A DNA stretch of 64,000 nt from Clostridia bacterium (GCA_045575975.1 JAZNFO010000014.1:1611-65610), one strand, 5' to 3'. Counted from the stretch's first letter, positions 1 to 64,000 are shown. Numbers and translations: made by a program. The notes: generated from the letters alone by a model not told the origin.

Positions 1-81
1 TCACAAAAAGTTGGTAGCGACAGTGAGCCGTCGTGAGGGCGTTTACAACCGAGCAGACGAGCCGAGCGTGACTTTTTGTGA
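1..81. repeat. Imperfect-palindrome intergenic element, copy A (possibly cut by the window edge)
   Basis: Perfect 11-nt inverted arms TCACAAAAAGT (1-11) / ACTTTTTGTGA (71-81). They enclose a core visibly more GC-rich than the AT-rich surroundings. The core blocks GAGCCGT.G.GAGGG and ACAACCGAGCAGACGA resemble blocks in the element at 1883-1947. Confidence 0.5.
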
Positions 82-121
82 AAAAGGAGAGGCAAGGAAG
101 CGGGCGGATGACTTTTTTGCA

Positions 122-156
122 TAAAAAAGTCGAAGCAAAGCGAACTTTGCTTCGAC
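122..156 (-). terminator. Intrinsic terminator downstream of tRNA-Pro
   Basis: On the minus strand: 12-bp stem GTCGAAGCAAAG / CTTTGCTTCGAC (156-145 / 140-129), loop TTCG, then a T6 run (128-123). Confidence 0.85.
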
Positions 157-157
157 G

Positions 158-234
158 TGGTCGGAGTGACAGGAGTTGAACCTGCGGCCCCTTGAACCCC
201 ATTCAAGTACTCTACCAAACTGAGCCACACCCCG
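158..234 (-). tRNA. tRNA-Pro, anticodon GGG, CCA encoded
   Basis: The reverse complement CGGGGTGTGGCTCAGTTTGGTAGAGTACTTGAATGGGGTTCAAGGGGCCGCAGGTTCAACTCCTGTCACTCCGACCA folds as a cloverleaf. It has a 7-bp acceptor stem, a GG-containing D loop, anticodon stem CTTGA/TCAAG with loop A-T-GGG-G-T (G37), a GTTCAAC T-loop and a 3' CCA. Confidence 0.9.
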
Positions 235-251
235 ATAATGTTAACTCAATT

Positions 252-280
252 ATTATACAACCAAAATGCGGTTTTGTCAA
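252..280 (-). promoter_or_regulatory. Consensus sigma-A promoter for tRNA-Pro
   Basis: Minus strand reads TTGACA (280-275), a 17-nt spacer, then TATAAT (257-252). It lies about 18 nt upstream of the tRNA 5' end. Confidence 0.8.
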
Positions 281-293
281 TAGATTTTTTAAA

Positions 294-869
294 TTATAGG
301 GTTTTTATCAAAACCTCGTCAAGTGACCTTTTGGGCACATTCAAGGTGCCTGTTTCATCAAGATAATATTTTATATTTTCTTCGTCAACAGAAGCTTCAA
401 CAGGAGTTTCTGCAGGATATCCGAGGGCAATAATATATAAAAGCTTTAAATCATCTCCAGGCATCAGAAGTGAGGTGATTTTTTCGTGGTCAATGGCACC
501 CATCCAGCATGCTCCAAGTCCTTCTTCAAGGGCAGCCAAAATAATATTTTCAACTGCGGCACCGGAGTCTGCATCAAAGCCGATTTTTCTTAAGGAAAGA
601 TCTGCAAAAACAGCAATATATGCAGTTGGTCTTTCGTCATCTTTTGGATTATAGTCAGGAGCCAAATAGCCTGCCCATTTCACAAGAGGAAAAATTTTTG
701 AGGTCATCTCTTCCGAATTTATTATAATGTATCTAAGAGGCTGAATATTTGCAGCTGACGGGGCAACCCTTGCTGCATCTGTAAGCTTAATCAAAGTTTC
801 TGTTGGAATAGGCTTTTGCTGAAATTTTCTTATTGTTCTTCTTTTCTTAATTAATTCGTATATGCTCAT
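294..869 (-). CDS. Nitroreductase-family flavoprotein
   Basis: 191-aa ORF. The N-terminal RRTIRKF...APSAANIQP signature is typical of the nitroreductase fold. AAGGAGA SD lies 7 nt upstream of the ATG. Confidence 0.8.
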   Translation of the reverse strand: MSIYELIKKRRTIRKFQQKPIPTETLIKLTDAARVAPSAANIQPLRYIIINSEEMTSKIFPLVKWAGYLAPDYNPKDDERPTAYIAVFADLSLRKIGFDADSGAAVENIILAALEEGLGACWMGAIDHEKITSLLMPGDDLKLLYIIALGYPAETPVEASVDEENIKYYLDETGTLNVPKRSLDEVLIKTL

Positions 870-993
870 AACATTATCTCCTTTTTAAAAATAGTATATA
901 CGATTTTTGTTATTTTTTCAATATTTTTTTGAATTTAATAAATTGACAAGTTGTCTCACTTATCATATAATGTATGAAAGAGGTGGAAAGAAA

Positions 994-1806
994 ATGGAAT
1001 ACTTACAGAATTTACATACACACAGTACATATTGCGATGGAAAGAACACCCTCGAAGAAATTGTTAAGACTGCTATAGACAAAGGCTTTTTTTCTATTGG
1101 TTTTTCAGGTCATGGGTATCACAAAGAAAGTGATTATTGCATGACAAAGGAAGGGACAGAAAAATATAAAAAAGAAATTTTGGAGCTTAAAAACAAATAT
1201 GCTGACAAAATAAAAATTTATCTGGGACTTGAATTTGATTTATTTTCGGATAAGGATTTTTCAATGCTTGATTATTCAATAGGTTCTGTTCACTATTTAA
1301 AAATCGGAGATGAACTTGTTGATATGGACAACAGCATAGATGTTGTAAGAGGTGTAATTAAAAATTATTTTGATAATGACAGCCTTAAGTTTGCAAAAGA
1401 ATATTACAGACATCTTGCTATGCTCCCGTCTATTGGTGATATAGATATTATAGGACATTTTGATATACTCACAAAACATTGCGAAAAATATGATTTAATA
1501 GATACAACGACAAAAGAATATAAAAATATGGCATTGGAGGCGGTTGAGACTTTAAAGGACAAAATTCCGTTTTTTGAATTAAACACGGGAGCCATAGCAA
1601 GAGGATACAGAAAAACGCCTTATCCCGCACCGTTCATTTTAAAAGAACTCAAAAATATGGGATTTGGTGCGGTGATAACATCCGATTGTCATAACAAGGA
1701 TTATCTGGACTTTGGATTTTCGGATGCCAGAGAAATTCTTACAGAGTGTGGGTTTAAAGAACGATATATATTAATGGATGATGGTTTCAAAGCCGTTGCA
1801 GTTTAA
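994..1806 (+). CDS. PHP-family histidinol-phosphatase-like hydrolase
   Basis: HTHSTYCDGK metal-binding N-terminus, then GHGYH and GHFD motifs of PHP phosphoesterases. Start moved from the ORF-track 907 to ATG 994, which follows an AGGTGG SD. Confidence 0.75.
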   Translation: MEYLQNLHTHSTYCDGKNTLEEIVKTAIDKGFFSIGFSGHGYHKESDYCMTKEGTEKYKKEILELKNKYADKIKIYLGLEFDLFSDKDFSMLDYSIGSVHYLKIGDELVDMDNSIDVVRGVIKNYFDNDSLKFAKEYYRHLAMLPSIGDIDIIGHFDILTKHCEKYDLIDTTTKEYKNMALEAVETLKDKIPFFELNTGAIARGYRKTPYPAPFILKELKNMGFGAVITSDCHNKDYLDFGFSDAREILTECGFKERYILMDDGFKAVAV

Positions 1807-1853
1807 AAAAAGGGGCTGTTTAAAAACTTTGTTTTTAAACAGCCCCTTTTTTT
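1805..1853. terminator. Bidirectional intrinsic terminator
   Basis: Perfect 17-bp stem AGGGGCTGTTTAAAAAC / GTTTTTAAACAGCCCCT (1811-1827 / 1831-1847), flanked by an A-run on the left and a T-run on the right. Confidence 0.9.
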
Positions 1854-1882
1854 CAGGGGATAGGTAAAATAGAGCCAGAACA

Positions 1883-1947
1883 CACAAACTGAGCCCGTAG
1901 GGGATACCCGAAGGTGTACTTTGGTACACCGAGAGGCGAAGTTTGTG
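1883..1947. repeat. Imperfect-palindrome intergenic element, copy B
   Basis: Outer arms CACAAACT (1883-1890) / AGTTTGTG (1940-1947). Inner 7-bp hairpin GGTGTAC-TTTG-GTACACC (1913-1930). The core is GC-rich (GAGCCCGTAGGGGATACCCG...CACCGAGAGGCGAAG). It sits between two convergent terminators. Confidence 0.5.
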
Positions 1948-1974
1948 CGTAGCAAAAAGACTTATAAAATAAAG

Positions 1975-1998
1975 AAAAATCGCACGGATGCGATTTTT
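1975..1998 (-). terminator. topA intrinsic terminator
   Basis: Minus strand reads AAAAATCGCA-TCCG-TGCGATTTTT, followed by CTTTATTTT. Confidence 0.75.
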
Positions 1999-2095
1999 CA
2001 ACACTCTGTATATAATTTTATACTAGTTCACTTATTACTTTTTATGAATTTCCCGTCTTTTTGCGGTCCGGACTATTTTAACAGCCCCTATTAAA

Positions 2096-4222
2096 TTACT
2101 TTTTGTTTACGGGCTCCTTGTAGTCGCAATTTTCATTGTTGCAAACATAATCAAGTGGACCTTTGCCTTTGAAACGGCGTCTCTTATAGAGAACATTTCC
2201 ACACTTAGGACATTTGAGGGTTGTTGGCTCGTCCCAGGAAATGAAACAATCTGTTCCATTTTCGCAGGCGAAGTAATTAACGCCTTTTTTTGATTTTCTT
2301 GCGTAAACTTTGCCTCCACAGTTAGGACAGGGTGCATCAACAGGAGCAAGAATTGTTTTTGTGTTTTTACATTCGGGATATCCGGGACAAGCAAGGAATT
2401 TTCCGAAACGGCCCTGCTTATAAACCATCATTCTTCCGCATTTTTCACATTGAACATCAGAAACTTCGTCCTTTATTTCAATGTTTCCAATAGAATCTTC
2501 CGCAGATTTCAAAACTTCCTCAAAAGGCTGATAGAAATCGTTGAGTAAAAGCTTCCAGTCCTTTTCACCGTCTTCAATTTCGTCAAGCTTCTGCTCCATA
2601 TTTGCGGTAAACTTAATGTCAACAATATTTTTAAAATGGTCTTCCATAAGGGAAGTGACAATAGTTCCAAGTTCGGTTGGAATAAGATTTTTGCCGTCAC
2701 GGGCAACATAACCTCTTGTTGTTATTGTTGTTATTGTTGGAGAATATGTGCTTGGTCTTCCAATTCCGTCTTCTTCCATAGCTTTAATAATAGAAGCTTC
2801 GGTGTATCTTGGAGGTGGCTGAGTGAAATGCTGTTTGGGAAGAATTTCCTTAAGCTTTAAAAGCTGTCCCTCAGTAAGTGCAGGAAGCTTGCTTTCTTTT
2901 TCATCCTCAGTATCTTTTCCTTCAACATAAACTGTCATAAATCCGTCAAACTTAATTGACATACCTGTTGCTCTGAACAGATAATCTCCGCACTCTATAT
3001 CAGCCTTAACATTGTCTATAACAGCAGCCTTCATCTGGCTTGCAAGAAATCTGTTCCAGATGAGTTTGTAAAGCTTGTACTGGTCAGGTTTTAATGAATC
3101 TTTAATGTCATCAGGCGTAAGAGTTATAAAGGTAGGTCTTATTGCTTCGTGAGCATCCTGAGCATTTTTGTTGGTTTTATACTGCTTTGGAGTTTTTGGC
3201 ATATATTCTATGCCAAAATTTTCTTTTATAAATTCACGGCATTCATTTTGTGCGTCCTGAGATATTCTAAGTGAATCGGTTCTCATATATGTTATAAGAC
3301 CAACACTGCCAAGACCCTTTATATCTATACCTTCATAAAGTTGTTGAGCAACGGACATTGTTCTTCTTGTAGTGTAACCAAGCTTTCTTGATGCTTCCTG
3401 CTGAAGGGTACTGGTTGTAAAAGGAGGAGAGGGGTTCTTTGATTTTTCGGTTGATGTAACGGTCATAACCTTATATTCTTTGCCCTCTACAGCTGAAAGA
3501 ATGGTATCAGCATCTTTTTTATTTTTAAGTGACGGCTTTTTTCCGTTTAATTTGCTGTGAAGCTTAGCAACAAAAGGTGATTTTCCTTTTTCGTTAGTCA
3601 GCTTTGTTTCGATTGTCCAGAATTCTTCTTCAACGAATGCGTCTATTTCTCTTTCTCTGTCTACAATAAGCTTTGTAACAACAGACTGAACACGGCCTGC
3701 ACTAAGTCCTTTTTTAACCTTTTTCCATAGGAGAGGACTTATTTTGTAGCCAACAATTCGGTCTAAAACTCTTCTTGCTTGTTGTGCATCAACAAGGTCC
3801 TTGTCAATAACCCTAGGGTGGTTAAGGGCCTCCTTAACGGCATTCTGTGTGATTTCGTTAAAGGTTATTCTGCAAGGAGAGTTATCATCAATCCCCAAAA
3901 TAGCCGCAAGATGCCAGGAAATGGCTTCTCCTTCGCGGTCAGGGTCAGTTGCAAGGAATATTTTCGATGAGTTTTTAGCATCTTTTTTCAAATCTGAAAT
4001 AAGTTCACCCTTGCCTCTGATAGTTATATATTTGGGTTCAAAATTGTTTTCAATGTCAATTCCAAGCTGGCTCTTTGGAAGGTCTCTTAAGTGACCAACC
4101 GAAGCTACAACATTGTATGAACTCCCAAGATATTTTTTTATTGTCCTTGCCTTTTCGGGAGACTCCACAATAATTAATTTTTTCTTTGAGCGGCTTGATG
4201 TGCCGGTTGATTTAGTTGACAA
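2096..4222 (-). CDS. topA: DNA topoisomerase I
   Basis: 708 aa. Toprim DPDREGE motif, active-site ITYMRTDS, and repeated C-terminal CxxC...CxxC zinc ribbons. TTG start lies 7 nt after AAGGAGG. Confidence 0.95.
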   Translation of the reverse strand: MSTKSTGTSSRSKKKLIIVESPEKARTIKKYLGSSYNVVASVGHLRDLPKSQLGIDIENNFEPKYITIRGKGELISDLKKDAKNSSKIFLATDPDREGEAISWHLAAILGIDDNSPCRITFNEITQNAVKEALNHPRVIDKDLVDAQQARRVLDRIVGYKISPLLWKKVKKGLSAGRVQSVVTKLIVDREREIDAFVEEEFWTIETKLTNEKGKSPFVAKLHSKLNGKKPSLKNKKDADTILSAVEGKEYKVMTVTSTEKSKNPSPPFTTSTLQQEASRKLGYTTRRTMSVAQQLYEGIDIKGLGSVGLITYMRTDSLRISQDAQNECREFIKENFGIEYMPKTPKQYKTNKNAQDAHEAIRPTFITLTPDDIKDSLKPDQYKLYKLIWNRFLASQMKAAVIDNVKADIECGDYLFRATGMSIKFDGFMTVYVEGKDTEDEKESKLPALTEGQLLKLKEILPKQHFTQPPPRYTEASIIKAMEEDGIGRPSTYSPTITTITTRGYVARDGKNLIPTELGTIVTSLMEDHFKNIVDIKFTANMEQKLDEIEDGEKDWKLLLNDFYQPFEEVLKSAEDSIGNIEIKDEVSDVQCEKCGRMMVYKQGRFGKFLACPGYPECKNTKTILAPVDAPCPNCGGKVYARKSKKGVNYFACENGTDCFISWDEPTTLKCPKCGNVLYKRRRFKGKGPLDYVCNNENCDYKEPVNKK

Positions 4223-4284
4223 TTTTAAGCCTCCTTAAGTGTATTTGCAGAAATTCTGCGGTTTTTTAAACCATATGGTGCTTG

Positions 4285-5409
4285 TTACACCTCGGTTTTA
4301 AGTATATATTCGTTCTGGGATTGTTCGATTAAAATATCTTTCAGGCAGAGCATAACCAGTAATCCGTTAAGCTTGCCAATGGGCAGGTTAATCTCTGCTG
4401 CCATTATTTCGGCGTTGCCAATCCCACCGTTTTTTATTATGTGATTTATGATAAGCATTTCATCATCTGATAAATTTTCATATGATAATGGCTTGTTTTC
4501 TGTTTTATTATTATTGTTTTCTGTATAGAAATATTCCGGATATACATCTATATATTGATTTATTATATCCTTTTCATTTTCAACTAAAATAGCACCCTCC
4601 TTCAAAAGCTTAGAGGGAAGCTGTGAGCCGGAAGAGAGAGGACTTGAAGGAACTGCAAAAACATCTCTGTTATTGTGGTATGCATGATTTGCGGTGATTT
4701 GGCATCCGCTTTTATATTTTGCTTCAACAATAACACTTCCGTATGACATACCTGCAATAATTCTGTTTCTTTGTTGATAGAAAAAGCCTTTGCCAACTGT
4801 TCCGGGTGGTCTTTCTGAGATTATTGCACCGTTTTTTAAAATTCTGTTATATAACTCTCTGTTTGACTTCGGGTAAATAACATCAACACCGCCGGCTAAA
4901 ACTGCAACAGTAGGTGCGTTGTTTTCAAGAGCACCAAGATGTGCCTGCTTGTCAATCCCGTCAGCCATTCCACTTATAATAAGTACCTTCCCGTTCTTTA
5001 CAAGATTGGATGAAAGATTTTTTGCAATTATGTTTCCTTGCTGTGTTGGTGTTCTTGTGCCCACAATTGAAACAGGAAGAAAATCATTAAAATTTATAAG
5101 ACTTCCCCTAACAAATAAAATTCTTGGAGGAAGATAACATTCTCTTAAAAGGTGTGGATATTCTTCATCATGAATAGTGATTATACGAATATTTTTTTCT
5201 TTGCAGTCTGCAAGAATTCTTTCAGCGGTTTCGAGAGTTTTCGCTGAGGATAAAAATCCTGAAAGCCCAAAGCTCGCAAGTCTCTTTGGACTGAATGGCT
5301 TGGAATGAAAAGCATTATATGCATTTTCAAACATATAAATACATTTATCAACTTTTTTGGGGTCAAACCCGCAGGCATCGTGTAGCCATAGTTCGTATAA
5401 TAAATCCAT
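4285..5409 (-). CDS. dprA: DNA-processing protein DprA
   Basis: 374 aa. Carries the DprA Rossmann core (SGMADGIDKQAH, FFYQQRNRIIAG). Confidence 0.9.
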   Translation of the reverse strand: MDLLYELWLHDACGFDPKKVDKCIYMFENAYNAFHSKPFSPKRLASFGLSGFLSSAKTLETAERILADCKEKNIRIITIHDEEYPHLLRECYLPPRILFVRGSLINFNDFLPVSIVGTRTPTQQGNIIAKNLSSNLVKNGKVLIISGMADGIDKQAHLGALENNAPTVAVLAGGVDVIYPKSNRELYNRILKNGAIISERPPGTVGKGFFYQQRNRIIAGMSYGSVIVEAKYKSGCQITANHAYHNNRDVFAVPSSPLSSGSQLPSKLLKEGAILVENEKDIINQYIDVYPEYFYTENNNNKTENKPLSYENLSDDEMLIINHIIKNGGIGNAEIMAAEINLPIGKLNGLLVMLCLKDILIEQSQNEYILKTEV

Positions 5410-5410
5410 A

Positions 5411-6199
5411 TTATTTCACCTGTTTATCAGAAAAGTGGTACATAACAATTGCCGCAGCAACAGCAGCGTTTAATGATTCTATTTTGCCTGCCATTGGAAT
5501 TTTTATTAAATAATCAGAAATCCTGAGTATTTCATCCGATATTCCGTTTGCTTCATTTCCAATAACAATTGCTGTCTTTTCTTCGCATCTTACATTTTCC
5601 AGAGAGACGGAATTTTCGGAAAGCGCTGCAGAATATAATTTATATCCCTTTTCTTTAAGGGTATGCAGGTCGTCTGTATCAATAAAATAAAAATTTGTTC
5701 TGAAAGCAGAACCCATAGCAGACCTTAAAACTTTGGGAGAATATATATCTGTTGACCCTTTTGTGAGAAAAATTGAGTTAATACCCATAGCTTCTGCTGT
5801 TCTTATAATTGTTCCCATGTTTCCGGGATCCTGAACAGAATCAAGAATAAGAATATTTCCGTTTGCCGAAAAATTATCAAGTGATGAATGATGGGCAAAT
5901 AAAACCATAAGAATTCCCTGTGGGGTTTCTGTGTCTGAAACTTCTTTAAATAATCTGTCGCTTATTAAATAGCATTCAGTCTTATTTTCAAGAGATAAAC
6001 AAAAATCTTTGTGAGACTCAAAGTAGGATAAGGAAAAAATAACAAAGCTTATATTATCTGCTGCAAGTGATATAGTGTCTTTAACGATTCTTTCTCCTTC
6101 AACAAAATAAAGACCATGTTTTTTTCTTCCGTTTCTTGTTTTAAGTCCCCTAAGAATTTTTAAAATACGGTTATCTTTTCCGGATATTTCTTTTATCAT
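5411..6199 (-). CDS. SpoU/TrmH-class RNA 2'-O-methyltransferase
   Basis: 262 aa. SPOUT motifs DPGNMGTIIRTA, GNEANGIS and IPMAGKIESLNAAVAAAI. Confidence 0.85.
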   Translation of the reverse strand: MIKEISGKDNRILKILRGLKTRNGRKKHGLYFVEGERIVKDTISLAADNISFVIFSLSYFESHKDFCLSLENKTECYLISDRLFKEVSDTETPQGILMVLFAHHSSLDNFSANGNILILDSVQDPGNMGTIIRTAEAMGINSIFLTKGSTDIYSPKVLRSAMGSAFRTNFYFIDTDDLHTLKEKGYKLYSAALSENSVSLENVRCEEKTAIVIGNEANGISDEILRISDYLIKIPMAGKIESLNAAVAAAIVMYHFSDKQVK

Positions 6200-6251
6200 T
6201 AATTTCTCCCATAAAAATATTGTTTCAAGATAATAAAGTCTTAAAACAATA

Positions 6252-6992
6252 TCAATTATTATTTTTCTTTAACTTATTCTTTGCATATCTTATTGCACGG
6301 AGAATTATAAATATGCAAAGGGCATAAAGTGGCGATAAAAGAATCGTACTTATAGAACGAGTAGTCATTTGCATAGCTATATTTTTATTTACATAGCGCC
6401 ATACAACAAGGGTTGTCATAAATACATTACAAAGCAGGGAAACTGCAAGGTTTGCAATAAGGCAGTTTGAATAGCGGGTTCTTTTTTTGTATAAAATGAG
6501 ACCGTAGACCATACCACTTGATGCCGCAATTAAAAGCATCAGTAAATTGAATCTGTTTTTTGTAAAAATAATATTTAAGGTATATTGAAAAATTGCAAAC
6601 AAACAAGCTATAACAGGTCCTGAAAACTTTGCAATTGCAGGCAGAACAAGAACATTAAAATTAAATCTGATGTCATAACCTGCATTAATTGAAACAAATG
6701 AAAGAATAAGATATAAAACAAGGGAAGCCCCCCATATTTTAAAGTTGTTTTCGTTTTCAAGCTTTTTTAATAATCTGTGTTGTTTATAGAATTTAACATA
6801 AACAAATAAAAGAGAAAAAATAACAGGTATAATTATAAATCCCATATTTCCGAGAGCATATAAAAGAGGCTGTGATTTTGCATATATGGGATAAATATAT
6901 GATTCCAGATCGGTAATCATTCTGTGAATTCCGTCACTTGCATAAATAAGAAGTTCATCATTTGCGTAGTTTGCAACATCTGCCGTATTCAT
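6252..6992 (-). CDS. Integral membrane protein, function unknown
   Basis: Multiple hydrophobic spans and no motif I can name. Start moved to ATG 6992 (GGAGG SD 8 nt upstream); the ORF-track TTG at 7007 lies inside that SD. Confidence 0.6.
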   Translation of the reverse strand: MNTADVANYANDELLIYASDGIHRMITDLESYIYPIYAKSQPLLYALGNMGFIIIPVIFSLLFVYVKFYKQHRLLKKLENENNFKIWGASLVLYLILSFVSINAGYDIRFNFNVLVLPAIAKFSGPVIACLFAIFQYTLNIIFTKNRFNLLMLLIAASSGMVYGLILYKKRTRYSNCLIANLAVSLLCNVFMTTLVVWRYVNKNIAMQMTTRSISTILLSPLYALCIFIILRAIRYAKNKLKKNNN

Positions 6993-7018
6993 AAAAACAA
7001 CCTCCAATCAATGTATTA

Positions 7019-7058
7019 AAAGGGATTGTCAAAGTTGAAATTAAGACAATCCCTTTTT
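7019..7058 (-). terminator. Terminator of the infC-rpmI-rplT operon
   Basis: 10-bp stem AGGGATTGTC / GACAATCCCT (7021-7030 / 7045-7054), with T/A runs on both sides. Confidence 0.75.
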
Positions 7059-7067
7059 GCCAATATA

Positions 7068-7412
7068 CTATTTAACTTTTTCAACTAATTTTGCAAAAGC
7101 TGCAGGGTCTGAAATAGCAATTTCTGAAAGCATCTTTCTGTTGATTTCGATACCGTTCTTCTTAAGTCCGTTCATAAATTTGCTGTAGCTTATGCCATTC
7201 ATACGAGCAGCAGCATTGATACGAGCAATCCAAAGCTGTCTGAAATCTCTCTTCTTCTGCTTTCTGTCGCGGTATGCATATACTAATGATTTCATAACAG
7301 CCTGATTAGCTGTTTTAAATAACTTACTTTTTGCGCCTCTGTAACCTTTAGCTAATTTTAATATTTTTTTACGTCTTTTACGGGTGTGCATAGCACCTTT
7401 AACTCTTGCCAT
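7068..7412 (-). CDS. rplT: 50S ribosomal protein L20
   Basis: 114 aa, [26 protein letters not shown]... Confidence 0.97.
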
Positions 7413-7461
7413 ATTAAAAGACTCCTTTCGTTAATTTCGTGATTTAAAATTCTTGTGATCC

Positions 7462-7659
7462 TTATTTATATGGGATCATTTTCTTGATAGTAGCAGCATT
7501 AGCTGTTGCTAAATAACCAAGCTTTCTGAGCTTTCTTTTTCTCTTTGTGGTTTTCTTGTTAAGAATGTGACTTCTGAAAGCCTTTCCTCTTTTAACTTTA
7601 CCATTTTTGGTAACTCCGAAACGTTTTGCTGCGCCTTTGTGTGTTTTAATTTTAGGCAT
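7462..7659 (-). CDS. rpmI: 50S ribosomal protein L35
   Basis: [14 protein letters not shown]... Start set at ATG 7659 behind a GGAGA SD; the ORF-track start at 7677 adds 6 residues. Confidence 0.95.
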
Positions 7660-7727
7660 ACTATTTTCTCCTTCCATAAATGAATTGTAAAAGCATATAT
7701 TTTATAAGAAATAAAATTATTAATTAA

Positions 7728-8243
7728 TTATGCTTTCTTTGGTGAAATAAACATAGCCATGCTTCTTCCTTCGAGCTTGATGCCTTTGTCAACGGTACCA
7801 TATTCTTCCATAATGCTCTGAACTCTTAAAAGCAAATCTTTTCCGATTGCTGTGTGAGTGATTTCACGGCCTCTGAATCTTACTGAAACCTTAACTTTAT
7901 CACCGGATTTTAAAAATTTGATACCTTGATTAACTTTTGTATTAAAGTCATGGTCATCAATGTTCGGGCTTAAGCGAACTTCCTTGATGTTAATAACCTT
8001 CTGGTTTTTCTTTGCTTCCTTTTCGCGTTTTGCAATTTCAAACTTATGTTTCCCGTAGTCCATAATTTTGCACACGGGAGGCTTAGCCTGAGGAGCAATC
8101 TTAACCAAATCAAGATTGTGTTCATCAGCCAGTGCCAATGCTTCTTTTGCAGAGTAAACTCCAAGCTGGGCACCGTCAGGCCCGATAAGACGAATTTCCT
8201 TGTCTTTAATTTCTTCGTTAATCATTAATTCTTGCTTAGCTAT
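7728..8243 (-). CDS. infC: Translation initiation factor IF-3, probable AUA start codon
   Basis: IAKQELMINEEIKDKEIRLIGPDG... is a canonical IF-3 N-terminus. GGAGG lies 9 nt upstream of ATA at 8243-8241. The first ATG (8225) has no SD at a usable distance. The ORF-track start at 8324 runs through the leader. Confidence 0.9.
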   Translation of the reverse strand: MAKQELMINEEIKDKEIRLIGPDGAQLGVYSAKEALALADEHNLDLVKIAPQAKPPVCKIMDYGKHKFEIAKREKEAKKNQKVINIKEVRLSPNIDDHDFNTKVNQGIKFLKSGDKVKVSVRFRGREITHTAIGKDLLLRVQSIMEEYGTVDKGIKLEGRSMAMFISPKKA

Positions 8244-8382
8244 ATTCAAACACCTCCAATTTTTTGCACAAAAAAAGTGCGATGCAAAAAGCTCCGCACA
8301 TAAAAATATTATAAAAATATTCAAAGTTCAACCCTTTTGCCTCAATTAGCTAAGGAGAGAAGCGGAAACTTCTGCTTAATAC
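8244..8382 (-). promoter_or_regulatory. Probable L20-type ribosomal-protein leader (5' UTR of infC-rpmI-rplT)
   Basis: About 140-nt untranslated leader between the promoter at 8389-8417 and infC. It contains hairpins (AGAAG-UUUCCG-CUUCU) and a GUGCG...CGCAC stem followed by U7. That stem overlaps a competing UUUUUGCA...UGCAAAAA pairing. Confidence 0.45.
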
Positions 8383-8388
8383 CGACAT

Positions 8389-8417
8389 AGTATATCATTT
8401 CTTAATTCTTTTGTCAA
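8389..8417 (-). promoter_or_regulatory. Sigma-A promoter of the infC operon
   Basis: Minus strand reads TTGACA (8417-8412), a 17-nt spacer, then TATACT (8394-8389). Confidence 0.75.
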
Positions 8418-8457
8418 GGGTTTTCCGAAAAAAATTTAATATATTCTGCAAAATCTA

Positions 8458-8486
8458 TTGATTTTATTTATATATAATGATAAAAT
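8458..8486 (+). promoter_or_regulatory. Sigma-A promoter of tsaE-tsaB
   Basis: TTGATT (8458-8463), a 17-nt spacer, then an extended -10 TGaTAAAAT (-10 hexamer at 8481-8486). Confidence 0.6.
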
Positions 8487-8516
8487 AAGTATATAAATTT
8501 GTTGGTGAGGAATTAG

Positions 8517-8939
8517 TTGATGATATATTCAAGTAACAGCACAGATGAAACACGCCAAATTGCAGAAAAACTTGCCGCCGGGTTAAAGGGCGGGGATGTT
8601 GTTGCTCTTTCAGGAGAACTGGGAGCAGGGAAAACAGTCTTTGTTAAAGGATTAACAGAAGCTCTTGGCTCAAAGGATATTGTATCAAGTCCTACATTTA
8701 CCCTTGTTAATGAATATGAGGGTAGTGAGTTTATGATTTACCATTTCGATGTTTATAGATTAAGTGGTATTTCTCGTGATAACTGTGATTGGATAGATGA
8801 ATATCTTTTTTCTGACGGAATCTCAATTATAGAGTGGGCGGATAACATTATGGATATTCTGCCTGATAATCATATAAAAGTTACTATTACCAAAAATTCC
8901 ACAATTAATAATGAATACAGGGAGATAGAAATATGCTGA
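8517..8939 (+). CDS. tsaE: tRNA t6A37 biosynthesis ATPase TsaE
   Basis: Walker A GELGAGKT and the SPTFTL motif. The start is TTG 8517 or the adjacent ATG 8520. Confidence 0.9.
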   Translation: MMIYSSNSTDETRQIAEKLAAGLKGGDVVALSGELGAGKTVFVKGLTEALGSKDIVSSPTFTLVNEYEGSEFMIYHFDVYRLSGISRDNCDWIDEYLFSDGISIIEWADNIMDILPDNHIKVTITKNSTINNEYREIEIC

Positions 8940-9646
8940 TTTTTGCAGTTGACACATGTTCTATGTCTTCATCTGCGGCCATTGCTGATGAGAACAGAAT
9001 AATTGCCGAATTTACAGTTAATCATAAAAAAACACATTCGGAAAGAATTATGCCACAGATTGAAGCTTTATTTAAAGCCTCCGATATATCAATTGATGAT
9101 ATAGATGCTTTTGCTGCCGCGGTTGGGCCCGGTTCATTCACGGGTGTCAGAATTGGAGTTGCTATTGCTAAAGGTTTTGCAATACCAACAAAAAAGCCGT
9201 GCATTGGTGTTTCAGCAATTGAAGCCTTAGCTAATTCTGCAAAACCGTTTAAAGGTCTTATTGCTCCTATACTGGATGCAAGAAGAAATCAGGTTTATAA
9301 CGGCATATTTGAAAGTGACGGAAGAGAGATAAAAAGAATAAAAGAGGATAGGGCAATAGAACTTTCTGCTTTGCTTAAAGAACTAAAAGCCTGTGATAAG
9401 GATGTAATATTTGCAGGGGATGGAGTGCCGGTGTTTAAAAATCAGGTTATGGATTTTCTGGGAGACATGGCATATTTTGTTCCAAACCCGTTGGTTTATA
9501 ACCTTGCATCAGGAGTTTGTGAAATAGGAATTGAAAAATTCAGAAGGGGAGAAATTACAGAGGGCGGACTTTTGGTTCCCGAATATGTAAGACTATCTCA
9601 GGCAGAACAGGAAAAGCTTAAACAGAAGGAGGAACAGGAAAATTGA
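8933..9646 (+). CDS. tsaB: tRNA t6A37 biosynthesis protein TsaB
   Basis: ASKHA-fold N-terminus MLIFAVDTC...GPGSFTGVRIG. Overlaps the tsaE stop (ATGCTGA). Confidence 0.9.
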   Translation: MLIFAVDTCSMSSSAAIADENRIIAEFTVNHKKTHSERIMPQIEALFKASDISIDDIDAFAAAVGPGSFTGVRIGVAIAKGFAIPTKKPCIGVSAIEALANSAKPFKGLIAPILDARRNQVYNGIFESDGREIKRIKEDRAIELSALLKELKACDKDVIFAGDGVPVFKNQVMDFLGDMAYFVPNPLVYNLASGVCEIGIEKFRRGEITEGGLLVPEYVRLSQAEQEKLKQKEEQEN

Positions 9647-10971
9647 AAAGATTTTTTGCATTAGTTTTAGTTTTAATAGTTTTATCCGGATGTTTTTCCA
9701 TTGTATCTGCTGCAAACAGTGCACCAAGTCTTAATTGTCAGTCAGCAATTTTGATTGATGCCAAGACGGGAAATGTGCTTTATGAAAAAGCTGCTGATAA
9801 AAAGATGTATCCTGCAAGCACAACTAAGATTATGACCGCGTTAATTGCTCTTGAAAGGGTAAAGTCGGGGGAAATCAGTCTTGAACAGCCGATTACATAT
9901 ACTGAAACCGCTAATGAAAAAATGGTTATTGACGGAAGTAATATCGGGCTTAAGGTGGGAGAGATAATGTCTCTTGAAAACCTCTTAAAGGGACTGCTTC
10001 TGGCTTCGGGGAATGATGCTGCTGCGGTTATTGCTGAGAATATAGGAGGCTCAATAGAAGGCTTTGTTTCTATTATGAATGACAAGGCAAAGGAGCTGGG
10101 ACTTGAAGGCACACATTTTGTCAATCCCCATGGACTTCATGATTCTGAACATTATACAACAGCTAAGGATATGGCAAAGCTTGCAAGGATTGCAATGAAA
10201 AACGAAACATTCTCATCAATTGTGGAGTGTGCGCATATAAAAATACCTCCAACAAATATGAACGAGGAAAGATATTATATAAACACGAATAATCTTGTTT
10301 CAAGAATGCGTTATCCGTATTATTACTATGATAAGGCAACGGGAATTAAAACAGGTTCAACAACAGAGGCAGGACATTGTCTTGTTTCATCAGCGGAAGA
10401 TAATAATAAAAAGGTTATAGCAGTTGTTTTAAAGGCAGATGCAAGCAGTACATCCCATGAGGATTCAAAAAAGCTTCTTGAATATGGACTCACAAGCTTT
10501 TCAAATGTGAGATTTGCAAAGGTTGATGACATTTATGGAGAGGTTAAGGTTAAGCAAGCCTCTGACGGAACAGACCATATTCTTTTAAGTGCAAAGGATA
10601 ATCTGGAAATTCTTTTTCCGAAAGACGGAAAAGCAAGCGAGGTTGAAACGGTTGTTGATGTTCCTGAAAAAGTATATGCACCCATAAAAAAGGGACAGGA
10701 AATCGGAAAAGTGAAATTTGTTTATGAATCAAAGGTTATAGGAAGTATTCCTCTTGTTTCAACAATTGATGTTAAAAGACATCTTTTTGGATTTTTAATG
10801 TCGTTTGGTGAATGGCTCTGGAAATTCAGAACTATAAAAATAATTGTTTATACAGTGCTAACGGTTATTATTCTTTTTGTAACACTTCTTGTTATAGGAT
10901 TTGTCCAGGCTCTTAAAAAGAGTAAGAGCAAGAAGAGACGCAGAAGCAGGTATCAACCTCCGAGATATTAA
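9643..10971 (+). CDS. D-alanyl-D-alanine carboxypeptidase (S11, PBP5 type) with C-terminal membrane anchor
   Basis: Signal peptide, then SxxK (ASTTK), SGN and KTG motifs. C-terminal TM helix followed by a polybasic tail. TTG start overlaps the tsaB stop. Confidence 0.9.
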   Translation: MKRFFALVLVLIVLSGCFSIVSAANSAPSLNCQSAILIDAKTGNVLYEKAADKKMYPASTTKIMTALIALERVKSGEISLEQPITYTETANEKMVIDGSNIGLKVGEIMSLENLLKGLLLASGNDAAAVIAENIGGSIEGFVSIMNDKAKELGLEGTHFVNPHGLHDSEHYTTAKDMAKLARIAMKNETFSSIVECAHIKIPPTNMNEERYYINTNNLVSRMRYPYYYYDKATGIKTGSTTEAGHCLVSSAEDNNKKVIAVVLKADASSTSHEDSKKLLEYGLTSFSNVRFAKVDDIYGEVKVKQASDGTDHILLSAKDNLEILFPKDGKASEVETVVDVPEKVYAPIKKGQEIGKVKFVYESKVIGSIPLVSTIDVKRHLFGFLMSFGEWLWKFRTIKIIVYTVLTVIILFVTLLVIGFVQALKKSKSKKRRRSRYQPPRY

Positions 10972-11001
10972 AAAAAGCAGCTTTAAAAGCTGCTTTTTTT
11001 A
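10970..11001. terminator. Bidirectional terminator between the carboxypeptidase gene and serS
   Basis: AAAAAAGCAGC-TTTAAA-GCTGCTTTTTTT. Confidence 0.85.
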
Positions 11002-11008
11002 ATATCTC

Positions 11009-12289
11009 TTATTTAGGTGAAATTTTGTCAATTCCCATATAAGGAACCAGAACATCTGGGATTTTAACACTGCCGTCTTTTTGCTGATAATTTTCAAGGA
11101 TAGCAAGCATTGTTCGTCCTGTTGCCGATGCGGTTCCGTTTAATGTGTTAACAAACTGACGGTTGCCGTCTTTGTCAACATATTTGATGTTAAGGCGTCT
11201 TGACTGGAAGTTTGTGAAGTTACCAACTGATGTTACTTCGCCGTATTCACCGCCGTTTTCGCCTTTACCGGGCATCCAAGCCTCAATATCGTATTTCTTG
11301 TAAGCAGGAGCACCCATATCTCCTGAACAAATTCTGATAACACGGTATGGAATATCAAGGTCTTTAAAAATTTCCTTTTCAATTTCAAGAAGTTCCTGAA
11401 GAGCTCTTTCTCCGTCTTCGTTTTCGGTAAACTGATACATTTCAACCTTTGAGAACTGGTGAACTCTGTAAAGTCCGTATCCTGCTCTGCCTGCAGCACC
11501 TGCTTCTGTACGGAAACAGTGGCTGAGTGCAACGAATTTAAGAGGAAGGTCTTCTGCTTTAAGTGTTTCGCCTGCAAGCATACCGCCGATTGTTATTTCT
11601 GCAGTTGCAATAAGATTTAGGTCCATACCTTCAATGTTGTATATGTTTCTTTCTCCGCCTCTTGGATTAAAACCTGAACCGCGAAGAATATCGCTTTTTG
11701 CAAGGTCAGGGGTGATAAGAGGGGTAAATCCTTTTTTAATAAGCTTGTTTATTGCATATTGCTGAATTGCAAGATCAAGTAAAACAGCTTCATTCTTTAA
11801 GTAATAGAATTTTGTTCCTGCAACCTTTGCCCCTGCATCAAAATCAATAAGGTCAAGTCTTTTTGCAATATCAACATGGCTTTCCGGAGTAAAGTCAAAC
11901 TGAGTAGGCTCTTTGTATTTGTATATTTCAACATTCAAATCTTCATTTTTTCCGATAGGTGTATCGGGAGCCATAGTGTTTGGAACGCTGTATAAAAGCT
12001 CTTTGTATTCGGGCTCAATTTTATCAAGCTCTTCTTTTAAAACAGCAAGCTCAGCTTTAAGTGCTTTTCCTGCTTCAATAACAGCATTTCTTTCTTCAGG
12101 AGTTTTGCATTCCTTGATTTGCTTCTGATTGTTGTTCATCTGCATTCTAACGCTGTCAGTTTTTTGTTTGTTTGCTTTTATATCCGCATAAACAGAAACT
12201 AGACGGTCAACATCGCATTCCATATTTCTTGCTTCAACATTTTTCTTAACTTCGTCAACATTATTAATAATGTAATTAATGTCTAACAT
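11009..12289 (-). CDS. serS: Seryl-tRNA synthetase
   Basis: 426 aa. N-terminal coiled-coil arm followed by class II core motifs (FRTEAGAAGR, GTASATGRT). Confidence 0.95.
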   Translation of the reverse strand: MLDINYIINNVDEVKKNVEARNMECDVDRLVSVYADIKANKQKTDSVRMQMNNNQKQIKECKTPEERNAVIEAGKALKAELAVLKEELDKIEPEYKELLYSVPNTMAPDTPIGKNEDLNVEIYKYKEPTQFDFTPESHVDIAKRLDLIDFDAGAKVAGTKFYYLKNEAVLLDLAIQQYAINKLIKKGFTPLITPDLAKSDILRGSGFNPRGGERNIYNIEGMDLNLIATAEITIGGMLAGETLKAEDLPLKFVALSHCFRTEAGAAGRAGYGLYRVHQFSKVEMYQFTENEDGERALQELLEIEKEIFKDLDIPYRVIRICSGDMGAPAYKKYDIEAWMPGKGENGGEYGEVTSVGNFTNFQSRRLNIKYVDKDGNRQFVNTLNGTASATGRTMLAILENYQQKDGSVKIPDVLVPYMGIDKISPK

Positions 12290-12356
12290 TTTAATTCCTG
12301 CTTTCTGCCCGCAATTTTTAAATTAAAATATAGCTGAGGGCGTCATTTGTAAATTA

Positions 12357-13220
12357 TTAAGCTTTGTTAACAGAACCGAAAAGTTCCATTTTTTCTTTAA
12401 CAATAGTTTTGATAGCTTCGCAACCGGGAGCAAGAAGTTTTCTTGGATCAAAACCTTTACCAACAAGGTCTTTGCCTTCTTCAATGTACTTTCTGACTGC
12501 CTCCTGGAAATAAAGCTGACATTCTGTGTTAACATTGATTTTTGCAACACCAAGAGAAATAGCTTTCTTAATCATTTCTGCAGGGATACCTGTTCCGCCG
12601 TGAAGAACAAGAGGAAGGTCGCCTGTTTTAGCTTTGATATTTGCAAGAGCATCAAAGTCAAGACCTTTCCAGTTTTCAGGATATTTTCCGTGAATGTTTC
12701 CGATACCTGCTGCGAGGAAGTCAACACCAAGGTCAGCAATCATTTTACATTCATTTGGATCTGCAACTTCGCCGCCGCCAACAACACCGTCTTCTTCACC
12801 GCCGATAGCACCAACTTCTGCCTCGATTGAAAGACCAAGGTTGTGAGCAACATGAACAAGCTCTCTTGTTTTTTCAATATTTTCTTCGATTTCAAAGTGA
12901 GAACCGTCAAACATAATTGATGAAAAACCTGCTTTTATACATTTGTAGCAATCTTCGTATGTTCCGTGGTCAAGATGAATAGCAACAGGAACTGTGATGT
13001 TCATGCATTTAATCATAGCCTTAACCATTTCTGCAACAGTTTCAAAACCGGTCATATATTTTCCTGCACCTGCTGAAACACCAAGGATAACCGGTGAATT
13101 ATTTTCCTGTGCTGTCTGCAGTATGGACTTTGTCCATTCAAGATTGTTTATGTTGAACTGACCTACAGCGTAGTGTCCTTCAACAGCTTTTTTAAGCATT
13201 TCTGTAGCTGATACTAACAT
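12357..13220 (-). CDS. fba: Class II fructose-1,6-bisphosphate aldolase
   Basis: 287 aa. HLDHG and LVLHGGTG motifs. Confidence 0.95.
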   Translation of the reverse strand: MLVSATEMLKKAVEGHYAVGQFNINNLEWTKSILQTAQENNSPVILGVSAGAGKYMTGFETVAEMVKAMIKCMNITVPVAIHLDHGTYEDCYKCIKAGFSSIMFDGSHFEIEENIEKTRELVHVAHNLGLSIEAEVGAIGGEEDGVVGGGEVADPNECKMIADLGVDFLAAGIGNIHGKYPENWKGLDFDALANIKAKTGDLPLVLHGGTGIPAEMIKKAISLGVAKINVNTECQLYFQEAVRKYIEEGKDLVGKGFDPRKLLAPGCEAIKTIVKEKMELFGSVNKA

Positions 13221-13294
13221 TTATATACACTCCATTCCGGCAAAATCTGCCTAATTTTATATGTTATTTGCTTAACAAAGTTAAACTATAAATA

Positions 13295-13323
13295 ATATTA
13301 CACCATTTTTTGTAAATATTCAA
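13295..13323 (-). promoter_or_regulatory. Sigma-A promoter of fba(-serS)
   Basis: Minus strand reads TTGAAT (13323-13318), a 17-nt spacer, then TAATAT (13300-13295). Confidence 0.55.
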
Positions 13324-13341
13324 GTATTAATGTAAAATTTA

Positions 13342-14169
13342 TTAATTTTTTTCGATAGCATAATAGTAATAAAGATACTGTTGTGCAATTCCACTATACA
13401 TTCCAAATTTTTCTTCAACAAAAGAGGGAATATCTTTTTCTTCCACTTTGTAAAGGTCAGAAACAATTCTTTTTGTCCACACATCAAGAGGAAATATGTT
13501 GTGTCTTCCCAGTGAAAAGAGGAGGATGCAGTCTGCAACCTTTGTTCCAACGCCTTTTATTTTCATAAGCTCTTTTTTTGCATCGGCATTGCTCATTTTC
13601 TCAACTTCTAAAAGGTTAACTTCTCCCGATGCAACCTTTTTTGCAGCATCAAGAATGTATTTGTCCCTGAAACCTGCTTTGATTTCTGCTAAATCGGAAA
13701 GCTCCAACGATGCAAGCTTTTCAGGCGTCGGGAAACCGTAAAAAGTTTTATTGTCAAATTCTATTTTTTCACCATATAGTTTGCATAAACTTTCGATTAT
13801 TTTTTTAATTCTCGGAATATTGTTGTTTGCTGAAATTATAAATGATATAAGTGTTTCCCATAAATCCTGTCTTAAAATTCGGATGCCTTTTCCCTTTTCA
13901 ATGGGAAGAATAAGTTTTTCGTCTTGTTTTAAAAATTCTTCTGCCTGATTATAATCGCAGGAAAAGTTCAAATATTTGCTCCAGTAAACAAGGTCAGGAT
14001 TTGTGCTTTCAATATAAATTGTCTTTTCGTCAACATAATACATCTTAACAGCATCATTTTTAACTGTTCCATAGTAGACCCCGTTTTCATCTTTTTCCCA
14101 TCTGAAACACTGACCGCAAAAAAATGTTTCTTCAAGAGAAAAGTGGTCTATATTAAAAAGCTTCATCAT
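13342..14169 (-). CDS. ogg: 8-oxoguanine DNA glycosylase/AP lyase, OGG1 type
   Basis: HhH-GPD motif with the OGG1-type catalytic lysine context IKGVGTKVADCILLF. Confidence 0.85.
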   Translation of the reverse strand: MMKLFNIDHFSLEETFFCGQCFRWEKDENGVYYGTVKNDAVKMYYVDEKTIYIESTNPDLVYWSKYLNFSCDYNQAEEFLKQDEKLILPIEKGKGIRILRQDLWETLISFIISANNNIPRIKKIIESLCKLYGEKIEFDNKTFYGFPTPEKLASLELSDLAEIKAGFRDKYILDAAKKVASGEVNLLEVEKMSNADAKKELMKIKGVGTKVADCILLFSLGRHNIFPLDVWTKRIVSDLYKVEEKDIPSFVEEKFGMYSGIAQQYLYYYYAIEKN

Positions 14170-14187
14170 AAAACTGTAACCTGCCTG

Positions 14188-14823
14188 TTATTTTTTGTTT
14201 TTGTCCGAAATTTTAAAGGAAAGACGCATAAGATTATCCCCTAAGTGAACATTTTCAATAACGGTATCATCTTCTGATGTAACCTCTGTGTATGAAAAGT
14301 TTAAAAAGGCTTTGATCCCAAACTTTTTAAGGTCTTTTATAACATCGTTCACACTATCTCTAGGAACGGCAATAATAGCCATTGTGGGTTTATTTTCCTT
14401 TATAAATTTTTCAGCGTCTTTGTAATCTGATATGGTTATATTCCGTATTTTCCCGCCAATCTTTTCAGGGTCTTTGTCGAAAATACCGATAAGCTTAAAG
14501 CCTCTCTTTTCAAAATTTGTGTTAGTGGTAAAAGCCCGTCCGATATTTCCGGCACCAACTAAAATGGTGGTGTAGCCGTTGTGGATACCGAGAATAGAGG
14601 CTATTTCTCCGTAAAGGTATTCAACATTGTAGCCATATCCCTGTTGACCAAATCCCCCAAAGCAGTTAAAGTCCTGGCGGATTTGGGATGCGGTAAGTCC
14701 CATTTTTTTGCTTAAATCCTTGGAGGAAATTCGTTCAATGCCGTTGTCATGAAGCTCTCCCAGATATCTGTAATATCTTGGAAGACGGTTTATGACAGAA
14801 GCTGAAACTTTTTTTACTATCAT
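14188..14823 (-). CDS. rex: Redox-sensing transcriptional repressor Rex
   Basis: RLPRYYRYL winged-helix N-terminus and a GAGNIGRA Rossmann motif. Confidence 0.93.
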   Translation of the reverse strand: MIVKKVSASVINRLPRYYRYLGELHDNGIERISSKDLSKKMGLTASQIRQDFNCFGGFGQQGYGYNVEYLYGEIASILGIHNGYTTILVGAGNIGRAFTTNTNFEKRGFKLIGIFDKDPEKIGGKIRNITISDYKDAEKFIKENKPTMAIIAVPRDSVNDVIKDLKKFGIKAFLNFSYTEVTSEDDTVIENVHLGDNLMRLSFKISDKNKK

Positions 14824-14844
14824 ATATTTACTCCTGTTTACTTC

Positions 14845-16776
14845 TTAGGCATTCTCTCTTGTAAAGTTTAAAAGCCCGCCTGCAAGCATAATTTGTTTCT
14901 GGCGTTCTGAAAGGGTAATTTGTGTCGGTATTTCAATATTTTTTGTAATATTTTTAACAATAATTGTATCACCTGATAAAATTGTAGCTTTCATATTTTC
15001 AAGCTTTAATTCATCATCACGGTCGATTTTGTCATAATCATCTGGATTAACGAATGTAAGTGGCATAATGCCGTTATTTATAAGGTTTGCCATATGAATT
15101 CTTGCAAAGGATTTTGCAATAACAGCTTTAATTCCAAGATATAAAGGAACAAGAGCTGCGTGTTCTCTTGATGAACCCTGACCGTAGTTTGAACCTGCAA
15201 TAATAAATCCGCCGCCAGCTTCCTTTGCTCTTTTTGAGAATTCACTGTCGCAGGATGAAAGGCAGTAATCAGAAAGATAAGGAATGTTTGAACGGTAAGG
15301 AAGAAGCTTGGCATTAGAAGGCATAATATGGTCAGTTGTTATGTTGTCTTCAACCTTTATAAGTGCATTTGCTTTTATTTCATCATTCATTGAAACATTA
15401 ACCGGGAATTCCTTAATGTTTGGACCTCTCACAACATCAACATCTGCTGAATTTTCAGCAGGAGGAACAACCATATTGTCATTAACCTTAAATTCTTTTG
15501 GCATTTCAAAGGAAATATCAACAGAATCTCCAAGCTCCATAGGATTTGTAAGAACACCTGTGATTGCAGAAACTGCAGCAACCTCAGGACTTACAAGGTA
15601 AACACCTGCAGACATAGTGCCGCTTCTTCCGTAGAAATTACGGTTGTTTGTTCTGAGAGAAACAGCATCTGTTTTTGGTGATTGTCCCATACCAATACAA
15701 GGACCGCAGGCACTTTCCAAAATTCTTGCACCTGCATCAATCATATCGGCAAGAGCTCCGTTTTCTGCAAGCATATTTAAAACCTGTTTAGAACCCGGAC
15801 CGATAACAAGGCTGACATCAGGATGAACAGTTTTTCCTTTAAGGATTTTTGCAGCCTTCATCATATCTGCATATGATGAGTTTGTGCAGCTTCCGATAAA
15901 CACCTGGTCAATTTTAATTTTTCCAACACTGTCACAGGTTTCAACCGCATCAGGTGAATGAGGCTTTGCAACAAGAGGCACAAGCTCGTCTAAATTAACA
16001 GTTATTGTCTTGTCATAAACTGCATCTTCATCTGGGAATAATTCAACGAAGTCTTCTTCTCTCTTCTGAGCCTTTAAGAATTCCCTTGTTATTTCATCAC
16101 TTGGGAACAAAGAGGTTGTTGCACCATGTTCTGCACCCATATTTGTTATTGTTGCTCTTTCAGGAACAGAAAGCGTTTTAACGCCTTCCCCCGTGTATTC
16201 AAGAATATATCCAACGCCGCCTTTAACTGAAATCTGGCGGAGAACATCTAAGATAACATCTTTTGCAGTAACCCATTTTCTTAGCTTTCCTTTAAGTTCA
16301 ACCCGCATAATTTTCGGCATAGTGATATAGTATGCACCGCCACCCATGGCAACAGCAACATCAAGACCGCCTGCACCAATAGCAAGCATACCGATACCAC
16401 CGCCTGTTGGGGTGTGACTGTCAGAGCCGAGAAGGGTTTTTCCTGGTTTACCAAATCGTTCAAGCTGAACCTGATGACAAATTCCGTTTCCTGGACGGGA
16501 GAAATATATTCCGTGCTTTGATGCAACGGTCTGAATATATTTGTGGTCATCAGCGTTTTCAAAACCTGCCTGAAGGGTGTTGTGGTCAATATATGCAACG
16601 GAGCGTTCAGTTTTAACTCTGTCAATGCCCATAGCTTCAAACTGAAGATATGCCATTGTTCCCGTTGAATCCTGGGTTAAAGTCTGGTCAATCTTTATAG
16701 AAATTTCCTGTCCGGCAATCATTTCGCCTGAAACAAGATGATTTTTAATAATTTTCTGAGCAATTGTAAGTCCCAT
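14845..16776 (-). CDS. acn: Aconitate hydratase (about 640-aa clostridial type)
   Basis: Fe-S cluster cysteines in GSCTNSS and CGPCIGMG, plus a C-terminal swivel domain GSNYGQGSSREHAA. Confidence 0.88.
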   Translation of the reverse strand: MGLTIAQKIIKNHLVSGEMIAGQEISIKIDQTLTQDSTGTMAYLQFEAMGIDRVKTERSVAYIDHNTLQAGFENADDHKYIQTVASKHGIYFSRPGNGICHQVQLERFGKPGKTLLGSDSHTPTGGGIGMLAIGAGGLDVAVAMGGGAYYITMPKIMRVELKGKLRKWVTAKDVILDVLRQISVKGGVGYILEYTGEGVKTLSVPERATITNMGAEHGATTSLFPSDEITREFLKAQKREEDFVELFPDEDAVYDKTITVNLDELVPLVAKPHSPDAVETCDSVGKIKIDQVFIGSCTNSSYADMMKAAKILKGKTVHPDVSLVIGPGSKQVLNMLAENGALADMIDAGARILESACGPCIGMGQSPKTDAVSLRTNNRNFYGRSGTMSAGVYLVSPEVAAVSAITGVLTNPMELGDSVDISFEMPKEFKVNDNMVVPPAENSADVDVVRGPNIKEFPVNVSMNDEIKANALIKVEDNITTDHIMPSNAKLLPYRSNIPYLSDYCLSSCDSEFSKRAKEAGGGFIIAGSNYGQGSSREHAALVPLYLGIKAVIAKSFARIHMANLINNGIMPLTFVNPDDYDKIDRDDELKLENMKATILSGDTIIVKNITKNIEIPTQITLSERQKQIMLAGGLLNFTRENA

Positions 16777-17007
16777 TTCATAATTCTCCTATTTTAAAAT
16801 ATATGTATATATTTTATACAAAACAGGGATTTTTGTCAATAACCCATTTTGTACAATTATTATTGCTCTAAATCAAAAATTACCAAATTATTATACAAAC
16901 AAGTCATAATATGACACTATAGTGCATCTGTTCGACAATTAAAGGCTATTGACAAATCAAAAAAATATGATAAACTTGTATTAAAACAAAATAAAGGAAA
17001 AACAAAA

Positions 17008-17412
17008 ATGATTTTAGGGATTGATTATGGCAATGCAAGAACAGGCTTTGCAATTTCGGAAAACGGATTTATAGCGGGAACTCTTGAAACCTTTGCTGAA
17101 AAGAATATGAATAAGGTGGCAGAGCACGCGGCAGAGCTTGTGTTGAATCATAATATTGACAGGATTGTGGTGGGACTCCCAAAGAATATGGACGGAAGCA
17201 TTGGTGACAGCGGAAAGAAAGCAAAGAGGCTTGCAAAAATGATTAAAGAGCTGACCGGTGTGAAAATCGTATTGTGGGATGAAAGACTGACAACTGTTTC
17301 TGCACATAATCTTATGAATGAAACAAATGTCCGTGGACAGAAAAGAAAAGACAGTGTTGATAAAATTGCGGCAGCGTTTATTCTTCAAAGTTATCTTGAT
17401 AGCTTGAATTAA
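17008..17412 (+). CDS. ruvX: Holliday-junction resolvase-like nuclease RuvX/YqgF
   Basis: MILGIDYGNARTG... RNase H-like N-terminus, 134 aa. Confidence 0.92.
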   Translation: MILGIDYGNARTGFAISENGFIAGTLETFAEKNMNKVAEHAAELVLNHNIDRIVVGLPKNMDGSIGDSGKKAKRLAKMIKELTGVKIVLWDERLTTVSAHNLMNETNVRGQKRKDSVDKIAAAFILQSYLDSLN

Positions 17413-17447
17413 TGTGTTTTTCCTGAAAAAATAAAAGGAGAATTATT

Positions 17448-17765
17448 ATGTCTGAAAATTATGAAAACAAGAATATTGAAAATATTGATGAGGAAGAATT
17501 TTTAATTGACCTTTTTGATGAAGACGGAAATAAACAAACCTTTGTTCATCTTGACACAGTTAAGGTAGGAGAGGCAGAATATGTTATCTGCGTTCCTGAT
17601 GTTGAGGTTGAGGATGATGAAGTTGAGGAAGTTGTTATCTTAAAGATGGAAAAAGATGAGGATGGGGAATATATCCTTGTTGCTGAAGAGGATGAAGATA
17701 TTCTTGACAGGGCATATGAAATCTTCAGGGAAAGAAATGAAGAAGATTTTGATTGGGTGGATTAA
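17448..17765 (+). CDS. DUF1292 (YrzB-like) acidic protein
   Basis: 105 aa and highly acidic. It follows ruvX, as yrzB follows yrrK in Bacillus. Confidence 0.75.
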   Translation: MSENYENKNIENIDEEEFLIDLFDEDGNKQTFVHLDTVKVGEAEYVICVPDVEVEDDEVEEVVILKMEKDEDGEYILVAEEDEDILDRAYEIFRERNEEDFDWVD

Positions 17766-17772
17766 TTATTAT

Positions 17773-17801
17773 AAAAAAACAGTCTCTCTGACTGTTTTTT
17801 T
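17773..17801 (+). terminator. Intrinsic terminator
   Basis: AAAAAAACAGTC-TCTCT-GACTGTTTTTTT. Confidence 0.85.
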
Positions 17802-17817
17802 AGTTAGAGGATAAGTT

Positions 17818-18528
17818 ATGTTAAATCAATTTTCAAGAACAGAGCTGCTTATCGGTAAAGAGGCAATGGAAATTCTCAAAAAATCGAGAGTTGCGGTCTT
17901 TGGTATAGGCGGAGTGGGCGGACATGCTGTTGAAGCTCTTGCCAGGAGCGGAGTGGGAACACTTGATATTATTGATGATGATAAGGTGAGTATCACCAAT
18001 ATAAACAGACAGCTTTTTGCAACCTTAAGTTCGGTTGATGAATATAAGGTTGATGTGGCAAAAAAAAGAATAGAAGATATTAACCCTGAATGCATCGTCA
18101 ATGTATACAAGACCTTTTATTCTGCAGATAATTCAGGAGAGTTTGACTTTTCTGTGTATGATTATGTCGTTGATGCAATTGATTCTGTTTCTTCAAAAAT
18201 AGAATTGATTATGAAGGCAGATGAAAAAGGCACAAAAATAATCAGCTCTATGGGAGCAGGAAATAAGCTTGATGCAGCGAAGTTTGAAGTTTCTGATATT
18301 TATAAAACCTCGGTTTGTCCTCTTGCAAGAGTTATGCGATATGAACTTAAAAAGAGAGGTATAAAAAAATTAAAGGTTGTCTATTCGAAGGAAGAGCCGA
18401 TTAAGCCCTGTGAAAGCGGGGAAAAGGTAGAAGGAAAAAGACAGATTCCCGGAAGTGTTGCTTTTGTTCCGTCAGTTGCAGGACTTATAATAGCAGGCGA
18501 GGTAATAAAAGATTTAATAAGAAAATAA
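17818..18528 (+). CDS. tcdA: ThiF-family tRNA threonylcarbamoyladenosine dehydratase (TcdA-like)
   Basis: GIGGVGG nucleotide-binding motif, 236 aa, ThiF/MoeB fold without a rhodanese domain. Confidence 0.75.
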   Translation: MLNQFSRTELLIGKEAMEILKKSRVAVFGIGGVGGHAVEALARSGVGTLDIIDDDKVSITNINRQLFATLSSVDEYKVDVAKKRIEDINPECIVNVYKTFYSADNSGEFDFSVYDYVVDAIDSVSSKIELIMKADEKGTKIISSMGAGNKLDAAKFEVSDIYKTSVCPLARVMRYELKKRGIKKLKVVYSKEEPIKPCESGEKVEGKRQIPGSVAFVPSVAGLIIAGEVIKDLIRK

Positions 18529-18556
18529 GGATTGTCACAGCAATCCTTATTTTCTT
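18521..18556. terminator. Bidirectional terminator (tcdA / nfnB)
   Basis: ATAAGGATTG-TCACAG-CAATCCTTAT with flanking A/T runs. The left arm overlaps the tcdA stop codon. Confidence 0.8.
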
Positions 18557-18557
18557 A

Positions 18558-19955
18558 TTAAAATGTTTCTTTGCTTTTTAAATACTGGTCAATGGCATTT
18601 GCTGCTTTTTTTCCGGCACCCATTGCAAGAATAACAGTAGCAGCACCTGTTACAACATCACCACCTGCATAAACGCCTTCAATTGATGTTTCACCATTGC
18701 TTCCTTTTGTGATTATACAGCCGTGACGGTTTGTTTCAAGTTCAGGAGTGGTGTTTTTAATAAGGGGATTTGGGGATGTTCCGATTGACATAATAACAGA
18801 ATCAATATCCAGTATAAATTCAGAATCCTTTTTCTCATATGGACTTCTTCTTCCTGACTCATCAGGTTCTCCAAGCTCCATTTTTATACATTCCATACTT
18901 GTAACAAAGTTGTTTTCATCTCCTAAAATCTTTTTAGGATTAGTGAGAGTCAAAAATTCAATGCCCTCTTCCATAGCGTGTTCTATTTCTTCATTTCTTG
19001 CGGGAATTTCTTCAATGCCTCTTCTGTAAACTATATAAACTTTTTCGGCACCAAGTCTCAGAGCACAGCGGGCAGAATCCATTGCAACATTTCCTCCGCC
19101 AACAACGGCAACTTTTTTTGCTTTCAGGATTGGAGTGTGGCTGTTTTCCTCATATGCTTTCATAAGGTTTATTCTTGTTAAAAATTCATTAGCAGAATAA
19201 ACCCCGTTTAAATTTTCCCCTTCAATATTCATAAACTTTGGAAGGCCTGCTCCTGTTCCAATGAAAACGGCATCAAACTCATAGTTTAAAAGTTCATCAA
19301 TGGAGAAAACTTTCCCAACTATCATATTTGTTTTGATTTTAACGCCCATAGATTTGAGCTTTTCTATTTCTTTTTTTACTATTTCCTTTGGAAGTCTGAA
19401 TTCGGGAATACCGTAAACCAGAACACCTCCTGCTGTGTGAAGGGCCTCAAAAACAGTAACATCATAACCAAATCTTGCAAGGTCTCCCGCACAGGTAAGA
19501 CCTGCAGGTCCTGAGCCGATAACAGCAACTTTTTTTCCGTTAGACTGTGGAGCAGAAATTTCTTCTTTTGAATTTTTCATATGCCAGTCTGCAACAAATC
19601 TCTCTAATCTTCCGATTGCAACGGGTTCGCATTTTAATCCGCGAACACATTTCATCTCGCATTGTGTTTCCTGTGGACAAACTCGTCCGCAAACTGCAGG
19701 AAGAGAGCTTTGCTTAGTCAGTATTTCATATGCTCCCTCAAAATCTTCTATAGCGACTTTGCTTATAAACCCCGGAATATCAATGGAAACAGGGCAAGCT
19801 GAAGTGCAGGGTTTGTTTTTGCAGTTAAGGCAACGCTTTGCTTCGTTCACAGCTTCTTCTTTTGTATATCCAAGTGAAACCTCGCTAAAGGTTTTTATTC
19901 TTTCCTTTGGGTTTAAAACCTGCATAGGTGTTTTTTTAATAGACATATTAGGCAT
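18558..19955 (-). CDS. nfnB: NfnB-type NADPH-binding subunit (GltD-like; 2x[4Fe-4S] + FAD)
   Basis: 465 aa. Cys clusters CLNCKNKPC...CPV and CGRVCPQETQCEMKC. Two GxGxxG folds (GSGPAGL, GGGNVAMD). Paired with a PyrK-like subunit immediately upstream. Confidence 0.7.
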   Translation of the reverse strand: MPNMSIKKTPMQVLNPKERIKTFSEVSLGYTKEEAVNEAKRCLNCKNKPCTSACPVSIDIPGFISKVAIEDFEGAYEILTKQSSLPAVCGRVCPQETQCEMKCVRGLKCEPVAIGRLERFVADWHMKNSKEEISAPQSNGKKVAVIGSGPAGLTCAGDLARFGYDVTVFEALHTAGGVLVYGIPEFRLPKEIVKKEIEKLKSMGVKIKTNMIVGKVFSIDELLNYEFDAVFIGTGAGLPKFMNIEGENLNGVYSANEFLTRINLMKAYEENSHTPILKAKKVAVVGGGNVAMDSARCALRLGAEKVYIVYRRGIEEIPARNEEIEHAMEEGIEFLTLTNPKKILGDENNFVTSMECIKMELGEPDESGRRSPYEKKDSEFILDIDSVIMSIGTSPNPLIKNTTPELETNRHGCIITKGSNGETSIEGVYAGGDVVTGAATVILAMGAGKKAANAIDQYLKSKETF

Positions 19956-19959
19956 GGGC

Positions 19960-20802
19960 TTAAACCTCCTTTTGCTTTAACAAATTGCAATATTCATCGT
20001 GTTTTTTTCCTTCAAAATCTCTATACATGGAGCTTCTTCTAATAGCCTCATCGAAATCAACAAGATGCCCGTCAAAGTCAGGCCCGTCAACGCAGGCAAA
20101 CTTCACTTTTCCACCAACGGTGAGACGGCATCCACCGCACATACCTGTTCCATCAATCATAATCGGATTCATAGAAACTGTAGTTTTAACTCCATATTCT
20201 TTTGTCAGGAGTGAAACAAATTTCATCATAACAAGGGGACCTATTGCTATAACCTCGTCATAGTTTTCTTTGTTTTCTATAAGAGTTTTAAGAGCGTCTG
20301 TAACAAGACCTTTTTCACCATAGGAACCGTCATCTGTCATAATAAAAAATTTGTTGCTGACTTTTTCAAATTCTTTTTCCAGAATAACAAGATCTTTGTT
20401 TCTGAAGCCGACTATGGTATGAACTTCACTGCCGTTTTCATAAAGTGCTTTTGCAACGGGGTAGGCAATGGCAGAGCCAACACCGCCGCCGATAACAGCA
20501 ACTTTTTTAAGATTGTTGATTTCTGTGGGTTTTCCAAGGGGACCTGCAAAATCAGGAATAAAATCGCCCTCTTTTAATGTATTTAATATCTGTGTTGTTT
20601 TTCCCACAACCTGAAAAATTATAGTAATTGTACCAAGCTTTCTGTCGTAGTCTGCAATTGTAAGAGGAATGCGTTCACCGTCATCTGTTGCACGGAGAAT
20701 AATAAACTGTCCCGCCAAAGCTTTTTTCGCAATTTGCGGGGCATCTATAACCATTTTTGTAACAGCCTGATTAAGAGGTGTTTTTTCTAAGATTTTAAAC
20801 AT
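19960..20802 (-). CDS. nfnA: NfnA-type PyrK-like FAD/[2Fe-2S] subunit
   Basis: C-terminal CGGCRLTVGGKVKFACVDGP [2Fe-2S] motif. Start set at ATG 20802 behind AGGAGG; the ORF-track start at 20823 adds 7 residues. Confidence 0.7.
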   Translation of the reverse strand: MFKILEKTPLNQAVTKMVIDAPQIAKKALAGQFIILRATDDGERIPLTIADYDRKLGTITIIFQVVGKTTQILNTLKEGDFIPDFAGPLGKPTEINNLKKVAVIGGGVGSAIAYPVAKALYENGSEVHTIVGFRNKDLVILEKEFEKVSNKFFIMTDDGSYGEKGLVTDALKTLIENKENYDEVIAIGPLVMMKFVSLLTKEYGVKTTVSMNPIMIDGTGMCGGCRLTVGGKVKFACVDGPDFDGHLVDFDEAIRRSSMYRDFEGKKHDEYCNLLKQKEV

Positions 20803-20821
20803 AAAAGTCCTCCTTAAAATC

Positions 20822-20850
20822 ATACACCTTAAGGCCTCCTTAAGGTGTAT
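20822..20850 (-). terminator. Hairpin downstream of the Na/Pi cotransporter gene
   Basis: 12-bp perfect stem ATACACCTTAAG / CTTAAGGTGTAT. On the minus strand only a short U tract (GAUUUUA) follows, so termination is probably partial. Confidence 0.45.
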
Positions 20851-20859
20851 TTCTTTGCT

Positions 20860-22617
20860 TTAAATCTTATATTTGTTAACAAAGTAATCGTATTTTTCAA
20901 AGAATTCATTTTCGCCGTCGTTCTTAACATGGCTTAAGTAATCGTGAGTTTCAAAAAGGTCTGTTTTAAGACTTAAGATACATGCTGCGATGTTTGAACA
21001 ATGGTCGGAAATTCTCTCGTAGTTTGTGAGAAGGTCTGAAAGAATGAAACCATATTCCATTGTGCATTCACCTTCTCTGAGCCTGATAACATGGTTGTTC
21101 TTAATTGATTTTTTAAGTCTGTCGATTGTCTGTTCAAGAGGTTCAACACTTTTTGCAAGCTCTGCATCATTATAAGCAAATGAAGTTTTTGTGATTTCAA
21201 TTATTTCGCAAACAGCACTCTTTAAAACCTTTGTTTCTTTCTTAGCATTAGCAGAGAATGAAACGCCTTTTTCATTAATTTCAAGAGCAGTTTTTGCAAG
21301 GTTAACCGCATGGTCGGATATTCTCTCTATATCTCCGATCATATGAAGAAGCTCAGTAACATTTTTACCGTCCTGACTTGTTAGCTCCTGAGTTGCAAGC
21401 TTAACAAGGTAAGAACCGATTTTATCTTCGTATCTGTCAACAACACCCTCGATTTTCTTAATGTTTTCAAATGTCTTCATATCAAAGCTTTCGGTGATGT
21501 TTGCAGCATCAATAACGGATGAAGCGGTCATTTCAAGCATCTCATTAACTAATTGACGGCATTTGTCAATAGCGAAAACAGGAAGAGTTAAGAATCTTTC
21601 GTCAAGAGCAGATAAGCTGTCTTCAAATGTATCGTCATCTGAATTTCCTTTAATTGTTTTAACAGCCAGTTTTTCAATAAGGCTGCAGAAAGGAATTAAT
21701 ATTACCGTGGAAATAATATTGAAAAGTGTGTGAATAACCGCGATTGAAACAACATCAACATGGTCGTTCATAAATTCAAAACCAATAAATGCATTTAACA
21801 GATAAAATGCAACAGAAACAACAACAACGCCGATAATTTTAATGTAAAGGCAGGAAAAAGCAACTCGTTTTGAATTAATATTTCCGTTTAAGGAAGAAAT
21901 AATAGGAGTAATTGTTGTTCCTATATTCTGACCGAGGATAATGGGTATTGCCGTTGAATATGGAATTGCACCTGTTATGGAAAGAGCCTGTAAAATACCA
22001 ACGGATGCAGATGAACTTTGAATTATTGCTGTCAGGATAGTACCTGATAATATACCCATAATGGGATTTGAGAACATAACAAGGATTTGTTTGAATGATT
22101 CACTGTCCTTAAGACCTGAAACACTGTCGCTCATAAAATCCATTCCAAACATTAAAATTGCAAAACCAACAAGAATTTCGCCAATGTTCTTTTTCTTGTC
22201 TCTTTTTGCTGTCATTATCATAAGAACACCGATGCCTGCAAGAAGAGGAGTGAATGAGGACGGTTTAAAAAGCTTAACAATAAAACTTTCACCGCTAAGA
22301 CCTGTTAAACTGAGTATCCAGGCGGTAACAGTTGTTCCCACATTTGCACCCATTATAATGCTTATTGTTTGTGAAAGCTTCATAATACCAGAGTTAACAA
22401 AACCAACAAGCATAACGGTTGACGCAGAAGATGACTGAATAATTGCTGTAACAACAAGACCTAAAATAAAGCCTTTGAAACGGTTTGCAGTAAGCTTTCC
22501 GAGTATGCCTTCAAGCTTGCTTCCTGAAAGTTTTTTAAGTCCTTCGCCCATCATATCCATTCCGTAAAGGAAAAGGGCAAGACCGCCGATTAAAGTCAGA
22601 ATTTCAAAAAAATCCAT
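20860..22617 (-). CDS. Na+/phosphate cotransporter family protein with C-terminal PhoU-like domain
   Basis: Duplicated QSSSAS motifs of the Na/Pi-cotransporter II-related family, plus a C-terminal PhoU-like helical repeat (ERISDH twice). Start moved to ATG 22617 (AAGGAGA SD). Confidence 0.85.
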   Translation of the reverse strand: MDFFEILTLIGGLALFLYGMDMMGEGLKKLSGSKLEGILGKLTANRFKGFILGLVVTAIIQSSSASTVMLVGFVNSGIMKLSQTISIIMGANVGTTVTAWILSLTGLSGESFIVKLFKPSSFTPLLAGIGVLMIMTAKRDKKKNIGEILVGFAILMFGMDFMSDSVSGLKDSESFKQILVMFSNPIMGILSGTILTAIIQSSSASVGILQALSITGAIPYSTAIPIILGQNIGTTITPIISSLNGNINSKRVAFSCLYIKIIGVVVVSVAFYLLNAFIGFEFMNDHVDVVSIAVIHTLFNIISTVILIPFCSLIEKLAVKTIKGNSDDDTFEDSLSALDERFLTLPVFAIDKCRQLVNEMLEMTASSVIDAANITESFDMKTFENIKKIEGVVDRYEDKIGSYLVKLATQELTSQDGKNVTELLHMIGDIERISDHAVNLAKTALEINEKGVSFSANAKKETKVLKSAVCEIIEITKTSFAYNDAELAKSVEPLEQTIDRLKKSIKNNHVIRLREGECTMEYGFILSDLLTNYERISDHCSNIAACILSLKTDLFETHDYLSHVKNDGENEFFEKYDYFVNKYKI

Positions 22618-22835
22618 AGTTTTCTCCTTGTAATCAAATTGTAATATTTCATATTTAAATAATAACATATGCAAAAAAATCTGTCAAGAATGATGTGGTT
22701 CTCTTAAAGAGATTTTATTTTACAAAAAATAAGAAAAAACAATAAAAAAATTTGTAAATGTTAACATATACACAAATGATAAAAAAAGTGTTAAAATTAA
22801 AAGATATTTGATAAAAAGGAAAGAATGGAGTTTCT

Positions 22836-24656
22836 ATGATAAGAGAAGATTTAAGAAATATAGCAATAATCGCCCATGTTGATCACGGAAAAACAACTCT
22901 GGTTGATGAAATGCTCAAGCAGGGCGGAATATATCGTGAAAATCAGGTTGTGGAAGAGAGGGTTATGGACAGCGGAGATCTTGAAAGGGAAAGAGGAATA
23001 ACTATTCTAGCAAAAAACACATCTGTGTATTATAAAGATATAAAAATGAACATAATAGACACCCCCGGCCATGCTGATTTCAGCGGTGAGGTAGAGCGAA
23101 TTTTAAAAATGGTAAATGGTGTTATTTTGCTTGTTGATGCAGCAGAAGGGCCAATGCCGCAAACAAGATTTGTTCTTCAGAAGGCACTGGAAATGAACCA
23201 CAGAATAATTATTGTGGTTAATAAAATTGACAGACCTGATGCAAGACTTTCGGATATTGGTGATGAGATACTTGAACTTCTGCTTGACCTTAATGCAAGT
23301 GACGAACAGCTTGATAGCCCTATTATATATTGTTCGGGAAGAGCGGGAACTGCATCACTAAGTCCCAATAAGCAGGATGAGAATTTAGAGGTTTTATTTA
23401 AAACTATAGTAGATTATATTCCTGCACCTGAGGGAGATGAAACTGGAGAACTCCAGATGCTTGTATCTTCTATAGAATATAATGAGTATGTTGGAAGAAT
23501 AGCGGTTGGAAGAGTTGAAAGAGGAAGAATTAAGCAAAATCAGGAAATTATGATTTGCGATTACCACGAAAAGCATTCTCCTTATAAGTCAAAAGTAGTC
23601 AACATGTATCAGATAGACGGACTTTCAAAAACTGCAGTAAAAGAAGCATCTGTGGGTGATATTATATGTATATCAGGTGTGCCTGATATAACAATCGGTG
23701 ACACAATAACAAGTGTTCAGGCTCCGGAAGCGCTTCCTTTTGTAAAAATCAGTGAACCAACTATTGAAATGACTTTTCAGGTAAACGATAGTCCCTTTGC
23801 AGGCAAGGAGGGGAAATTTGTCACATCAAGACAACTGAGAGACAGATTATACAGAGAGCTTCTAAAGGATGTTTCTCTCAGAGTTTCGGACGGGGAACAC
23901 ACAGATAGCTTTAAGGTTGCAGGAAGAGGCGAAATGCATATTTCAATTCTTATTGAAACAATGAGAAGAGAAGGCTATGAATTTTCTGTCAGCACCCCAA
24001 AGGTTTTATTTAAAGAAATTGATGGAGTACAGTGTGAACCAATTGAAAGACTTTTAATAGATGTTCCCGAGGGTTCTATGGGGGCGGTAATGGAAAAAAT
24101 GGGAACAAGAAAAGGTGAACTTGTTCATATGTCACCTATAGGGGACAGAATGAGACTTGAATATATGATTCCTGCAAGAGGACTGCTTGGTTATAGAAAC
24201 GAATTTTTAACTGACACCCGCGGCGAGGGAATAATGAACTCAGTGCTTTCTGGTTATGAACCATATAAAGGTGATATAACAAAAAGATTTACTGGTTCTT
24301 TAGTTTCCTTTGATACAGGCGAGGCAGTTGGCTACGGTCTTTTCAAAATTCAGGATAGAGGTGCCCTGTTTATAGGTCCCGGAACACCTGTTTATGAGGG
24401 GATGATTGTTGGTATAAATCCAAAGCTTGAGGATATGGCAGTTAATGTATGTAAGAAAAAGCAGCTGACAAACACAAGAGCATCAGGAAGTGATGAAGCA
24501 TTAAAGCTTGTTCCTCCAATTAAAATGAGCCTTGAAGCCTGCCTTGAATTTTTGGCAGATGATGAGCTTTTAGAGGTAACACCAAAAAGCTTAAGACTCA
24601 GAAAGAGAATTTTAAACACTCAACTAAGACTTAAGGATGCTCATAGAAATAAATAG
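22836..24656 (+). CDS. typA: Translational GTPase TypA/BipA
   Basis: [18 protein letters not shown] and NKID G-motifs, 606 aa. Confidence 0.95.
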
Positions 24657-24663
24657 TGAATAC

Positions 24664-24692
24664 AAAAAAGCTGTGAAATTCACAGCTTTTTT
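24664..24692. terminator. Bidirectional terminator (typA / ylbJ)
   Basis: AAAAAAGCTGTG-AAATT-CACAGCTTTTTT. Overlaps the 3' end of the minus-strand gene. Confidence 0.85.
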
Positions 24693-25765
24693 CTGTTTTC
24701 CAAAAAATATCCAAGCAAAAGAAGTATTGTTAAAAGAAGTCCGGCAAGTAAAACTATGGTAATTGATGCCTGCCAGGCATCTCTTGGAAGAATGTTTGAA
24801 TAAAGCGGGGATATAATTGATGAAACCTCTGTATATGGGCAAAAGTAAACAAGAAGAATTCTTGTTATAAAAAATGAAAAAATGCCTTGAAGAAGTTTAC
24901 CCGTTATATATGGCTTTATTGATAATCCTGCCGGTAAAACACTTGTGCATACCTGACACAGAACAGAGGCTCCTGAAAATGACAGAAAGAAAGATATAAC
25001 AGGGAGTTTTATGTGTATATCTTCAGGAAGAGAGGATAAAACATTTATTCCTCCAGTAATTTCTATAAGAGAATATACAAATGGGTAGAATTTCCCTGAA
25101 GGGATGAAGGAACAAACCACAGAGAATAAAACTATAAAACCGCAAACTCTCAGAATATTATCAACAGAGAAGCTAACGGCATCGCTAAGTGCTTCACCGA
25201 TTTTTTTCATTCCCCCTTCAGGGGCAGGTATAAGACGAAGACAAGTATTTTCTGTTCTATCTTTTAAAAATCTGAAAATTATACCGCAGATAAGTGCGGA
25301 AATTATATGGGATATGTAAATTATAAGTCCGTATGTGTTTGAAGAAAGCATACCGCATCCAATTGCCCCCAGAACAAAAAGAGGACCTGAATTGTTGGTG
25401 AATGCAAGAAGTCTTTCGGCTTCTGTTTTTGAAATGTATCCGTCTTTGTAAAGCTTAACGGAAGTTGATGCACCTATGGGGTAACCGCTTATTATTCCAA
25501 GAATTAAAGGCAGAGCACCGCATCCGCTGACATTAAAGACAGGCTTCATTATACCTGAAAAGAAACGGCTGAAATAGGATGCATATCCAAGAGATATAAA
25601 AAGACTTGCAGAGACAAAAAACGGAAAAAGTGAAGGAATAACAACATTCAAACAAAGCTTTATAGCTTTTTGTGCTGAAGATATAGAAATCTCAGGCATA
25701 ACAACCATATTTAAGATTATGTAAATAAGTATAACAAGAGTAAATATCTTTTTAAGTTTTTTCAA
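24680..25765 (-). CDS. ylbJ: Sporulation integral membrane protein YlbJ-like (nucleoside-recognition/Gate domains)
   Basis: 361-aa polytopic membrane protein. Divergent from yqfC-yqfD. Called from overall resemblance only. Confidence 0.55.
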   Translation of the reverse strand: MKKLKKIFTLVILIYIILNMVVMPEISISSAQKAIKLCLNVVIPSLFPFFVSASLFISLGYASYFSRFFSGIMKPVFNVSGCGALPLILGIISGYPIGASTSVKLYKDGYISKTEAERLLAFTNNSGPLFVLGAIGCGMLSSNTYGLIIYISHIISALICGIIFRFLKDRTENTCLRLIPAPEGGMKKIGEALSDAVSFSVDNILRVCGFIVLFSVVCSFIPSGKFYPFVYSLIEITGGINVLSSLPEDIHIKLPVISFFLSFSGASVLCQVCTSVLPAGLSIKPYITGKLLQGIFSFFITRILLVYFCPYTEVSSIISPLYSNILPRDAWQASITIVLLAGLLLTILLLLGYFLENRKKL

Positions 25766-25843
25766 GCTTACCTCATCCTTTCAGTATATTTATATTCATT
25801 AAAATATTGATTTAAGCATAAATTTTAATGAGGAGATGAAGGA

Positions 25844-26140
25844 ATGAGAAGACATAAAGAAAAGGAAAACAAAAGAACATCATTAAGAGAAAAAGTTGCA
25901 GAGGGTTTTGATGGTTCCAAGGAACTTGTGCTTGATGTGGCAAAAATAACACTTTTTGGGACAAAGGAGATGACAGTTGAAAATTATCTTGGCGTTACAG
26001 AGTATGAAGAGAAAACAATTTTACTTCAGGCAAAGCCTTATGCTATCAGAATTTCGGGTGATTTGCTTGAAATTAAAACTATGTCACGGGAAATAATATA
26101 TATTTCAGGAAATATAAGAAAATTTGAGTATGAAAAGTAA
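25844..26140 (+). CDS. yqfC: Sporulation protein YqfC
   Basis: 98 aa. ...ITLFGTKEMTVENYLGVTEYEE..IRISG..LEIK pattern. Positioned directly before yqfD. Confidence 0.75.
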   Translation: MRRHKEKENKRTSLREKVAEGFDGSKELVLDVAKITLFGTKEMTVENYLGVTEYEEKTILLQAKPYAIRISGDLLEIKTMSREIIYISGNIRKFEYEK

Positions 26141-26155
26141 ACAGGTGATTTTGAT

Positions 26156-27373
26156 ATGGTTGTGCTGAATTTTTTAAATTTTTTTAAGGGCTGTGTACTT
26201 ATAAAAGTAGACGGCTTTTTTACAGAAAGATTTATAAATCTTTGCATAAATGAGGGAATTTTGCTATGGGATATAAAAAGAGCGGGAGAAGAGAGGCTTT
26301 ATGCTAAAATAAGCCCGCAGGATTATAAAAAAATCAGAAAAGCTGCCCGGAAAACAAAAAGCAGAGTGAGTATTGTTAAAAAAAGCGGACTTCCCTTTCT
26401 TATTTTCAGGTATAGAAAAAGAAAAGCTGCATTTATTGGGCTATTTATTTTTTGTCTGATGTTTTTATTTTATAACAACCACATAATGGGAATATCAATT
26501 AAGGGAAATGAAAGACTTGAAACAGAAAAGGTTATGGTCTCTTTAAAGGACTATGGGATATATCGTTTTGCCCCGTTGAAAGATGTAAATAATAAATTGG
26601 TGCAGAATAAAATGATGACAAAACACAGTGAAATAGCATGGATAGGGATAAATATAAAAGGTTCAAGGATTTACATAGAGATAAAGGAAAGGCTTGATAC
26701 CAAAATGAATGAGAATGAGGAGATTCCCTGTGATATAGTTGCCGGAAAAAGCGGGATAATAGATGAACTGGATATAAGAGAAGGACAGAATATGGTAAAA
26801 CCAAAGGAATTTGTGCAAAAGGGTGACTTGCTTGTCAGCGGACTAGTAGACAGTAATGTTCATGGCGTAAGATATGTCCGCTCCTATGGGGAGGTTTATG
26901 CTTTCACGGAGGAGGAAAGATCTAAAGAATACAAAATGGAGAGAATTGAAAAGACTGCTACGGGAAAAACTAAAAAGAAATTCAGTCTGATGAATGGGGA
27001 AAAAGAAATTAAGTTTTATGTGAAGAATGAGCCCGGATATAAAAATTATGAAAAAAAAGAAACAAAAAAGCCTCTATTTTTCGGTATTGATTTGAAAACG
27101 AAATTGTATTCGGAGCAAGAGGTAAAAAAGGTTAAAATGAGTGAAAAAGAAACCTTTGAGTTTGGGAAAAGTGAATTGGTTGAAGAATTAAAAAAGGAGC
27201 TTTCTGAAAGTGCGGAAATAAAAAATATTTCAGCAAAATATGAGAAAAAGGATAACGAAACATTAAAAGTTTATGTTAAATTTGAGTTGAGAGAAAATAT
27301 TGCAGAGGAAAGACCGATTGACAAAATTGAAAATTTGAATTATGATATACAGAGTATAGATAATAATAGTTAG
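26156..27373 (+). CDS. yqfD: Sporulation protein YqfD
   Basis: 405 aa. N-terminus FFKGCVLIKVDGFFTERFINLC, a single TM and the conserved yqfC-yqfD-phoH order. Confidence 0.75.
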   Translation: MVVLNFLNFFKGCVLIKVDGFFTERFINLCINEGILLWDIKRAGEERLYAKISPQDYKKIRKAARKTKSRVSIVKKSGLPFLIFRYRKRKAAFIGLFIFCLMFLFYNNHIMGISIKGNERLETEKVMVSLKDYGIYRFAPLKDVNNKLVQNKMMTKHSEIAWIGINIKGSRIYIEIKERLDTKMNENEEIPCDIVAGKSGIIDELDIREGQNMVKPKEFVQKGDLLVSGLVDSNVHGVRYVRSYGEVYAFTEEERSKEYKMERIEKTATGKTKKKFSLMNGEKEIKFYVKNEPGYKNYEKKETKKPLFFGIDLKTKLYSEQEVKKVKMSEKETFEFGKSELVEELKKELSESAEIKNISAKYEKKDNETLKVYVKFELRENIAEERPIDKIENLNYDIQSIDNNS

Positions 27374-27400
27374 TATAACTTAAGCAGAAAGGTTTAATTT

Positions 27401-28384
27401 ATGGAACGACTTATTGAAGTGGATAAGATGGAAAGTCTTATAAGCTTGTTTGGCAGCTTTGACTGTAATGTACGATTAATTGAAAAAAGCTTTGATGTTG
27501 CTGTTATAAACCGCGGTTCTGAAATAAAAGTGGGCGGAGATGCAGAGAATGTGGATAAAGCAGTTAAGGTTATCCAGAATCTTTTGGGACTTATTGCAAA
27601 CGGTTCAAATATTTCGGAGCAGGAAGCAAGATATGTTATAGACCAGGTTAAGGACGGAAATGATGAAGAACTTGAAACCCTGGGTAAGGATTGTGTTTGT
27701 GTTACGGCAAGAGGAGTTCCTATCAAGGCTAAAACGCTTGGACAGAAAAAATATATAGAAACAATAACAAAAAATTCAATAGTATTCGGTATTGGACCTG
27801 CTGGGACAGGAAAAACCTATCTTGCAGTGGCTATGGCGGTTAAGGCATTTAAAAATAAAGAAGTAAACAGAATAATCCTCACAAGACCTGCAGTTGAAGC
27901 AGGGGAAAAGCTGGGGTTCTTGCCTGGTGATATGCAGGATAAGGTAGATCCGTATTTAAGACCTTTATATGATGCCCTTTCTGATATGCTTGGTGGAGAA
28001 GCTTTTCATAAAAATATTGAAAGAGGGCTTATAGAGGTTGCACCTCTTGCGTATATGAGAGGAAGAACTTTAGATGATGCATTTATTATACTCGACGAAG
28101 CGCAGAACACAACTCCCGAGCAGATGAAAATGTTCCTCACAAGAATGGGTTTTTCTTCCAAAATTGTTGTAACGGGTGATATAACCCAGATAGATTTGCC
28201 AAGGGACAAAAAATCAGGACTTAAGGATGCGGAAAGTGTTCTTAAAAATGTTGAGGGCGTTGAATTTATGTATCTTAGCGAAAAGGATGTTGTCCGCCAT
28301 GTGCTTGTGCAGAGAATTATAAAAGCATATGAGAAAAAGGAAATAGAAAGAGAAAGAAAAGCTCAGAGAAAAAACAGAGGATAA
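27401..28384 (+). CDS. phoH: PhoH-family ATPase
   Basis: Walker A GPAGTGKTYLA and Walker B FIILDEAQN. Confidence 0.92.
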   Translation: MERLIEVDKMESLISLFGSFDCNVRLIEKSFDVAVINRGSEIKVGGDAENVDKAVKVIQNLLGLIANGSNISEQEARYVIDQVKDGNDEELETLGKDCVCVTARGVPIKAKTLGQKKYIETITKNSIVFGIGPAGTGKTYLAVAMAVKAFKNKEVNRIILTRPAVEAGEKLGFLPGDMQDKVDPYLRPLYDALSDMLGGEAFHKNIERGLIEVAPLAYMRGRTLDDAFIILDEAQNTTPEQMKMFLTRMGFSSKIVVTGDITQIDLPRDKKSGLKDAESVLKNVEGVEFMYLSEKDVVRHVLVQRIIKAYEKKEIERERKAQRKNRG

Positions 28385-28388
28385 ATAT

Positions 28389-28874
28389 ATGAAAATCTGT
28401 ATAAGAAATGAACAGGACAAGCTAAGGCTTAACCTGAAAACAAAAAGTGTTGTAAAAGAAGCAATAAAGAAGAGCCTTAACTTTATGGAATTTGGAACAA
28501 GGTTTGAAATAAGTGTTATGTTTGTTGATGACGAAAGGATAAGAGAGCTTAATAAGATGCACAGAGATATTGACCGTTCAACAGATGTGCTTTCATTTCC
28601 TATGTTTGAATATGATGAAAACGGGGAAATTATTGAAGATTTTGCAGATTTCAATAAAAAAGGCGAACTGCTTTTGGGAGATATTGTGATTTCTCTTGAA
28701 CATGCCCAAAAACAGGCAGAGGAATATGGTCATTCGTACCTGAGAGAGGTAGGTTTTCTCACAGTTCATTCAATGCTTCATCTTTTTGGGTATGACCATA
28801 TGAATGAAGAGGATGAAAAAGAAATGTTTTCCTGTCAGGAAGAAATCTTAAACGAGATGGGGCTTAAACGATGA
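28389..28874 (+). CDS. ybeY: rRNA maturation endoribonuclease YbeY
   Basis: HSMLHLFGYDH zinc motif. Confidence 0.93.
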   Translation: MKICIRNEQDKLRLNLKTKSVVKEAIKKSLNFMEFGTRFEISVMFVDDERIRELNKMHRDIDRSTDVLSFPMFEYDENGEIIEDFADFNKKGELLLGDIVISLEHAQKQAEEYGHSYLREVGFLTVHSMLHLFGYDHMNEEDEKEMFSCQEEILNEMGLKR

Positions 28875-29317
28875 AACTTTTAAAGAGCTTTTATTATGCT
28901 TTTTGCGGGGTTATGGATTGCATAAAAAAAGAGACCAATTTTAGAATACATATTATTGCAATGCTTTCTGTTATATGGTTTTCTTATGTTTATGATGTCT
29001 ATCCCCATGAAAAAGCAATACTTGTTATTTTAATATCCCTTGTTATGGTTGGAGAACTTATGAACACATCAATTGAGGCAATGGTTGATATTATAAGTCC
29101 GGAAAAAACGAGACTTGCAAAGGTTGCAAAAGATTCAGCAGCAGGAGCGGTTCTGATTTTTGCACTAAGCTCTGTTATATGTGCAGTATTTCTTTTTTCG
29201 GATATTGCAAAATGGGAAGAAAATGTTTTGCCATATATTGAAAATAACTGGCATCTGATTGCTGTTTTTGTAATTGTCAGTTGGTTTTTCGTTTTTAAAT
29301 GCGGAAAGAAAAAATAA
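28871..29317 (+). CDS. dgkA: Diacylglycerol/undecaprenol kinase (DgkA family)
   Basis: 148 aa, three TM helices, NTSIEAMVD motif. Start overlaps the ybeY stop. Confidence 0.85.
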   Translation: MKLLKSFYYAFCGVMDCIKKETNFRIHIIAMLSVIWFSYVYDVYPHEKAILVILISLVMVGELMNTSIEAMVDIISPEKTRLAKVAKDSAAGAVLIFALSSVICAVFLFSDIAKWEENVLPYIENNWHLIAVFVIVSWFFVFKCGKKK

Positions 29318-29337
29318 AAAGGTTAGAGGAATAAAAT

Positions 29338-30222
29338 ATGAAATCAGGATTTATAGCAATAACAGGTCGTCCCAATGCAGGGAAGTCCACACTTTTAAAT
29401 AAAATTCTCGGAGAAAAAATAGCAATAGTTTCAAATAAGCCTCAAACAACCAGAACAAAAATTCAGGGTGTACTGACGGACGAAAACTCACAGCTTGTTT
29501 TAATAGACACACCGGGAATACACAAGCCTCATAACAAGCTTGGGCAGAGAATGGAAAAGTATATATACACAGCAGCGAAGGATATAGATGTGCTTTTATA
29601 TGTTGTTGACTGTAATATTTATGAAAATGAGTTTGTAAAGGAAAAAGAAGCTCTGACAGGACTTAAAAAAAGCGGAGTTCCGGTTGTCCTTGCAGTTAAT
29701 AAGGTTGACACAGTTGATAAAAATATGTTGCTCCCTTTAATAGAAAGATTAAAAGGTCTTTATGAGTTTTCTGCAATCGTGCCGATTTCTGCTCAGAAAG
29801 GGGTTAATGTCAGCGAGCTTATTGAAGAGATTAAAAAACTTTTGCCAACAGGACCAAAATTTTTCCCTGATGACACATTAACAGATCAGCCTGAAAAACA
29901 GATTGTTGCAGAATTTATAAGAGAAAAGGCACTAAGACTTCTAAATAAGGAAATTCCTCACGGAATTGCTGTTGAAATAGAAAAAATGAAGCAAAGAGAA
30001 ACAGGGCTTTATGATATTGAGGCTTCAATTTATTGCGAAAGAAAGAGCCATAAGGCTATAGTTATAGGAAAAAAAGGCGAAAAGCTAAAGGATATCGGAA
30101 GCCGTGCCAGGGTGGATATTGAAAGATTTCTTGGTGAAAAGGTTAATCTTAAACTTTGGGTTAAGGTTAATGAAGACTGGCGAAATAAAGAAGGATTTAT
30201 GAATATGATTGGTTTTGATTAA
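29338..30222 (+). CDS. era: GTPase Era
   Basis: GRPNAGKST, DTPG and NKVD motifs, plus a C-terminal KH domain. Confidence 0.95.
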   Translation: MKSGFIAITGRPNAGKSTLLNKILGEKIAIVSNKPQTTRTKIQGVLTDENSQLVLIDTPGIHKPHNKLGQRMEKYIYTAAKDIDVLLYVVDCNIYENEFVKEKEALTGLKKSGVPVVLAVNKVDTVDKNMLLPLIERLKGLYEFSAIVPISAQKGVNVSELIEEIKKLLPTGPKFFPDDTLTDQPEKQIVAEFIREKALRLLNKEIPHGIAVEIEKMKQRETGLYDIEASIYCERKSHKAIVIGKKGEKLKDIGSRARVDIERFLGEKVNLKLWVKVNEDWRNKEGFMNMIGFD

Positions 30223-30271
30223 AAGGCTAGTCTTGACTTTAGCGGAAGAATGTTACAGTATATAAAAACTG

Positions 30272-30309
30272 CTCCTTTAAATACTAATATAAGACGGTAT
30301 TTAAAGGAG
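30272..30309 (+). promoter_or_regulatory. SD-sequestering hairpin in front of the YqzL-like small ORF
   Basis: Perfect 12-bp inverted repeat CTCCTTTAAATA (30272-30283) / TATTTAAAGGAG (30298-30309). The right arm contains the AAGGAGG SD of the ORF starting at 30318. Confidence 0.5.
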
Positions 30310-30317
30310 GATTTTAT

Positions 30318-30464
30318 ATGACAGAAAAAGATGTTTCATGGGAACTTTTTGAGAAAACAGGCAGTATAGAGGCATATCTTAAATACAGTAAGGATAAAGA
30401 AAATCTCGAAAGCAAGGAGGCTTTTGCCGTTGGGATTAGTGGAGACGGAAGGAATTGTAACTAA
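30318..30464 (+). CDS. YqzL-like small protein (48 aa), absent from the ORF track
   Basis: ATG lies 7 nt after AAGGAGG. Product is MTEKDVSWELFEKTGSIEAYLKYSKDKENLESKEAFAVGISGDGRNCN. It occupies the era-recO gap, as yqzL does in Bacillus subtilis (from memory). The W..F..TG.I..YL.Y pattern fits my recollection of that family. Confidence 0.6.
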   Translation: MTEKDVSWELFEKTGSIEAYLKYSKDKENLESKEAFAVGISGDGRNCN

Positions 30465-31194
30465 AGAGATAAAATACGGCGACACAAGCCGTATAATAAC
30501 TCTTATAACAAAAGACTATGGAAAAATCTCAGCCATAGCAAATAATGTCCGGACAGGTAAATCAAAGCTTATTTTGGGACTTTCTCTTTTTGTGTATTCG
30601 GATTTTGTTCTTTATGAAGGAAAAGGAAAGCAGGGCAGTCTATACAGAGTCAATGAAATAAATGTTAAAGAGCCTTTCAAAAAAATAAAAGAGTCAATTG
30701 ACAAAATGGCATATGCATCGTATTTTGCAGATGTTACAAACAAGGTGGTGGGAGAGAATAATCCCGATATAGAAATGATGAGACTTCTTCTTAATTCTCT
30801 TTATTTTCTGAATAATGACGGAGCAGATTTTTCTCTTCTAAAGCCGGTTTTTGAAATTAAAACAGCACGGATTCTGGGATATGCACCGAATCTTTCTGAA
30901 TGTGCAAATTGCGGGGCAGGAGAGGATATTGTATATCTTGACCCTGCGGGGGGAAGAGGCTGTTGCAGAAAGTGCGGAGCACTTTTGAAACAATCCTATT
31001 CCATGAACGAAACCGTGAAAGGTATGTGGGAATATATCCAGAGTGCCGGGCTTAAAAGTGCATTATCTGTAAGTGCAAAGCAGGATGCTGTGGATTATCT
31101 CAGTCACCTGACGGAGAGCTATCTTTCTGTTCAGCTTGACTGTGAATTTAAAACGCTTGAGTTTTTAAAAAATGTTCTTTCAGCAGGGGTTTAG
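30424..31194 (+). CDS. recO: DNA repair protein RecO
   Basis: ...TEGIVTKEIKYGDTSRIITLITKDYGKISAIA OB-fold N-terminus and a CxxC...CxxC zinc motif. The start is uncertain: TTG 30424, TTG 30430 or GTG 30439. TTG 30430 has the best spacing from the SD at 30414-30420. Confidence 0.88.
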   Translation: MPLGLVETEGIVTKEIKYGDTSRIITLITKDYGKISAIANNVRTGKSKLILGLSLFVYSDFVLYEGKGKQGSLYRVNEINVKEPFKKIKESIDKMAYASYFADVTNKVVGENNPDIEMMRLLLNSLYFLNNDGADFSLLKPVFEIKTARILGYAPNLSECANCGAGEDIVYLDPAGGRGCCRKCGALLKQSYSMNETVKGMWEYIQSAGLKSALSVSAKQDAVDYLSHLTESYLSVQLDCEFKTLEFLKNVLSAGV

Positions 31195-31203
31195 GTGATA
31201 TAA

Positions 31204-31863
31204 ATGGAAGCTTTAAAGAAAAAAATAACTGATTATCTTAAAGAAAACGGTGCAGGAGATGTTGGGTTTTTCAATATAAAAAGCGAAGATAATCCTTTTG
31301 GATTAACCTCAGGTGTCTCTTTCACAATTCCACTTTCAGATGCTATTGTAGAAACTATAACAGATGCACCAACTCATACATATTTTCATCATTACAGAAC
31401 AATTAATGCCCATATAGACAGAATATCGCTGAATGTGGGTTTTATGCTTGAAAAGGAGGGTTATCTATATGTCCCTGTTCCCGCATCACAGTCTGTTGAG
31501 GGAACATTCGGCATATTTTCTCATAAATACGGGGCAACTCTGTCAGGACTTGGGGCTGTAGGGAAAAGCGGACTCTTTATATCAAAGAGCCATGGTCCGA
31601 GAGTAAGACTTGGAACCATACTCACAAATTGCGATTTCAAGGTTTCAAATAAGGAAGAAGAGTGTCCCTGCGGTGATTGCAGATTATGTGCAGCGAGCTG
31701 TCCTGCTCAGGCAATAAGCGGTGAAATGTGGGTTGCGGGGGAGGAACGAAGTGTTATTGTTGATGCAAAAGCCTGCAGTGATTATATGAAAAAAGCCTAT
31801 CAGCATATAGGAAGAGGTGCAGTGTGCGGGATATGTATGAAGGTGTGCCCGTTGAATAAATAA
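31204..31863 (+). CDS. Short QueG-like 4Fe-4S dicluster protein
   Basis: 219 aa. CPCGDCRLCAASCP and CGICMKVCP ferredoxin-type motifs. The N-terminal part resembles the DUF1730 region of epoxyqueuosine reductases, but the protein is much shorter than QueG. Confidence 0.5.
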   Translation: MEALKKKITDYLKENGAGDVGFFNIKSEDNPFGLTSGVSFTIPLSDAIVETITDAPTHTYFHHYRTINAHIDRISLNVGFMLEKEGYLYVPVPASQSVEGTFGIFSHKYGATLSGLGAVGKSGLFISKSHGPRVRLGTILTNCDFKVSNKEEECPCGDCRLCAASCPAQAISGEMWVAGEERSVIVDAKACSDYMKKAYQHIGRGAVCGICMKVCPLNK

Positions 31864-31867
31864 ATTC

Positions 31868-31920
31868 AAAAGCAGATTTGGAATTAATGGACCTGTTCAT
31901 TAGCTTTCAATCTGCTTTTT
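31868..31920 (+). terminator. Long imperfect hairpin terminator
   Basis: Outer arms AAAAGCAGAT (31868-31877) / ATCTGCTTTT (31910-31919), with additional inner pairing and a T-run. Confidence 0.7.
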
Positions 31921-31939
31921 AATTAATTTTAAAAAATAC

Positions 31940-31968
31940 TTGAAATAATATATAATATTTGGTATAAT
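31940..31968 (+). promoter_or_regulatory. Sigma-A promoter of the yybS-gdpP-rplI-dnaB unit
   Basis: TTGAAA (31940-31945), a 17-nt spacer, then an extended -10 TGgTATAAT (hexamer at 31963-31968). Confidence 0.75.
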
Positions 31969-32039
31969 GTAGTGATACTGGGGACGAATCGCCTAAAATA
32001 AATTCGTGCAGTATTTGAATATGCGAAGGAAGGGTTAAA

Positions 32040-33053
32040 ATGGATAAAAGGAACACATCAGGGGTAGTCAGAAACGGAGCTATGATGTCAGCACTCACGG
32101 TTATTTTTATGCTTATGTCATTATATGTTCCTCTTTTTTCTGTTATAGGTATGTTTTTATCAGGACTTCCGCTGGCTGTTTTATATATAAAAGAGGGAAT
32201 AAAACCAACTTTATGTGCTTCTTTTGTATCCCTTTGTATTCTGTTTGCATTTACGGGCAGTATTCTTGGAATAGTGTCTATGTTTCTTGCTTATGGCGTG
32301 CCGGGAATCGTTGCAGGTGTTTGCGTTAAGAAAAAATATGGTCTCTATTATTCAGTGATTTACACAGGCTGTGCTTTTCTGGTTGGAATTCTTGCTGAAT
32401 ATATGATAATTAATATATTTATGGGCGGACTTGATAAAATGTTTGCCGAGATTTTTGAAAATGTTAAGAGTTCTATGATAGAAATCGGCAAAACCCTGAA
32501 TACAGGTGATAATAAGTTTGACGAAAAAACTATCAATCAGGCTATGAGCCTGATGAAAGATACTATAAGACTTTATCTGCCGGCTATACTTATGATTGCA
32601 TCTTTGATTTCGGGCTATATAATGTTTTCTTTCTATGCGTGGATACTGAAAAAACTTAGGCTCACAAAACTTATTACACCTCCGTTTTCAATGCTGAGAG
32701 CACCAAGGGGAATGGTGAGAGTTACTATATTGCTTTATATAATAAGCATTTTTATCAGCGATAAGAGTGCTTTTAGGGCAGTTGTTTTAAATGTTATTTA
32801 TGTTCTTTATGCAATTCTTGGAATTTGCGGGCTGTCTCTTATAGATTTCAAGTTTGGAACAAGAATATCAAAAGGTGCAGTAAGAGTTTTGATATATCTT
32901 GCAGTTTTGCTTTTTGGCGGAGTTTTAATGCCTATAATTATAAATATTTGTGTTATTGCAGGCTTCTTAGATAGCTCTGCGAATTACAGAAAAATTTCTT
33001 CTGTATTCAGTCCGGATAATAATGAGTTTGAGGACAGGTCGGGGGAAGTATAG
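32040..33053 (+). CDS. yybS: YybS-family (DUF2232) membrane protein
   Basis: 337-aa polytopic protein immediately upstream of gdpP, as in Bacillus. Confidence 0.75.
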   Translation: MDKRNTSGVVRNGAMMSALTVIFMLMSLYVPLFSVIGMFLSGLPLAVLYIKEGIKPTLCASFVSLCILFAFTGSILGIVSMFLAYGVPGIVAGVCVKKKYGLYYSVIYTGCAFLVGILAEYMIINIFMGGLDKMFAEIFENVKSSMIEIGKTLNTGDNKFDEKTINQAMSLMKDTIRLYLPAILMIASLISGYIMFSFYAWILKKLRLTKLITPPFSMLRAPRGMVRVTILLYIISIFISDKSAFRAVVLNVIYVLYAILGICGLSLIDFKFGTRISKGAVRVLIYLAVLLFGGVLMPIIINICVIAGFLDSSANYRKISSVFSPDNNEFEDRSGEV

Positions 33054-33077
33054 AAATTTGTGTCAGGAGTGATTTTG

Positions 33078-35090
33078 ATGAACAAAAATAAATCAGCTTC
33101 AGCGAAAAAATATTTTAATTCCAAATACCGTTATACCAAAATGACCATATGTCTGGTGCTTTTGCTTGCACTTTGGGGCGTACTACAGGTTCAGAAGGTA
33201 GATTTTGCACCTGTAGTATTAATTGCAGCCTTTTGTTATTTTATATTCGAGCTTTGCCAGATAAGAATTCAGGAAAAAAGCTTTTTAAGATACATAGAGG
33301 ATCTGGAGTTTTGTCTCAGCAGCCACACAAGAGGCACTTTGATAAATTACCCTGCACCTCTTGTTATAACAGATTTAAAAGGCGAAATCACATGGTATAA
33401 CGAAAGATTTTCTCATGCAATCAAAAATGATAATCTTTTTAATGTGCCGGTTCAGGAGCTTTTGCCTGAAATACAAATATCAAAGTTTGTAGAAAGTGAA
33501 GAGGCTGTTAAATATAGCCTCAGTATTGGCGAAAGTCTCTATGAAGTATGGGGGAATGTTGTTTATTCCCAAGGTGATGAATCAAACGGACTTATTATCA
33601 TATATTTCATAGACAAAACTAATGAGAGAGATGCCATTTTGAAAAGAGAAGAAGAAAGAATGGTTGAATGCCTTGTTATTATCGATAACTATGATGAAGT
33701 TCTTAAGGAAACTCCGGATTCAAATCACGGAAGTCTTCTCGGTGAAATTGAGCAGAAAATTGCTCAGTGGTCAGCATCTGGAAACGGTGTTTTAAGAAAA
33801 TATGAAAGGGACAAAACAATAGTTATGTTCCACCAGAAGGATTTCAAAAGCATTCTTGATAATAAGTTTGATATTTTAAACCAGGTCAGGGATATAAATT
33901 TTGAAAATAAAATTCCGGTCACCTTAAGTATCGGTATAGGCATAGGCGGAGAAGATATTCTTGAGGTTGATAAGTTTGCAAGACTTGCTCTTGATATGGC
34001 GCTGGGAAGAGGCGGTGACCAGGTTGTTATCAAGGATAAGGAAAACTTTAATTTCTACGGTGCGAAAACAAGAGAGGTTGAAAAAAGAACAAAGGTTAAG
34101 GCAAGGGTTGTTGCCCATGCTTTAAGAGAGCTTATAGACCATTCAACTGCTGTTATAATTATGGGACATAAAAATGCAGACCTCGATAGCCTTGGTGCTT
34201 CTATCGGTCTTTGTAAGGCAGTAAGAAGCAGAGGTAAGGATGCGTATATTGCAGTAGACAGAACAAGAACCGGTGTCAGAAATATTATAGATGATTTTGA
34301 AAAAAATAAATATTATGAGGATACCTTTATAACACCGGAACAGGCTCTTAATATTTATAATCAGGACACACTTTTAATTGTTGTTGATACCCACAGACCG
34401 GGAATGGTTGAGTCGGAGGAACTACTTATCCACTCGGAAAATCTTGTACTCATTGACCATCATAGAAGGTCGGAAGATTTTATAGAAAATGCTGTTTTAA
34501 CATATCACGAGCCGTATGCATCGTCAACTTGTGAAATGATAACGGAAATACTTCAGTATATTCAGGATTCTGACAGATTAAGCCAGAAAGAAGCAGAAGT
34601 TTTATATGCGGGAATTTCGCTTGATACTAAAGGCTTTATCTTCAAAGCAGGTGTAAGAACTTTTGAAGCTGCGGCATATTTAAGAAGACTTGGTGTCAAT
34701 ACTGTAAATGTGAGAAGATTATTTAAAACTGACCTTGAAAGTTACACACAGAAGGCTGAAATAATAAAAGATGCAAAGCTATACAGAGATAATATTGCAA
34801 TAGCAATCGCAAAGGGCGAGAGCGGGGATTTTCCGGTTACTGTTGCCCAGGCTGCAGATGAACTTCTTGATATAACAGGAGTTGAAGCATCATTTGTTAT
34901 TGCAGAATATAAGGGAAGAATTTTAATAAGCGGCCGTTCCCTTGACAGTATAAATGTTCAGGTTATACTTGAAAAGCTTGGCGGCGGCGGACATATAACA
35001 ATAGCTGGAACACAGCTTGATGATGTCAGTATGGAAGAGGCGGAAGAAAAGCTTAAGGAAGCTATTGATAATGTTGTTTTTGATGAATAA
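33078..35090 (+). CDS. gdpP: c-di-AMP phosphodiesterase GdpP (TM-PAS-degenerate GGDEF-DHH/DHHA1)
   Basis: Two N-terminal TM helices, DHH motifs (HKNADLDSLG, DTHR, IDHHR) and DHHA1 GGGGH. Start moved to ATG 33078 behind AGGAG. Confidence 0.9.
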   Translation: MNKNKSASAKKYFNSKYRYTKMTICLVLLLALWGVLQVQKVDFAPVVLIAAFCYFIFELCQIRIQEKSFLRYIEDLEFCLSSHTRGTLINYPAPLVITDLKGEITWYNERFSHAIKNDNLFNVPVQELLPEIQISKFVESEEAVKYSLSIGESLYEVWGNVVYSQGDESNGLIIIYFIDKTNERDAILKREEERMVECLVIIDNYDEVLKETPDSNHGSLLGEIEQKIAQWSASGNGVLRKYERDKTIVMFHQKDFKSILDNKFDILNQVRDINFENKIPVTLSIGIGIGGEDILEVDKFARLALDMALGRGGDQVVIKDKENFNFYGAKTREVEKRTKVKARVVAHALRELIDHSTAVIIMGHKNADLDSLGASIGLCKAVRSRGKDAYIAVDRTRTGVRNIIDDFEKNKYYEDTFITPEQALNIYNQDTLLIVVDTHRPGMVESEELLIHSENLVLIDHHRRSEDFIENAVLTYHEPYASSTCEMITEILQYIQDSDRLSQKEAEVLYAGISLDTKGFIFKAGVRTFEAAAYLRRLGVNTVNVRRLFKTDLESYTQKAEIIKDAKLYRDNIAIAIAKGESGDFPVTVAQAADELLDITGVEASFVIAEYKGRILISGRSLDSINVQVILEKLGGGGHITIAGTQLDDVSMEEAEEKLKEAIDNVVFDE

Positions 35091-35112
35091 AAAAGAGAAA
35101 GGATTTTAGATT

Positions 35113-35562
35113 ATGCAGGTAATTTTATTACAGGATGTTAAAGCACAGGGAAAAAAGGGAGACCTTATAAATGTAAGTGACGGATATGCAAGAAACTTTT
35201 TGTTTCCAAAGGGACTTGCAAAGGAAGCTAACAAGCAGGCATTGAATGAATTCAAAGGAAAGCAGGGAGCTATTGAATATCACAAAAATGTTGAGCAGGA
35301 AAAAGCAAGAAATATTGCCGAAAGAATGAAGGAATTTAATATTGAACTCACTGCAAAGGCGGGGGAGAATGGCAAATTATTCGGTTCAATCACATCAAAG
35401 GATGTGGCAGAAGAGCTGAAAAAGAAATATAATATAGACATTGATAAAAGAAAGCTTGATATAGGCGATGGCATAAAAACCATAGGAACAGTAGATGTGA
35501 AAGCACATCTCTATGCCGGAATAACAGGAACATTCAAGGTAACTGTAAAAGAGGCAAAATAA
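35113..35562 (+). CDS. rplI: 50S ribosomal protein L9
   Basis: [36 protein letters not shown]. Confidence 0.97.
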
Positions 35563-35581
35563 TTTTAAGGAATGATTTTGT

Positions 35582-36925
35582 ATGGAAGAAACATATGAAT
35601 TAGACAGAGCGATGCCTTTCAGCAGAGAGGCAGAAATGTCTGTTTTAGGAGCAATGTTTTTAGATAATAAATGTATTCCCGAGGCAATAAACATTGTTAA
35701 GGATGAAGATTTTTATGTTGAAAGACATAAGGAAATATTCTCTGCAATAACAGAACTTTATAATCTTGGAAAGCATGTTGATATAGTAACGCTGAAGGAA
35801 CAGCTTATTCACAGAGGGACTCTTGAAAAGGTTGGAGGGCTCGGGTTTATTGTTGAAATTGCAAACTTTGTTCCAACAACAAGAAATATCGTTCATTACT
35901 CAAAGATAGTGAAAGAAAAAGCCGTTCTGAGAAAACTCATAAAGGCTTCGGATGAAATAACAGAAAGATGTTATCGGGGGGACGATGAGCTTGAAACTAT
36001 TCTTGGAGCTGCGGAACAGTCTATTCTTGATATATCAAGAGACACTGCATCAGGAGGACCTGTGCATATAAGAGGACTCCTTGGAGAGAGTGTTGAAAAG
36101 CTTGCAAAACTTGCGGATAACAGACAGGATGTTACGGGTGTAACAACCGGTTTTATTGATGTTGATAAAAGAACAGCAGGTCTTCACGGCTCGGAGCTTA
36201 TTCTTATAGCAGCAAGACCGGGTATGGGAAAAACAAGCTTTGCACTTAATATTGCACAGAATGTTGCAACACAGGCAAAGGTTCCGGTTGCAGTTTTCAA
36301 TCTTGAAATGCCGGGTATTCAGCTTGCAAACCGTATGCTCGCATCAGAGGCGATGATTAGTTCTGATTGCCTGAAAAAAGGAAATATAAAAGACAGTGAT
36401 TGGGAGAAAATCGGTGCTGCAGTTGAAATGCTTTCAAATGCGGAAATATATATAGATGATTCGTCAAGCTCAACAGTTTCGGAAATATGTGCAAGATGCA
36501 GAAAGCTTAAGCTTGAAAAAAATATAGGACTTGTGGTTATTGACTACATACAGCTTATGACAACAAACAGAAGAGATGGAAACAGACAGCTTGAAATTTC
36601 TGAAATTTCAAGGAGCTTAAAAATTCTGGCAAAGGATTTGAATATTCCGGTTATTGCACTTTCTCAGCTTAACAGAAGCGTGGACAAGCGTGACAGCAAG
36701 GAACCTGTTCTCAGTGATCTGAGAGAATCGGGTGCTATTGAGCAGGATGCAGACATTGTTATGTTTTTATACAGAGAGGGATATTATAAACCTGAAACAG
36801 AAGAACCAAACAAGGCCAAGTGTATCTTTGCCAAGCATCGTAACGGTGAGATTGGTTATGACCACTTAACCTGGCTTGGTGAGTACACAAAATTTTCCAA
36901 TTGGAGTGGAGAGCGTGAGCGTTAG
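35582..36925 (+). CDS. dnaB: Replicative DNA helicase DnaB (DnaC in B. subtilis nomenclature)
   Basis: PFSREAEMSVLGAM N-terminus, Walker A ARPGMGKT, IALSQLNR and ESGAIEQDAD motifs. Confidence 0.95.
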   Translation: MEETYELDRAMPFSREAEMSVLGAMFLDNKCIPEAINIVKDEDFYVERHKEIFSAITELYNLGKHVDIVTLKEQLIHRGTLEKVGGLGFIVEIANFVPTTRNIVHYSKIVKEKAVLRKLIKASDEITERCYRGDDELETILGAAEQSILDISRDTASGGPVHIRGLLGESVEKLAKLADNRQDVTGVTTGFIDVDKRTAGLHGSELILIAARPGMGKTSFALNIAQNVATQAKVPVAVFNLEMPGIQLANRMLASEAMISSDCLKKGNIKDSDWEKIGAAVEMLSNAEIYIDDSSSSTVSEICARCRKLKLEKNIGLVVIDYIQLMTTNRRDGNRQLEISEISRSLKILAKDLNIPVIALSQLNRSVDKRDSKEPVLSDLRESGAIEQDADIVMFLYREGYYKPETEEPNKAKCIFAKHRNGEIGYDHLTWLGEYTKFSNWSGERER

Positions 36926-38345
36926 TCAAAGGGTTATAAATTCGGTATACAATTTAATAATCGAAAAAAATATGATAGAAAAGGGCGACAGGGTTTTAGT
37001 TGCCGTATCAGGCGGAGCAGATTCTGTTTGTCTTCTAAGTATTCTTTGTTCCTTGAAAGACCGACTTGGGATTTGTCTATCAGTTGCCCACCTTAATCAT
37101 ATGATAAGAGGGGAAGAGGCAAAAAGGGATGAAAACTTTGTAAAAAGTCTGTGTGAAAAATACGGTATAAATTGTTTTGTAAAAAGTGTAGATGTCCCAA
37201 GGCTTGCAGAAGAGAAAGGCATTTCTCTTGAAGAGGCAGGAAGAGATGCAAGATATAGTTTTTTTGATGAACTAAAGAAAACCGAAGGAATAACAAAAAT
37301 TGCAACAGCTCACAATAAAAACGACAGAGCGGAATCTGTTCTTATGCGTATCATAAGAGGTACGGGAATTGACGGTCTTAAGGGAATTTCATATGTAAGA
37401 GAGGATGGGGTTATAAGACCTGTTCTTGATCTTAAAAGATGTGAAATTGAAGAGTATCTCAAGGATATAAATCTTGAGTTTTGCACGGATTCCACAAATG
37501 GTGACAATGACTACACAAGAAACCGCATAAGAAACGGACTTATTCCATATATTGAAGAGAATTTTAATCCCTCGGTGGTTGACACTCTTTTCAGATTTTC
37601 AGAAACCCTGACAGAGGATGCAGAGTTTCTTGACGGGTATGCAAACAGATTATATGAAAGAATAAATAATCCGCTTCCGTCACATAAACCCTATGCCCTT
37701 CATATTGACAGCTTGAAAATGGTTGATGATTCCATAAGGGCGAGACTTGTGAAAATTGTGGCAGGCAAAGCAGCGGGAAAAGATTTAAAACTTCAGTATG
37801 TTCATATTCAGAATGTTTTGGAGTTGATTAACAAAAACACAGGGGCAATGGTAAATCTCCCGGATGGTATCGAAGTAAGATGCGAATACGGATGGTTGAT
37901 TTTTGAAAATACTAAAAAAGAGACAGAAATAACCAATATTGAGGAAGAAGATTTATTTATAAGGGTTAATCCTCTTGAAAGTTATTATATTGAAAGTCTC
38001 GATGCTGAAATCAGCTTTAAAATAGTTGACCCAAAGATATATAAGAAAAATCCAAGACAGCAAATTGTTGATTTTGACATTTTGGAGGGAAAAAAACTGG
38101 TTTTAAGAACCCGCAGGAGCGGAGATAAAATGGTTTGTTTCCCTGACGGAAAATCGAAGAAACTGAAAAATATATTTATTGATTCTAAAATACCAAAGGC
38201 ATCAAGGGATAAAATTCCTGTTCTTTGCGGGAACGATGAAATTGTTGCTGTTGTGGGACTTAGAGTCAGTGAAAACTATAAGATAAAAAATGAAACAAGG
38301 AAGGCGCTAATCATTGAGTACAGAAAAAGTAAAAATAATGATTGA
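36915..38345 (+). CDS. tilS: tRNA(Ile)-lysidine synthetase
   Basis: PP-loop SGGADS. The start is probably GTG 36915 (GGAG 8 nt upstream), overlapping the dnaB end. The ORF-track start at 36876 lies deep inside dnaB. Confidence 0.85.
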   Translation: MSVSQRVINSVYNLIIEKNMIEKGDRVLVAVSGGADSVCLLSILCSLKDRLGICLSVAHLNHMIRGEEAKRDENFVKSLCEKYGINCFVKSVDVPRLAEEKGISLEEAGRDARYSFFDELKKTEGITKIATAHNKNDRAESVLMRIIRGTGIDGLKGISYVREDGVIRPVLDLKRCEIEEYLKDINLEFCTDSTNGDNDYTRNRIRNGLIPYIEENFNPSVVDTLFRFSETLTEDAEFLDGYANRLYERINNPLPSHKPYALHIDSLKMVDDSIRARLVKIVAGKAAGKDLKLQYVHIQNVLELINKNTGAMVNLPDGIEVRCEYGWLIFENTKKETEITNIEEEDLFIRVNPLESYYIESLDAEISFKIVDPKIYKKNPRQQIVDFDILEGKKLVLRTRRSGDKMVCFPDGKSKKLKNIFIDSKIPKASRDKIPVLCGNDEIVAVVGLRVSENYKIKNETRKALIIEYRKSKNND

Positions 38346-38844
38346 TGAAGAAAAAATAAATAAGAGAGTATGTCAGCTTTGCGATGAAATAAATCGTGAT
38401 ATGGGTGATGAACCTTTAATTGTTATATGTATATTAAAGGGAGCCTTTATGTTTATGGCGGATATAGTCAGAAGACTGAAGATGCCGGCAGAGGTTCATT
38501 TTATGAAAGTGTCAAGCTATGGCGGAGGCACAAAAACCTCAGGGACAGTTGCAGTTAAGCTTGATATAGACAGGGACTTAACAGACAAAAATGTTCTGAT
38601 AATCGAAGATATTATTGACAGCGGTTACACCATGTGTGAGGTTAGAAAAATGCTTAAGGCAAGAGGTGCAAAATCACTTAAACTTTGTTCCTGCCTTTCT
38701 AAGCCCTCAAGACAGGAAGTTGAGGTTGATATAGAATATCTGGGATTTGAAATTCCCGATGAGTTTGTAGTTGGCTATGGACTTGATTATGATGAGAAAT
38801 ACAGAAGCCTGCCATATATAGGTGTGGTAGAATTTTCTGAATAA
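38314..38844 (+). CDS. hpt: Hypoxanthine-guanine phosphoribosyltransferase
   Basis: PRPP motif VLIIEDIIDSGYT. With the TTG 38314 start (AAGGAAGG SD) the N-terminus aligns with Bacillus HprT. Overlaps the tilS end. Confidence 0.9.
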   Translation: MSTEKVKIMIDEEKINKRVCQLCDEINRDMGDEPLIVICILKGAFMFMADIVRRLKMPAEVHFMKVSSYGGGTKTSGTVAVKLDIDRDLTDKNVLIIEDIIDSGYTMCEVRKMLKARGAKSLKLCSCLSKPSRQEVEVDIEYLGFEIPDEFVVGYGLDYDEKYRSLPYIGVVEFSE

Positions 38845-38878
38845 TACATAAGATAATTAATGAATAGGAGATATAAAA

Positions 38879-40339
38879 ATGAGTAACGAAATAAGAACAA
38901 GATTTGCCCCAAGCCCAACAGGTTATATGCATATCGGTAATTTAAGAACAGCCCTTTATGCATATTTGCTTGCAAAATCAAAGGGTGGAAAATTTATATT
39001 GAGAATAGAGGACACAGACCAGGAAAGATATGTAGACGGTGCAGTTGATGTTATCTACCGTACAATGAAAGATACAGGTCTTATTCATGATGAAGGTCCG
39101 GATGTTGGCGGAGATTATGGTCCTTATATTCAGAGCGAAAGAAGAGGTCTTTACAAAGAATATGCAGAAAAGCTGGTTGAACTTGGCCACGCGTATTATT
39201 GCTTCTGTGATAAAGAAAGACTGGAAGCATTGAGAGTGAGACAAACCGCAGCAAAGGTGCCAACAAAATATGACGGACACTGCAGCAAGCTTTCAAAGGA
39301 AGAAATTGAAGAAAAAATTAAGGCAGGAGTTCCATATGTAATCCGTCAAAAAGTTCCAACACACGGAAAAACAACATTCAAGGATGAGGTTTTTGGCGAG
39401 ATTTCTGTTGATAATGCAATTTTAGATGATAATGTTCTTTTAAAGGCTGACGGACTCCCAACTTATAATTTTGCAAATGTTGTTGATGATCACTTAATGA
39501 ACATAACTCATGTTATAAGAGGTTCTGAATATTTGTCATCAACCCCGAAATATAATCTTCTTTATGAGGCATTTGGCTGGGAAATTCCAAAATATATCCA
39601 TGTTTCTCCTGTTATGAAGGATGCAACTAAAAAGCTTTCAAAAAGAGAAGGTGATGCATCATATGAAGATTTCATTAAAAAAGGGTATTTAAAAGAAGCA
39701 ATTGTAAACTATATTGTTCTTTTGGGCTGGGCTCCAAAGGGAGACAGAGAAAAATATACTATTGATGAGCTTATGGAAATATTTGATGTTGACGGAATAA
39801 GCAAATCACCTGCTATATTCGATGAAAAGAAACTTGCTTGGCTTAACGGGGAATATTTAAGAGAAATGTCTTTTGAAGATTTCCATAAGGCTGCATTACC
39901 ATTTTATGAGGGTGTAATCACAAATCCTGCAATTGACCTTGAAAAGGTTTCAGCCCTTCTTCAGCAGAGATGTGAAAAACTTTCAGATATTCCTGAGCAG
40001 GTTGACTTTTTTGATAACCTTCCTGAATATGACAATGAACTTTACACTCATAAGAAGATGAAAACAAATCCTGAAAATTCACTCGAAGCATTAAAGGAAG
40101 CCCTTCCTGTTATTGAAAATATGACAGAGTGGACAGGGGAGAGTATTCACGATGAGCTTATTGCTCTAGCTCAGAGACTTGAACTGAAAAACGGCAGAAT
40201 TTTGTGGCCGGTCAGAGTTGCCATTTCAGGAAAAGCGTTCACACCGGGCGGTGCAGTTGAAATTGCTGAAATTCTTGGCAAGGAAGAAACAATAAACAGA
40301 ATTAAAAAAGGTATCAGCCAGCTTGAAAGTGCTATTTAA
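38879..40339 (+). CDS. gltX: Glutamyl-tRNA synthetase
   Basis: HIGH-type motif PTGYMHIGN and KMSKS-type KLSKR. Confidence 0.95.
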
Positions 40340-40354
40340 GAAAGAAGGATAATA

Positions 40355-41548
40355 ATGAACATTTCAGATAAATTTGCAGACAGAGTAAAACATCTCGAAG
40401 CATCAGCAATAAGAGAAATTTTTAAGCTTCTTGCGAAGCCGGGAATTATTTCATTTGCAGGCGGAGCTCCTGCTCCTGAACTTTTTCCTAAAAAAGAGCT
40501 TGCTGAAATTTCCAAGGAAATACTTGAAACAAAAGGAGAAGTTGCCCTCCAGTATGGAGTAACAGAAGGCTATGAACCTCTCCGTAACTGGACAAAGGAA
40601 AAGCTTATAAAAGAGGGAAACTTCAGCGACGGAGATAACTGTATTATAGTAAGCGGAGGCCAGCAGGGGATTGCTCTTGCATCAAAGTCTTTGATAAATC
40701 CGGGAGACGGAGTTGTTTGTGAGCTTCCAAGCTTTATAGGCGGTTTAAATTCATTCCGTTCGTATAACGCGGAAATCCTTGGTGTTCCTCTGAAAGAAGA
40801 CGGAATCGACACAGATGCGTTGGAAGAACTTTTAAAAAATCATTCAAATATAAAGATTTTATACACAATTGCAACATTCCAGAATCCGTCAGGAATAACC
40901 GCATCTATAGAAAAACGAAAGAAGATACTGGAACTTGCATCAAAATATGATTTCCTTATTTTTGAAGATAATCCATATGGCGATTTAAGATTTTCAGGGG
41001 AAGATGTTCCCACAATGAAATCTCTTGATACCGAGGGCAGAGTTATATACTTTGGTTCATTCTCAAAGATTTTATCACCGGGACTCAGACTAGGATTTAC
41101 ATGTGCCAATGCTGAATTAATGGAAAGAATGATTATCTGTAAGCAGGTGTCGGATGTTCACACAAATGTTTTGTCACAGATGGTGGCATATGAATTTTTA
41201 AGTAAATATTCTATTGAAGAACATATAAATAAACTTAGAGAGGTTTATGGCAGAAGATGTAAGCTTATGATAGAGTGTATGGATAAATATTTTCCATCCT
41301 GTGTAACTCACACCTCTCCTGAGGGCGGGTTGTTCCTTTTCTGCACATTGCCTGAAAAATATGACAGTGCAGAGGTTTTAAAAGCCGCACTTGAAAAAGG
41401 GGTAGCCTTTGTGCCGGGAAAAGCAACTATGATAGATGACAAGGCTAAATACAGCACATTCAGATTAAATTATTCAAACGCATCGGAAGAAAATATCGAA
41501 AAGGGTATAAAAATTCTTGGAGAAGTTCTTCACGAAATTATTGACTAA
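40355..41548 (+). CDS. Class I/II PLP-dependent aminotransferase (substrate unknown)
   Basis: 397 aa. Fold-type I pattern with the SFSKILSPGLRLG lysine motif and NPSG. Confidence 0.8.
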   Translation: MNISDKFADRVKHLEASAIREIFKLLAKPGIISFAGGAPAPELFPKKELAEISKEILETKGEVALQYGVTEGYEPLRNWTKEKLIKEGNFSDGDNCIIVSGGQQGIALASKSLINPGDGVVCELPSFIGGLNSFRSYNAEILGVPLKEDGIDTDALEELLKNHSNIKILYTIATFQNPSGITASIEKRKKILELASKYDFLIFEDNPYGDLRFSGEDVPTMKSLDTEGRVIYFGSFSKILSPGLRLGFTCANAELMERMIICKQVSDVHTNVLSQMVAYEFLSKYSIEEHINKLREVYGRRCKLMIECMDKYFPSCVTHTSPEGGLFLFCTLPEKYDSAEVLKAALEKGVAFVPGKATMIDDKAKYSTFRLNYSNASEENIEKGIKILGEVLHEIID

Positions 41549-41577
41549 AAAATTTAAAAGAAAAGGACGAGATTATT

Positions 41578-42603
41578 ATGGCAGAAGCTATAGAAAATGT
41601 AACTCCTAAGAAAAGAATATTAAGCGGTATTCAGCCATCAGGAGCCCTGACACTTGGAAATTATATCGGAGCACTAAAAAACTGGGTTGAATTGCAGAAG
41701 GAAGATATATATGAAAGCTTTTATATGATAGCAGATCTTCACTCAATAACCGTGAGACAGGAGCCAAAGGATTTAAGAAAAAATTCTCTTGATTTGCTGG
41801 CACTGTTTATTGCCTGCGGACTTGATGCTGAAAAAGAACCAATATTTTTCCAGTCACATGTACCGCAGCATACTCAGCTTGGATGGGTGCTTGATTGCTT
41901 TACATATATGGGAGAGCTTTCCCGTATGACACAGTTTAAGGATAAATCAAGAAAGCATGAAAATAATATAAATGCAGGACTTTTCACATATCCGTCGCTT
42001 ATGGCAGCAGATATATTATTGTATCAGGCAGACCTTGTTCCGGTAGGACATGACCAGAAGCAGCATCTGGAGCTTACGAGAGACCTTGCGATAAGATTTA
42101 ATTCAAATTATTCAGATACATTCAAGGTTCCGGAACCATATATCCCAAAAACAGGTGCAAGAATTATGAGTCTTCAGGACCCAAAACAGAAAATGTCAAA
42201 GTCTGACCCTAACGAAAATGCCTATATTTTGCTTTTAGACCCAATTGATAAAATTGTGAAAAAAATCAAAAGAGCAGTAACTGATTCTGATGCGGTTGTA
42301 AGACGGGGTGAAGGCAAAGAAGGTATTGAAAACCTTATGAGTATTTATGGCAGCGTAACAGGAAAAAGCTTTGAGGCAATAGAAAAAGAATTTGACGGCA
42401 AGGGTTATGGTGATTTTAAAAATGCAGTTGCAGAAGCAGTTGCAGCAGAGCTTGAACCCATTCAGGCAAAATATTATGATATTATGAAAAACAAGGATTA
42501 TCTTGAAAGTGTTTACAGAACAGGTGCCCAGAGAGCAGGATATGTTGCTGAAAAAACTGTGAGAAAAGCTTATAAAAAGGTTGGTTTTATCCCCTATAAA
42601 TAA
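41578..42603 (+). CDS. trpS: Tryptophanyl-tRNA synthetase
   Basis: GIQPSG.LTLGNYIG and KMSKS motifs, 341 aa. Confidence 0.95.
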   Translation: MAEAIENVTPKKRILSGIQPSGALTLGNYIGALKNWVELQKEDIYESFYMIADLHSITVRQEPKDLRKNSLDLLALFIACGLDAEKEPIFFQSHVPQHTQLGWVLDCFTYMGELSRMTQFKDKSRKHENNINAGLFTYPSLMAADILLYQADLVPVGHDQKQHLELTRDLAIRFNSNYSDTFKVPEPYIPKTGARIMSLQDPKQKMSKSDPNENAYILLLDPIDKIVKKIKRAVTDSDAVVRRGEGKEGIENLMSIYGSVTGKSFEAIEKEFDGKGYGDFKNAVAEAVAAELEPIQAKYYDIMKNKDYLESVYRTGAQRAGYVAEKTVRKAYKKVGFIPYK

Positions 42604-42615
42604 TAACTACAAAGG

Positions 42616-43668
42616 ATGATAAAAATGATATATAGTAATAATATTTTTGTGTTTTTTGCATTGATTGTTGCCTTTTTATTTTCATTTTCTGCAACTCCGG
42701 TTGTTATAGGACTTGCAAACAAAATTAATGCTCTTGATGTGCCAAAAGACGAAAGAAGAGTTCATAAAAAACCGATTCCCTTAATTGGCGGACTCGCGAT
42801 TTTTTATGGTTTTGTTATAAGTGTTCTTTGCTTTGCGGTTATTGATAAAACAACTATGGGTATTTTAATTGGAGCCTTGATTATGGTAACGGTTGGAGTT
42901 ATTGATGATATAAAGGACCTTCCTGCAAAGGTAAAGCTTCTTTTTCAGATAATTGCAGCACTTATTGCGGTTTGGTTCGGGATAAAAATAGGATATATTG
43001 AAAATCGTTTTTCTGAATGGTTTGGACCAACATATATAAATCTAAAGTGGCTTGCTGTTCCCATAACAGTTATCTGGATTATCGGTGTAACAAATGCGGT
43101 AAATCTTATAGACGGACTTGACGGTCTTGCAGTTGGTATATCATCTATTGCATCAGTTACATTTTTAGTTCTCACAATATTTTCTCAAAACCTTAATGTA
43201 GCAATTATGACAGCGGCACTTGCAGGTGCTGGCTTTGGATTTTTGCCCTATAACTTTAATCCAGCAAAAATATTTATGGGAGACACAGGATCAACATTTT
43301 TAGGTTTTGTGCTTGCTTGTATTTCAGTTCAGGGACTTTTAAAGTTCCATGCTGTTATATCATTTGCGGTGCCGGTTTTGATTCTGGGACTACCTATTTT
43401 TGATACTTTGTTTGCAATCTTAAGAAGATTGTTTACAGGCCGTTCTATTATGTCTCCTGACAGAGGTCACCTTCATCACAGACTCTTAGATATGGGATTT
43501 TCTCAAAGACAGACGGTAACAATTTTATATACTCTGACAAGTATACTGTGCCTTACTGCGGTTGTAATGTCTCTTAAAAATATAACAAGAGCACTGATAC
43601 TTATTTTTGCAGTTCTTGGCATAATTCTTGTAAGTTCCGTAGTTGTTGATTCAAACAAGGATAAATAA
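42616..43668 (+). CDS. MraY/WecA-family polyprenyl-phosphate N-acetylhexosamine-1-phosphate transferase (TagO-like)
   Basis: NAVNLIDGLDGLA and MGDTGS motifs, polytopic. Confidence 0.85.
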   Translation: MIKMIYSNNIFVFFALIVAFLFSFSATPVVIGLANKINALDVPKDERRVHKKPIPLIGGLAIFYGFVISVLCFAVIDKTTMGILIGALIMVTVGVIDDIKDLPAKVKLLFQIIAALIAVWFGIKIGYIENRFSEWFGPTYINLKWLAVPITVIWIIGVTNAVNLIDGLDGLAVGISSIASVTFLVLTIFSQNLNVAIMTAALAGAGFGFLPYNFNPAKIFMGDTGSTFLGFVLACISVQGLLKFHAVISFAVPVLILGLPIFDTLFAILRRLFTGRSIMSPDRGHLHHRLLDMGFSQRQTVTILYTLTSILCLTAVVMSLKNITRALILIFAVLGIILVSSVVVDSNKDK

Positions 43669-43730
43669 TACAATAGATAAAATTTTGAAGTTAATTAATA
43701 ATTTATATAAAAAACAGGAGGTTATTTTGT

Positions 43731-45500
43731 ATGACAAATAACAAAAAAGTGCTTACATGGCTTGAAGAAATGAAAGCCCTCTGCAAACCTGATAATGTGG
43801 TTTGGATTGACGGAAGCGAAGAACAAATTGAAGCATTAAGAGCAGAAGCAGTTTCAACAGGCGAATTAATTAAGCTTAATCAGGAAAAGCTTCCTGGCTG
43901 TTATTATCACAGAACTGCTGTGAATGATGTTGCTCGTGTTGAAGACAGAACATTTATCTGTACTCCAACAAAGGAAGAAGCAGGTCCGATAAATAACTGG
44001 GTTGACCCAAAAGAAATGTATGCAAAGCTTAATGCATTATACGATGGAAGTATGATTGGAAGAACAATGTATGTTATCCCATATTCTATGGGACCTGTTG
44101 GTTCACCATTTTCAAAAATAGGAATTGAGCTAACAGACAGCATTTATGTTGTTTTAAATATGATTATTATGACAAGAGTTGGCAAAGCTGTTATAGAAGC
44201 TCTTGGTGAAGAGGGAGATTTTATTAAATGTCTCCATGCTAAAAAGGATATTGACCCTGAAGAAAGATATATTGTTCATTTCCCACAGGATAACACAATT
44301 ATGTCTGTTAACTCAGGTTATGGCGGAAATGTTCTTTTAGGCAAGAAATGTTTCGCACTCAGAATTGCTTCATACCTCGGTATGAAAGAAGGCTGGATGG
44401 CTGAACATATGCTTATTCTTGGTCTTGAAAATCCAAAGGGCGAAGTGAAATATATCTGTGCCGCTTTCCCGTCTGCTTGCGGGAAGACAAATCTTGCAAT
44501 GCTTATTCCACCGGAAGGACTTAAAGCTCAGGGCTACAAAGTCTGGACAGTTGGTGATGATATTGCATGGATCAGAGTTGGGGAAGATGGAAGATTATAT
44601 GCTGTTAACCCAGAGGCTGGTTTCTTCGGTGTTGCTCCGGGAACAAGTGTTAAAACAAACTTTAATGCACTTGAATCAACAAAGAAAAACACAATTTTCA
44701 CAAATGTTGCTATAAACAATGATGATATGACAGTTTGGTGGGAAGGTCTTGATAAGAATCCACCGGAAAATGCAACAGAGTGGACAGGTATTGAATGTAA
44801 CGGTAAGGAATTCTTTGCGGAAGGCAAGAAGCTTGCTAATCCAAACTCAAGATTTACAGCTCCTGCTATTAACTGCCCTTGCATTTCACCTGAATTTGAA
44901 AATCCTGCAGGTGTTCCGATTTCTGCTATCGTATTTGGTGGAAGAAGAGCAAAAACAGCTCCGCTTGTATATCAGGCTCGTGACTGGAATCATGGTGTAT
45001 TTGTTGGTGCAACAATGGCATCAGAAACAACTGCAGCTGCAGCAGGTGCTGTTGGTGTAGTAAGACGAGACCCGATGGCTATGCGTCCATTCGTAGGATA
45101 CAATATGGCTGATTACTTCCAGCACTGGTATGACATGGGTAAAAAGATTTCTAACCCGCCACAGATATTCAATGTTAACTGGTTCAGACTTGATGATGAA
45201 GGTAACTTTATGTGGCCGGGATTTGGTGACAATATGAGAGTTCTTAACTGGATTTTATCTCGTTGTGCAGGCGAAGTTGATGCAGTTGAAACTGAAATCG
45301 GTTTTGTTCCAAAGAAAGAAGATCTTGACCTTGAAGGTCTTGATATTGATGATGCAACATTAACAGAACTTCTTTCAATCGACAAAGAGGTTTGGAAAGA
45401 AGAAGTTGCAAACCAGAGAGAATTCTTTGCTCAGTTCGGAGATAAGCTTCCGCAGGAAATCAAAGACAGTATGGATGAACTTGAAAAGAGACTTTCTTAA
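43731..45500 (+). CDS. pck: Phosphoenolpyruvate carboxykinase (GTP-dependent)
   Basis: 589 aa. The kinase-1a P-loop FPSACGKTN and the WMAEHMLI motif are typical of GTP-PEPCK. Confidence 0.93.
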   Translation: MTNNKKVLTWLEEMKALCKPDNVVWIDGSEEQIEALRAEAVSTGELIKLNQEKLPGCYYHRTAVNDVARVEDRTFICTPTKEEAGPINNWVDPKEMYAKLNALYDGSMIGRTMYVIPYSMGPVGSPFSKIGIELTDSIYVVLNMIIMTRVGKAVIEALGEEGDFIKCLHAKKDIDPEERYIVHFPQDNTIMSVNSGYGGNVLLGKKCFALRIASYLGMKEGWMAEHMLILGLENPKGEVKYICAAFPSACGKTNLAMLIPPEGLKAQGYKVWTVGDDIAWIRVGEDGRLYAVNPEAGFFGVAPGTSVKTNFNALESTKKNTIFTNVAINNDDMTVWWEGLDKNPPENATEWTGIECNGKEFFAEGKKLANPNSRFTAPAINCPCISPEFENPAGVPISAIVFGGRRAKTAPLVYQARDWNHGVFVGATMASETTAAAAGAVGVVRRDPMAMRPFVGYNMADYFQHWYDMGKKISNPPQIFNVNWFRLDDEGNFMWPGFGDNMRVLNWILSRCAGEVDAVETEIGFVPKKEDLDLEGLDIDDATLTELLSIDKEVWKEEVANQREFFAQFGDKLPQEIKDSMDELEKRLS

Positions 45501-45509
45501 TTCTAAATA

Positions 45510-45540
45510 TAAAAAGCCTTGCAATTGCAAGGCTTTTTTA
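45510..45540. terminator. Bidirectional terminator
   Basis: AAAAAGCCTTGCAATTGCAAGGCTTTTTT (perfect palindrome). Confidence 0.9.
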
Positions 45541-45549
45541 TTTTGAAAA

Positions 45550-46107
45550 CTAAAGCGGATTACCATTTTTATCAAAAACAGGAAGAGGTTCAAGGAAAAT
45601 AATATCTTTTCGGTCTTTAGCATCACCTTCTGCAAGAACAGCTGCCTTTCCCACAATTTCTCCTCCAACCTTATTAACAAGATTTTCAAGTGCTGAAAGA
45701 GATTCGCCTGTGCTGATAACATCATCAACTATTAAAACTTTCTTTCCTTTCAAAGCATTTATTTCGTCTCTTCCAATGCATAAAGTTTGTTTATGCTCTG
45801 TTGTTATTGAATCAACATCTGTTGTTAAAATATCTTTCATATAAAGCTTTGGACCTTTTCGTGCTATGATATAGTTGTCAGCACCTGACTGGCGGGCCAT
45901 TTCGTATATTAGAGGAATACTCTTGCATTCAGCGGTTAACATAATATCATATTCCGGAACTATTTTTAAAAGCTCGGTTGCGCAAGCCTTTGTTATTTCA
46001 ACATCGCCGAACATTATAAATGCGGCTATGTATAAGTCGTCATTTATTCTGCAAAGGGGGAGACTTCTTTCAACCCCTGCAATTTTCATTGTATAACTTT
46101 TTTCCAT
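45550..46107 (-). CDS. Type I phosphoribosyltransferase-family protein, substrate unknown
   Basis: PRPP-binding motif VLIVDDVISTGES. Start moved to ATG 46107 behind GAGGTGG. Confidence 0.7.
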   Translation of the reverse strand: MEKSYTMKIAGVERSLPLCRINDDLYIAAFIMFGDVEITKACATELLKIVPEYDIMLTAECKSIPLIYEMARQSGADNYIIARKGPKLYMKDILTTDVDSITTEHKQTLCIGRDEINALKGKKVLIVDDVISTGESLSALENLVNKVGGEIVGKAAVLAEGDAKDRKDIIFLEPLPVFDKNGNPL

Positions 46108-46175
46108 AATAAGACCACCTCTTAAATTACTCATATGTATATTATACACCAAATTTTAAAATTTTCAAGGCATTT

Positions 46176-47945
46176 TTATTGATTTATCAAAACGGAAATT
46201 CTGTTTAAGATAACAGCAGCTTCTGCCCTTGTGGCATTTCCGTATGGTTTAAAAGTGTTATCCTCATATCCGTTTATAATTTTTTTATTGTGCAGAGCAA
46301 AAACTGCATCCTTTGCATAGTCTCTGATTTCAGCCTGGTCAGTAAAATCCAAGGAACCCTTTATATTATCATCAATAATTTCTTCTTTAACAAGTATGCG
46401 GTATACTAAAACAGCCATATCCTGCCGTGTTATTAAGCTTTCAGGAGCAAATTCATTTTCACTTAAACCTTGTATCAAATCTAATTCTCTTAATATACCT
46501 ATGTCATTATAATAGTATTTTTCAGGAGAAACATCTGAAAAATTATCTTCAAAATCTGCCTTTTTGTTAAGTAGTCTCGAAATCATAACAGCAAACTGCC
46601 CTCTTGTTAATTTCTCCATAACTCCAAAGCTCCCGTCTCCCATACCACTTATTATTCCATTTTTGTGAAGAGCCTTTATATCTTCTTTAGCCCATGGTGC
46701 ATAATCAAGGTCAGAAAAAATGTCTCTTTCTTTGTTGTTTGCAGATGTAACAGCCTTTTTAAATTCAGGGGATTCAATACTTGATAATCTGTAGAGACAG
46801 TAGCCTGAGATATTGTCGTTGTATTTTGCAATATTAATCTGTTTTTCTATTTCAACTATGCCGCTTTCACAAAACCATATACTTTCGGTATCTGTAGTCT
46901 CGGACACCCTGTATGCTGCCTGACCAATATATAATTGAGTTTTTGTACCCTTGCATACATTCGCCCACCAGTCTGTGAGAACTTTATAGTCTGCCCCAGC
47001 ATAACCGATATTCCAGTATATTTGAGGGATAATGTAGTCAATCATATTTTCCATAGCCCATTTTCTGGTGTCTGCATAGGATGAAAAATAAGCTTCTCTG
47101 CCGTTTGTATCACTGCCGTCTTTATGATTTTTCTTGTTTGCCCATATACCCTGGGGACTAACTCCGAACTTGGTAAAAGGATTTGCCTCTTTGATTTTCT
47201 TATTCATTTTAATAATGAGTTCATCAATGTTGTGTCTTCGCCAATCGTCTATATTTTCAAAATCCTTTCCATATTCTGAAAACGACCAGTTATCCGGAAA
47301 ATCCTCCCCCGGATAAAAATAATCATCAATCTGTATTCCATCAACATTGTAGTTTTTAACTATTTCCATTGCACCCTCTGCAACAAAGTCATTTACTTCG
47401 GGAATACCGGGATTAAGATAAAGTTTTCCATTATAATTGATAACCCAATCAGGATGCAAAGCTGAAATGGAATTTTCCGGTTGATTTTCGGTTTCCTGAA
47501 CAGTTGATGTCACTCTGTATGGATTTATCCAGGCATGGATTTTAATGTCATTTTTGTGGCAAATATCAATCATATATTTAAGGGGATCAAAATTGTTGTC
47601 AGGAGCAAGTCCAAATTCCCCTGTCAGGTATTTCGACCAGGGAAAAATTTCTGATTTATAGAAAGCATCAGAGGAGGGGCGAACCTGAAAAAAGATTGTG
47701 TTAAAGCCCATATCTTTTGCATCCTTAACCATTATATCAAGCTCTTTTTTCAAGGTTTTTGAATTCGTTGTAGGATTTTTAGGAAAGTCAAGTGAAAAAA
47801 CCGTGGCAACCCAAACTCCCTTGACGGTGTCTTCTTCTTTTGCATAACTTTTGTCTGTTGATACGGGTATGCCCTGAAGAGAGCTTTGTGCAAAAAAGCA
47901 TCCAAGAAACAGTAGAACCACAATTAGCTTAAATTTATTAATCAT
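46176..47945 (-). CDS. Secreted GH10-like (DUF187/YngK-type) hydrolase with three C-terminal SLH repeats
   Basis: N-terminal signal peptide and a TIM-barrel-like N-terminal two-thirds. The C-terminus has three repeats of the S-layer-homology type (...GIISGMGDGSFG...TRGQFAVM; ...GLSENEFAPE..ITRQDMAV; ...INGYEDNTFKPYGNATRAEAAV). ATG 47945 has better SD spacing than the ORF-track GTG 47954. Confidence 0.75.
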   Translation of the reverse strand: MINKFKLIVVLLFLGCFFAQSSLQGIPVSTDKSYAKEEDTVKGVWVATVFSLDFPKNPTTNSKTLKKELDIMVKDAKDMGFNTIFFQVRPSSDAFYKSEIFPWSKYLTGEFGLAPDNNFDPLKYMIDICHKNDIKIHAWINPYRVTSTVQETENQPENSISALHPDWVINYNGKLYLNPGIPEVNDFVAEGAMEIVKNYNVDGIQIDDYFYPGEDFPDNWSFSEYGKDFENIDDWRRHNIDELIIKMNKKIKEANPFTKFGVSPQGIWANKKNHKDGSDTNGREAYFSSYADTRKWAMENMIDYIIPQIYWNIGYAGADYKVLTDWWANVCKGTKTQLYIGQAAYRVSETTDTESIWFCESGIVEIEKQINIAKYNDNISGYCLYRLSSIESPEFKKAVTSANNKERDIFSDLDYAPWAKEDIKALHKNGIISGMGDGSFGVMEKLTRGQFAVMISRLLNKKADFEDNFSDVSPEKYYYNDIGILRELDLIQGLSENEFAPESLITRQDMAVLVYRILVKEEIIDDNIKGSLDFTDQAEIRDYAKDAVFALHNKKIINGYEDNTFKPYGNATRAEAAVILNRISVLINQ

Positions 47946-47960
47946 AATTTTCACCTCTGT

Positions 47961-48005
47961 AAATTAAAAACACCGATATAAATATTAAAAAAACATCGGT
48001 GTTTT
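47961..48005 (-). terminator. Terminator of the pot operon
   Basis: Arms AAAACACCGAT (47967-47977) / ATCGGTGTTTT (47995-48005) with a large loop. On the minus strand it is followed by TTTTTAATTT. Confidence 0.6.
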
Positions 48006-48042
48006 ATTGTTTATTAAATTATATGCTTGTCTTTATGAGTTA

Positions 48043-49086
48043 TTACTGAGATTTAACCTTTGTCCAAAGCTCAGCGCTATATTTTTTTATTTCCGGTTTT
48101 TGATAGTAGAAGCTTTCGTCCTTGTCATAGCCTGTTCTTGGAACATATGCATTAATATCTTTGTAGATATCGTTTTTCATTTCTTCAAAAACAGCTTCAA
48201 CTGATGAACTGTATCCAACCTGTTCAGTGTTCTTTCTTGCATTTTCTTTATCAATCATAAAGTTAATAAATTTATGAGCAAGCTCTTTTTTCTCGCTGGT
48301 TTTTGTGATAACCATACCGTCAATCCAGAAATTTGTACCCTCTTGTGGTTCGTAATATCCAAGATTTTCATTTTCGGACATAATGTATGTTGCATCCCCT
48401 GAATAAACAATAGCTATGCTTTTGTTTCCGGAAATCATATTGTCGATAACATCATCACCAACATAAATTGGATTCATTGTCTGGTTTTGTTCTATAAGCC
48501 ATTCATATGCTTTGTCGAACTCATCCTTATTTTCAGTGTTAAGAGAATAGCCAAGATTTTTGAGCGCTATCATAAAGGAGTCTCTTTCGCTGTCATACAT
48601 ATAGAGCTGGTCTTTATATTTTGTATTTTTAAGAATTCCCCAGCCCTGATTTTTAAGGTCTTCCTCGTCAACCGTTGTTTTGTCATAAAGAATACCAACA
48701 GTACCCCAGAAATAAGGGACAGAGTATTTATTTTCAGGGTCATGGTGCTTGCCCAGAAGTTCTTTTTTTATGCCCTGGTAGTTGGGGATAAGGCTCAGAT
48801 CAATTTCAGAAAGCATATCCTCTTTAACAAGTCTTTCTATCATATAATCAGAAGGAATAATAACATCATAAAGCTCACCGCTGGAAACCTTTGTGTACAT
48901 TGATTCATTAGAATCAAAGGTTTCATATATAACCTTGCAGTTTTCTGCCTTTTCAAATTCCTTTAAAAGTTCAGTGTCAATATATTCACCTGCGTTATAT
49001 ATTTTTATAGATTCTCTGTCATCTTTGCAGGCACAGAATGAAAAAACAATTGAAAGTGTCAATAGGATAATTAAAAATTTTTTCAT
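48043..49086 (-). CDS. potD: Spermidine/putrescine ABC transporter substrate-binding lipoprotein
   Basis: Lipoprotein signal (…SFCAC). PotD-type periplasmic binding protein, 347 aa. Confidence 0.88.
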   Translation of the reverse strand: MKKFLIILLTLSIVFSFCACKDDRESIKIYNAGEYIDTELLKEFEKAENCKVIYETFDSNESMYTKVSSGELYDVIIPSDYMIERLVKEDMLSEIDLSLIPNYQGIKKELLGKHHDPENKYSVPYFWGTVGILYDKTTVDEEDLKNQGWGILKNTKYKDQLYMYDSERDSFMIALKNLGYSLNTENKDEFDKAYEWLIEQNQTMNPIYVGDDVIDNMISGNKSIAIVYSGDATYIMSENENLGYYEPQEGTNFWIDGMVITKTSEKKELAHKFINFMIDKENARKNTEQVGYSSSVEAVFEEMKNDIYKDINAYVPRTGYDKDESFYYQKPEIKKYSAELWTKVKSQ

Positions 49087-49101
49087 AGTAAAAATCCTTT
49101 C

Positions 49102-49908
49102 TTAATATGATTTAGGTTGTATTTCTTTTTTCTTTTTGAATTTAGGAACAAGATTTAAAACTAAAAGTGTTGTTATTATAACAAGTATAACTATTGATGA
49201 AAGAGCGTTGATAGTAGGATTTGTTCGTTTTGTCATATTGTAAACAATAATTGATATATTCATAACACCGTTTCCGCTGACAAAATAAGATATAACAAAA
49301 TCGTCAAAGCTCATAGTGAAGGCAAGAAGAATTCCAGCATAAATTCCCGGTTTTAAAAGGGGAAGAATAACCTTTGTAAGAGCATTATAAGGAGTTGCTC
49401 CAAGGTCCATTGCAGCATTTGCAAGATTCGGGTCAAGCTCACGGATTTTAGGATAAACACTTGTTATAACATAAGGTGTGGAAAAGGATATGTGTGCGAT
49501 AAGCATAGTCAGGTATCCTTTTTCTATTTTCAGGGCTGAGAAAAAAATCATAAGCCCTATTGCTGTTACTATATCAGGATTCATAACGGGAATGTCGTTT
49601 ATGCTTAATATTAGATCCCTGATGACTTTTCTGTTTTTTGAAAGACCGATAGCGGTTATTGTTCCAAGCACAGTTGAAATTAAAGTAGATAAAATAGCGA
49701 TTGTAACACTAACGCTCATTGCCGACATTATATTTGAATCATTTAAAAGCTCTTTATACCATTTAAGAGAAAAACCTGTAAAATGAGTAAGCGACTTTGA
49801 CTCATTAAAAGAAAAAAATACAGTAACAAGTATTGGCAGATAAAAGAATGCAAAGCATAAAAATATGTAAATTGCCGATGGCAGATTATTTAATTTTTTA
49901 AGTCTCAA
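49102..49908 (-). CDS. potC: Spermidine/putrescine ABC transporter permease
   Basis: Six-TM MetI-type permease with an EAA loop (NAAMDLGATP). Confidence 0.88.
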   Translation of the reverse strand: MRLKKLNNLPSAIYIFLCFAFFYLPILVTVFFSFNESKSLTHFTGFSLKWYKELLNDSNIMSAMSVSVTIAILSTLISTVLGTITAIGLSKNRKVIRDLILSINDIPVMNPDIVTAIGLMIFFSALKIEKGYLTMLIAHISFSTPYVITSVYPKIRELDPNLANAAMDLGATPYNALTKVILPLLKPGIYAGILLAFTMSFDDFVISYFVSGNGVMNISIIVYNMTKRTNPTINALSSIVILVIITTLLVLNLVPKFKKKKEIQPKSY

Positions 49909-49925
49909 TCATCTCACTCCTTTCT

Positions 49926-50741
49926 TTATTTTTCCTGTTCAATTTTTTTTGTCATTTTAATAGTGAGCAGAATAACAACTGCTAGCACCATAGAAATTGA
50001 ACTTCCAAAGTTCCAGTCCCCAACGGAAATGAACTGACTTTCAATAAGGTTTCCAAGAAGCACATATTGTCCTCCGCCTAAAAGCTTTGGAATAAGGAAG
50101 CTTGATATTGAAAGAAGAAAAACCATAATTATTCCGTTAACAACCCCCGGAAGAGAAAGCTTGAATGTTACCTTCCAGAACGACTGAATACGATTTGCTC
50201 CAAGGTCAAACGCAGCCTCTTTATAGGATTTATCCATTTTGCTGAGTGCGGTATGTATTGGAATAATCATAAACGGAAGGAAATTACATATCATACCGAT
50301 TATAACTGAAAAGTCCGTGTACATAAGGCTGAGTGTTGGAAGCCCAAGCTTTTCAAGAAGCATATTTAAAAGTCCGTTATCTGCAAGGATGCTTATCCAG
50401 GCATAGGTTCTGAGAAGCATATTAATCCACATAGGTATTGTAACGAATAAAATGAGTATGCTTTGAACCTTTTCTGAATATTTGGATATAAAGTAAGCAA
50501 GAGTATATCCAAATATAAGACAGAAAAAAACGGTTATAAGTCCAATCTTAAATGATTTTAAAAACACATCAAGATAGACAGGCTCAAAAAGTCTTGTAAA
50601 GTTTTTGGTTGTGAACTGAACTGTTATTATAGAGTTCCCGCTTTCTGTAAATGCATAAATGAATATCATAAGAAGGGGAACAAGTATAATAATGGCAGAC
50701 CAGATTATATAAGGCGTAACAAAATTTTTAAAGTATTTCAT
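49926..50741 (-). CDS. potB: Spermidine/putrescine ABC transporter permease
   Basis: MetI-type permease with an EAA loop (EAAFDLGAN). Confidence 0.88.
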   Translation of the reverse strand: MKYFKNFVTPYIIWSAIIILVPLLMIFIYAFTESGNSIITVQFTTKNFTRLFEPVYLDVFLKSFKIGLITVFFCLIFGYTLAYFISKYSEKVQSILILFVTIPMWINMLLRTYAWISILADNGLLNMLLEKLGLPTLSLMYTDFSVIIGMICNFLPFMIIPIHTALSKMDKSYKEAAFDLGANRIQSFWKVTFKLSLPGVVNGIIMVFLLSISSFLIPKLLGGGQYVLLGNLIESQFISVGDWNFGSSISMVLAVVILLTIKMTKKIEQEK

Positions 50742-50757
50742 TTTTTAAACACCCCGC

Positions 50758-51792
50758 CTACATAATCCACATAACATGAATATCATCAGGACCGAAGCTG
50801 AGACCAACATTAAGGCCAACTTCGTGATAATGAGTAGTATGTATCATATAATCACGATATTTGGTTTCAACCATTATTTCATAGTGAACGCCTTTAAATA
50901 TAATTGATTTAACAACACCCCTAAGCTCTGATGCATCCGGGGACACAATGTCAATATCTTCAGGTCTTATAACAATTTCACATGGCTCATTCTCTTTAAA
51001 GCCTTTGTCCACGCATTCAAATTCAATGTCATCAAACTTAACAAGACAGTCTCTTATCATATTACCCTCAATAATGTTAGATTCACCGATGAAGCGGGCA
51101 ACAAATCTGTTTTCTGGTTCGTTGTATATATCGGTTGGTGCACCAATCTGCTGAATTTCGCCATCATTCATAACAACAACAGTATCAGACATAGAAAGAG
51201 CTTCTTCCTGGTCATGGGTAACATAAATAAATGTTATGCCAACCTCTTTCTGGATTTTTTTAAGCTCTATCTGCATTTCTTTTCTGAGCTTGGCATCAAG
51301 TGCACCAAGAGGCTCATCAAGCAGGAGAACCTTTGGCTCATTAATAAGAGCCCTTGCAATTGCAACTCTTTGCTGCTGACCGCCTGAGAGGGAGGTAACA
51401 TCTCTGTTTTCAAAGCCAGAAAGTCCCACAAGCTTAAGCATCTTTTCCACCTTTTGTTTAACAACTGACTTTTCAGTTTTCTTTATGGTAAGTCCAAAAG
51501 CGATATTGTCAAAAACATTAAGGTGAGGGAAAAGGGCATATTTTTGAAAAACAGTATTAATTTCTCTTTTATATGGTGGAAGCTTTGAAATCTCAATTCC
51601 GTCAAACAAAAGCTCTCCGTTGTCTGCATCTTCAAAACCGCCAATAATACGAAGAGTTGTGGTCTTTCCACAACCAGACGGACCAAGAAGAGTCAGAAAT
51701 TCATTTTCATATATCTTAAGGTCTATTCCTTTTAAGACCTGCTGGTCATCAAAGTTTTTTGTTATGTTGCGTAATTCAACCAAAGTGTTCAA
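50758..51792 (-). CDS. potA: Spermidine/putrescine ABC transporter ATPase
   Basis: [17 protein letters not shown] and LLLDEP motifs. Start moved to TTG 51792 (GGAGTGG 8 nt upstream), because the ORF-track 5' extension overlaps the promoter at 51841-51869. Confidence 0.9.
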
Positions 51793-51840
51793 TTTATCAA
51801 CCACTCCAATCAAAAAATAATCAATCACAAAGATACCTTC

Positions 51841-51869
51841 ATTATATAGCATATTCATCAAATAATCAA
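51841..51869 (-). promoter_or_regulatory. Sigma-A promoter of potABCD
   Basis: Minus strand reads TTGATT (51869-51864), a 17-nt spacer, then TATAAT (51846-51841). Confidence 0.7.
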
Positions 51870-51889
51870 GTATTTTGACAAAAATAATT

Positions 51890-51933
51890 GCAAATAAGAA
51901 AAGCGGATTATGGAGATAAGCTCCATAATCCGC
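51890..51933 (-). terminator. Terminator closing the T-box-controlled aryl-acid operon
   Basis: 13-bp perfect stem GCGGATTATGGAG / CTCCATAATCCGC (51933-51921 / 51915-51903 on the minus strand), followed by TTTTCTTATTT. Confidence 0.9.
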
Positions 51934-51945
51934 AGGGGGATAAAC

Positions 51946-52377
51946 CTAAGCTTTATAGATATTATTCATATCAAGAACATTTATGCTGTGTTCTTCAAGC
52001 GTTTTTGCAGCATTTTCAGGGTCTGAACTTTTGATAACAACTATTGCATTGTCGGTGTTTTTTGCAACAAATGCATATAAATAGTCGATTTCAATGTCTT
52101 TTTCCTTAAGCGCCTTAAGTGGTTTTGAAAGTGCGCCCGGCTTATCTTCTATTGCAACAGCTAAAACATCAGTGAGTTTAACAATAAAGCCTTCTTCTTT
52201 CAAAATTTCACGGGCTTTGTCGGGAGAATCAACAATAAGTCTCAAAATTCCGTAATCCGTTGTATCTGCAACAGATAAAGCACTTATATCTATGTTACTT
52301 TTAGCAAGTATATCAAGAACTTCAGCCATTTTGCCGGCCTTATTTTCTATAAAAATTGAAACCTGTTTAATAAACAT
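51946..52377 (-). CDS. Tandem ACT-domain protein
   Basis: 143 aa, two ACT-like beta-alpha-beta-beta-alpha-beta halves. Follows paaK, a pairing I recognise from other anaerobes. Confidence 0.75.
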   Translation of the reverse strand: MFIKQVSIFIENKAGKMAEVLDILAKSNIDISALSVADTTDYGILRLIVDSPDKAREILKEEGFIVKLTDVLAVAIEDKPGALSKPLKALKEKDIEIDYLYAFVAKNTDNAIVVIKSSDPENAAKTLEEHSINVLDMNNIYKA

Positions 52378-52395
52378 AAAATCATTCCTTTCCCA

Positions 52396-53709
52396 TTAAA
52401 TAAGTTTTCGGTTATCAATAACTCTCTTTGCTTTACCTTCACTGCGGGTAATTGTTTTGGGACCAACAAGCTTAACATTTGCCGAAAGACCAAGAACACT
52501 TAAGAGTTTTGAGTGTATTGCCTTTTCAATGCCTGTGATTGTTTTAACATCATCTGCGAAAAGGTCATCGCTCATTTCAACCTGAACTTCAAGAGTATCT
52601 GTGTTGTTAACTCTGTCAACCACAATCAGATAGTTAGGAGTAATTCCCTGGCCGTAATTTAAAAGAACTTCTTCAATCTGAGAGGGGAATACATTAACAC
52701 CTCTTATAATTAACATATCATCGGTTCTGCCTGCGGGCTTCTTCATTCTCACATGTGTTCTTCCGCAGTTACATGGAGTGTAATCAAGTATACATAAATC
52801 ACGGGTACGGTATCTGATAAGAGGTTGACCTTCTTTTGTTATTGTGGTAAACACAAGCTCTCCGAATGAACCTTCCGGTAAAACCTCTCCGGTATCAGGG
52901 TCAATGATTTCAGGGATAAATAAGTCTTCACAAATATGCATACCGCTTTGCTCCGAACATTCATAAGCAACACCGGGGCCCATTATTTCAGTAAGGCCAT
53001 AGATGTCGTATGCTTTAAGTCCGAGGGCATCCTCTATTTGCTTTCTCATATCTTCTGTCCAGGGTTCTGCACCAAAGATACCTGCTTTCAGTTTAAGCTG
53101 GTCTTTAACCCCCATTTCTTTAACTGCTTCTCCAAGATACATAGCGTAGGAGGGGGTACAGCAAAGATGGGTTGTGCCAAGCTCGCACATAAAACGAATT
53201 TGTCTCTCAGTATTTCCTGATGATGTAGGAATAACAGTTGCACCAATTCTTTCAGCACCGCCGTGAGCTCCAAGACCTCCTGTAAACAGTCCATAACCAT
53301 AAGAAACCTGAATTATGGAGTTTTCATCAGCACCGGTTGCAGCAAACTGTCTCGCAACACCATCTGCCCATGTGTCAAGATCGTTTCTGGTATATCCGGC
53401 AACAATTTGTCGTCCTGTTGTTCCGGAAGATGCGTGAATTCTAACTATATCTTTCATTGGAGCTGCAAGCAGTCCAAAAGGATAATAATCTCTCAAATCC
53501 TGCTTGGTTGTAAATGGAAGCTTTGCAAGGTCGGAAAGTGTTTTTATATCTTCTGGTTTAACACCTTTTTCGTCCATTCTTTCTCTGAACATTTTAACAT
53601 TTTCATAAATTCTCTTAACCTGCCACTGAAGTCTTTCGAGTTGAAGCTTCCTGATTTCGCTTCTATCCATACATTCTATTTGTTCATTATAAATTCCCAT
53701 TTTTGACAT
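52396..53709 (-). CDS. paaK: Phenylacetate-CoA ligase family (arylacetate-CoA ligase, AMP-forming)
   Basis: 437 aa. HASSGTTGRQ AMP-binding motif and a compact PaaK-type architecture. Confidence 0.88.
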   Translation of the reverse strand: MSKMGIYNEQIECMDRSEIRKLQLERLQWQVKRIYENVKMFRERMDEKGVKPEDIKTLSDLAKLPFTTKQDLRDYYPFGLLAAPMKDIVRIHASSGTTGRQIVAGYTRNDLDTWADGVARQFAATGADENSIIQVSYGYGLFTGGLGAHGGAERIGATVIPTSSGNTERQIRFMCELGTTHLCCTPSYAMYLGEAVKEMGVKDQLKLKAGIFGAEPWTEDMRKQIEDALGLKAYDIYGLTEIMGPGVAYECSEQSGMHICEDLFIPEIIDPDTGEVLPEGSFGELVFTTITKEGQPLIRYRTRDLCILDYTPCNCGRTHVRMKKPAGRTDDMLIIRGVNVFPSQIEEVLLNYGQGITPNYLIVVDRVNNTDTLEVQVEMSDDLFADDVKTITGIEKAIHSKLLSVLGLSANVKLVGPKTITRSEGKAKRVIDNRKLI

Positions 53710-53728
53710 TCCTTTCTATTAAGAACGA

Positions 53729-54295
53729 TTAAAGATTATATCCAAGTTCAAAAGCTTTCAGGTTAGCTTCAAGAAATTTTTCAGGAACAGTATCTTTAAT
53801 AACCTCTGTCCAAACATCATATTTAATGTCTGTGTTCTTTGCCATAACGCCGATTAAGGCAACATTCACAGCTTTTATATTTCCTGCCTTTTCAGCAAGT
53901 GAAAGAGCATCAACTGTAGTAAGATCAAGCTTTTCGGAAAGTTTCTTTTCGATGTCTGCAGGATATTCTGCATTTCCGCATATAACAGGCATTGGGTCAA
54001 TCTGCTGATTATTTGCAATCATTTTTCCGCCTTTTTTAAGGAATGGTATGCTTCTGTATGCTTCAAGCATTTCAAAAGCAAGGATAATGTCTGCTTCACC
54101 CTTGTCAATTATAGGAGAATAAACTTTATCGCCAAATTTAACATATGTAACAACACTTCCGCCACGCTGACTCATACCGTGTACTTCGGAAATTTTAACA
54201 TCATATCCTTCGGAAATAACAGCCTTACCAATAATTCTGCTAGCAAGAAGAGTTCCTTGTCCGCCAACACCAACAATCATTATATTCTTTGTCAT
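53729..54295 (-). CDS. iorB: Indolepyruvate/arylpyruvate:ferredoxin oxidoreductase, beta subunit
   Basis: IMIVGVGGQGTLLAS N-terminus. Start moved to ATG 54295 behind GGAGG. Confidence 0.88.
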   Translation of the reverse strand: MTKNIMIVGVGGQGTLLASRIIGKAVISEGYDVKISEVHGMSQRGGSVVTYVKFGDKVYSPIIDKGEADIILAFEMLEAYRSIPFLKKGGKMIANNQQIDPMPVICGNAEYPADIEKKLSEKLDLTTVDALSLAEKAGNIKAVNVALIGVMAKNTDIKYDVWTEVIKDTVPEKFLEANLKAFELGYNL

Positions 54296-54300
54296 AACAA

Positions 54301-56034
54301 TTAATCCTCCTTTTCTATAGCACCGAAAGGACATACATTAACACATAGTCCGCAGCCGTTACACTGAGTTTTATCAATAACAATTTTATCGCCCTTCTGA
54401 GAAATTGCAGGGCATCCAAGCTTCATACAAAGCTTACATTTTTTACATTTGTCTGAAATTTTACATGTTCCGCTATATTTAACTGATTTTAAAAGCGCAC
54501 AAGGTCTCTGCGCAATAATAACTGACGGTTCATTTGCTTCTGTTTCTTCTTTAACAACCTTTTCAAAGTTTTTGATGTCAAATGGATCTGCAACAACAAC
54601 TCTGTCGATACCTACTGCCTTGCAGAGGGCTAAAAGGTCAACCTGCTTTGTAGGTTCTTTTCTGATTGTAAAGCCGGTTGTTGGGTTATCCTGATGACCT
54701 GTCATACCGGTAATAGAGTTGTCAAGGATAATAACTGTGTTATTTCCTTTATTATAAACAATATCAATAAGACCTGTAATACCTGAATGCATAAAGGTTG
54801 AGTCACCGATTACAGCAACTAATTTTTTGTTAAATTCTTCACCTCTTGCCTTTGCCATACCGTGAGCACCGCTGACACTGGCACCCATACAAACTGTTGT
54901 GTCAACGCTTGCAAGAGGAGGAACAGCACCCAGGGTGTAACAGCCAATATCACCTGAAACAACAAGTCTAAGCTTGTTTAAAACATAGAAAGTTCCTCTG
55001 TGAGGACATCCGGGACAAAGAACAGGAGGTCTTGCAGGGATGCTTTCTTCTATGTTTTCAAATTCATTTGCATCTTCACCGAAAACAACTTTTTTTATCA
55101 TTGAGGGAGTATATTCTCCAAGAAGAGTAAAGGCTTCTTTTCCTATAACCTCCACTCCAAGGGATTTTATGTATTCTTCAAAGAACGGGTCAAGCTCTTC
55201 AACAACATAAACCTTTTTGCACTTTGATGCAAAATCCTTAATAAGCTTTTCTGGAAGAGGATAAACCATGCCAAGTTTTAAGTAGTTAACTCTGTCTCCC
55301 AAAGCTTCTTTTGAATACATATATGAAATACCTGATGTGATAATGCCGATTTCTGAATTGTTGTATTCTGCATTGTTGAATTCACAGTCTTCAGCAAATG
55401 CTTCCAAAGCCTTAATTCTGTCTTCAACAACAACATGGCGTTTTATGGCATTGCCGGGCATCATAACATTTTTGCCGATATTTTTTTCATATGGCTTAAG
55501 CTCGTAATTTTCTCTCGGTAATTCTTCAACAAGTCCTTGAGAATGAGAAATTCTTGTGGAAAGACGAAGAATAACGGGAGTATCAAATTTTTCACTAAGC
55601 TCATATGCTTTTTTTGTAAAATCTTTGCATTCAGCACTGTCGGATGGCTCAAGCATCATAATTTTTGAAGCCTTTGCATAATGTCTTGAATCCTGCTCAT
55701 TCTGTGAAGAATGCATTCCGGGGTCATCTGCAACGCAGAAAACAAGACCGCCGTTTACACCTATGTAGCTTACAGTAAACATAGGGTCAGCCATAACGTT
55801 CATACCAACATGCTTCATACAAGCCATACTTCTTGCACCTGCAATTGATGCACCAATTGCAACCTCTGCAGCAACCTTTTCATTTGGTGACCATTCTGCG
55901 TATATTTCTTCAAATTTAACAATATTTTCAGTTATTTCTGTGCTTGGAGTTCCGGGATAGGATGCAACAACACTGACTCCCGCCTCGTAGGCACCTCTGG
56001 CAACTGCTTCGTTACCAATCATAAGTCTTTTCAT
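54301..56034 (-). CDS. iorA: Indolepyruvate/arylpyruvate:ferredoxin oxidoreductase, alpha subunit
   Basis: 577 aa. TPP motif GDSTFMHSG and C-terminal 2x[4Fe-4S] (CKKCKLCMKLGCPA; CNGCGLCVNVCP). Confidence 0.9.
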   Translation of the reverse strand: MKRLMIGNEAVARGAYEAGVSVVASYPGTPSTEITENIVKFEEIYAEWSPNEKVAAEVAIGASIAGARSMACMKHVGMNVMADPMFTVSYIGVNGGLVFCVADDPGMHSSQNEQDSRHYAKASKIMMLEPSDSAECKDFTKKAYELSEKFDTPVILRLSTRISHSQGLVEELPRENYELKPYEKNIGKNVMMPGNAIKRHVVVEDRIKALEAFAEDCEFNNAEYNNSEIGIITSGISYMYSKEALGDRVNYLKLGMVYPLPEKLIKDFASKCKKVYVVEELDPFFEEYIKSLGVEVIGKEAFTLLGEYTPSMIKKVVFGEDANEFENIEESIPARPPVLCPGCPHRGTFYVLNKLRLVVSGDIGCYTLGAVPPLASVDTTVCMGASVSGAHGMAKARGEEFNKKLVAVIGDSTFMHSGITGLIDIVYNKGNNTVIILDNSITGMTGHQDNPTTGFTIRKEPTKQVDLLALCKAVGIDRVVVADPFDIKNFEKVVKEETEANEPSVIIAQRPCALLKSVKYSGTCKISDKCKKCKLCMKLGCPAISQKGDKIVIDKTQCNGCGLCVNVCPFGAIEKED

Positions 56035-56069
56035 AAAAACTCCTCCTGTTATTCTATTTAATAAATCAG

Positions 56070-57701
56070 CTATTTTATCTGCGCCGACACAAGGCTTTCC
56101 CCACAGTAGATTTTTCTAAGCTTTGGTTTCTCAATTTTTCCGGTAGGATTTCTTGGAACCTCTGTAAATATGATTTTTCTTGGTCTCTTATATTTTGGAA
56201 GTGCCTTGCAGAATGCATTCATTTCTTCTTCGCTGCACTGGGCATCCTCTTTAAGTTCTATGATGGCAGCTGCAATTTCACCAAGTCTCTGGTCAGGAAG
56301 TCCGATAACTGCAACATCTTTAACCTTGGTATTTGTTCTTATAAAGTCTTCAATCTGAACAGGGTAAAGGTTTTCACCGCCTGAAATAATAACATCTTTC
56401 TTTCTGTCAACAAGATATATAAAGCCATCTTCATCCATTTCAGCCATATCACCGGTGAAAAGCCATCCGTCGGCTAAAACTTCATTTGTTGATTTTTCGT
56501 CGTTGTAATAGCAGGTCATAACACCGGGTCCTTTAACAGCAAGTTCTCCAACCTCGCCCTTTTTTACTTCCTGTCTGTTTTCATCAACAATTTTAACTTC
56601 CCAGCCAAAGCCTGCTTTTCCGATAGCTCCAACCTTGTGTTCATTTTCTATTCCAAGGTGAACGCATCCAGGTCCAATAGATTCGCTGAGACCGTAGTTT
56701 GTATCATACTGATGATTTGGGAAGACTTTTTTCCATCGCTTAATCAAGCTTGGAGGAACAGGCTGTGCACCAATGTGCATAAGTCTCCATTTTGAAAGGT
56801 CATAATCCTTAAGGTCGATTTCTCCGCTTTCAATTGCATCTAAAATATCCTGTGCCCACGGAACCAAAAGCCACACAATACTGCAGCTTTCCTCGGAGGC
56901 GGCCTTAATAATCCATTCAGGCTTAATACCCTTTAGTAAAACAGCCTTTGAGCCTGAATAAAGGCTTCCAAACCAATGCATTTTTGCCCCTGTATGATAG
57001 AGGGGAGGGATGCAAAGGAACACATCATCTCTTGTCTGTCCGTGGTGGTTTTGTTCTGTTTTTGCAGCGTGCAAAATACTTTCGTGATTATGAAGAATTG
57101 CTTTTGGAAATCCTGTTGTACCTGATGAAAAATAAATTGCTGCATTATCTTCTTCGGTCAGCTTAATATCAGGATTTTTACTTGAACAATATGTAACAAG
57201 CTTGTCATAGCTTTCAGCAAAAGTCGGACAATTCTTTCCAACATAGAACATTTGCTTGATTTTGGGAATTGAATCACAGATTTCTTCAACACGGCCTATA
57301 AACTCAGGACCAAAAATAAGTGCATCTGAATCCGAAAGGTCAAGACAATAGCGGATTTCATCGGATGTGTATCTGTAATTAAGAGGAACAGCAAGTGCTC
57401 CTGTTTTCAAAATACCAAAATAAATGGGAAGCCATTCAAGACAGTTCATAAGAAGAATTGAAACCTTATCTCCTTTTTTTATTCCTCTGGAAAGAAGAAG
57501 GTTTGCAAAACAGTTTGCTCTTTTGTTAAACTCTCCCCAGGTAATTTCCTGTCTTCCGCTTTCTTCGGGGTTTGGCTGAATAAGAGCATATTCCTTCCAT
57601 GTCATTCTGGTTGTGTCTATTAAGCTGGGAGCAATTTCAACAAGAGATGTTTCATCTTTAAAATCTCTTGCATTTCTCTCAAGTAAATCAGTTATAACCA
57701 T
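56070..57701 (-). CDS. Class I adenylate-forming acyl-CoA ligase (FadD-like; substrate unknown)
   Basis: 543 aa. YFSSGTTGFPKA, TGD and GKIEKPKLR motifs. Confidence 0.85.
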   Translation of the reverse strand: MVITDLLERNARDFKDETSLVEIAPSLIDTTRMTWKEYALIQPNPEESGRQEITWGEFNKRANCFANLLLSRGIKKGDKVSILLMNCLEWLPIYFGILKTGALAVPLNYRYTSDEIRYCLDLSDSDALIFGPEFIGRVEEICDSIPKIKQMFYVGKNCPTFAESYDKLVTYCSSKNPDIKLTEEDNAAIYFSSGTTGFPKAILHNHESILHAAKTEQNHHGQTRDDVFLCIPPLYHTGAKMHWFGSLYSGSKAVLLKGIKPEWIIKAASEESCSIVWLLVPWAQDILDAIESGEIDLKDYDLSKWRLMHIGAQPVPPSLIKRWKKVFPNHQYDTNYGLSESIGPGCVHLGIENEHKVGAIGKAGFGWEVKIVDENRQEVKKGEVGELAVKGPGVMTCYYNDEKSTNEVLADGWLFTGDMAEMDEDGFIYLVDRKKDVIISGGENLYPVQIEDFIRTNTKVKDVAVIGLPDQRLGEIAAAIIELKEDAQCSEEEMNAFCKALPKYKRPRKIIFTEVPRNPTGKIEKPKLRKIYCGESLVSAQIK

Positions 57702-57715
57702 AAGTTAAACTCCTT

Positions 57716-58504
57716 TTATATATTTAAAAGTTTCATTGCGTTTTTATAATAAATTTTATCTTTTTCATCATTTGATAATCCTAAGAAATCAATCAGCTTC
57801 ATTTCAAAGGACGGCTTGTGCCAGGGACAGTCAGAACCAAAAAGAATTTTATCAGTTCCATGCTTTTCTATAATTTTGACGGCTGATGGTTTTGGTATTG
57901 TTCCGTAACCAAAAGCTATGTCAAAATATACAGGAAGAGAGCAAAGCTCTTTTATAACCCCCTCGGAACAGCTTTGTCCGCCCCAGTGTGCTGCAACAAC
58001 AGGAGACGAAAACCATTTAAGGGCATTCTTTATATTCTCAGGCATTGCGTGATAGGGTGGTGGATAGCCACAGTCAAATCCTGCATGGAATATAGTTATA
58101 AGCCCTAATTCAGAAATTTTTTTGTATATGGGCTTCATCTTTTCGTCATCAACATAAAAGCCTTGATATTCGGGATGAAATTTAACACCTTTTAAGCCTG
58201 CATCTTTTATCCTCTCCAGTTCATAAAGGGCATCAGGTGCATCAGGATGAACAGAACCAAATGCGACAAATCTTTCGTCCTTGTTTTGTTCTATAAGGAA
58301 GTCATTAACATTTTTTTGCTGATTGATGTTTGTGGCAATTCCAAGAACAACAGAAATATCTACTCCCGATTCATCCATAGCCTGTTTGAGCCCGCGGACT
58401 GTTCCGTCTGTATAAGGCTCAAGAGCAGAGGTGTGGCTTAAAATATCCATAGCTCTTGATGCAATTTTATCAGGAAATGCATGTGTGTGAAAATCAATAA
58501 CCAT
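57716..58504 (-). CDS. Amidohydrolase_2-type metal-dependent hydrolase/decarboxylase-fold protein
   Basis: 262 aa. N-terminal IDFHTH metal ligands, and later HPEYQG, FHAG and FGSDCPW motifs typical of the TIM-barrel amidohydrolase_2 group. Confidence 0.7.
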   Translation of the reverse strand: MVIDFHTHAFPDKIASRAMDILSHTSALEPYTDGTVRGLKQAMDESGVDISVVLGIATNINQQKNVNDFLIEQNKDERFVAFGSVHPDAPDALYELERIKDAGLKGVKFHPEYQGFYVDDEKMKPIYKKISELGLITIFHAGFDCGYPPPYHAMPENIKNALKWFSSPVVAAHWGGQSCSEGVIKELCSLPVYFDIAFGYGTIPKPSAVKIIEKHGTDKILFGSDCPWHKPSFEMKLIDFLGLSNDEKDKIYYKNAMKLLNI

Positions 58505-58522
58505 AGAAAAGTCCTTTCAGTT

Positions 58523-60067
58523 TTAGTTGCCAAGTGATTCCTTTGATAAAACAGTAACAGGTGCATCATAGCACATAAAAATATCATCAATAGTTTCCGT
58601 TGATAGCTTTTTAGTGAATATACTGAATACAGGAACTATAACTAATCCGCCAAGCATTGCAATAACACCGCAGTTAATAGGTGATTGCATAATAACAGGG
58701 AACATCGGACGGAAAAGCATATTTAAAATCATAATGCCAGCCCCAAAAATAAAGCTAGCCCAAACGGAAGTTTTTGTAGCCTTTTTCCAGTATAATCCAT
58801 AAAGGAAAGGTGCAAGAAAAGCTCCTGCAAGTGCACCCCAGGAAATACCCATCATATCAGCAATTGCACTTAGTTTATCCTTGTTTATAGCGATATATGC
58901 AGAGATTGCAACAAAAACAACAATAAGTATTCTCATTGTAAGTAATTGTTTTTTCTCATTCATGTCTTTTATAATATGACCTTTTAAAAGGTCAAGAGTG
59001 AGTGTTGAACTTGATGTTAAAACAAGAGATGAAAGGGTAGACATTGATGCAGAAAGCACCAATATAATAACAATTGCAATTAAAATATCAGGAAGACCTG
59101 AAAGCATAGTCGGTATAATTGAGTCAAATCCCCCTTCAATGGAGCCGTTTGGCAGGAATGTAAGATTATCCGTAAAAAGTCTGCCGAAACCGCCGAGGAA
59201 ATAACAACCTCCTGCAACGATAGTTGCAAATACAGTTGAAATAATTGTGCCCTTGTTTATATCTTTTTCGCTTTTTATAGCATAGAATTTTTGAACCATC
59301 TGTGGAAGTCCCCAGGTGCCGAGAGATGTTAATATAACAACAAACAAAAGTCCAAGAGGGTCAGGCCCGAAGAAGGAATTGAATACCCCCGGAGCAAGAC
59401 CATCTGCTTCTATTCTTGCAAGGCCTTCAAGAGACTCTATAAATCCTCCGTTTTTTGAAAGAACTGCAAATATAACCATAACGATACCGATAAGCATAAT
59501 TATACCTTGGATAAAGTCATTTATAGCAGTTGCCATATATCCTCCGGCAATAACATAAATGCCGGTGAGAATTGCCATTATTATAACACAAACGGAATAA
59601 TCAATGTTTGGAAATGCCATGGAGAAAAGTCTTGAAAGTCCGTTGTAAAGAGATGCGGTGTATGGTATTAAAAACACAAATACGATAATAGCTGCGGCAA
59701 TTTTAAGTGACGGGCTTAAATATCTTTTTCCAAAAAATTCAGGCATAGTGGATGATTTTAAATGCTGAGACATAAGCCTTGTTCGTCTGCCTAAAACAAC
59801 CCAGGCAAGCAGTGAACCTAAAAATGCATTACCAAGACCAATCCAGGTTGATGCAACGCCAAATTTCCATCCAAATTGTCCTGCATAACCTACGAATATT
59901 ACTGCTGAAAAATATGATGTACCATATGCAAAGGCAGTAAGCCAGGGGCCAACATTTCTTCCGCCAAGAACAAAGCCTGAAACATCTGTAGCATTGCGAC
60001 GACAGTAGATTCCTATACCAACGGTAACTGAGAAAAACACGATAAGTAATAAAATTTTGATAGCCAT
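58523..60067 (-). CDS. Sodium:solute symporter (SSS) family transporter
   Basis: 514 aa, about 13 TM helices. The N-terminal GGRNVGPWLTAFAYGTSYFSA motif is characteristic of SSS carriers. Confidence 0.85.
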   Translation of the reverse strand: MAIKILLLIVFFSVTVGIGIYCRRNATDVSGFVLGGRNVGPWLTAFAYGTSYFSAVIFVGYAGQFGWKFGVASTWIGLGNAFLGSLLAWVVLGRRTRLMSQHLKSSTMPEFFGKRYLSPSLKIAAAIIVFVFLIPYTASLYNGLSRLFSMAFPNIDYSVCVIIMAILTGIYVIAGGYMATAINDFIQGIIMLIGIVMVIFAVLSKNGGFIESLEGLARIEADGLAPGVFNSFFGPDPLGLLFVVILTSLGTWGLPQMVQKFYAIKSEKDINKGTIISTVFATIVAGGCYFLGGFGRLFTDNLTFLPNGSIEGGFDSIIPTMLSGLPDILIAIVIILVLSASMSTLSSLVLTSSSTLTLDLLKGHIIKDMNEKKQLLTMRILIVVFVAISAYIAINKDKLSAIADMMGISWGALAGAFLAPFLYGLYWKKATKTSVWASFIFGAGIMILNMLFRPMFPVIMQSPINCGVIAMLGGLVIVPVFSIFTKKLSTETIDDIFMCYDAPVTVLSKESLGN

Positions 60068-60124
60068 AATAAATATACTCCTTTTTTTGATATCAAAGGA
60101 CGCGTTTTATTAGCCGACCGAATA

Positions 60125-60405
60125 AAATAAAAAACGCCCTCTGAATTTTAATCAGAGGGCGAGAAATATCCCGCGGTACCACCTCAGTTCACTGTCATCT
60201 CACGGTGACAGCCTTGTAAGTATCAGACAATACTTATGTGCTGTAACGGGCACTCCCGTAGTAGCCTACTTAAAATAAAATTTTGTTCGGTACTCTGCTC
60301 GCAGAATGTATTCAAAATGCATCCATTTCTGTCTCGCACCAAACGACAGCTCTCTCAAAACTTCACACATTTTTACTATTTTCCGGTCATGGCATTTATT
60401 ATACT
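60125..60405 (-). promoter_or_regulatory. T-box riboswitch leader, specifier codon UAC (Tyr)
   Basis: All on the minus strand. Stem I has a K-turn (UGC-CAU-GA / GA-GCA). The specifier loop has 5' AGUA (60377-60374) and 3' GAA-UAC-A, with the codon at 60310-60308. AG bulge GAGAGAGC and distal loop UUUGGUGCGAG are present, as is an F-box CCGUUA. The T-box core GGUGGUACCGCG is at 60183-60172. A terminator CGCCCUCUGA-loop-UCAGAGGGCG plus U6 (60161-60129) follows. Confidence 0.9.
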
Positions 60406-60409
60406 AAAA

Positions 60410-60438
60410 ATAATATCACAGCTTAGTCCTTGTGTCAA
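60410..60438 (-). promoter_or_regulatory. Sigma-A promoter driving the T-box leader
   Basis: Minus strand reads TTGACA (60438-60433), a 17-nt spacer ending in TGa, then TATTAT (60415-60410). Confidence 0.75.
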
Positions 60439-60475
60439 GAACTTTTTTGTATTTTCTTAGTAATTTTTAGCAGTT

Positions 60476-61312
60476 TTAATCTATTATCATATTAGCATCT
60501 GTATCAAAGATATTATCAAGCCACTCTGTTGCAAGATTTATCCATTTTGCAGCATGAGGATCTAAAAGTTCTCTGATATCTGTTTCTTTGTCTACGGTTG
60601 AAAGTCCGTGAGTGCCTTTTGTAAATATATGCATTTCAAAAGGTATGTCATTTTTCTTAAGTGCATTTGCAAACAAAAGTGAATTTTCAACGGGGACAGC
60701 ATTATCTTCCATAGTGTGCCAGATAAATGTTGGAGGAGTATCCTTTGAAACTCTGTTTTCAAGAGATAAATATTCAAGCATTTCTTTATCATCTTTTCTG
60801 TCTCCAAGAAGATTGTTAAAAGAACCTCTGTGTGCCTTTTCTCCGCTTGAAATAACGGGGTATGAAAGGATTAATGCATTTGGCTTGTTTGATTTGTCAG
60901 CACATTTAATCGACTCTTCTGAATTCCAGAGTGTGCCGATGCTTGCTGTAAGATGTCCCCCGGCAGAAAAACCGCAAACTGCAATTTTATCAGGATCAAC
61001 ATTCCATTTTTCTGCATTCTCTCTGATTAGTTTCAAACTATTTGAAACTTCTTCAAGAGCCGTTGGAAAAACACAAGGAGACACACTATAATTAATAACA
61101 AAGGCGTGATAGCCTGCAGCATTAAATCTTATTGCAATAGGTTCTGCTTCTATGGGGCTACAGAATGCATATCCGCCCCCCGGACAAATAAGAACAGCAG
61201 GGCGTTTTCTTGGTATTTCCGGTCTCAATGTTTCATCAAGCACATATGTAGTTAATGTCGGAATGAAACCGTTTTTATTTGGTTCTCTTAGGTTTATGGT
61301 TTCGAAATTCAT
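60476..61312 (-). CDS. Alpha/beta-hydrolase esterase (Aes/HSL-like)
   Basis: Oxyanion PGGGY, nucleophile elbow GFSAGGH, and a C-terminal His in THGL. Confidence 0.8.
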   Translation of the reverse strand: MNFETINLREPNKNGFIPTLTTYVLDETLRPEIPRKRPAVLICPGGGYAFCSPIEAEPIAIRFNAAGYHAFVINYSVSPCVFPTALEEVSNSLKLIRENAEKWNVDPDKIAVCGFSAGGHLTASIGTLWNSEESIKCADKSNKPNALILSYPVISSGEKAHRGSFNNLLGDRKDDKEMLEYLSLENRVSKDTPPTFIWHTMEDNAVPVENSLLFANALKKNDIPFEMHIFTKGTHGLSTVDKETDIRELLDPHAAKWINLATEWLDNIFDTDANMIID

Positions 61313-61323
61313 TATTATATCTC

Positions 61324-62691
61324 CTATCTTTCGCTTATCGGTGTGTACGAACTTCTCTTAACAACATTTTTATAAGCAGGTCTTATTATTTTTCCGCCTG
61401 TCATAATTTCTTCGATTCTGTGGGCACACCAACCAACAATTCTTGCCATAGCAAATATTGGAGTATAAAGTTCTTCCGGAATGTTAAGCATCTGATAAAT
61501 AAAGCCTGAATAAAAGTCAACATTTGCAGGCATAGGAGCGGTGATGCCCTTAACATTATAAAATGCTTCAGGAGCTTTTTCTTCAATCAGATTGTATAGA
61601 TTAAATTCATCCATTCTGCCTGTTTCTCCGGCAAGCTTTCTTGCACATTCTTTTAAGATAACAGCCCTGGGGTCTGATAATGTGTAGATTGCATGGCCAA
61701 TACCATAGATAAGACCTGACTTGTCTCCGGCTTCTTTTTTTAGTATTTTTTCAAGATAAGCAAGAACCTCTTTTTCGTCAGTCCAGTTTTTAACATTTTC
61801 TTCTATTTCTTTCATCTGGGTTAGAGTCTTTGCATTGGCACCGCCGTGTTTTGGTCCTTTTAATGAACCAATGGCTGCTGCAACAGAAGAATATGTATCG
61901 GTGTTGCTTGATGATAAAACCCTGATAGTAAAAGCAGAGTTATTACCACCACCATGTTCTGCGTGAAGCATCAAGCATAGGTCCAGAACCTCTGCTTCAA
62001 GCTTTGTGTATTTATGGTTTGCCCTTGTCATATAGAAGAAATTCTCAGCTATTGAAAGCTCCGGATTCGGGTTATGCAGAACAAGACTTTTATGGTCGTA
62101 GTAATGACATTTTGCAGCATATGCATATGCAATAAGTGTTGGAAAACGGGCAATAAGATTAAGACTCTGGCGAAGCAGGTCATCAAGTTCTATGCTGTCG
62201 GGATTTTTGGTGTCATATGAATAAAGTGCAAGAACACTTCTTGCAAGCTTGTTCATAATGTTATCACTGGGAGCCTTTAAAATCATATCCTCTGCAAAAT
62301 TTTCAGGTAATGTTCGTTTTTTTGAAAGCATTGATGTGAATTTGTCGAGCTGTTCTCTGTTTGGTAGAAAACCAAATGTAAGAAGAAAAACAACTTCTTC
62401 AAAACCGTATCGGCCTTCTTTCTGGCAACTTCTGACAATGTCTTCAATGCTTATTCCGCGGTATCTCAGTGTTCCTTCAATGGGAGATTTTGCACCCTCA
62501 TCAAGAACATATCCGTGAACCTCGCCAATAGCAGTAAGCCCTGCAAGAACACCTGTACCGTCAGGGTTTCTGAGTCCTCTTTTAACATTATATTCACCAT
62601 AAAAATGGGAAGGAATATTTTCAAATGATTTGTTTTGATGTGTTATGTGCTGTATGTATTCTGTCAAAGATTCTCTCATAAGTTTGGGCAC
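61324..62691 (-). CDS. Citrate synthase
   Basis: 455 aa. LHAEHGGGNNSAF and GPKHGGAN motifs. Confidence 0.9.
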   Translation of the reverse strand: MPKLMRESLTEYIQHITHQNKSFENIPSHFYGEYNVKRGLRNPDGTGVLAGLTAIGEVHGYVLDEGAKSPIEGTLRYRGISIEDIVRSCQKEGRYGFEEVVFLLTFGFLPNREQLDKFTSMLSKKRTLPENFAEDMILKAPSDNIMNKLARSVLALYSYDTKNPDSIELDDLLRQSLNLIARFPTLIAYAYAAKCHYYDHKSLVLHNPNPELSIAENFFYMTRANHKYTKLEAEVLDLCLMLHAEHGGGNNSAFTIRVLSSSNTDTYSSVAAAIGSLKGPKHGGANAKTLTQMKEIEENVKNWTDEKEVLAYLEKILKKEAGDKSGLIYGIGHAIYTLSDPRAVILKECARKLAGETGRMDEFNLYNLIEEKAPEAFYNVKGITAPMPANVDFYSGFIYQMLNIPEELYTPIFAMARIVGWCAHRIEEIMTGGKIIRPAYKNVVKRSSYTPISER

Positions 62692-62699
62692 ATCCTTTC

Positions 62700-63290
62700 T
62701 TAAAAGCTTTTATTTATTTCTTCAATTGCGGCCTGATATTTTTCAGGACCGATTGATTTGTTGATTATATCAAGCATAGCATTTGCGGAAATTCTCAAAG
62801 GAAGTCCAAGAATTCGGGCAAGGCGTTTTCTTTTTTCAGCACTGTCTGTTTTTCCGCTGAGTCCGTCGCTGAAAAATCTTGCTTTGTCAATTTGAATAAG
62901 GTGTTCTGCATTCCTTTGAACGGAAGCTTTTTTCAGAATATCAGAAAGAGTATCATCTGATATTCCCTCAACACCTAAAAGTCCTTCCTTTCCGGGGACT
63001 TGCTTTCTTTTTTCCTTTCCTTCAATTGTTGGGATATAGGCATTAACTATTCTTCCTTTTTCTCCAATGCATTGTCTAAGGTAATTTCTGATTCTGAACC
63101 CCGCAGAATCAGAGTCGGTGAGAATAATTATTCCTTTTTCTATTGCACAGGATTTTAAAAATTGTATCAGTGATTTGTTTTTGTATAAGGAAAATCCTCC
63201 CGTGCACACAATAGGGGCATCGGTGATTTTTTTTAACTTTTCCTTATCAAATTTTCCTTCAACAACAATTGTTTCTTCTATGTGAAGCAT
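62700..63290 (-). CDS. Toprim-domain protein (RNase M5-like / DUF4093)
   Basis: N-terminal IVVEGKFD and ILTDSDSAG Toprim acidic motifs, 196 aa. Confidence 0.65.
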   Translation of the reverse strand: MLHIEETIVVEGKFDKEKLKKITDAPIVCTGGFSLYKNKSLIQFLKSCAIEKGIIILTDSDSAGFRIRNYLRQCIGEKGRIVNAYIPTIEGKEKRKQVPGKEGLLGVEGISDDTLSDILKKASVQRNAEHLIQIDKARFFSDGLSGKTDSAEKRKRLARILGLPLRISANAMLDIINKSIGPEKYQAAIEEINKSF

Positions 63291-63435
63291 TTAATCACCA
63301 ACTGAAATATAGTATTAATTGACTATTATACCAAATATCAGGACAGGTGTCAATAGATTGAAAACTGAAAACAAAGGGATTTTGGTATAAATTTTATTTC
63401 CTTGAAAAAAATAAAAACAAAAAAGGAGAAAAACA

Positions 63436-63798
63436 TTGGAGATAATTAAAAGATACCGAAAAGAAGCTATCATAGGGTTTGCAAGTGGGATACTGAACGG
63501 AATGTTTGGAAGTGGAGCGGGGACAGTTGTTGTTTTTGCTATGGAAAGATTTTTGAAAACAGATGCTAAGAAAACTCATTCAAGTGCTGTTTTGATAATC
63601 CTTATTATGTCTTTGGTCAGTGCCTGTTTTTATGTGTCAAACGGTTATTTTGATTTAAAATTATGGCTGGGTGCAGTAACAGGTGGTGTCCTTGGCGGAA
63701 TTTTGGGGGCGAAAGTTCTTTCCAAAATAAAAACAAAGTGGCTGAAGCTTATTTTTTCTTTTTTCGTTTTATGGGCAGCATATAAAATGATTTTTTAG
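63436..63798 (+). CDS. Half-size TauE/SafE-family membrane protein (4 TM)
   Basis: 120 aa. GxxxG-rich helices and a C-terminal GGILGAKVLSKI...LKLIFSFFVL pattern. TTG start follows AAGGAGA. Confidence 0.7.
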   Translation: MEIIKRYRKEAIIGFASGILNGMFGSGAGTVVVFAMERFLKTDAKKTHSSAVLIILIMSLVSACFYVSNGYFDLKLWLGAVTGGVLGGILGAKVLSKIKTKWLKLIFSFFVLWAAYKMIF

Positions 63799-63809
63799 GA
63801 GAACGGGAT

Positions 63810-64000
63810 ATGATAATAACAATTATTGCAGGAATTATAAGCGGTATTATAAGTGGAATGGGCATAGGTGGAGGAGCAATTTTAATCCCCGCACTTTTGC
63901 TTATATCAGACATTTCTCAAAAAACCGCACAGGGGATAAATCTTGTTTATTTTATTCCCACTGCCATTTTTGCATTGATAATACACCTGAAAAATAAAAG
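63810..64000 (+). CDS. Second half-size TauE/SafE-family protein (5' partial, runs off the window)
   Basis: ATG 63810 behind a GGAGAA SD. Translation is MIITIIAGIISGIISGMGIGGGAILIPALL...; the GGG..L.P motif is typical of a TauE N-terminus. Confidence 0.7.
   Translation, partial: MIITIIAGIISGIISGMGIGGGAILIPALLLISDISQKTAQGINLVYFIPTAIFALIIHLKNK

Follow-up and report, generated by a model that had tools for sequence, protein, structure and literature searches.

The seven-gene minus-strand operon at positions 51,890 to 60,438 of the window (the whole analysed stretch of 64,000 nucleotides from Clostridia bacterium, GCA_045575975.1 JAZNFO010000014.1:1611-65610) is probably a tyrosine-starvation-inducible unit for the salvage of 4-hydroxyphenylacetate (4-HPA) into tyrosine by reductive carboxylation. 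This assignment is based on predicted gene functions, on the anatomy of a T-box leader with a tyrosine specifier, and on the recurrence of this wiring in a further 25 Clostridia of gut and rumen. The recurrent wiring would be regulatory evidence that widespread genes of catabolic appearance rebuild tyrosine from fermentation waste. No paper linking a T-box to an indolepyruvate:ferredoxin oxidoreductase (IOR) was found in the literature searched. Features are listed in Table 1.

Table 1. Features of the operon, its leader and the candidate aminotransferase; positions are counted from the first base of the window.
Feature	Position	Strand	Basis or details
Sigma-70-type promoter, TTGACA-17 nt-TATTAT, extended-10 TG	60410..60438	-	11/12 matches
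T-box leader RF00230 (Stem I, K-turn, specifier loop, Stem II/IIA-B, Stem III, antiterminator)	60152..60399	-	Rfam covariance model
Specifier codon UAC (Tyr)	60308..60310	-	GAA of S-turn before, conserved purine A (60307) after
T-box sequence GGUGGUACCGCG	60172..60183	-	Covariance-model alignment and sequence; motif also in relatives
Leader intrinsic terminator, CGCCCUCUGA-loop-UCAGAGGGCG and U-tract	60125..60161	-	10 pairs, 7 GC; hairpin 60161..60135
Sodium:solute symporter (SSF), 514 aa, candidate aryl-acid (or tyrosine) importer	58523..60067	-	PF00474, E 4e-56
Amidohydrolase_2 TIM-barrel metalloenzyme, 262 aa	57716..58504	-	PF04909
FadD/4CL-class AMP-forming acyl-CoA ligase, 543 aa, candidate 4-hydroxyphenylacetate-CoA ligase	56070..57701	-	AMP-binding and AMP-binding_C
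IorA, indolepyruvate:ferredoxin oxidoreductase alpha subunit	54301..56034	-	POR_N, TPP_enzyme_C, Fer4; 2x[4Fe-4S]
IorB, IOR beta subunit (POR gamma-type domain)	53729..54295	-	NF005325
PaaK-family arylacetate-CoA ligase (AMP-forming), 437 aa	52396..53709	-	TIGR02155
Tandem-ACT protein (ACT_8 pair), 143 aa, putative small-molecule-binding regulatory partner of PaaK	51946..52377	-	PF19571, E 5e-32
Operon intrinsic terminator, 13-bp stem then UUUUCUUAUU	51903..51933	-	Strongest in region, T-tract after 13 pairs
Class-I aminotransferase between gltX and trpS, outside the operon	40355..41548	+	51% identical to Roseburia T-box-operon aminotransferase

Operon organization and T-box leader

ORF calling in the window yielded seven genes separated by gaps of 18, 14, 35, 5, 19 and 18 nt. 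The near-consensus operon promoter was the top promoter match across positions 51000-61500, and the Rfam T-box match begins 11 nt downstream of it. Terminator-like matches within the operon were weak (3-4 GC pairs, poor T tails), and promoter-like matches numbered 41 versus a shuffle expectation of 31.8 +/- 5.1, an excess that is only modest; the scans therefore neither support internal signals nor speak against them. Downstream of the operon, potA has a promoter-like site of its own at 51869..51841. The preliminary description had reported seven minus-strand genes packed 5-35 nt apart, with a single promoter and T-box leader upstream and a single strong terminator downstream. The ORF coordinates, the promoter and terminator scans and the Rfam search agree with it on these points, and all of its other sequence-level claims were upheld as well.

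The leader matched RF00230 over the entire model (1-219 of 219), scoring 126 bits where the gathering threshold is 93 (E 1.5e-27). Within Stem I are the K-turn, the AGAGA motif, a distal-loop motif and a specifier loop comprising S-turn, codon and 3' purine. In the covariance-model alignment and the sequence, the leader motifs read GCCAUGA...CGAGC, AGAGA and UGGUG, and the specifier loop reads AGUA / GAA-UAC-A. All 26 aligned leaders have UAC as specifier, and in 22 of them the next base is A. The tyrosine specifier proposed beforehand was thus borne out by the covariance model; a non-aromatic specifier, named in advance as a ground for rejecting the salvage reading, was not what the model assigned.

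The antiterminator has a UGGN-type bulge, UGGU at 60181..60178, which by sequence is complementary to the tRNA 3' end ACCA (discriminator A). It competes with the leader terminator, which forms when the leader is folded to minimum free energy; the two structures overlap, the 3' arm of the antiterminator sharing CGCCCUC with the 5' arm of the terminator. This anatomy would permit read-through in response to uncharged tRNA-Tyr, the mechanism being taken from the T-box family.

Gene products

Equivalog cutoffs were exceeded by both IOR subunits (IorA versus TIGR03336, 752.3 bits, cutoff 650.9; IorB versus NF005325, 290.6 bits, cutoff 230), and by these family models the pair is a predicted indolepyruvate:ferredoxin oxidoreductase (EC 1.2.7.8). 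The start of iorB is an ATG at 54295, 5 nt past the iorA stop, with an AAGGAGG ribosome-binding site within the iorA end; across this 5-nt gap, iorB is predicted to be translationally coupled to iorA.

Alongside the IOR, both ligases were placed in AMP-forming classes by family searches, and their specificity for aryl acids is presumed. The FadD-like ligase has FadD13 as nearest structure (5e-72); it matched no NCBIfam equivalog, and its matches were to generic acyl-CoA ligase models only, each below cutoff. Since the PaaK-like ligase scored 540 bits against TIGR02155, below the equivalog cutoff of 646.3, it is treated as a family member for which phenylacetate specificity is not to be assumed. 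Its structure matches were Burkholderia PaaK1 (2y27, 2e-133) and B. thetaiotaomicron 4r1l (3e-121). The tandem-ACT protein matched PDB 2f06 (3e-32), and its gene follows paaK in nearly all PaaK-bearing loci.

The symporter reached none of the equivalog cutoffs tested (PutP, PanF, ActP). The amidohydrolase possesses the invariant residues H6/H8, H140, H173 and D225, and its AlphaFold2 model (pLDDT 94) was nearest in fold to non-oxidative aromatic decarboxylases and hydratases (TM 0.7-0.77, 15-22% identity). Among the related loci it was found within the operon only in L002, L003, L004, L009 and L014; a distant paralog after the ACT gene in L078 is an independent case. The amidohydrolase thus appears restricted to the closest relatives and this one further locus, and together with the symporter it is, judged by gene content, a lineage-specific addition.

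Distribution among related genomes

Eighty related iorA loci were compared, all taken from species-representative genomes of GTDB. An orthologous T-box was located directly upstream of the operon in 25 of these, each from a different species representative, at 17-119 nt from the first operon gene. Twelve of the 25 leaders were run against the Rfam model, and all 12 exceeded the gathering score. According to genome labels, the T-box loci include Lachnospiraceae (Roseburia intestinalis, Agathobacter), Oscillospiraceae, Acutalibacteraceae and Faecalibacterium sp. UBA1762.

A FadD-like ligase adjoins iorA in 55 of the 80 loci. The T-box was present in 25 of 47 ligase-bearing operons versus none of 20 without the ligase (Fisher p = 1.3e-5); iorAB-paaK operons in this set that lack the FadD-like ligase never had one. 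In eight ligase-less loci scanned with Rfam, a T-box of any specificity was not found. The other 22 of the 47 ligase operons are preceded by a plain promoter or by another kind of leader, so starvation control is not universal.

A symporter ortholog is the first gene behind the T-box in 13 of the 25 loci. The remaining 12 are without a symporter and have the leader directly before the FadD-like ligase, which means that the T-box there directly governs ligase-iorAB. From these ligase-first loci and the limitation of the T-box to ligase operons, the regulated core follows as ligase-IorA-IorB. The predicted cross-species core consists of T-box(Tyr), FadD-like ligase, IorA and IorB, with PaaK-ACT usually next.

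The preliminary description had suggested looking in relatives for aromatic T-boxes together with iorAB-paaK, and had read the operon as a candidate route from an aryl acid to tyrosine. That reading gained support from the 25 other species-level genomes, which all have UAC and a Tyr T-box before ligase-iorAB(-paaK-ACT); what goes with the T-box, however, is the FadD-like ligase with IorAB and not PaaK.

A wider function is possible, if unlikely: salvage of aromatic amino acids in general (Phe, Tyr, Trp) or of a broader range of 2-oxoacids, with the charging of tRNA-Tyr as sentinel for the group and several aryl or acyl acids recycled by IorAB and both ligases. This would agree with the action of IORs on all three arylpyruvates (PMC13285125), the activation of phenylacetate by PaaK homologs, the fact that the operon encodes two ligases that differ in class, and the predicted co-transcription of PaaK-ACT in 20 of the 25 T-box loci. 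The invariant UAC argues against it, as does the finding of no Phe or Trp T-box at the loci scanned; the association of the T-box with the FadD-like ligase rather than PaaK suggests a Tyr-specific step. The placement of a phenylacetate-type ligase under a Tyr-only sensor counts against tyrosine salvage.

Proposed pathway and direction of flux

In the proposed tyrosine salvage, uncharged tRNA-Tyr would base-pair at two sites, the UAC specifier and the UGGU bulge, and stabilise the antiterminator, so that RNA polymerase enters the seven genes. The symporter would bring in an aryl acid, most likely 4-HPA, a compound abundant in gut and rumen. The FadD-like ligase would join it to CoA as a thioester; this activation may be shared by the PaaK-like ligase, whose substrate may otherwise be phenylacetate or indoleacetate. 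With reduced ferredoxin and CO2, IorAB would form 4-hydroxyphenylpyruvate, and a class-I aminotransferase, encoded elsewhere in this genome and in-operon in relatives, would yield tyrosine. The tandem-ACT protein probably modulates PaaK on a small-molecule cue and may, as the preliminary description suggested, sense an amino acid; the amidohydrolase would be accessory.

Fourteen related loci carry an aminotransferase as part of the operon; the window operon itself has none. In R. intestinalis (locus L064), a promoter matching the consensus at 12/12 positions and a strong terminator enclose a single predicted unit in the order T-box, ligase, IorA, IorB, membrane protein, PaaK, ACT, aminotransferase and inorganic pyrophosphatase. 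The aminotransferase of this unit is nearest to the archaeal ArAT-II/KAT/LysN group and is of the aromatic/aminoadipate type. By gene content, this T-box unit is a complete predicted route from aryl acid to amino acid. The class-I aminotransferase of the window is a candidate for the final transamination, tied to the operon by inference only. The in-operon aminotransferases and the Roseburia pyrophosphatase fit an anabolic direction as far as predicted functions go, and so does the assignment of both ligases to AMP-forming classes. The presence of an aminotransferase is in itself neutral regarding direction.

The IOR reaction is reversible, and clusters of iorAB-paaK are conventionally annotated as catabolic. 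Oxidative tyrosine fermentation, from tyrosine via 4-hydroxyphenylpyruvate and, by IOR, 4-HPA-CoA to 4-HPA, with the ligases reversed or otherwise used and the T-box incidental, is nevertheless improbable here. An aminotransferase plus IOR would also make up the first half of that pathway, and the homologous Bacteroides IOR is reported, as cited in PMC13285125, to contribute to phenylacetate production from phenylalanine. Degrading an amino acid while its tRNA is uncharged would be counter-productive, yet the wiring is kept in 25 species. The ATP-conserving partners described in PMC13285125, a phosphotransacylase (Pta) with kinase or an ADP-forming synthetase, were absent from the window operon and from the relatives' scanned ORFs, and the pyrophosphatase of the Roseburia unit would strip the PPi required for reversing an AMP-forming ligase. 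It is very improbable that the T-box acts only on the first gene as an SSF-family tyrosine importer, with the downstream genes on internal promoters or hitch-hiking, since 12 of the 25 T-box loci have no symporter and carry the leader 17-119 nt before the FadD-like ligase gene, and the window genes lie 5-35 nt apart without a terminator between them, although T-box-regulated transporters are common (PMC2494555) and weak promoter-like hexamers occur within the operon.

Relation to known systems

T-box leaders are known on Firmicutes tyrosine genes, namely tyrS, the tyrosine biosynthesis operon of the B. cereus group and phenylalanine-4-hydroxylase (PMC2494555). The present leader shares their riboswitch class, anatomy and UAC specifier, and uncharged tRNA-Tyr would likewise switch on genes raising tyrosine supply. 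The genes controlled here belong to none of the synthetase, shikimate/prephenate, hydroxylase or plain amino-acid transporter classes. They encode a predicted acyl-CoA ligase and ferredoxin-dependent 2-oxoacid oxidoreductase, a target class unmentioned in PMC2494555 or the other literature found.

Reductive carboxylation of phenylacetate in rumen bacteria was reportedly described by Allison. Rumen cultures make phenylalanine from phenylacetate (PMC7356843), and Methanococcus maripaludis converts aryl acids to aromatic amino acids through the IOR MMP0713/0714 (Porat et al., as cited in PMC4162585). The chemistry proposed here from genes alone would be the same: CoA activation of the aryl acetate, IOR-catalysed carboxylation of the thioester to an arylpyruvate at the expense of reduced ferredoxin, and transamination. 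Unlike the M. maripaludis route, the present one would be bacterial and encoded in a single operon, with a second, FadD-class ligase, a dedicated candidate importer and an amino-acid-specific RNA sensor.

The Bacteroides iorAB-paaK cluster is not known to have a T-box, as these leaders are mostly confined to Firmicutes. That cluster resembles the present operon in IorA, IorB, a PaaK-type ligase (structures 4r1l/4rvn) and a 2f06-like ACT pair. Its AMP-forming arylacetate-CoA ligase was confirmed, and an anabolic role of this enzyme with the IOR was proposed by the authors (PMC13285125); the idea that an AMP-forming ligase plus IOR serves biosynthesis is thus not new. In contrast to the present operon, a FadD-like ligase is not described there, and the Bacteroides enzyme is also tied to phenylacetate production.

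Oxidative fermentation clusters are represented by HpdDEFG, HpdJ and HpdK of C. scatologenes and by the C. difficile IOR with kinase (PMC13285125). A ferredoxin-dependent arylpyruvate oxidoreductase and, as proposed here, a 4-HPA-CoA intermediate would be common to both. The Clostridium clusters combine the oxidoreductase with a phosphate acyltransferase/kinase or ADP-forming ligases, conserving ATP, whereas this operon has two AMP-forming ligases and a starvation sensor.

Gene organization and leader of the operon

The region was analyzed with an ORF map, Pfam/NCBIfam and Rfam models, and a promoter and terminator scan (see the table). The preliminary description of seven closely packed genes between a single promoter with T-box leader and a single terminator was borne out as written. 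The intergenic gaps measure 18, 14, 35, 5, 19 and 18 nt from the symporter gene onward, and promoter- and terminator-like matches inside the operon were weak and only modestly above shuffle expectation. The longest ORF of iorB overlaps iorA; the true start, judged by sequence, is the ATG at 54295, 5 nt past the iorA stop, with its ribosome-binding site (AAGGAGG) inside the iorA 3' end. The enzymes are ordinary family members, except that PaaK falls below its equivalog cutoff.

The leader was the sole Rfam T-box match (126 bits; gathering score 93), and its minimum-free-energy fold includes the terminator hairpin, which corresponds to a default OFF state. In the covariance-model alignment, the 3' side of the specifier loop reads GAA-UAC-A directly 5' of the closing helix UUCUG/CGGAA, where UAC codes for tyrosine and the A after it is the conserved purine. 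The bulge of the T-box, UGGU, fits a discriminator A. A non-aromatic specifier, named in the preliminary description as an argument against its reading, did not appear. The element is an ordinary RF00230 member.

Features of the window and of related loci. Handles beginning with L denote iorA loci of about 20 kb from relatives, each with its own coordinates; L064 is Roseburia intestinalis
Feature	Sequence	Position	Strand	Remarks
tRNA-Pro(GGG)	window	158-234	-	housekeeping context
YqfD	window	26156-27373		sporulation gene
gltX	window	38879-40339
Class-I aminotransferase	window	40355-41548	+	MocR-domain/KAT/LysN type
trpS	window	41578-42603
GTP-dependent PEP carboxykinase	window	43731-45500	+	housekeeping context
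GHL10 glycosyl-hydrolase-like protein	window	46176-47954	-	three SLH domains
potABCD-like polyamine ABC transporter operon	window	48043-51861	-	directly 3' of T-box operon
Terminator 3' of ACT gene	window	51933..51903	-	one of the region's two best
ACT_8 tandem-ACT protein	window	51946-52377	-	Pfam/NCBIfam
PaaK-family ligase	window	52396-53709	-	540 bits, below 646-bit equivalog cutoff
IorB	window	53729-54295	-	NF005325, 291 bits, cutoff 230
IorA	window	54301-56034	-	TIGR03336, 752 bits, cutoff 651
FadD/4CL-class AMP-forming ligase	window	56070-57701	-	Pfam/NCBIfam, generic matches only
Amidohydrolase_2 protein	window	57716-58504	-	Pfam/NCBIfam
Sodium:solute symporter	window	58523-60067	-	Pfam/NCBIfam; under every equivalog cutoff
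Leader terminator	window	60161..60135	-	other of the two best
T-box leader	window	60399..60152	-
Promoter TTGACA-17-TATTAT with TG	window	60438..60410	-	top promoter match of region, just 5' of T-box
BD-FAE/lp_1002-like arylesterase	window	60476-61312	-	immediately 5' of T-box promoter
Citrate synthase	window	61324-62691	-	housekeeping context
Promoter, 12/12 consensus	L064	8015-8043		start of unit
226-aa multi-pass membrane protein	L064	12355-13035		no Pfam/NCBIfam family
396-aa class-I aminotransferase (ArAT-II/KAT-type) and family-I inorganic pyrophosphatase	L064	14857-16599		end of T-box(Tyr) unit
Terminator, strong	L064	16613-16636		end of unit
Amidohydrolase_2, distant	L078	13999-14877		36% identity; 3' of ACT in another T-box operon
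Non-T-box leader	L008	6560-6720
Non-T-box leader	L017	6640-6756
Non-T-box leader	L023	6630-6749
Non-T-box leader	L079	~6540-6675
Non-T-box leader	L010	~6330-6412
Non-T-box leader	L006	~2330-2410
Non-T-box leader	L076	~780-806
FMN riboswitch	L010	17128-17243		just 3' of ACT gene
RT-14 RNA match	L063	18289-18465

Occurrence of the leader in relatives

Relatives were collected by scanning GTDB genomes, one for each species, with IorA, which gave 80 loci of 65-85% identity. All are from gut and rumen Clostridia, uncultured or cultured, with record titles including Roseburia intestinalis, Agathobacter sp., Faecalibacterium sp. UBA1762, Oscillospiraceae, Acutalibacteraceae, Monoglobales and many entries titled just 'Clostridia bacterium'. 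In tblastn searches with the window proteins, the FadD-like ligase was located immediately 5' of iorA in 55 of the 80 loci and PaaK-ACT 3' of iorB in most of them; the symporter ortholog was the first operon gene in a subset.

T-boxes were searched with an nhmmer profile made from leaders that had been picked by the T-box core motif. Full-length leaders were recovered in 25 loci, 17-119 nt 5' of the first operon gene. Of the nhmmer-positive loci scanned with the curated Rfam model, 12 exceeded its gathering score and a 13th (L058) stayed below it. Divergent T-boxes were detected neither by Rfam in 19 scanned loci lacking an nhmmer match nor by a relaxed nhmmer run. The specifier position was UAC in 26/26 aligned leaders, followed by A in 22 and by G in one, and the triplet was constant where the flanking helices differed. 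A second T-box (Phe or Trp) was considered for the gap of about 700 nt between iorB and paaK in Lachnospiraceae-type loci and rejected, as this gap is the gene of a 226-aa membrane protein and holds no leader.

The association of T-box and ligase was evaluated for loci whose upstream sequence reached 350 nt or more. The T-box was present in 25 of 47 operons with the FadD-like ligase versus 0 of 20 without it (Fisher p = 1.3e-5); the remaining half or so of the ligase-containing operons have plain promoters. Directly behind the T-box, 13 loci have the symporter and 12 the ligase; PaaK-ACT were missing from five T-box operons, which end with iorB. Because the association is with the ligase only, because the ligase can come first, and because PaaK-ACT can be absent, the conserved regulated core is T-box(Tyr)-FadD-like ligase-IorA-IorB, which argues against control of the transporter only. 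The stress on PaaK in the preliminary description is thereby shifted to the FadD-like ligase and IorAB.

Gene content and direction of flux

In R. intestinalis (L064), one predicted unit extends from promoter to terminator and comprises T-box, FadD-like ligase, IorA, IorB, the 226-aa membrane protein, PaaK, ACT, an aminotransferase and a pyrophosphatase. The nearest matches of the aminotransferase were Pyrococcus ArAT-II/PH0207, a Thermococcus multiple-substrate aminotransferase, Thermus LysN and human KAT II, all of them broad aromatic/aminoadipate enzymes. Genes of this type are located 3' of ACT in 12 loci, and a different class-I aminotransferase is found 3' of iorB in two more. An aminotransferase 51% identical to that of the L064 operon is encoded in the window between gltX and trpS; no T-box was found 5' of this trpS. 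The two AMP-forming ligases, the pyrophosphatase, which pulls ligation forward, the aminotransferase and the starvation sensor together make up a coherent biosynthetic set.

The reversibility of IOR is a caveat on the assignment of direction, and the IOR of Bacteroides has been connected with the formation of phenylacetate (as cited in PMC13285125). Clusters for oxidative arylpyruvate fermentation are marked by an ATP-conserving phosphate acyltransferase plus kinase or by an ADP-forming ligase (PMC13285125). Neither marker was detected with Pfam/NCBIfam in the window operon or in the ORFs scanned in relatives.

The 226-aa membrane protein is also encoded between iorB and paaK in L048, L058, L060, L062, L065, L069 and L071, and 3' of ACT in L032. 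These operons have no symporter gene 5' of the ligase, and the protein is a candidate aryl-acid permease.

The metal ligands of the amidohydrolase are complete (H6/H8, H140, H173 and D225 invariant), and its structure model has a pLDDT of 94. The fold search placed it nearest to the non-oxidative aromatic decarboxylase/hydratase branch (ACMSD/LigW/gamma-resorcylate decarboxylase subfamily), with TM scores of 0.7-0.77 to gamma-resorcylate, 2,3-dihydroxybenzoate and 5-carboxyvanillate decarboxylases, IDCase, ACMSD and LigJ. No function was called from the fold, since identity is only 15-22%. Homologs of about 65% identity elsewhere lie beside glycerate kinase or HSP90, in unrelated neighbourhoods without IOR link. 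The gene is present in the operons of only the five closest relatives, and a distant paralog was acquired independently in L078, so this enzyme type has entered such operons on two or more occasions and at differing positions. A role in phenolic-acid pre-processing is possible.

Proposed tyrosine salvage

Rumen anaerobes have been known physiologically since the 1960s to form aromatic amino acids by reductive carboxylation of aryl acids; to our knowledge, neither the genes responsible in bacteria nor how they are regulated has ever been established. Microbiome studies routinely score iorAB/paaK as producers of phenylacetate, 4-hydroxyphenylacetate (4-HPA) and indoleacetate, from which phenylacetylglutamine and p-cresol derive, the latter from 4-HPA. 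4CL/ACSM-class enzymes activate arylacetates, as in fungal phenylacetate-CoA ligase and human ACSM2.

The salvage of aryl acids to tyrosine suggested in the preliminary description gained support from comparative genomics, with corrections, and this anabolic reading of the operon is fairly probable. T-box anatomy and Tyr specifier, operon structure, IorAB family membership and cross-species linkage were observed directly. As in other members of the T-box family, uncharged tRNA-Tyr would stabilize the antiterminator and permit read-through. Judged by enzyme families and precedent, 4-HPA would then be taken up and converted to its CoA thioester, chiefly by the FadD-like ligase; IorAB would use reduced ferredoxin to carboxylate the thioester, giving 4-hydroxyphenylpyruvate, and an aminotransferase would yield tyrosine. 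4-HPA is assigned to the FadD-like ligase only because the Tyr sensor occurs exclusively with this ligase. The placement of PaaK under a sensor for tyrosine only is a caveat to this reading. The tandem-ACT protein, which accompanies PaaK almost everywhere and matches PDB 2f06 (E 3e-32), presumably acts as a ligand-binding regulator; a literature search found no ligand for the 2f06 protein.

Precedents for the chemistry exist in archaea and in the rumen: Methanococcus maripaludis converts aryl acids to aromatic amino acids through IOR (as cited in PMC4162585), and rumen cultures convert phenylacetate to phenylalanine (PMC7356843). An anabolic role of Bacteroides IOR with an AMP-forming ligase was already put forward in 2026 (PMC13285125). 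In the literature search, neither a T-box link to IOR or aryl-acid ligases nor recognition of the FadD-like ligase as a Tyr-linked partner was found; the operon may have been listed earlier in a regulon table. We rate the arrangement as a standard T-box over a non-standard route of tyrosine supply by reductive carboxylation. The conserved, amino-acid-specific starvation switch provides independent evidence on flux direction that can be read from sequence alone. It also singles out one unannotated ligase family as a candidate for the Tyr-specific step, and R. intestinalis is a culturable organism for direct tests. If this is confirmed, modelling of aromatic-acid fluxes in gut and rumen would change. 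A sixty-year-old physiological observation thereby becomes a genetic hypothesis that is directly testable in a gut bacterium amenable to culture; to a specialist, the result is moderately surprising.

A broader proposal is more tentative, and we hold it slightly on the doubtful side: T-box(Tyr)-FadD-like ligase-IorAB might be a dedicated tyrosine-salvage module, widespread among Clostridia of the gut and rumen, R. intestinalis among them, with the highly conserved FadD-like enzyme as a hitherto unrecognised 4-HPA-CoA ligase family. Many iorAB genes listed under aromatic amino-acid 'degradation' in metagenomes might then be biosynthetic, and the commensals might consume 4-HPA instead of making aryl acids.

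Alternative leader and neighbouring features

A different conserved leader precedes T-box-less orthologous symporter-ligase-iorAB operons in L008, L017, L023, L079, L010, L006 and L076; operons with this leader are headed by a paralogous symporter. In this leader, tandem 8-nt repeats GTAGTAYNG directly follow the -10 box, and another motif, (G/C)AGWAYGGAAGGAYGG, overlaps the ribosome-binding site. Because the two sites are alike and not complementary, the leader suggests a protein-binding regulatory site (RNA or DNA) standing in for the T-box.

The arylesterase gene lies on the same strand as the operon, and L032, L044 and L050 also have homologs close to theirs. The proximity may be coincidental, or the enzyme may be a source of free phenolic acids. 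The ATPase of the potABCD-like transporter passes the Mycoplasma-derived equivalog MMSYN1_0197 (595 bits; cutoff 550). The FMN riboswitch in L010 and the RT-14 RNA match in L063 seem unrelated to the operon. The GC content of the window is 36.6%.
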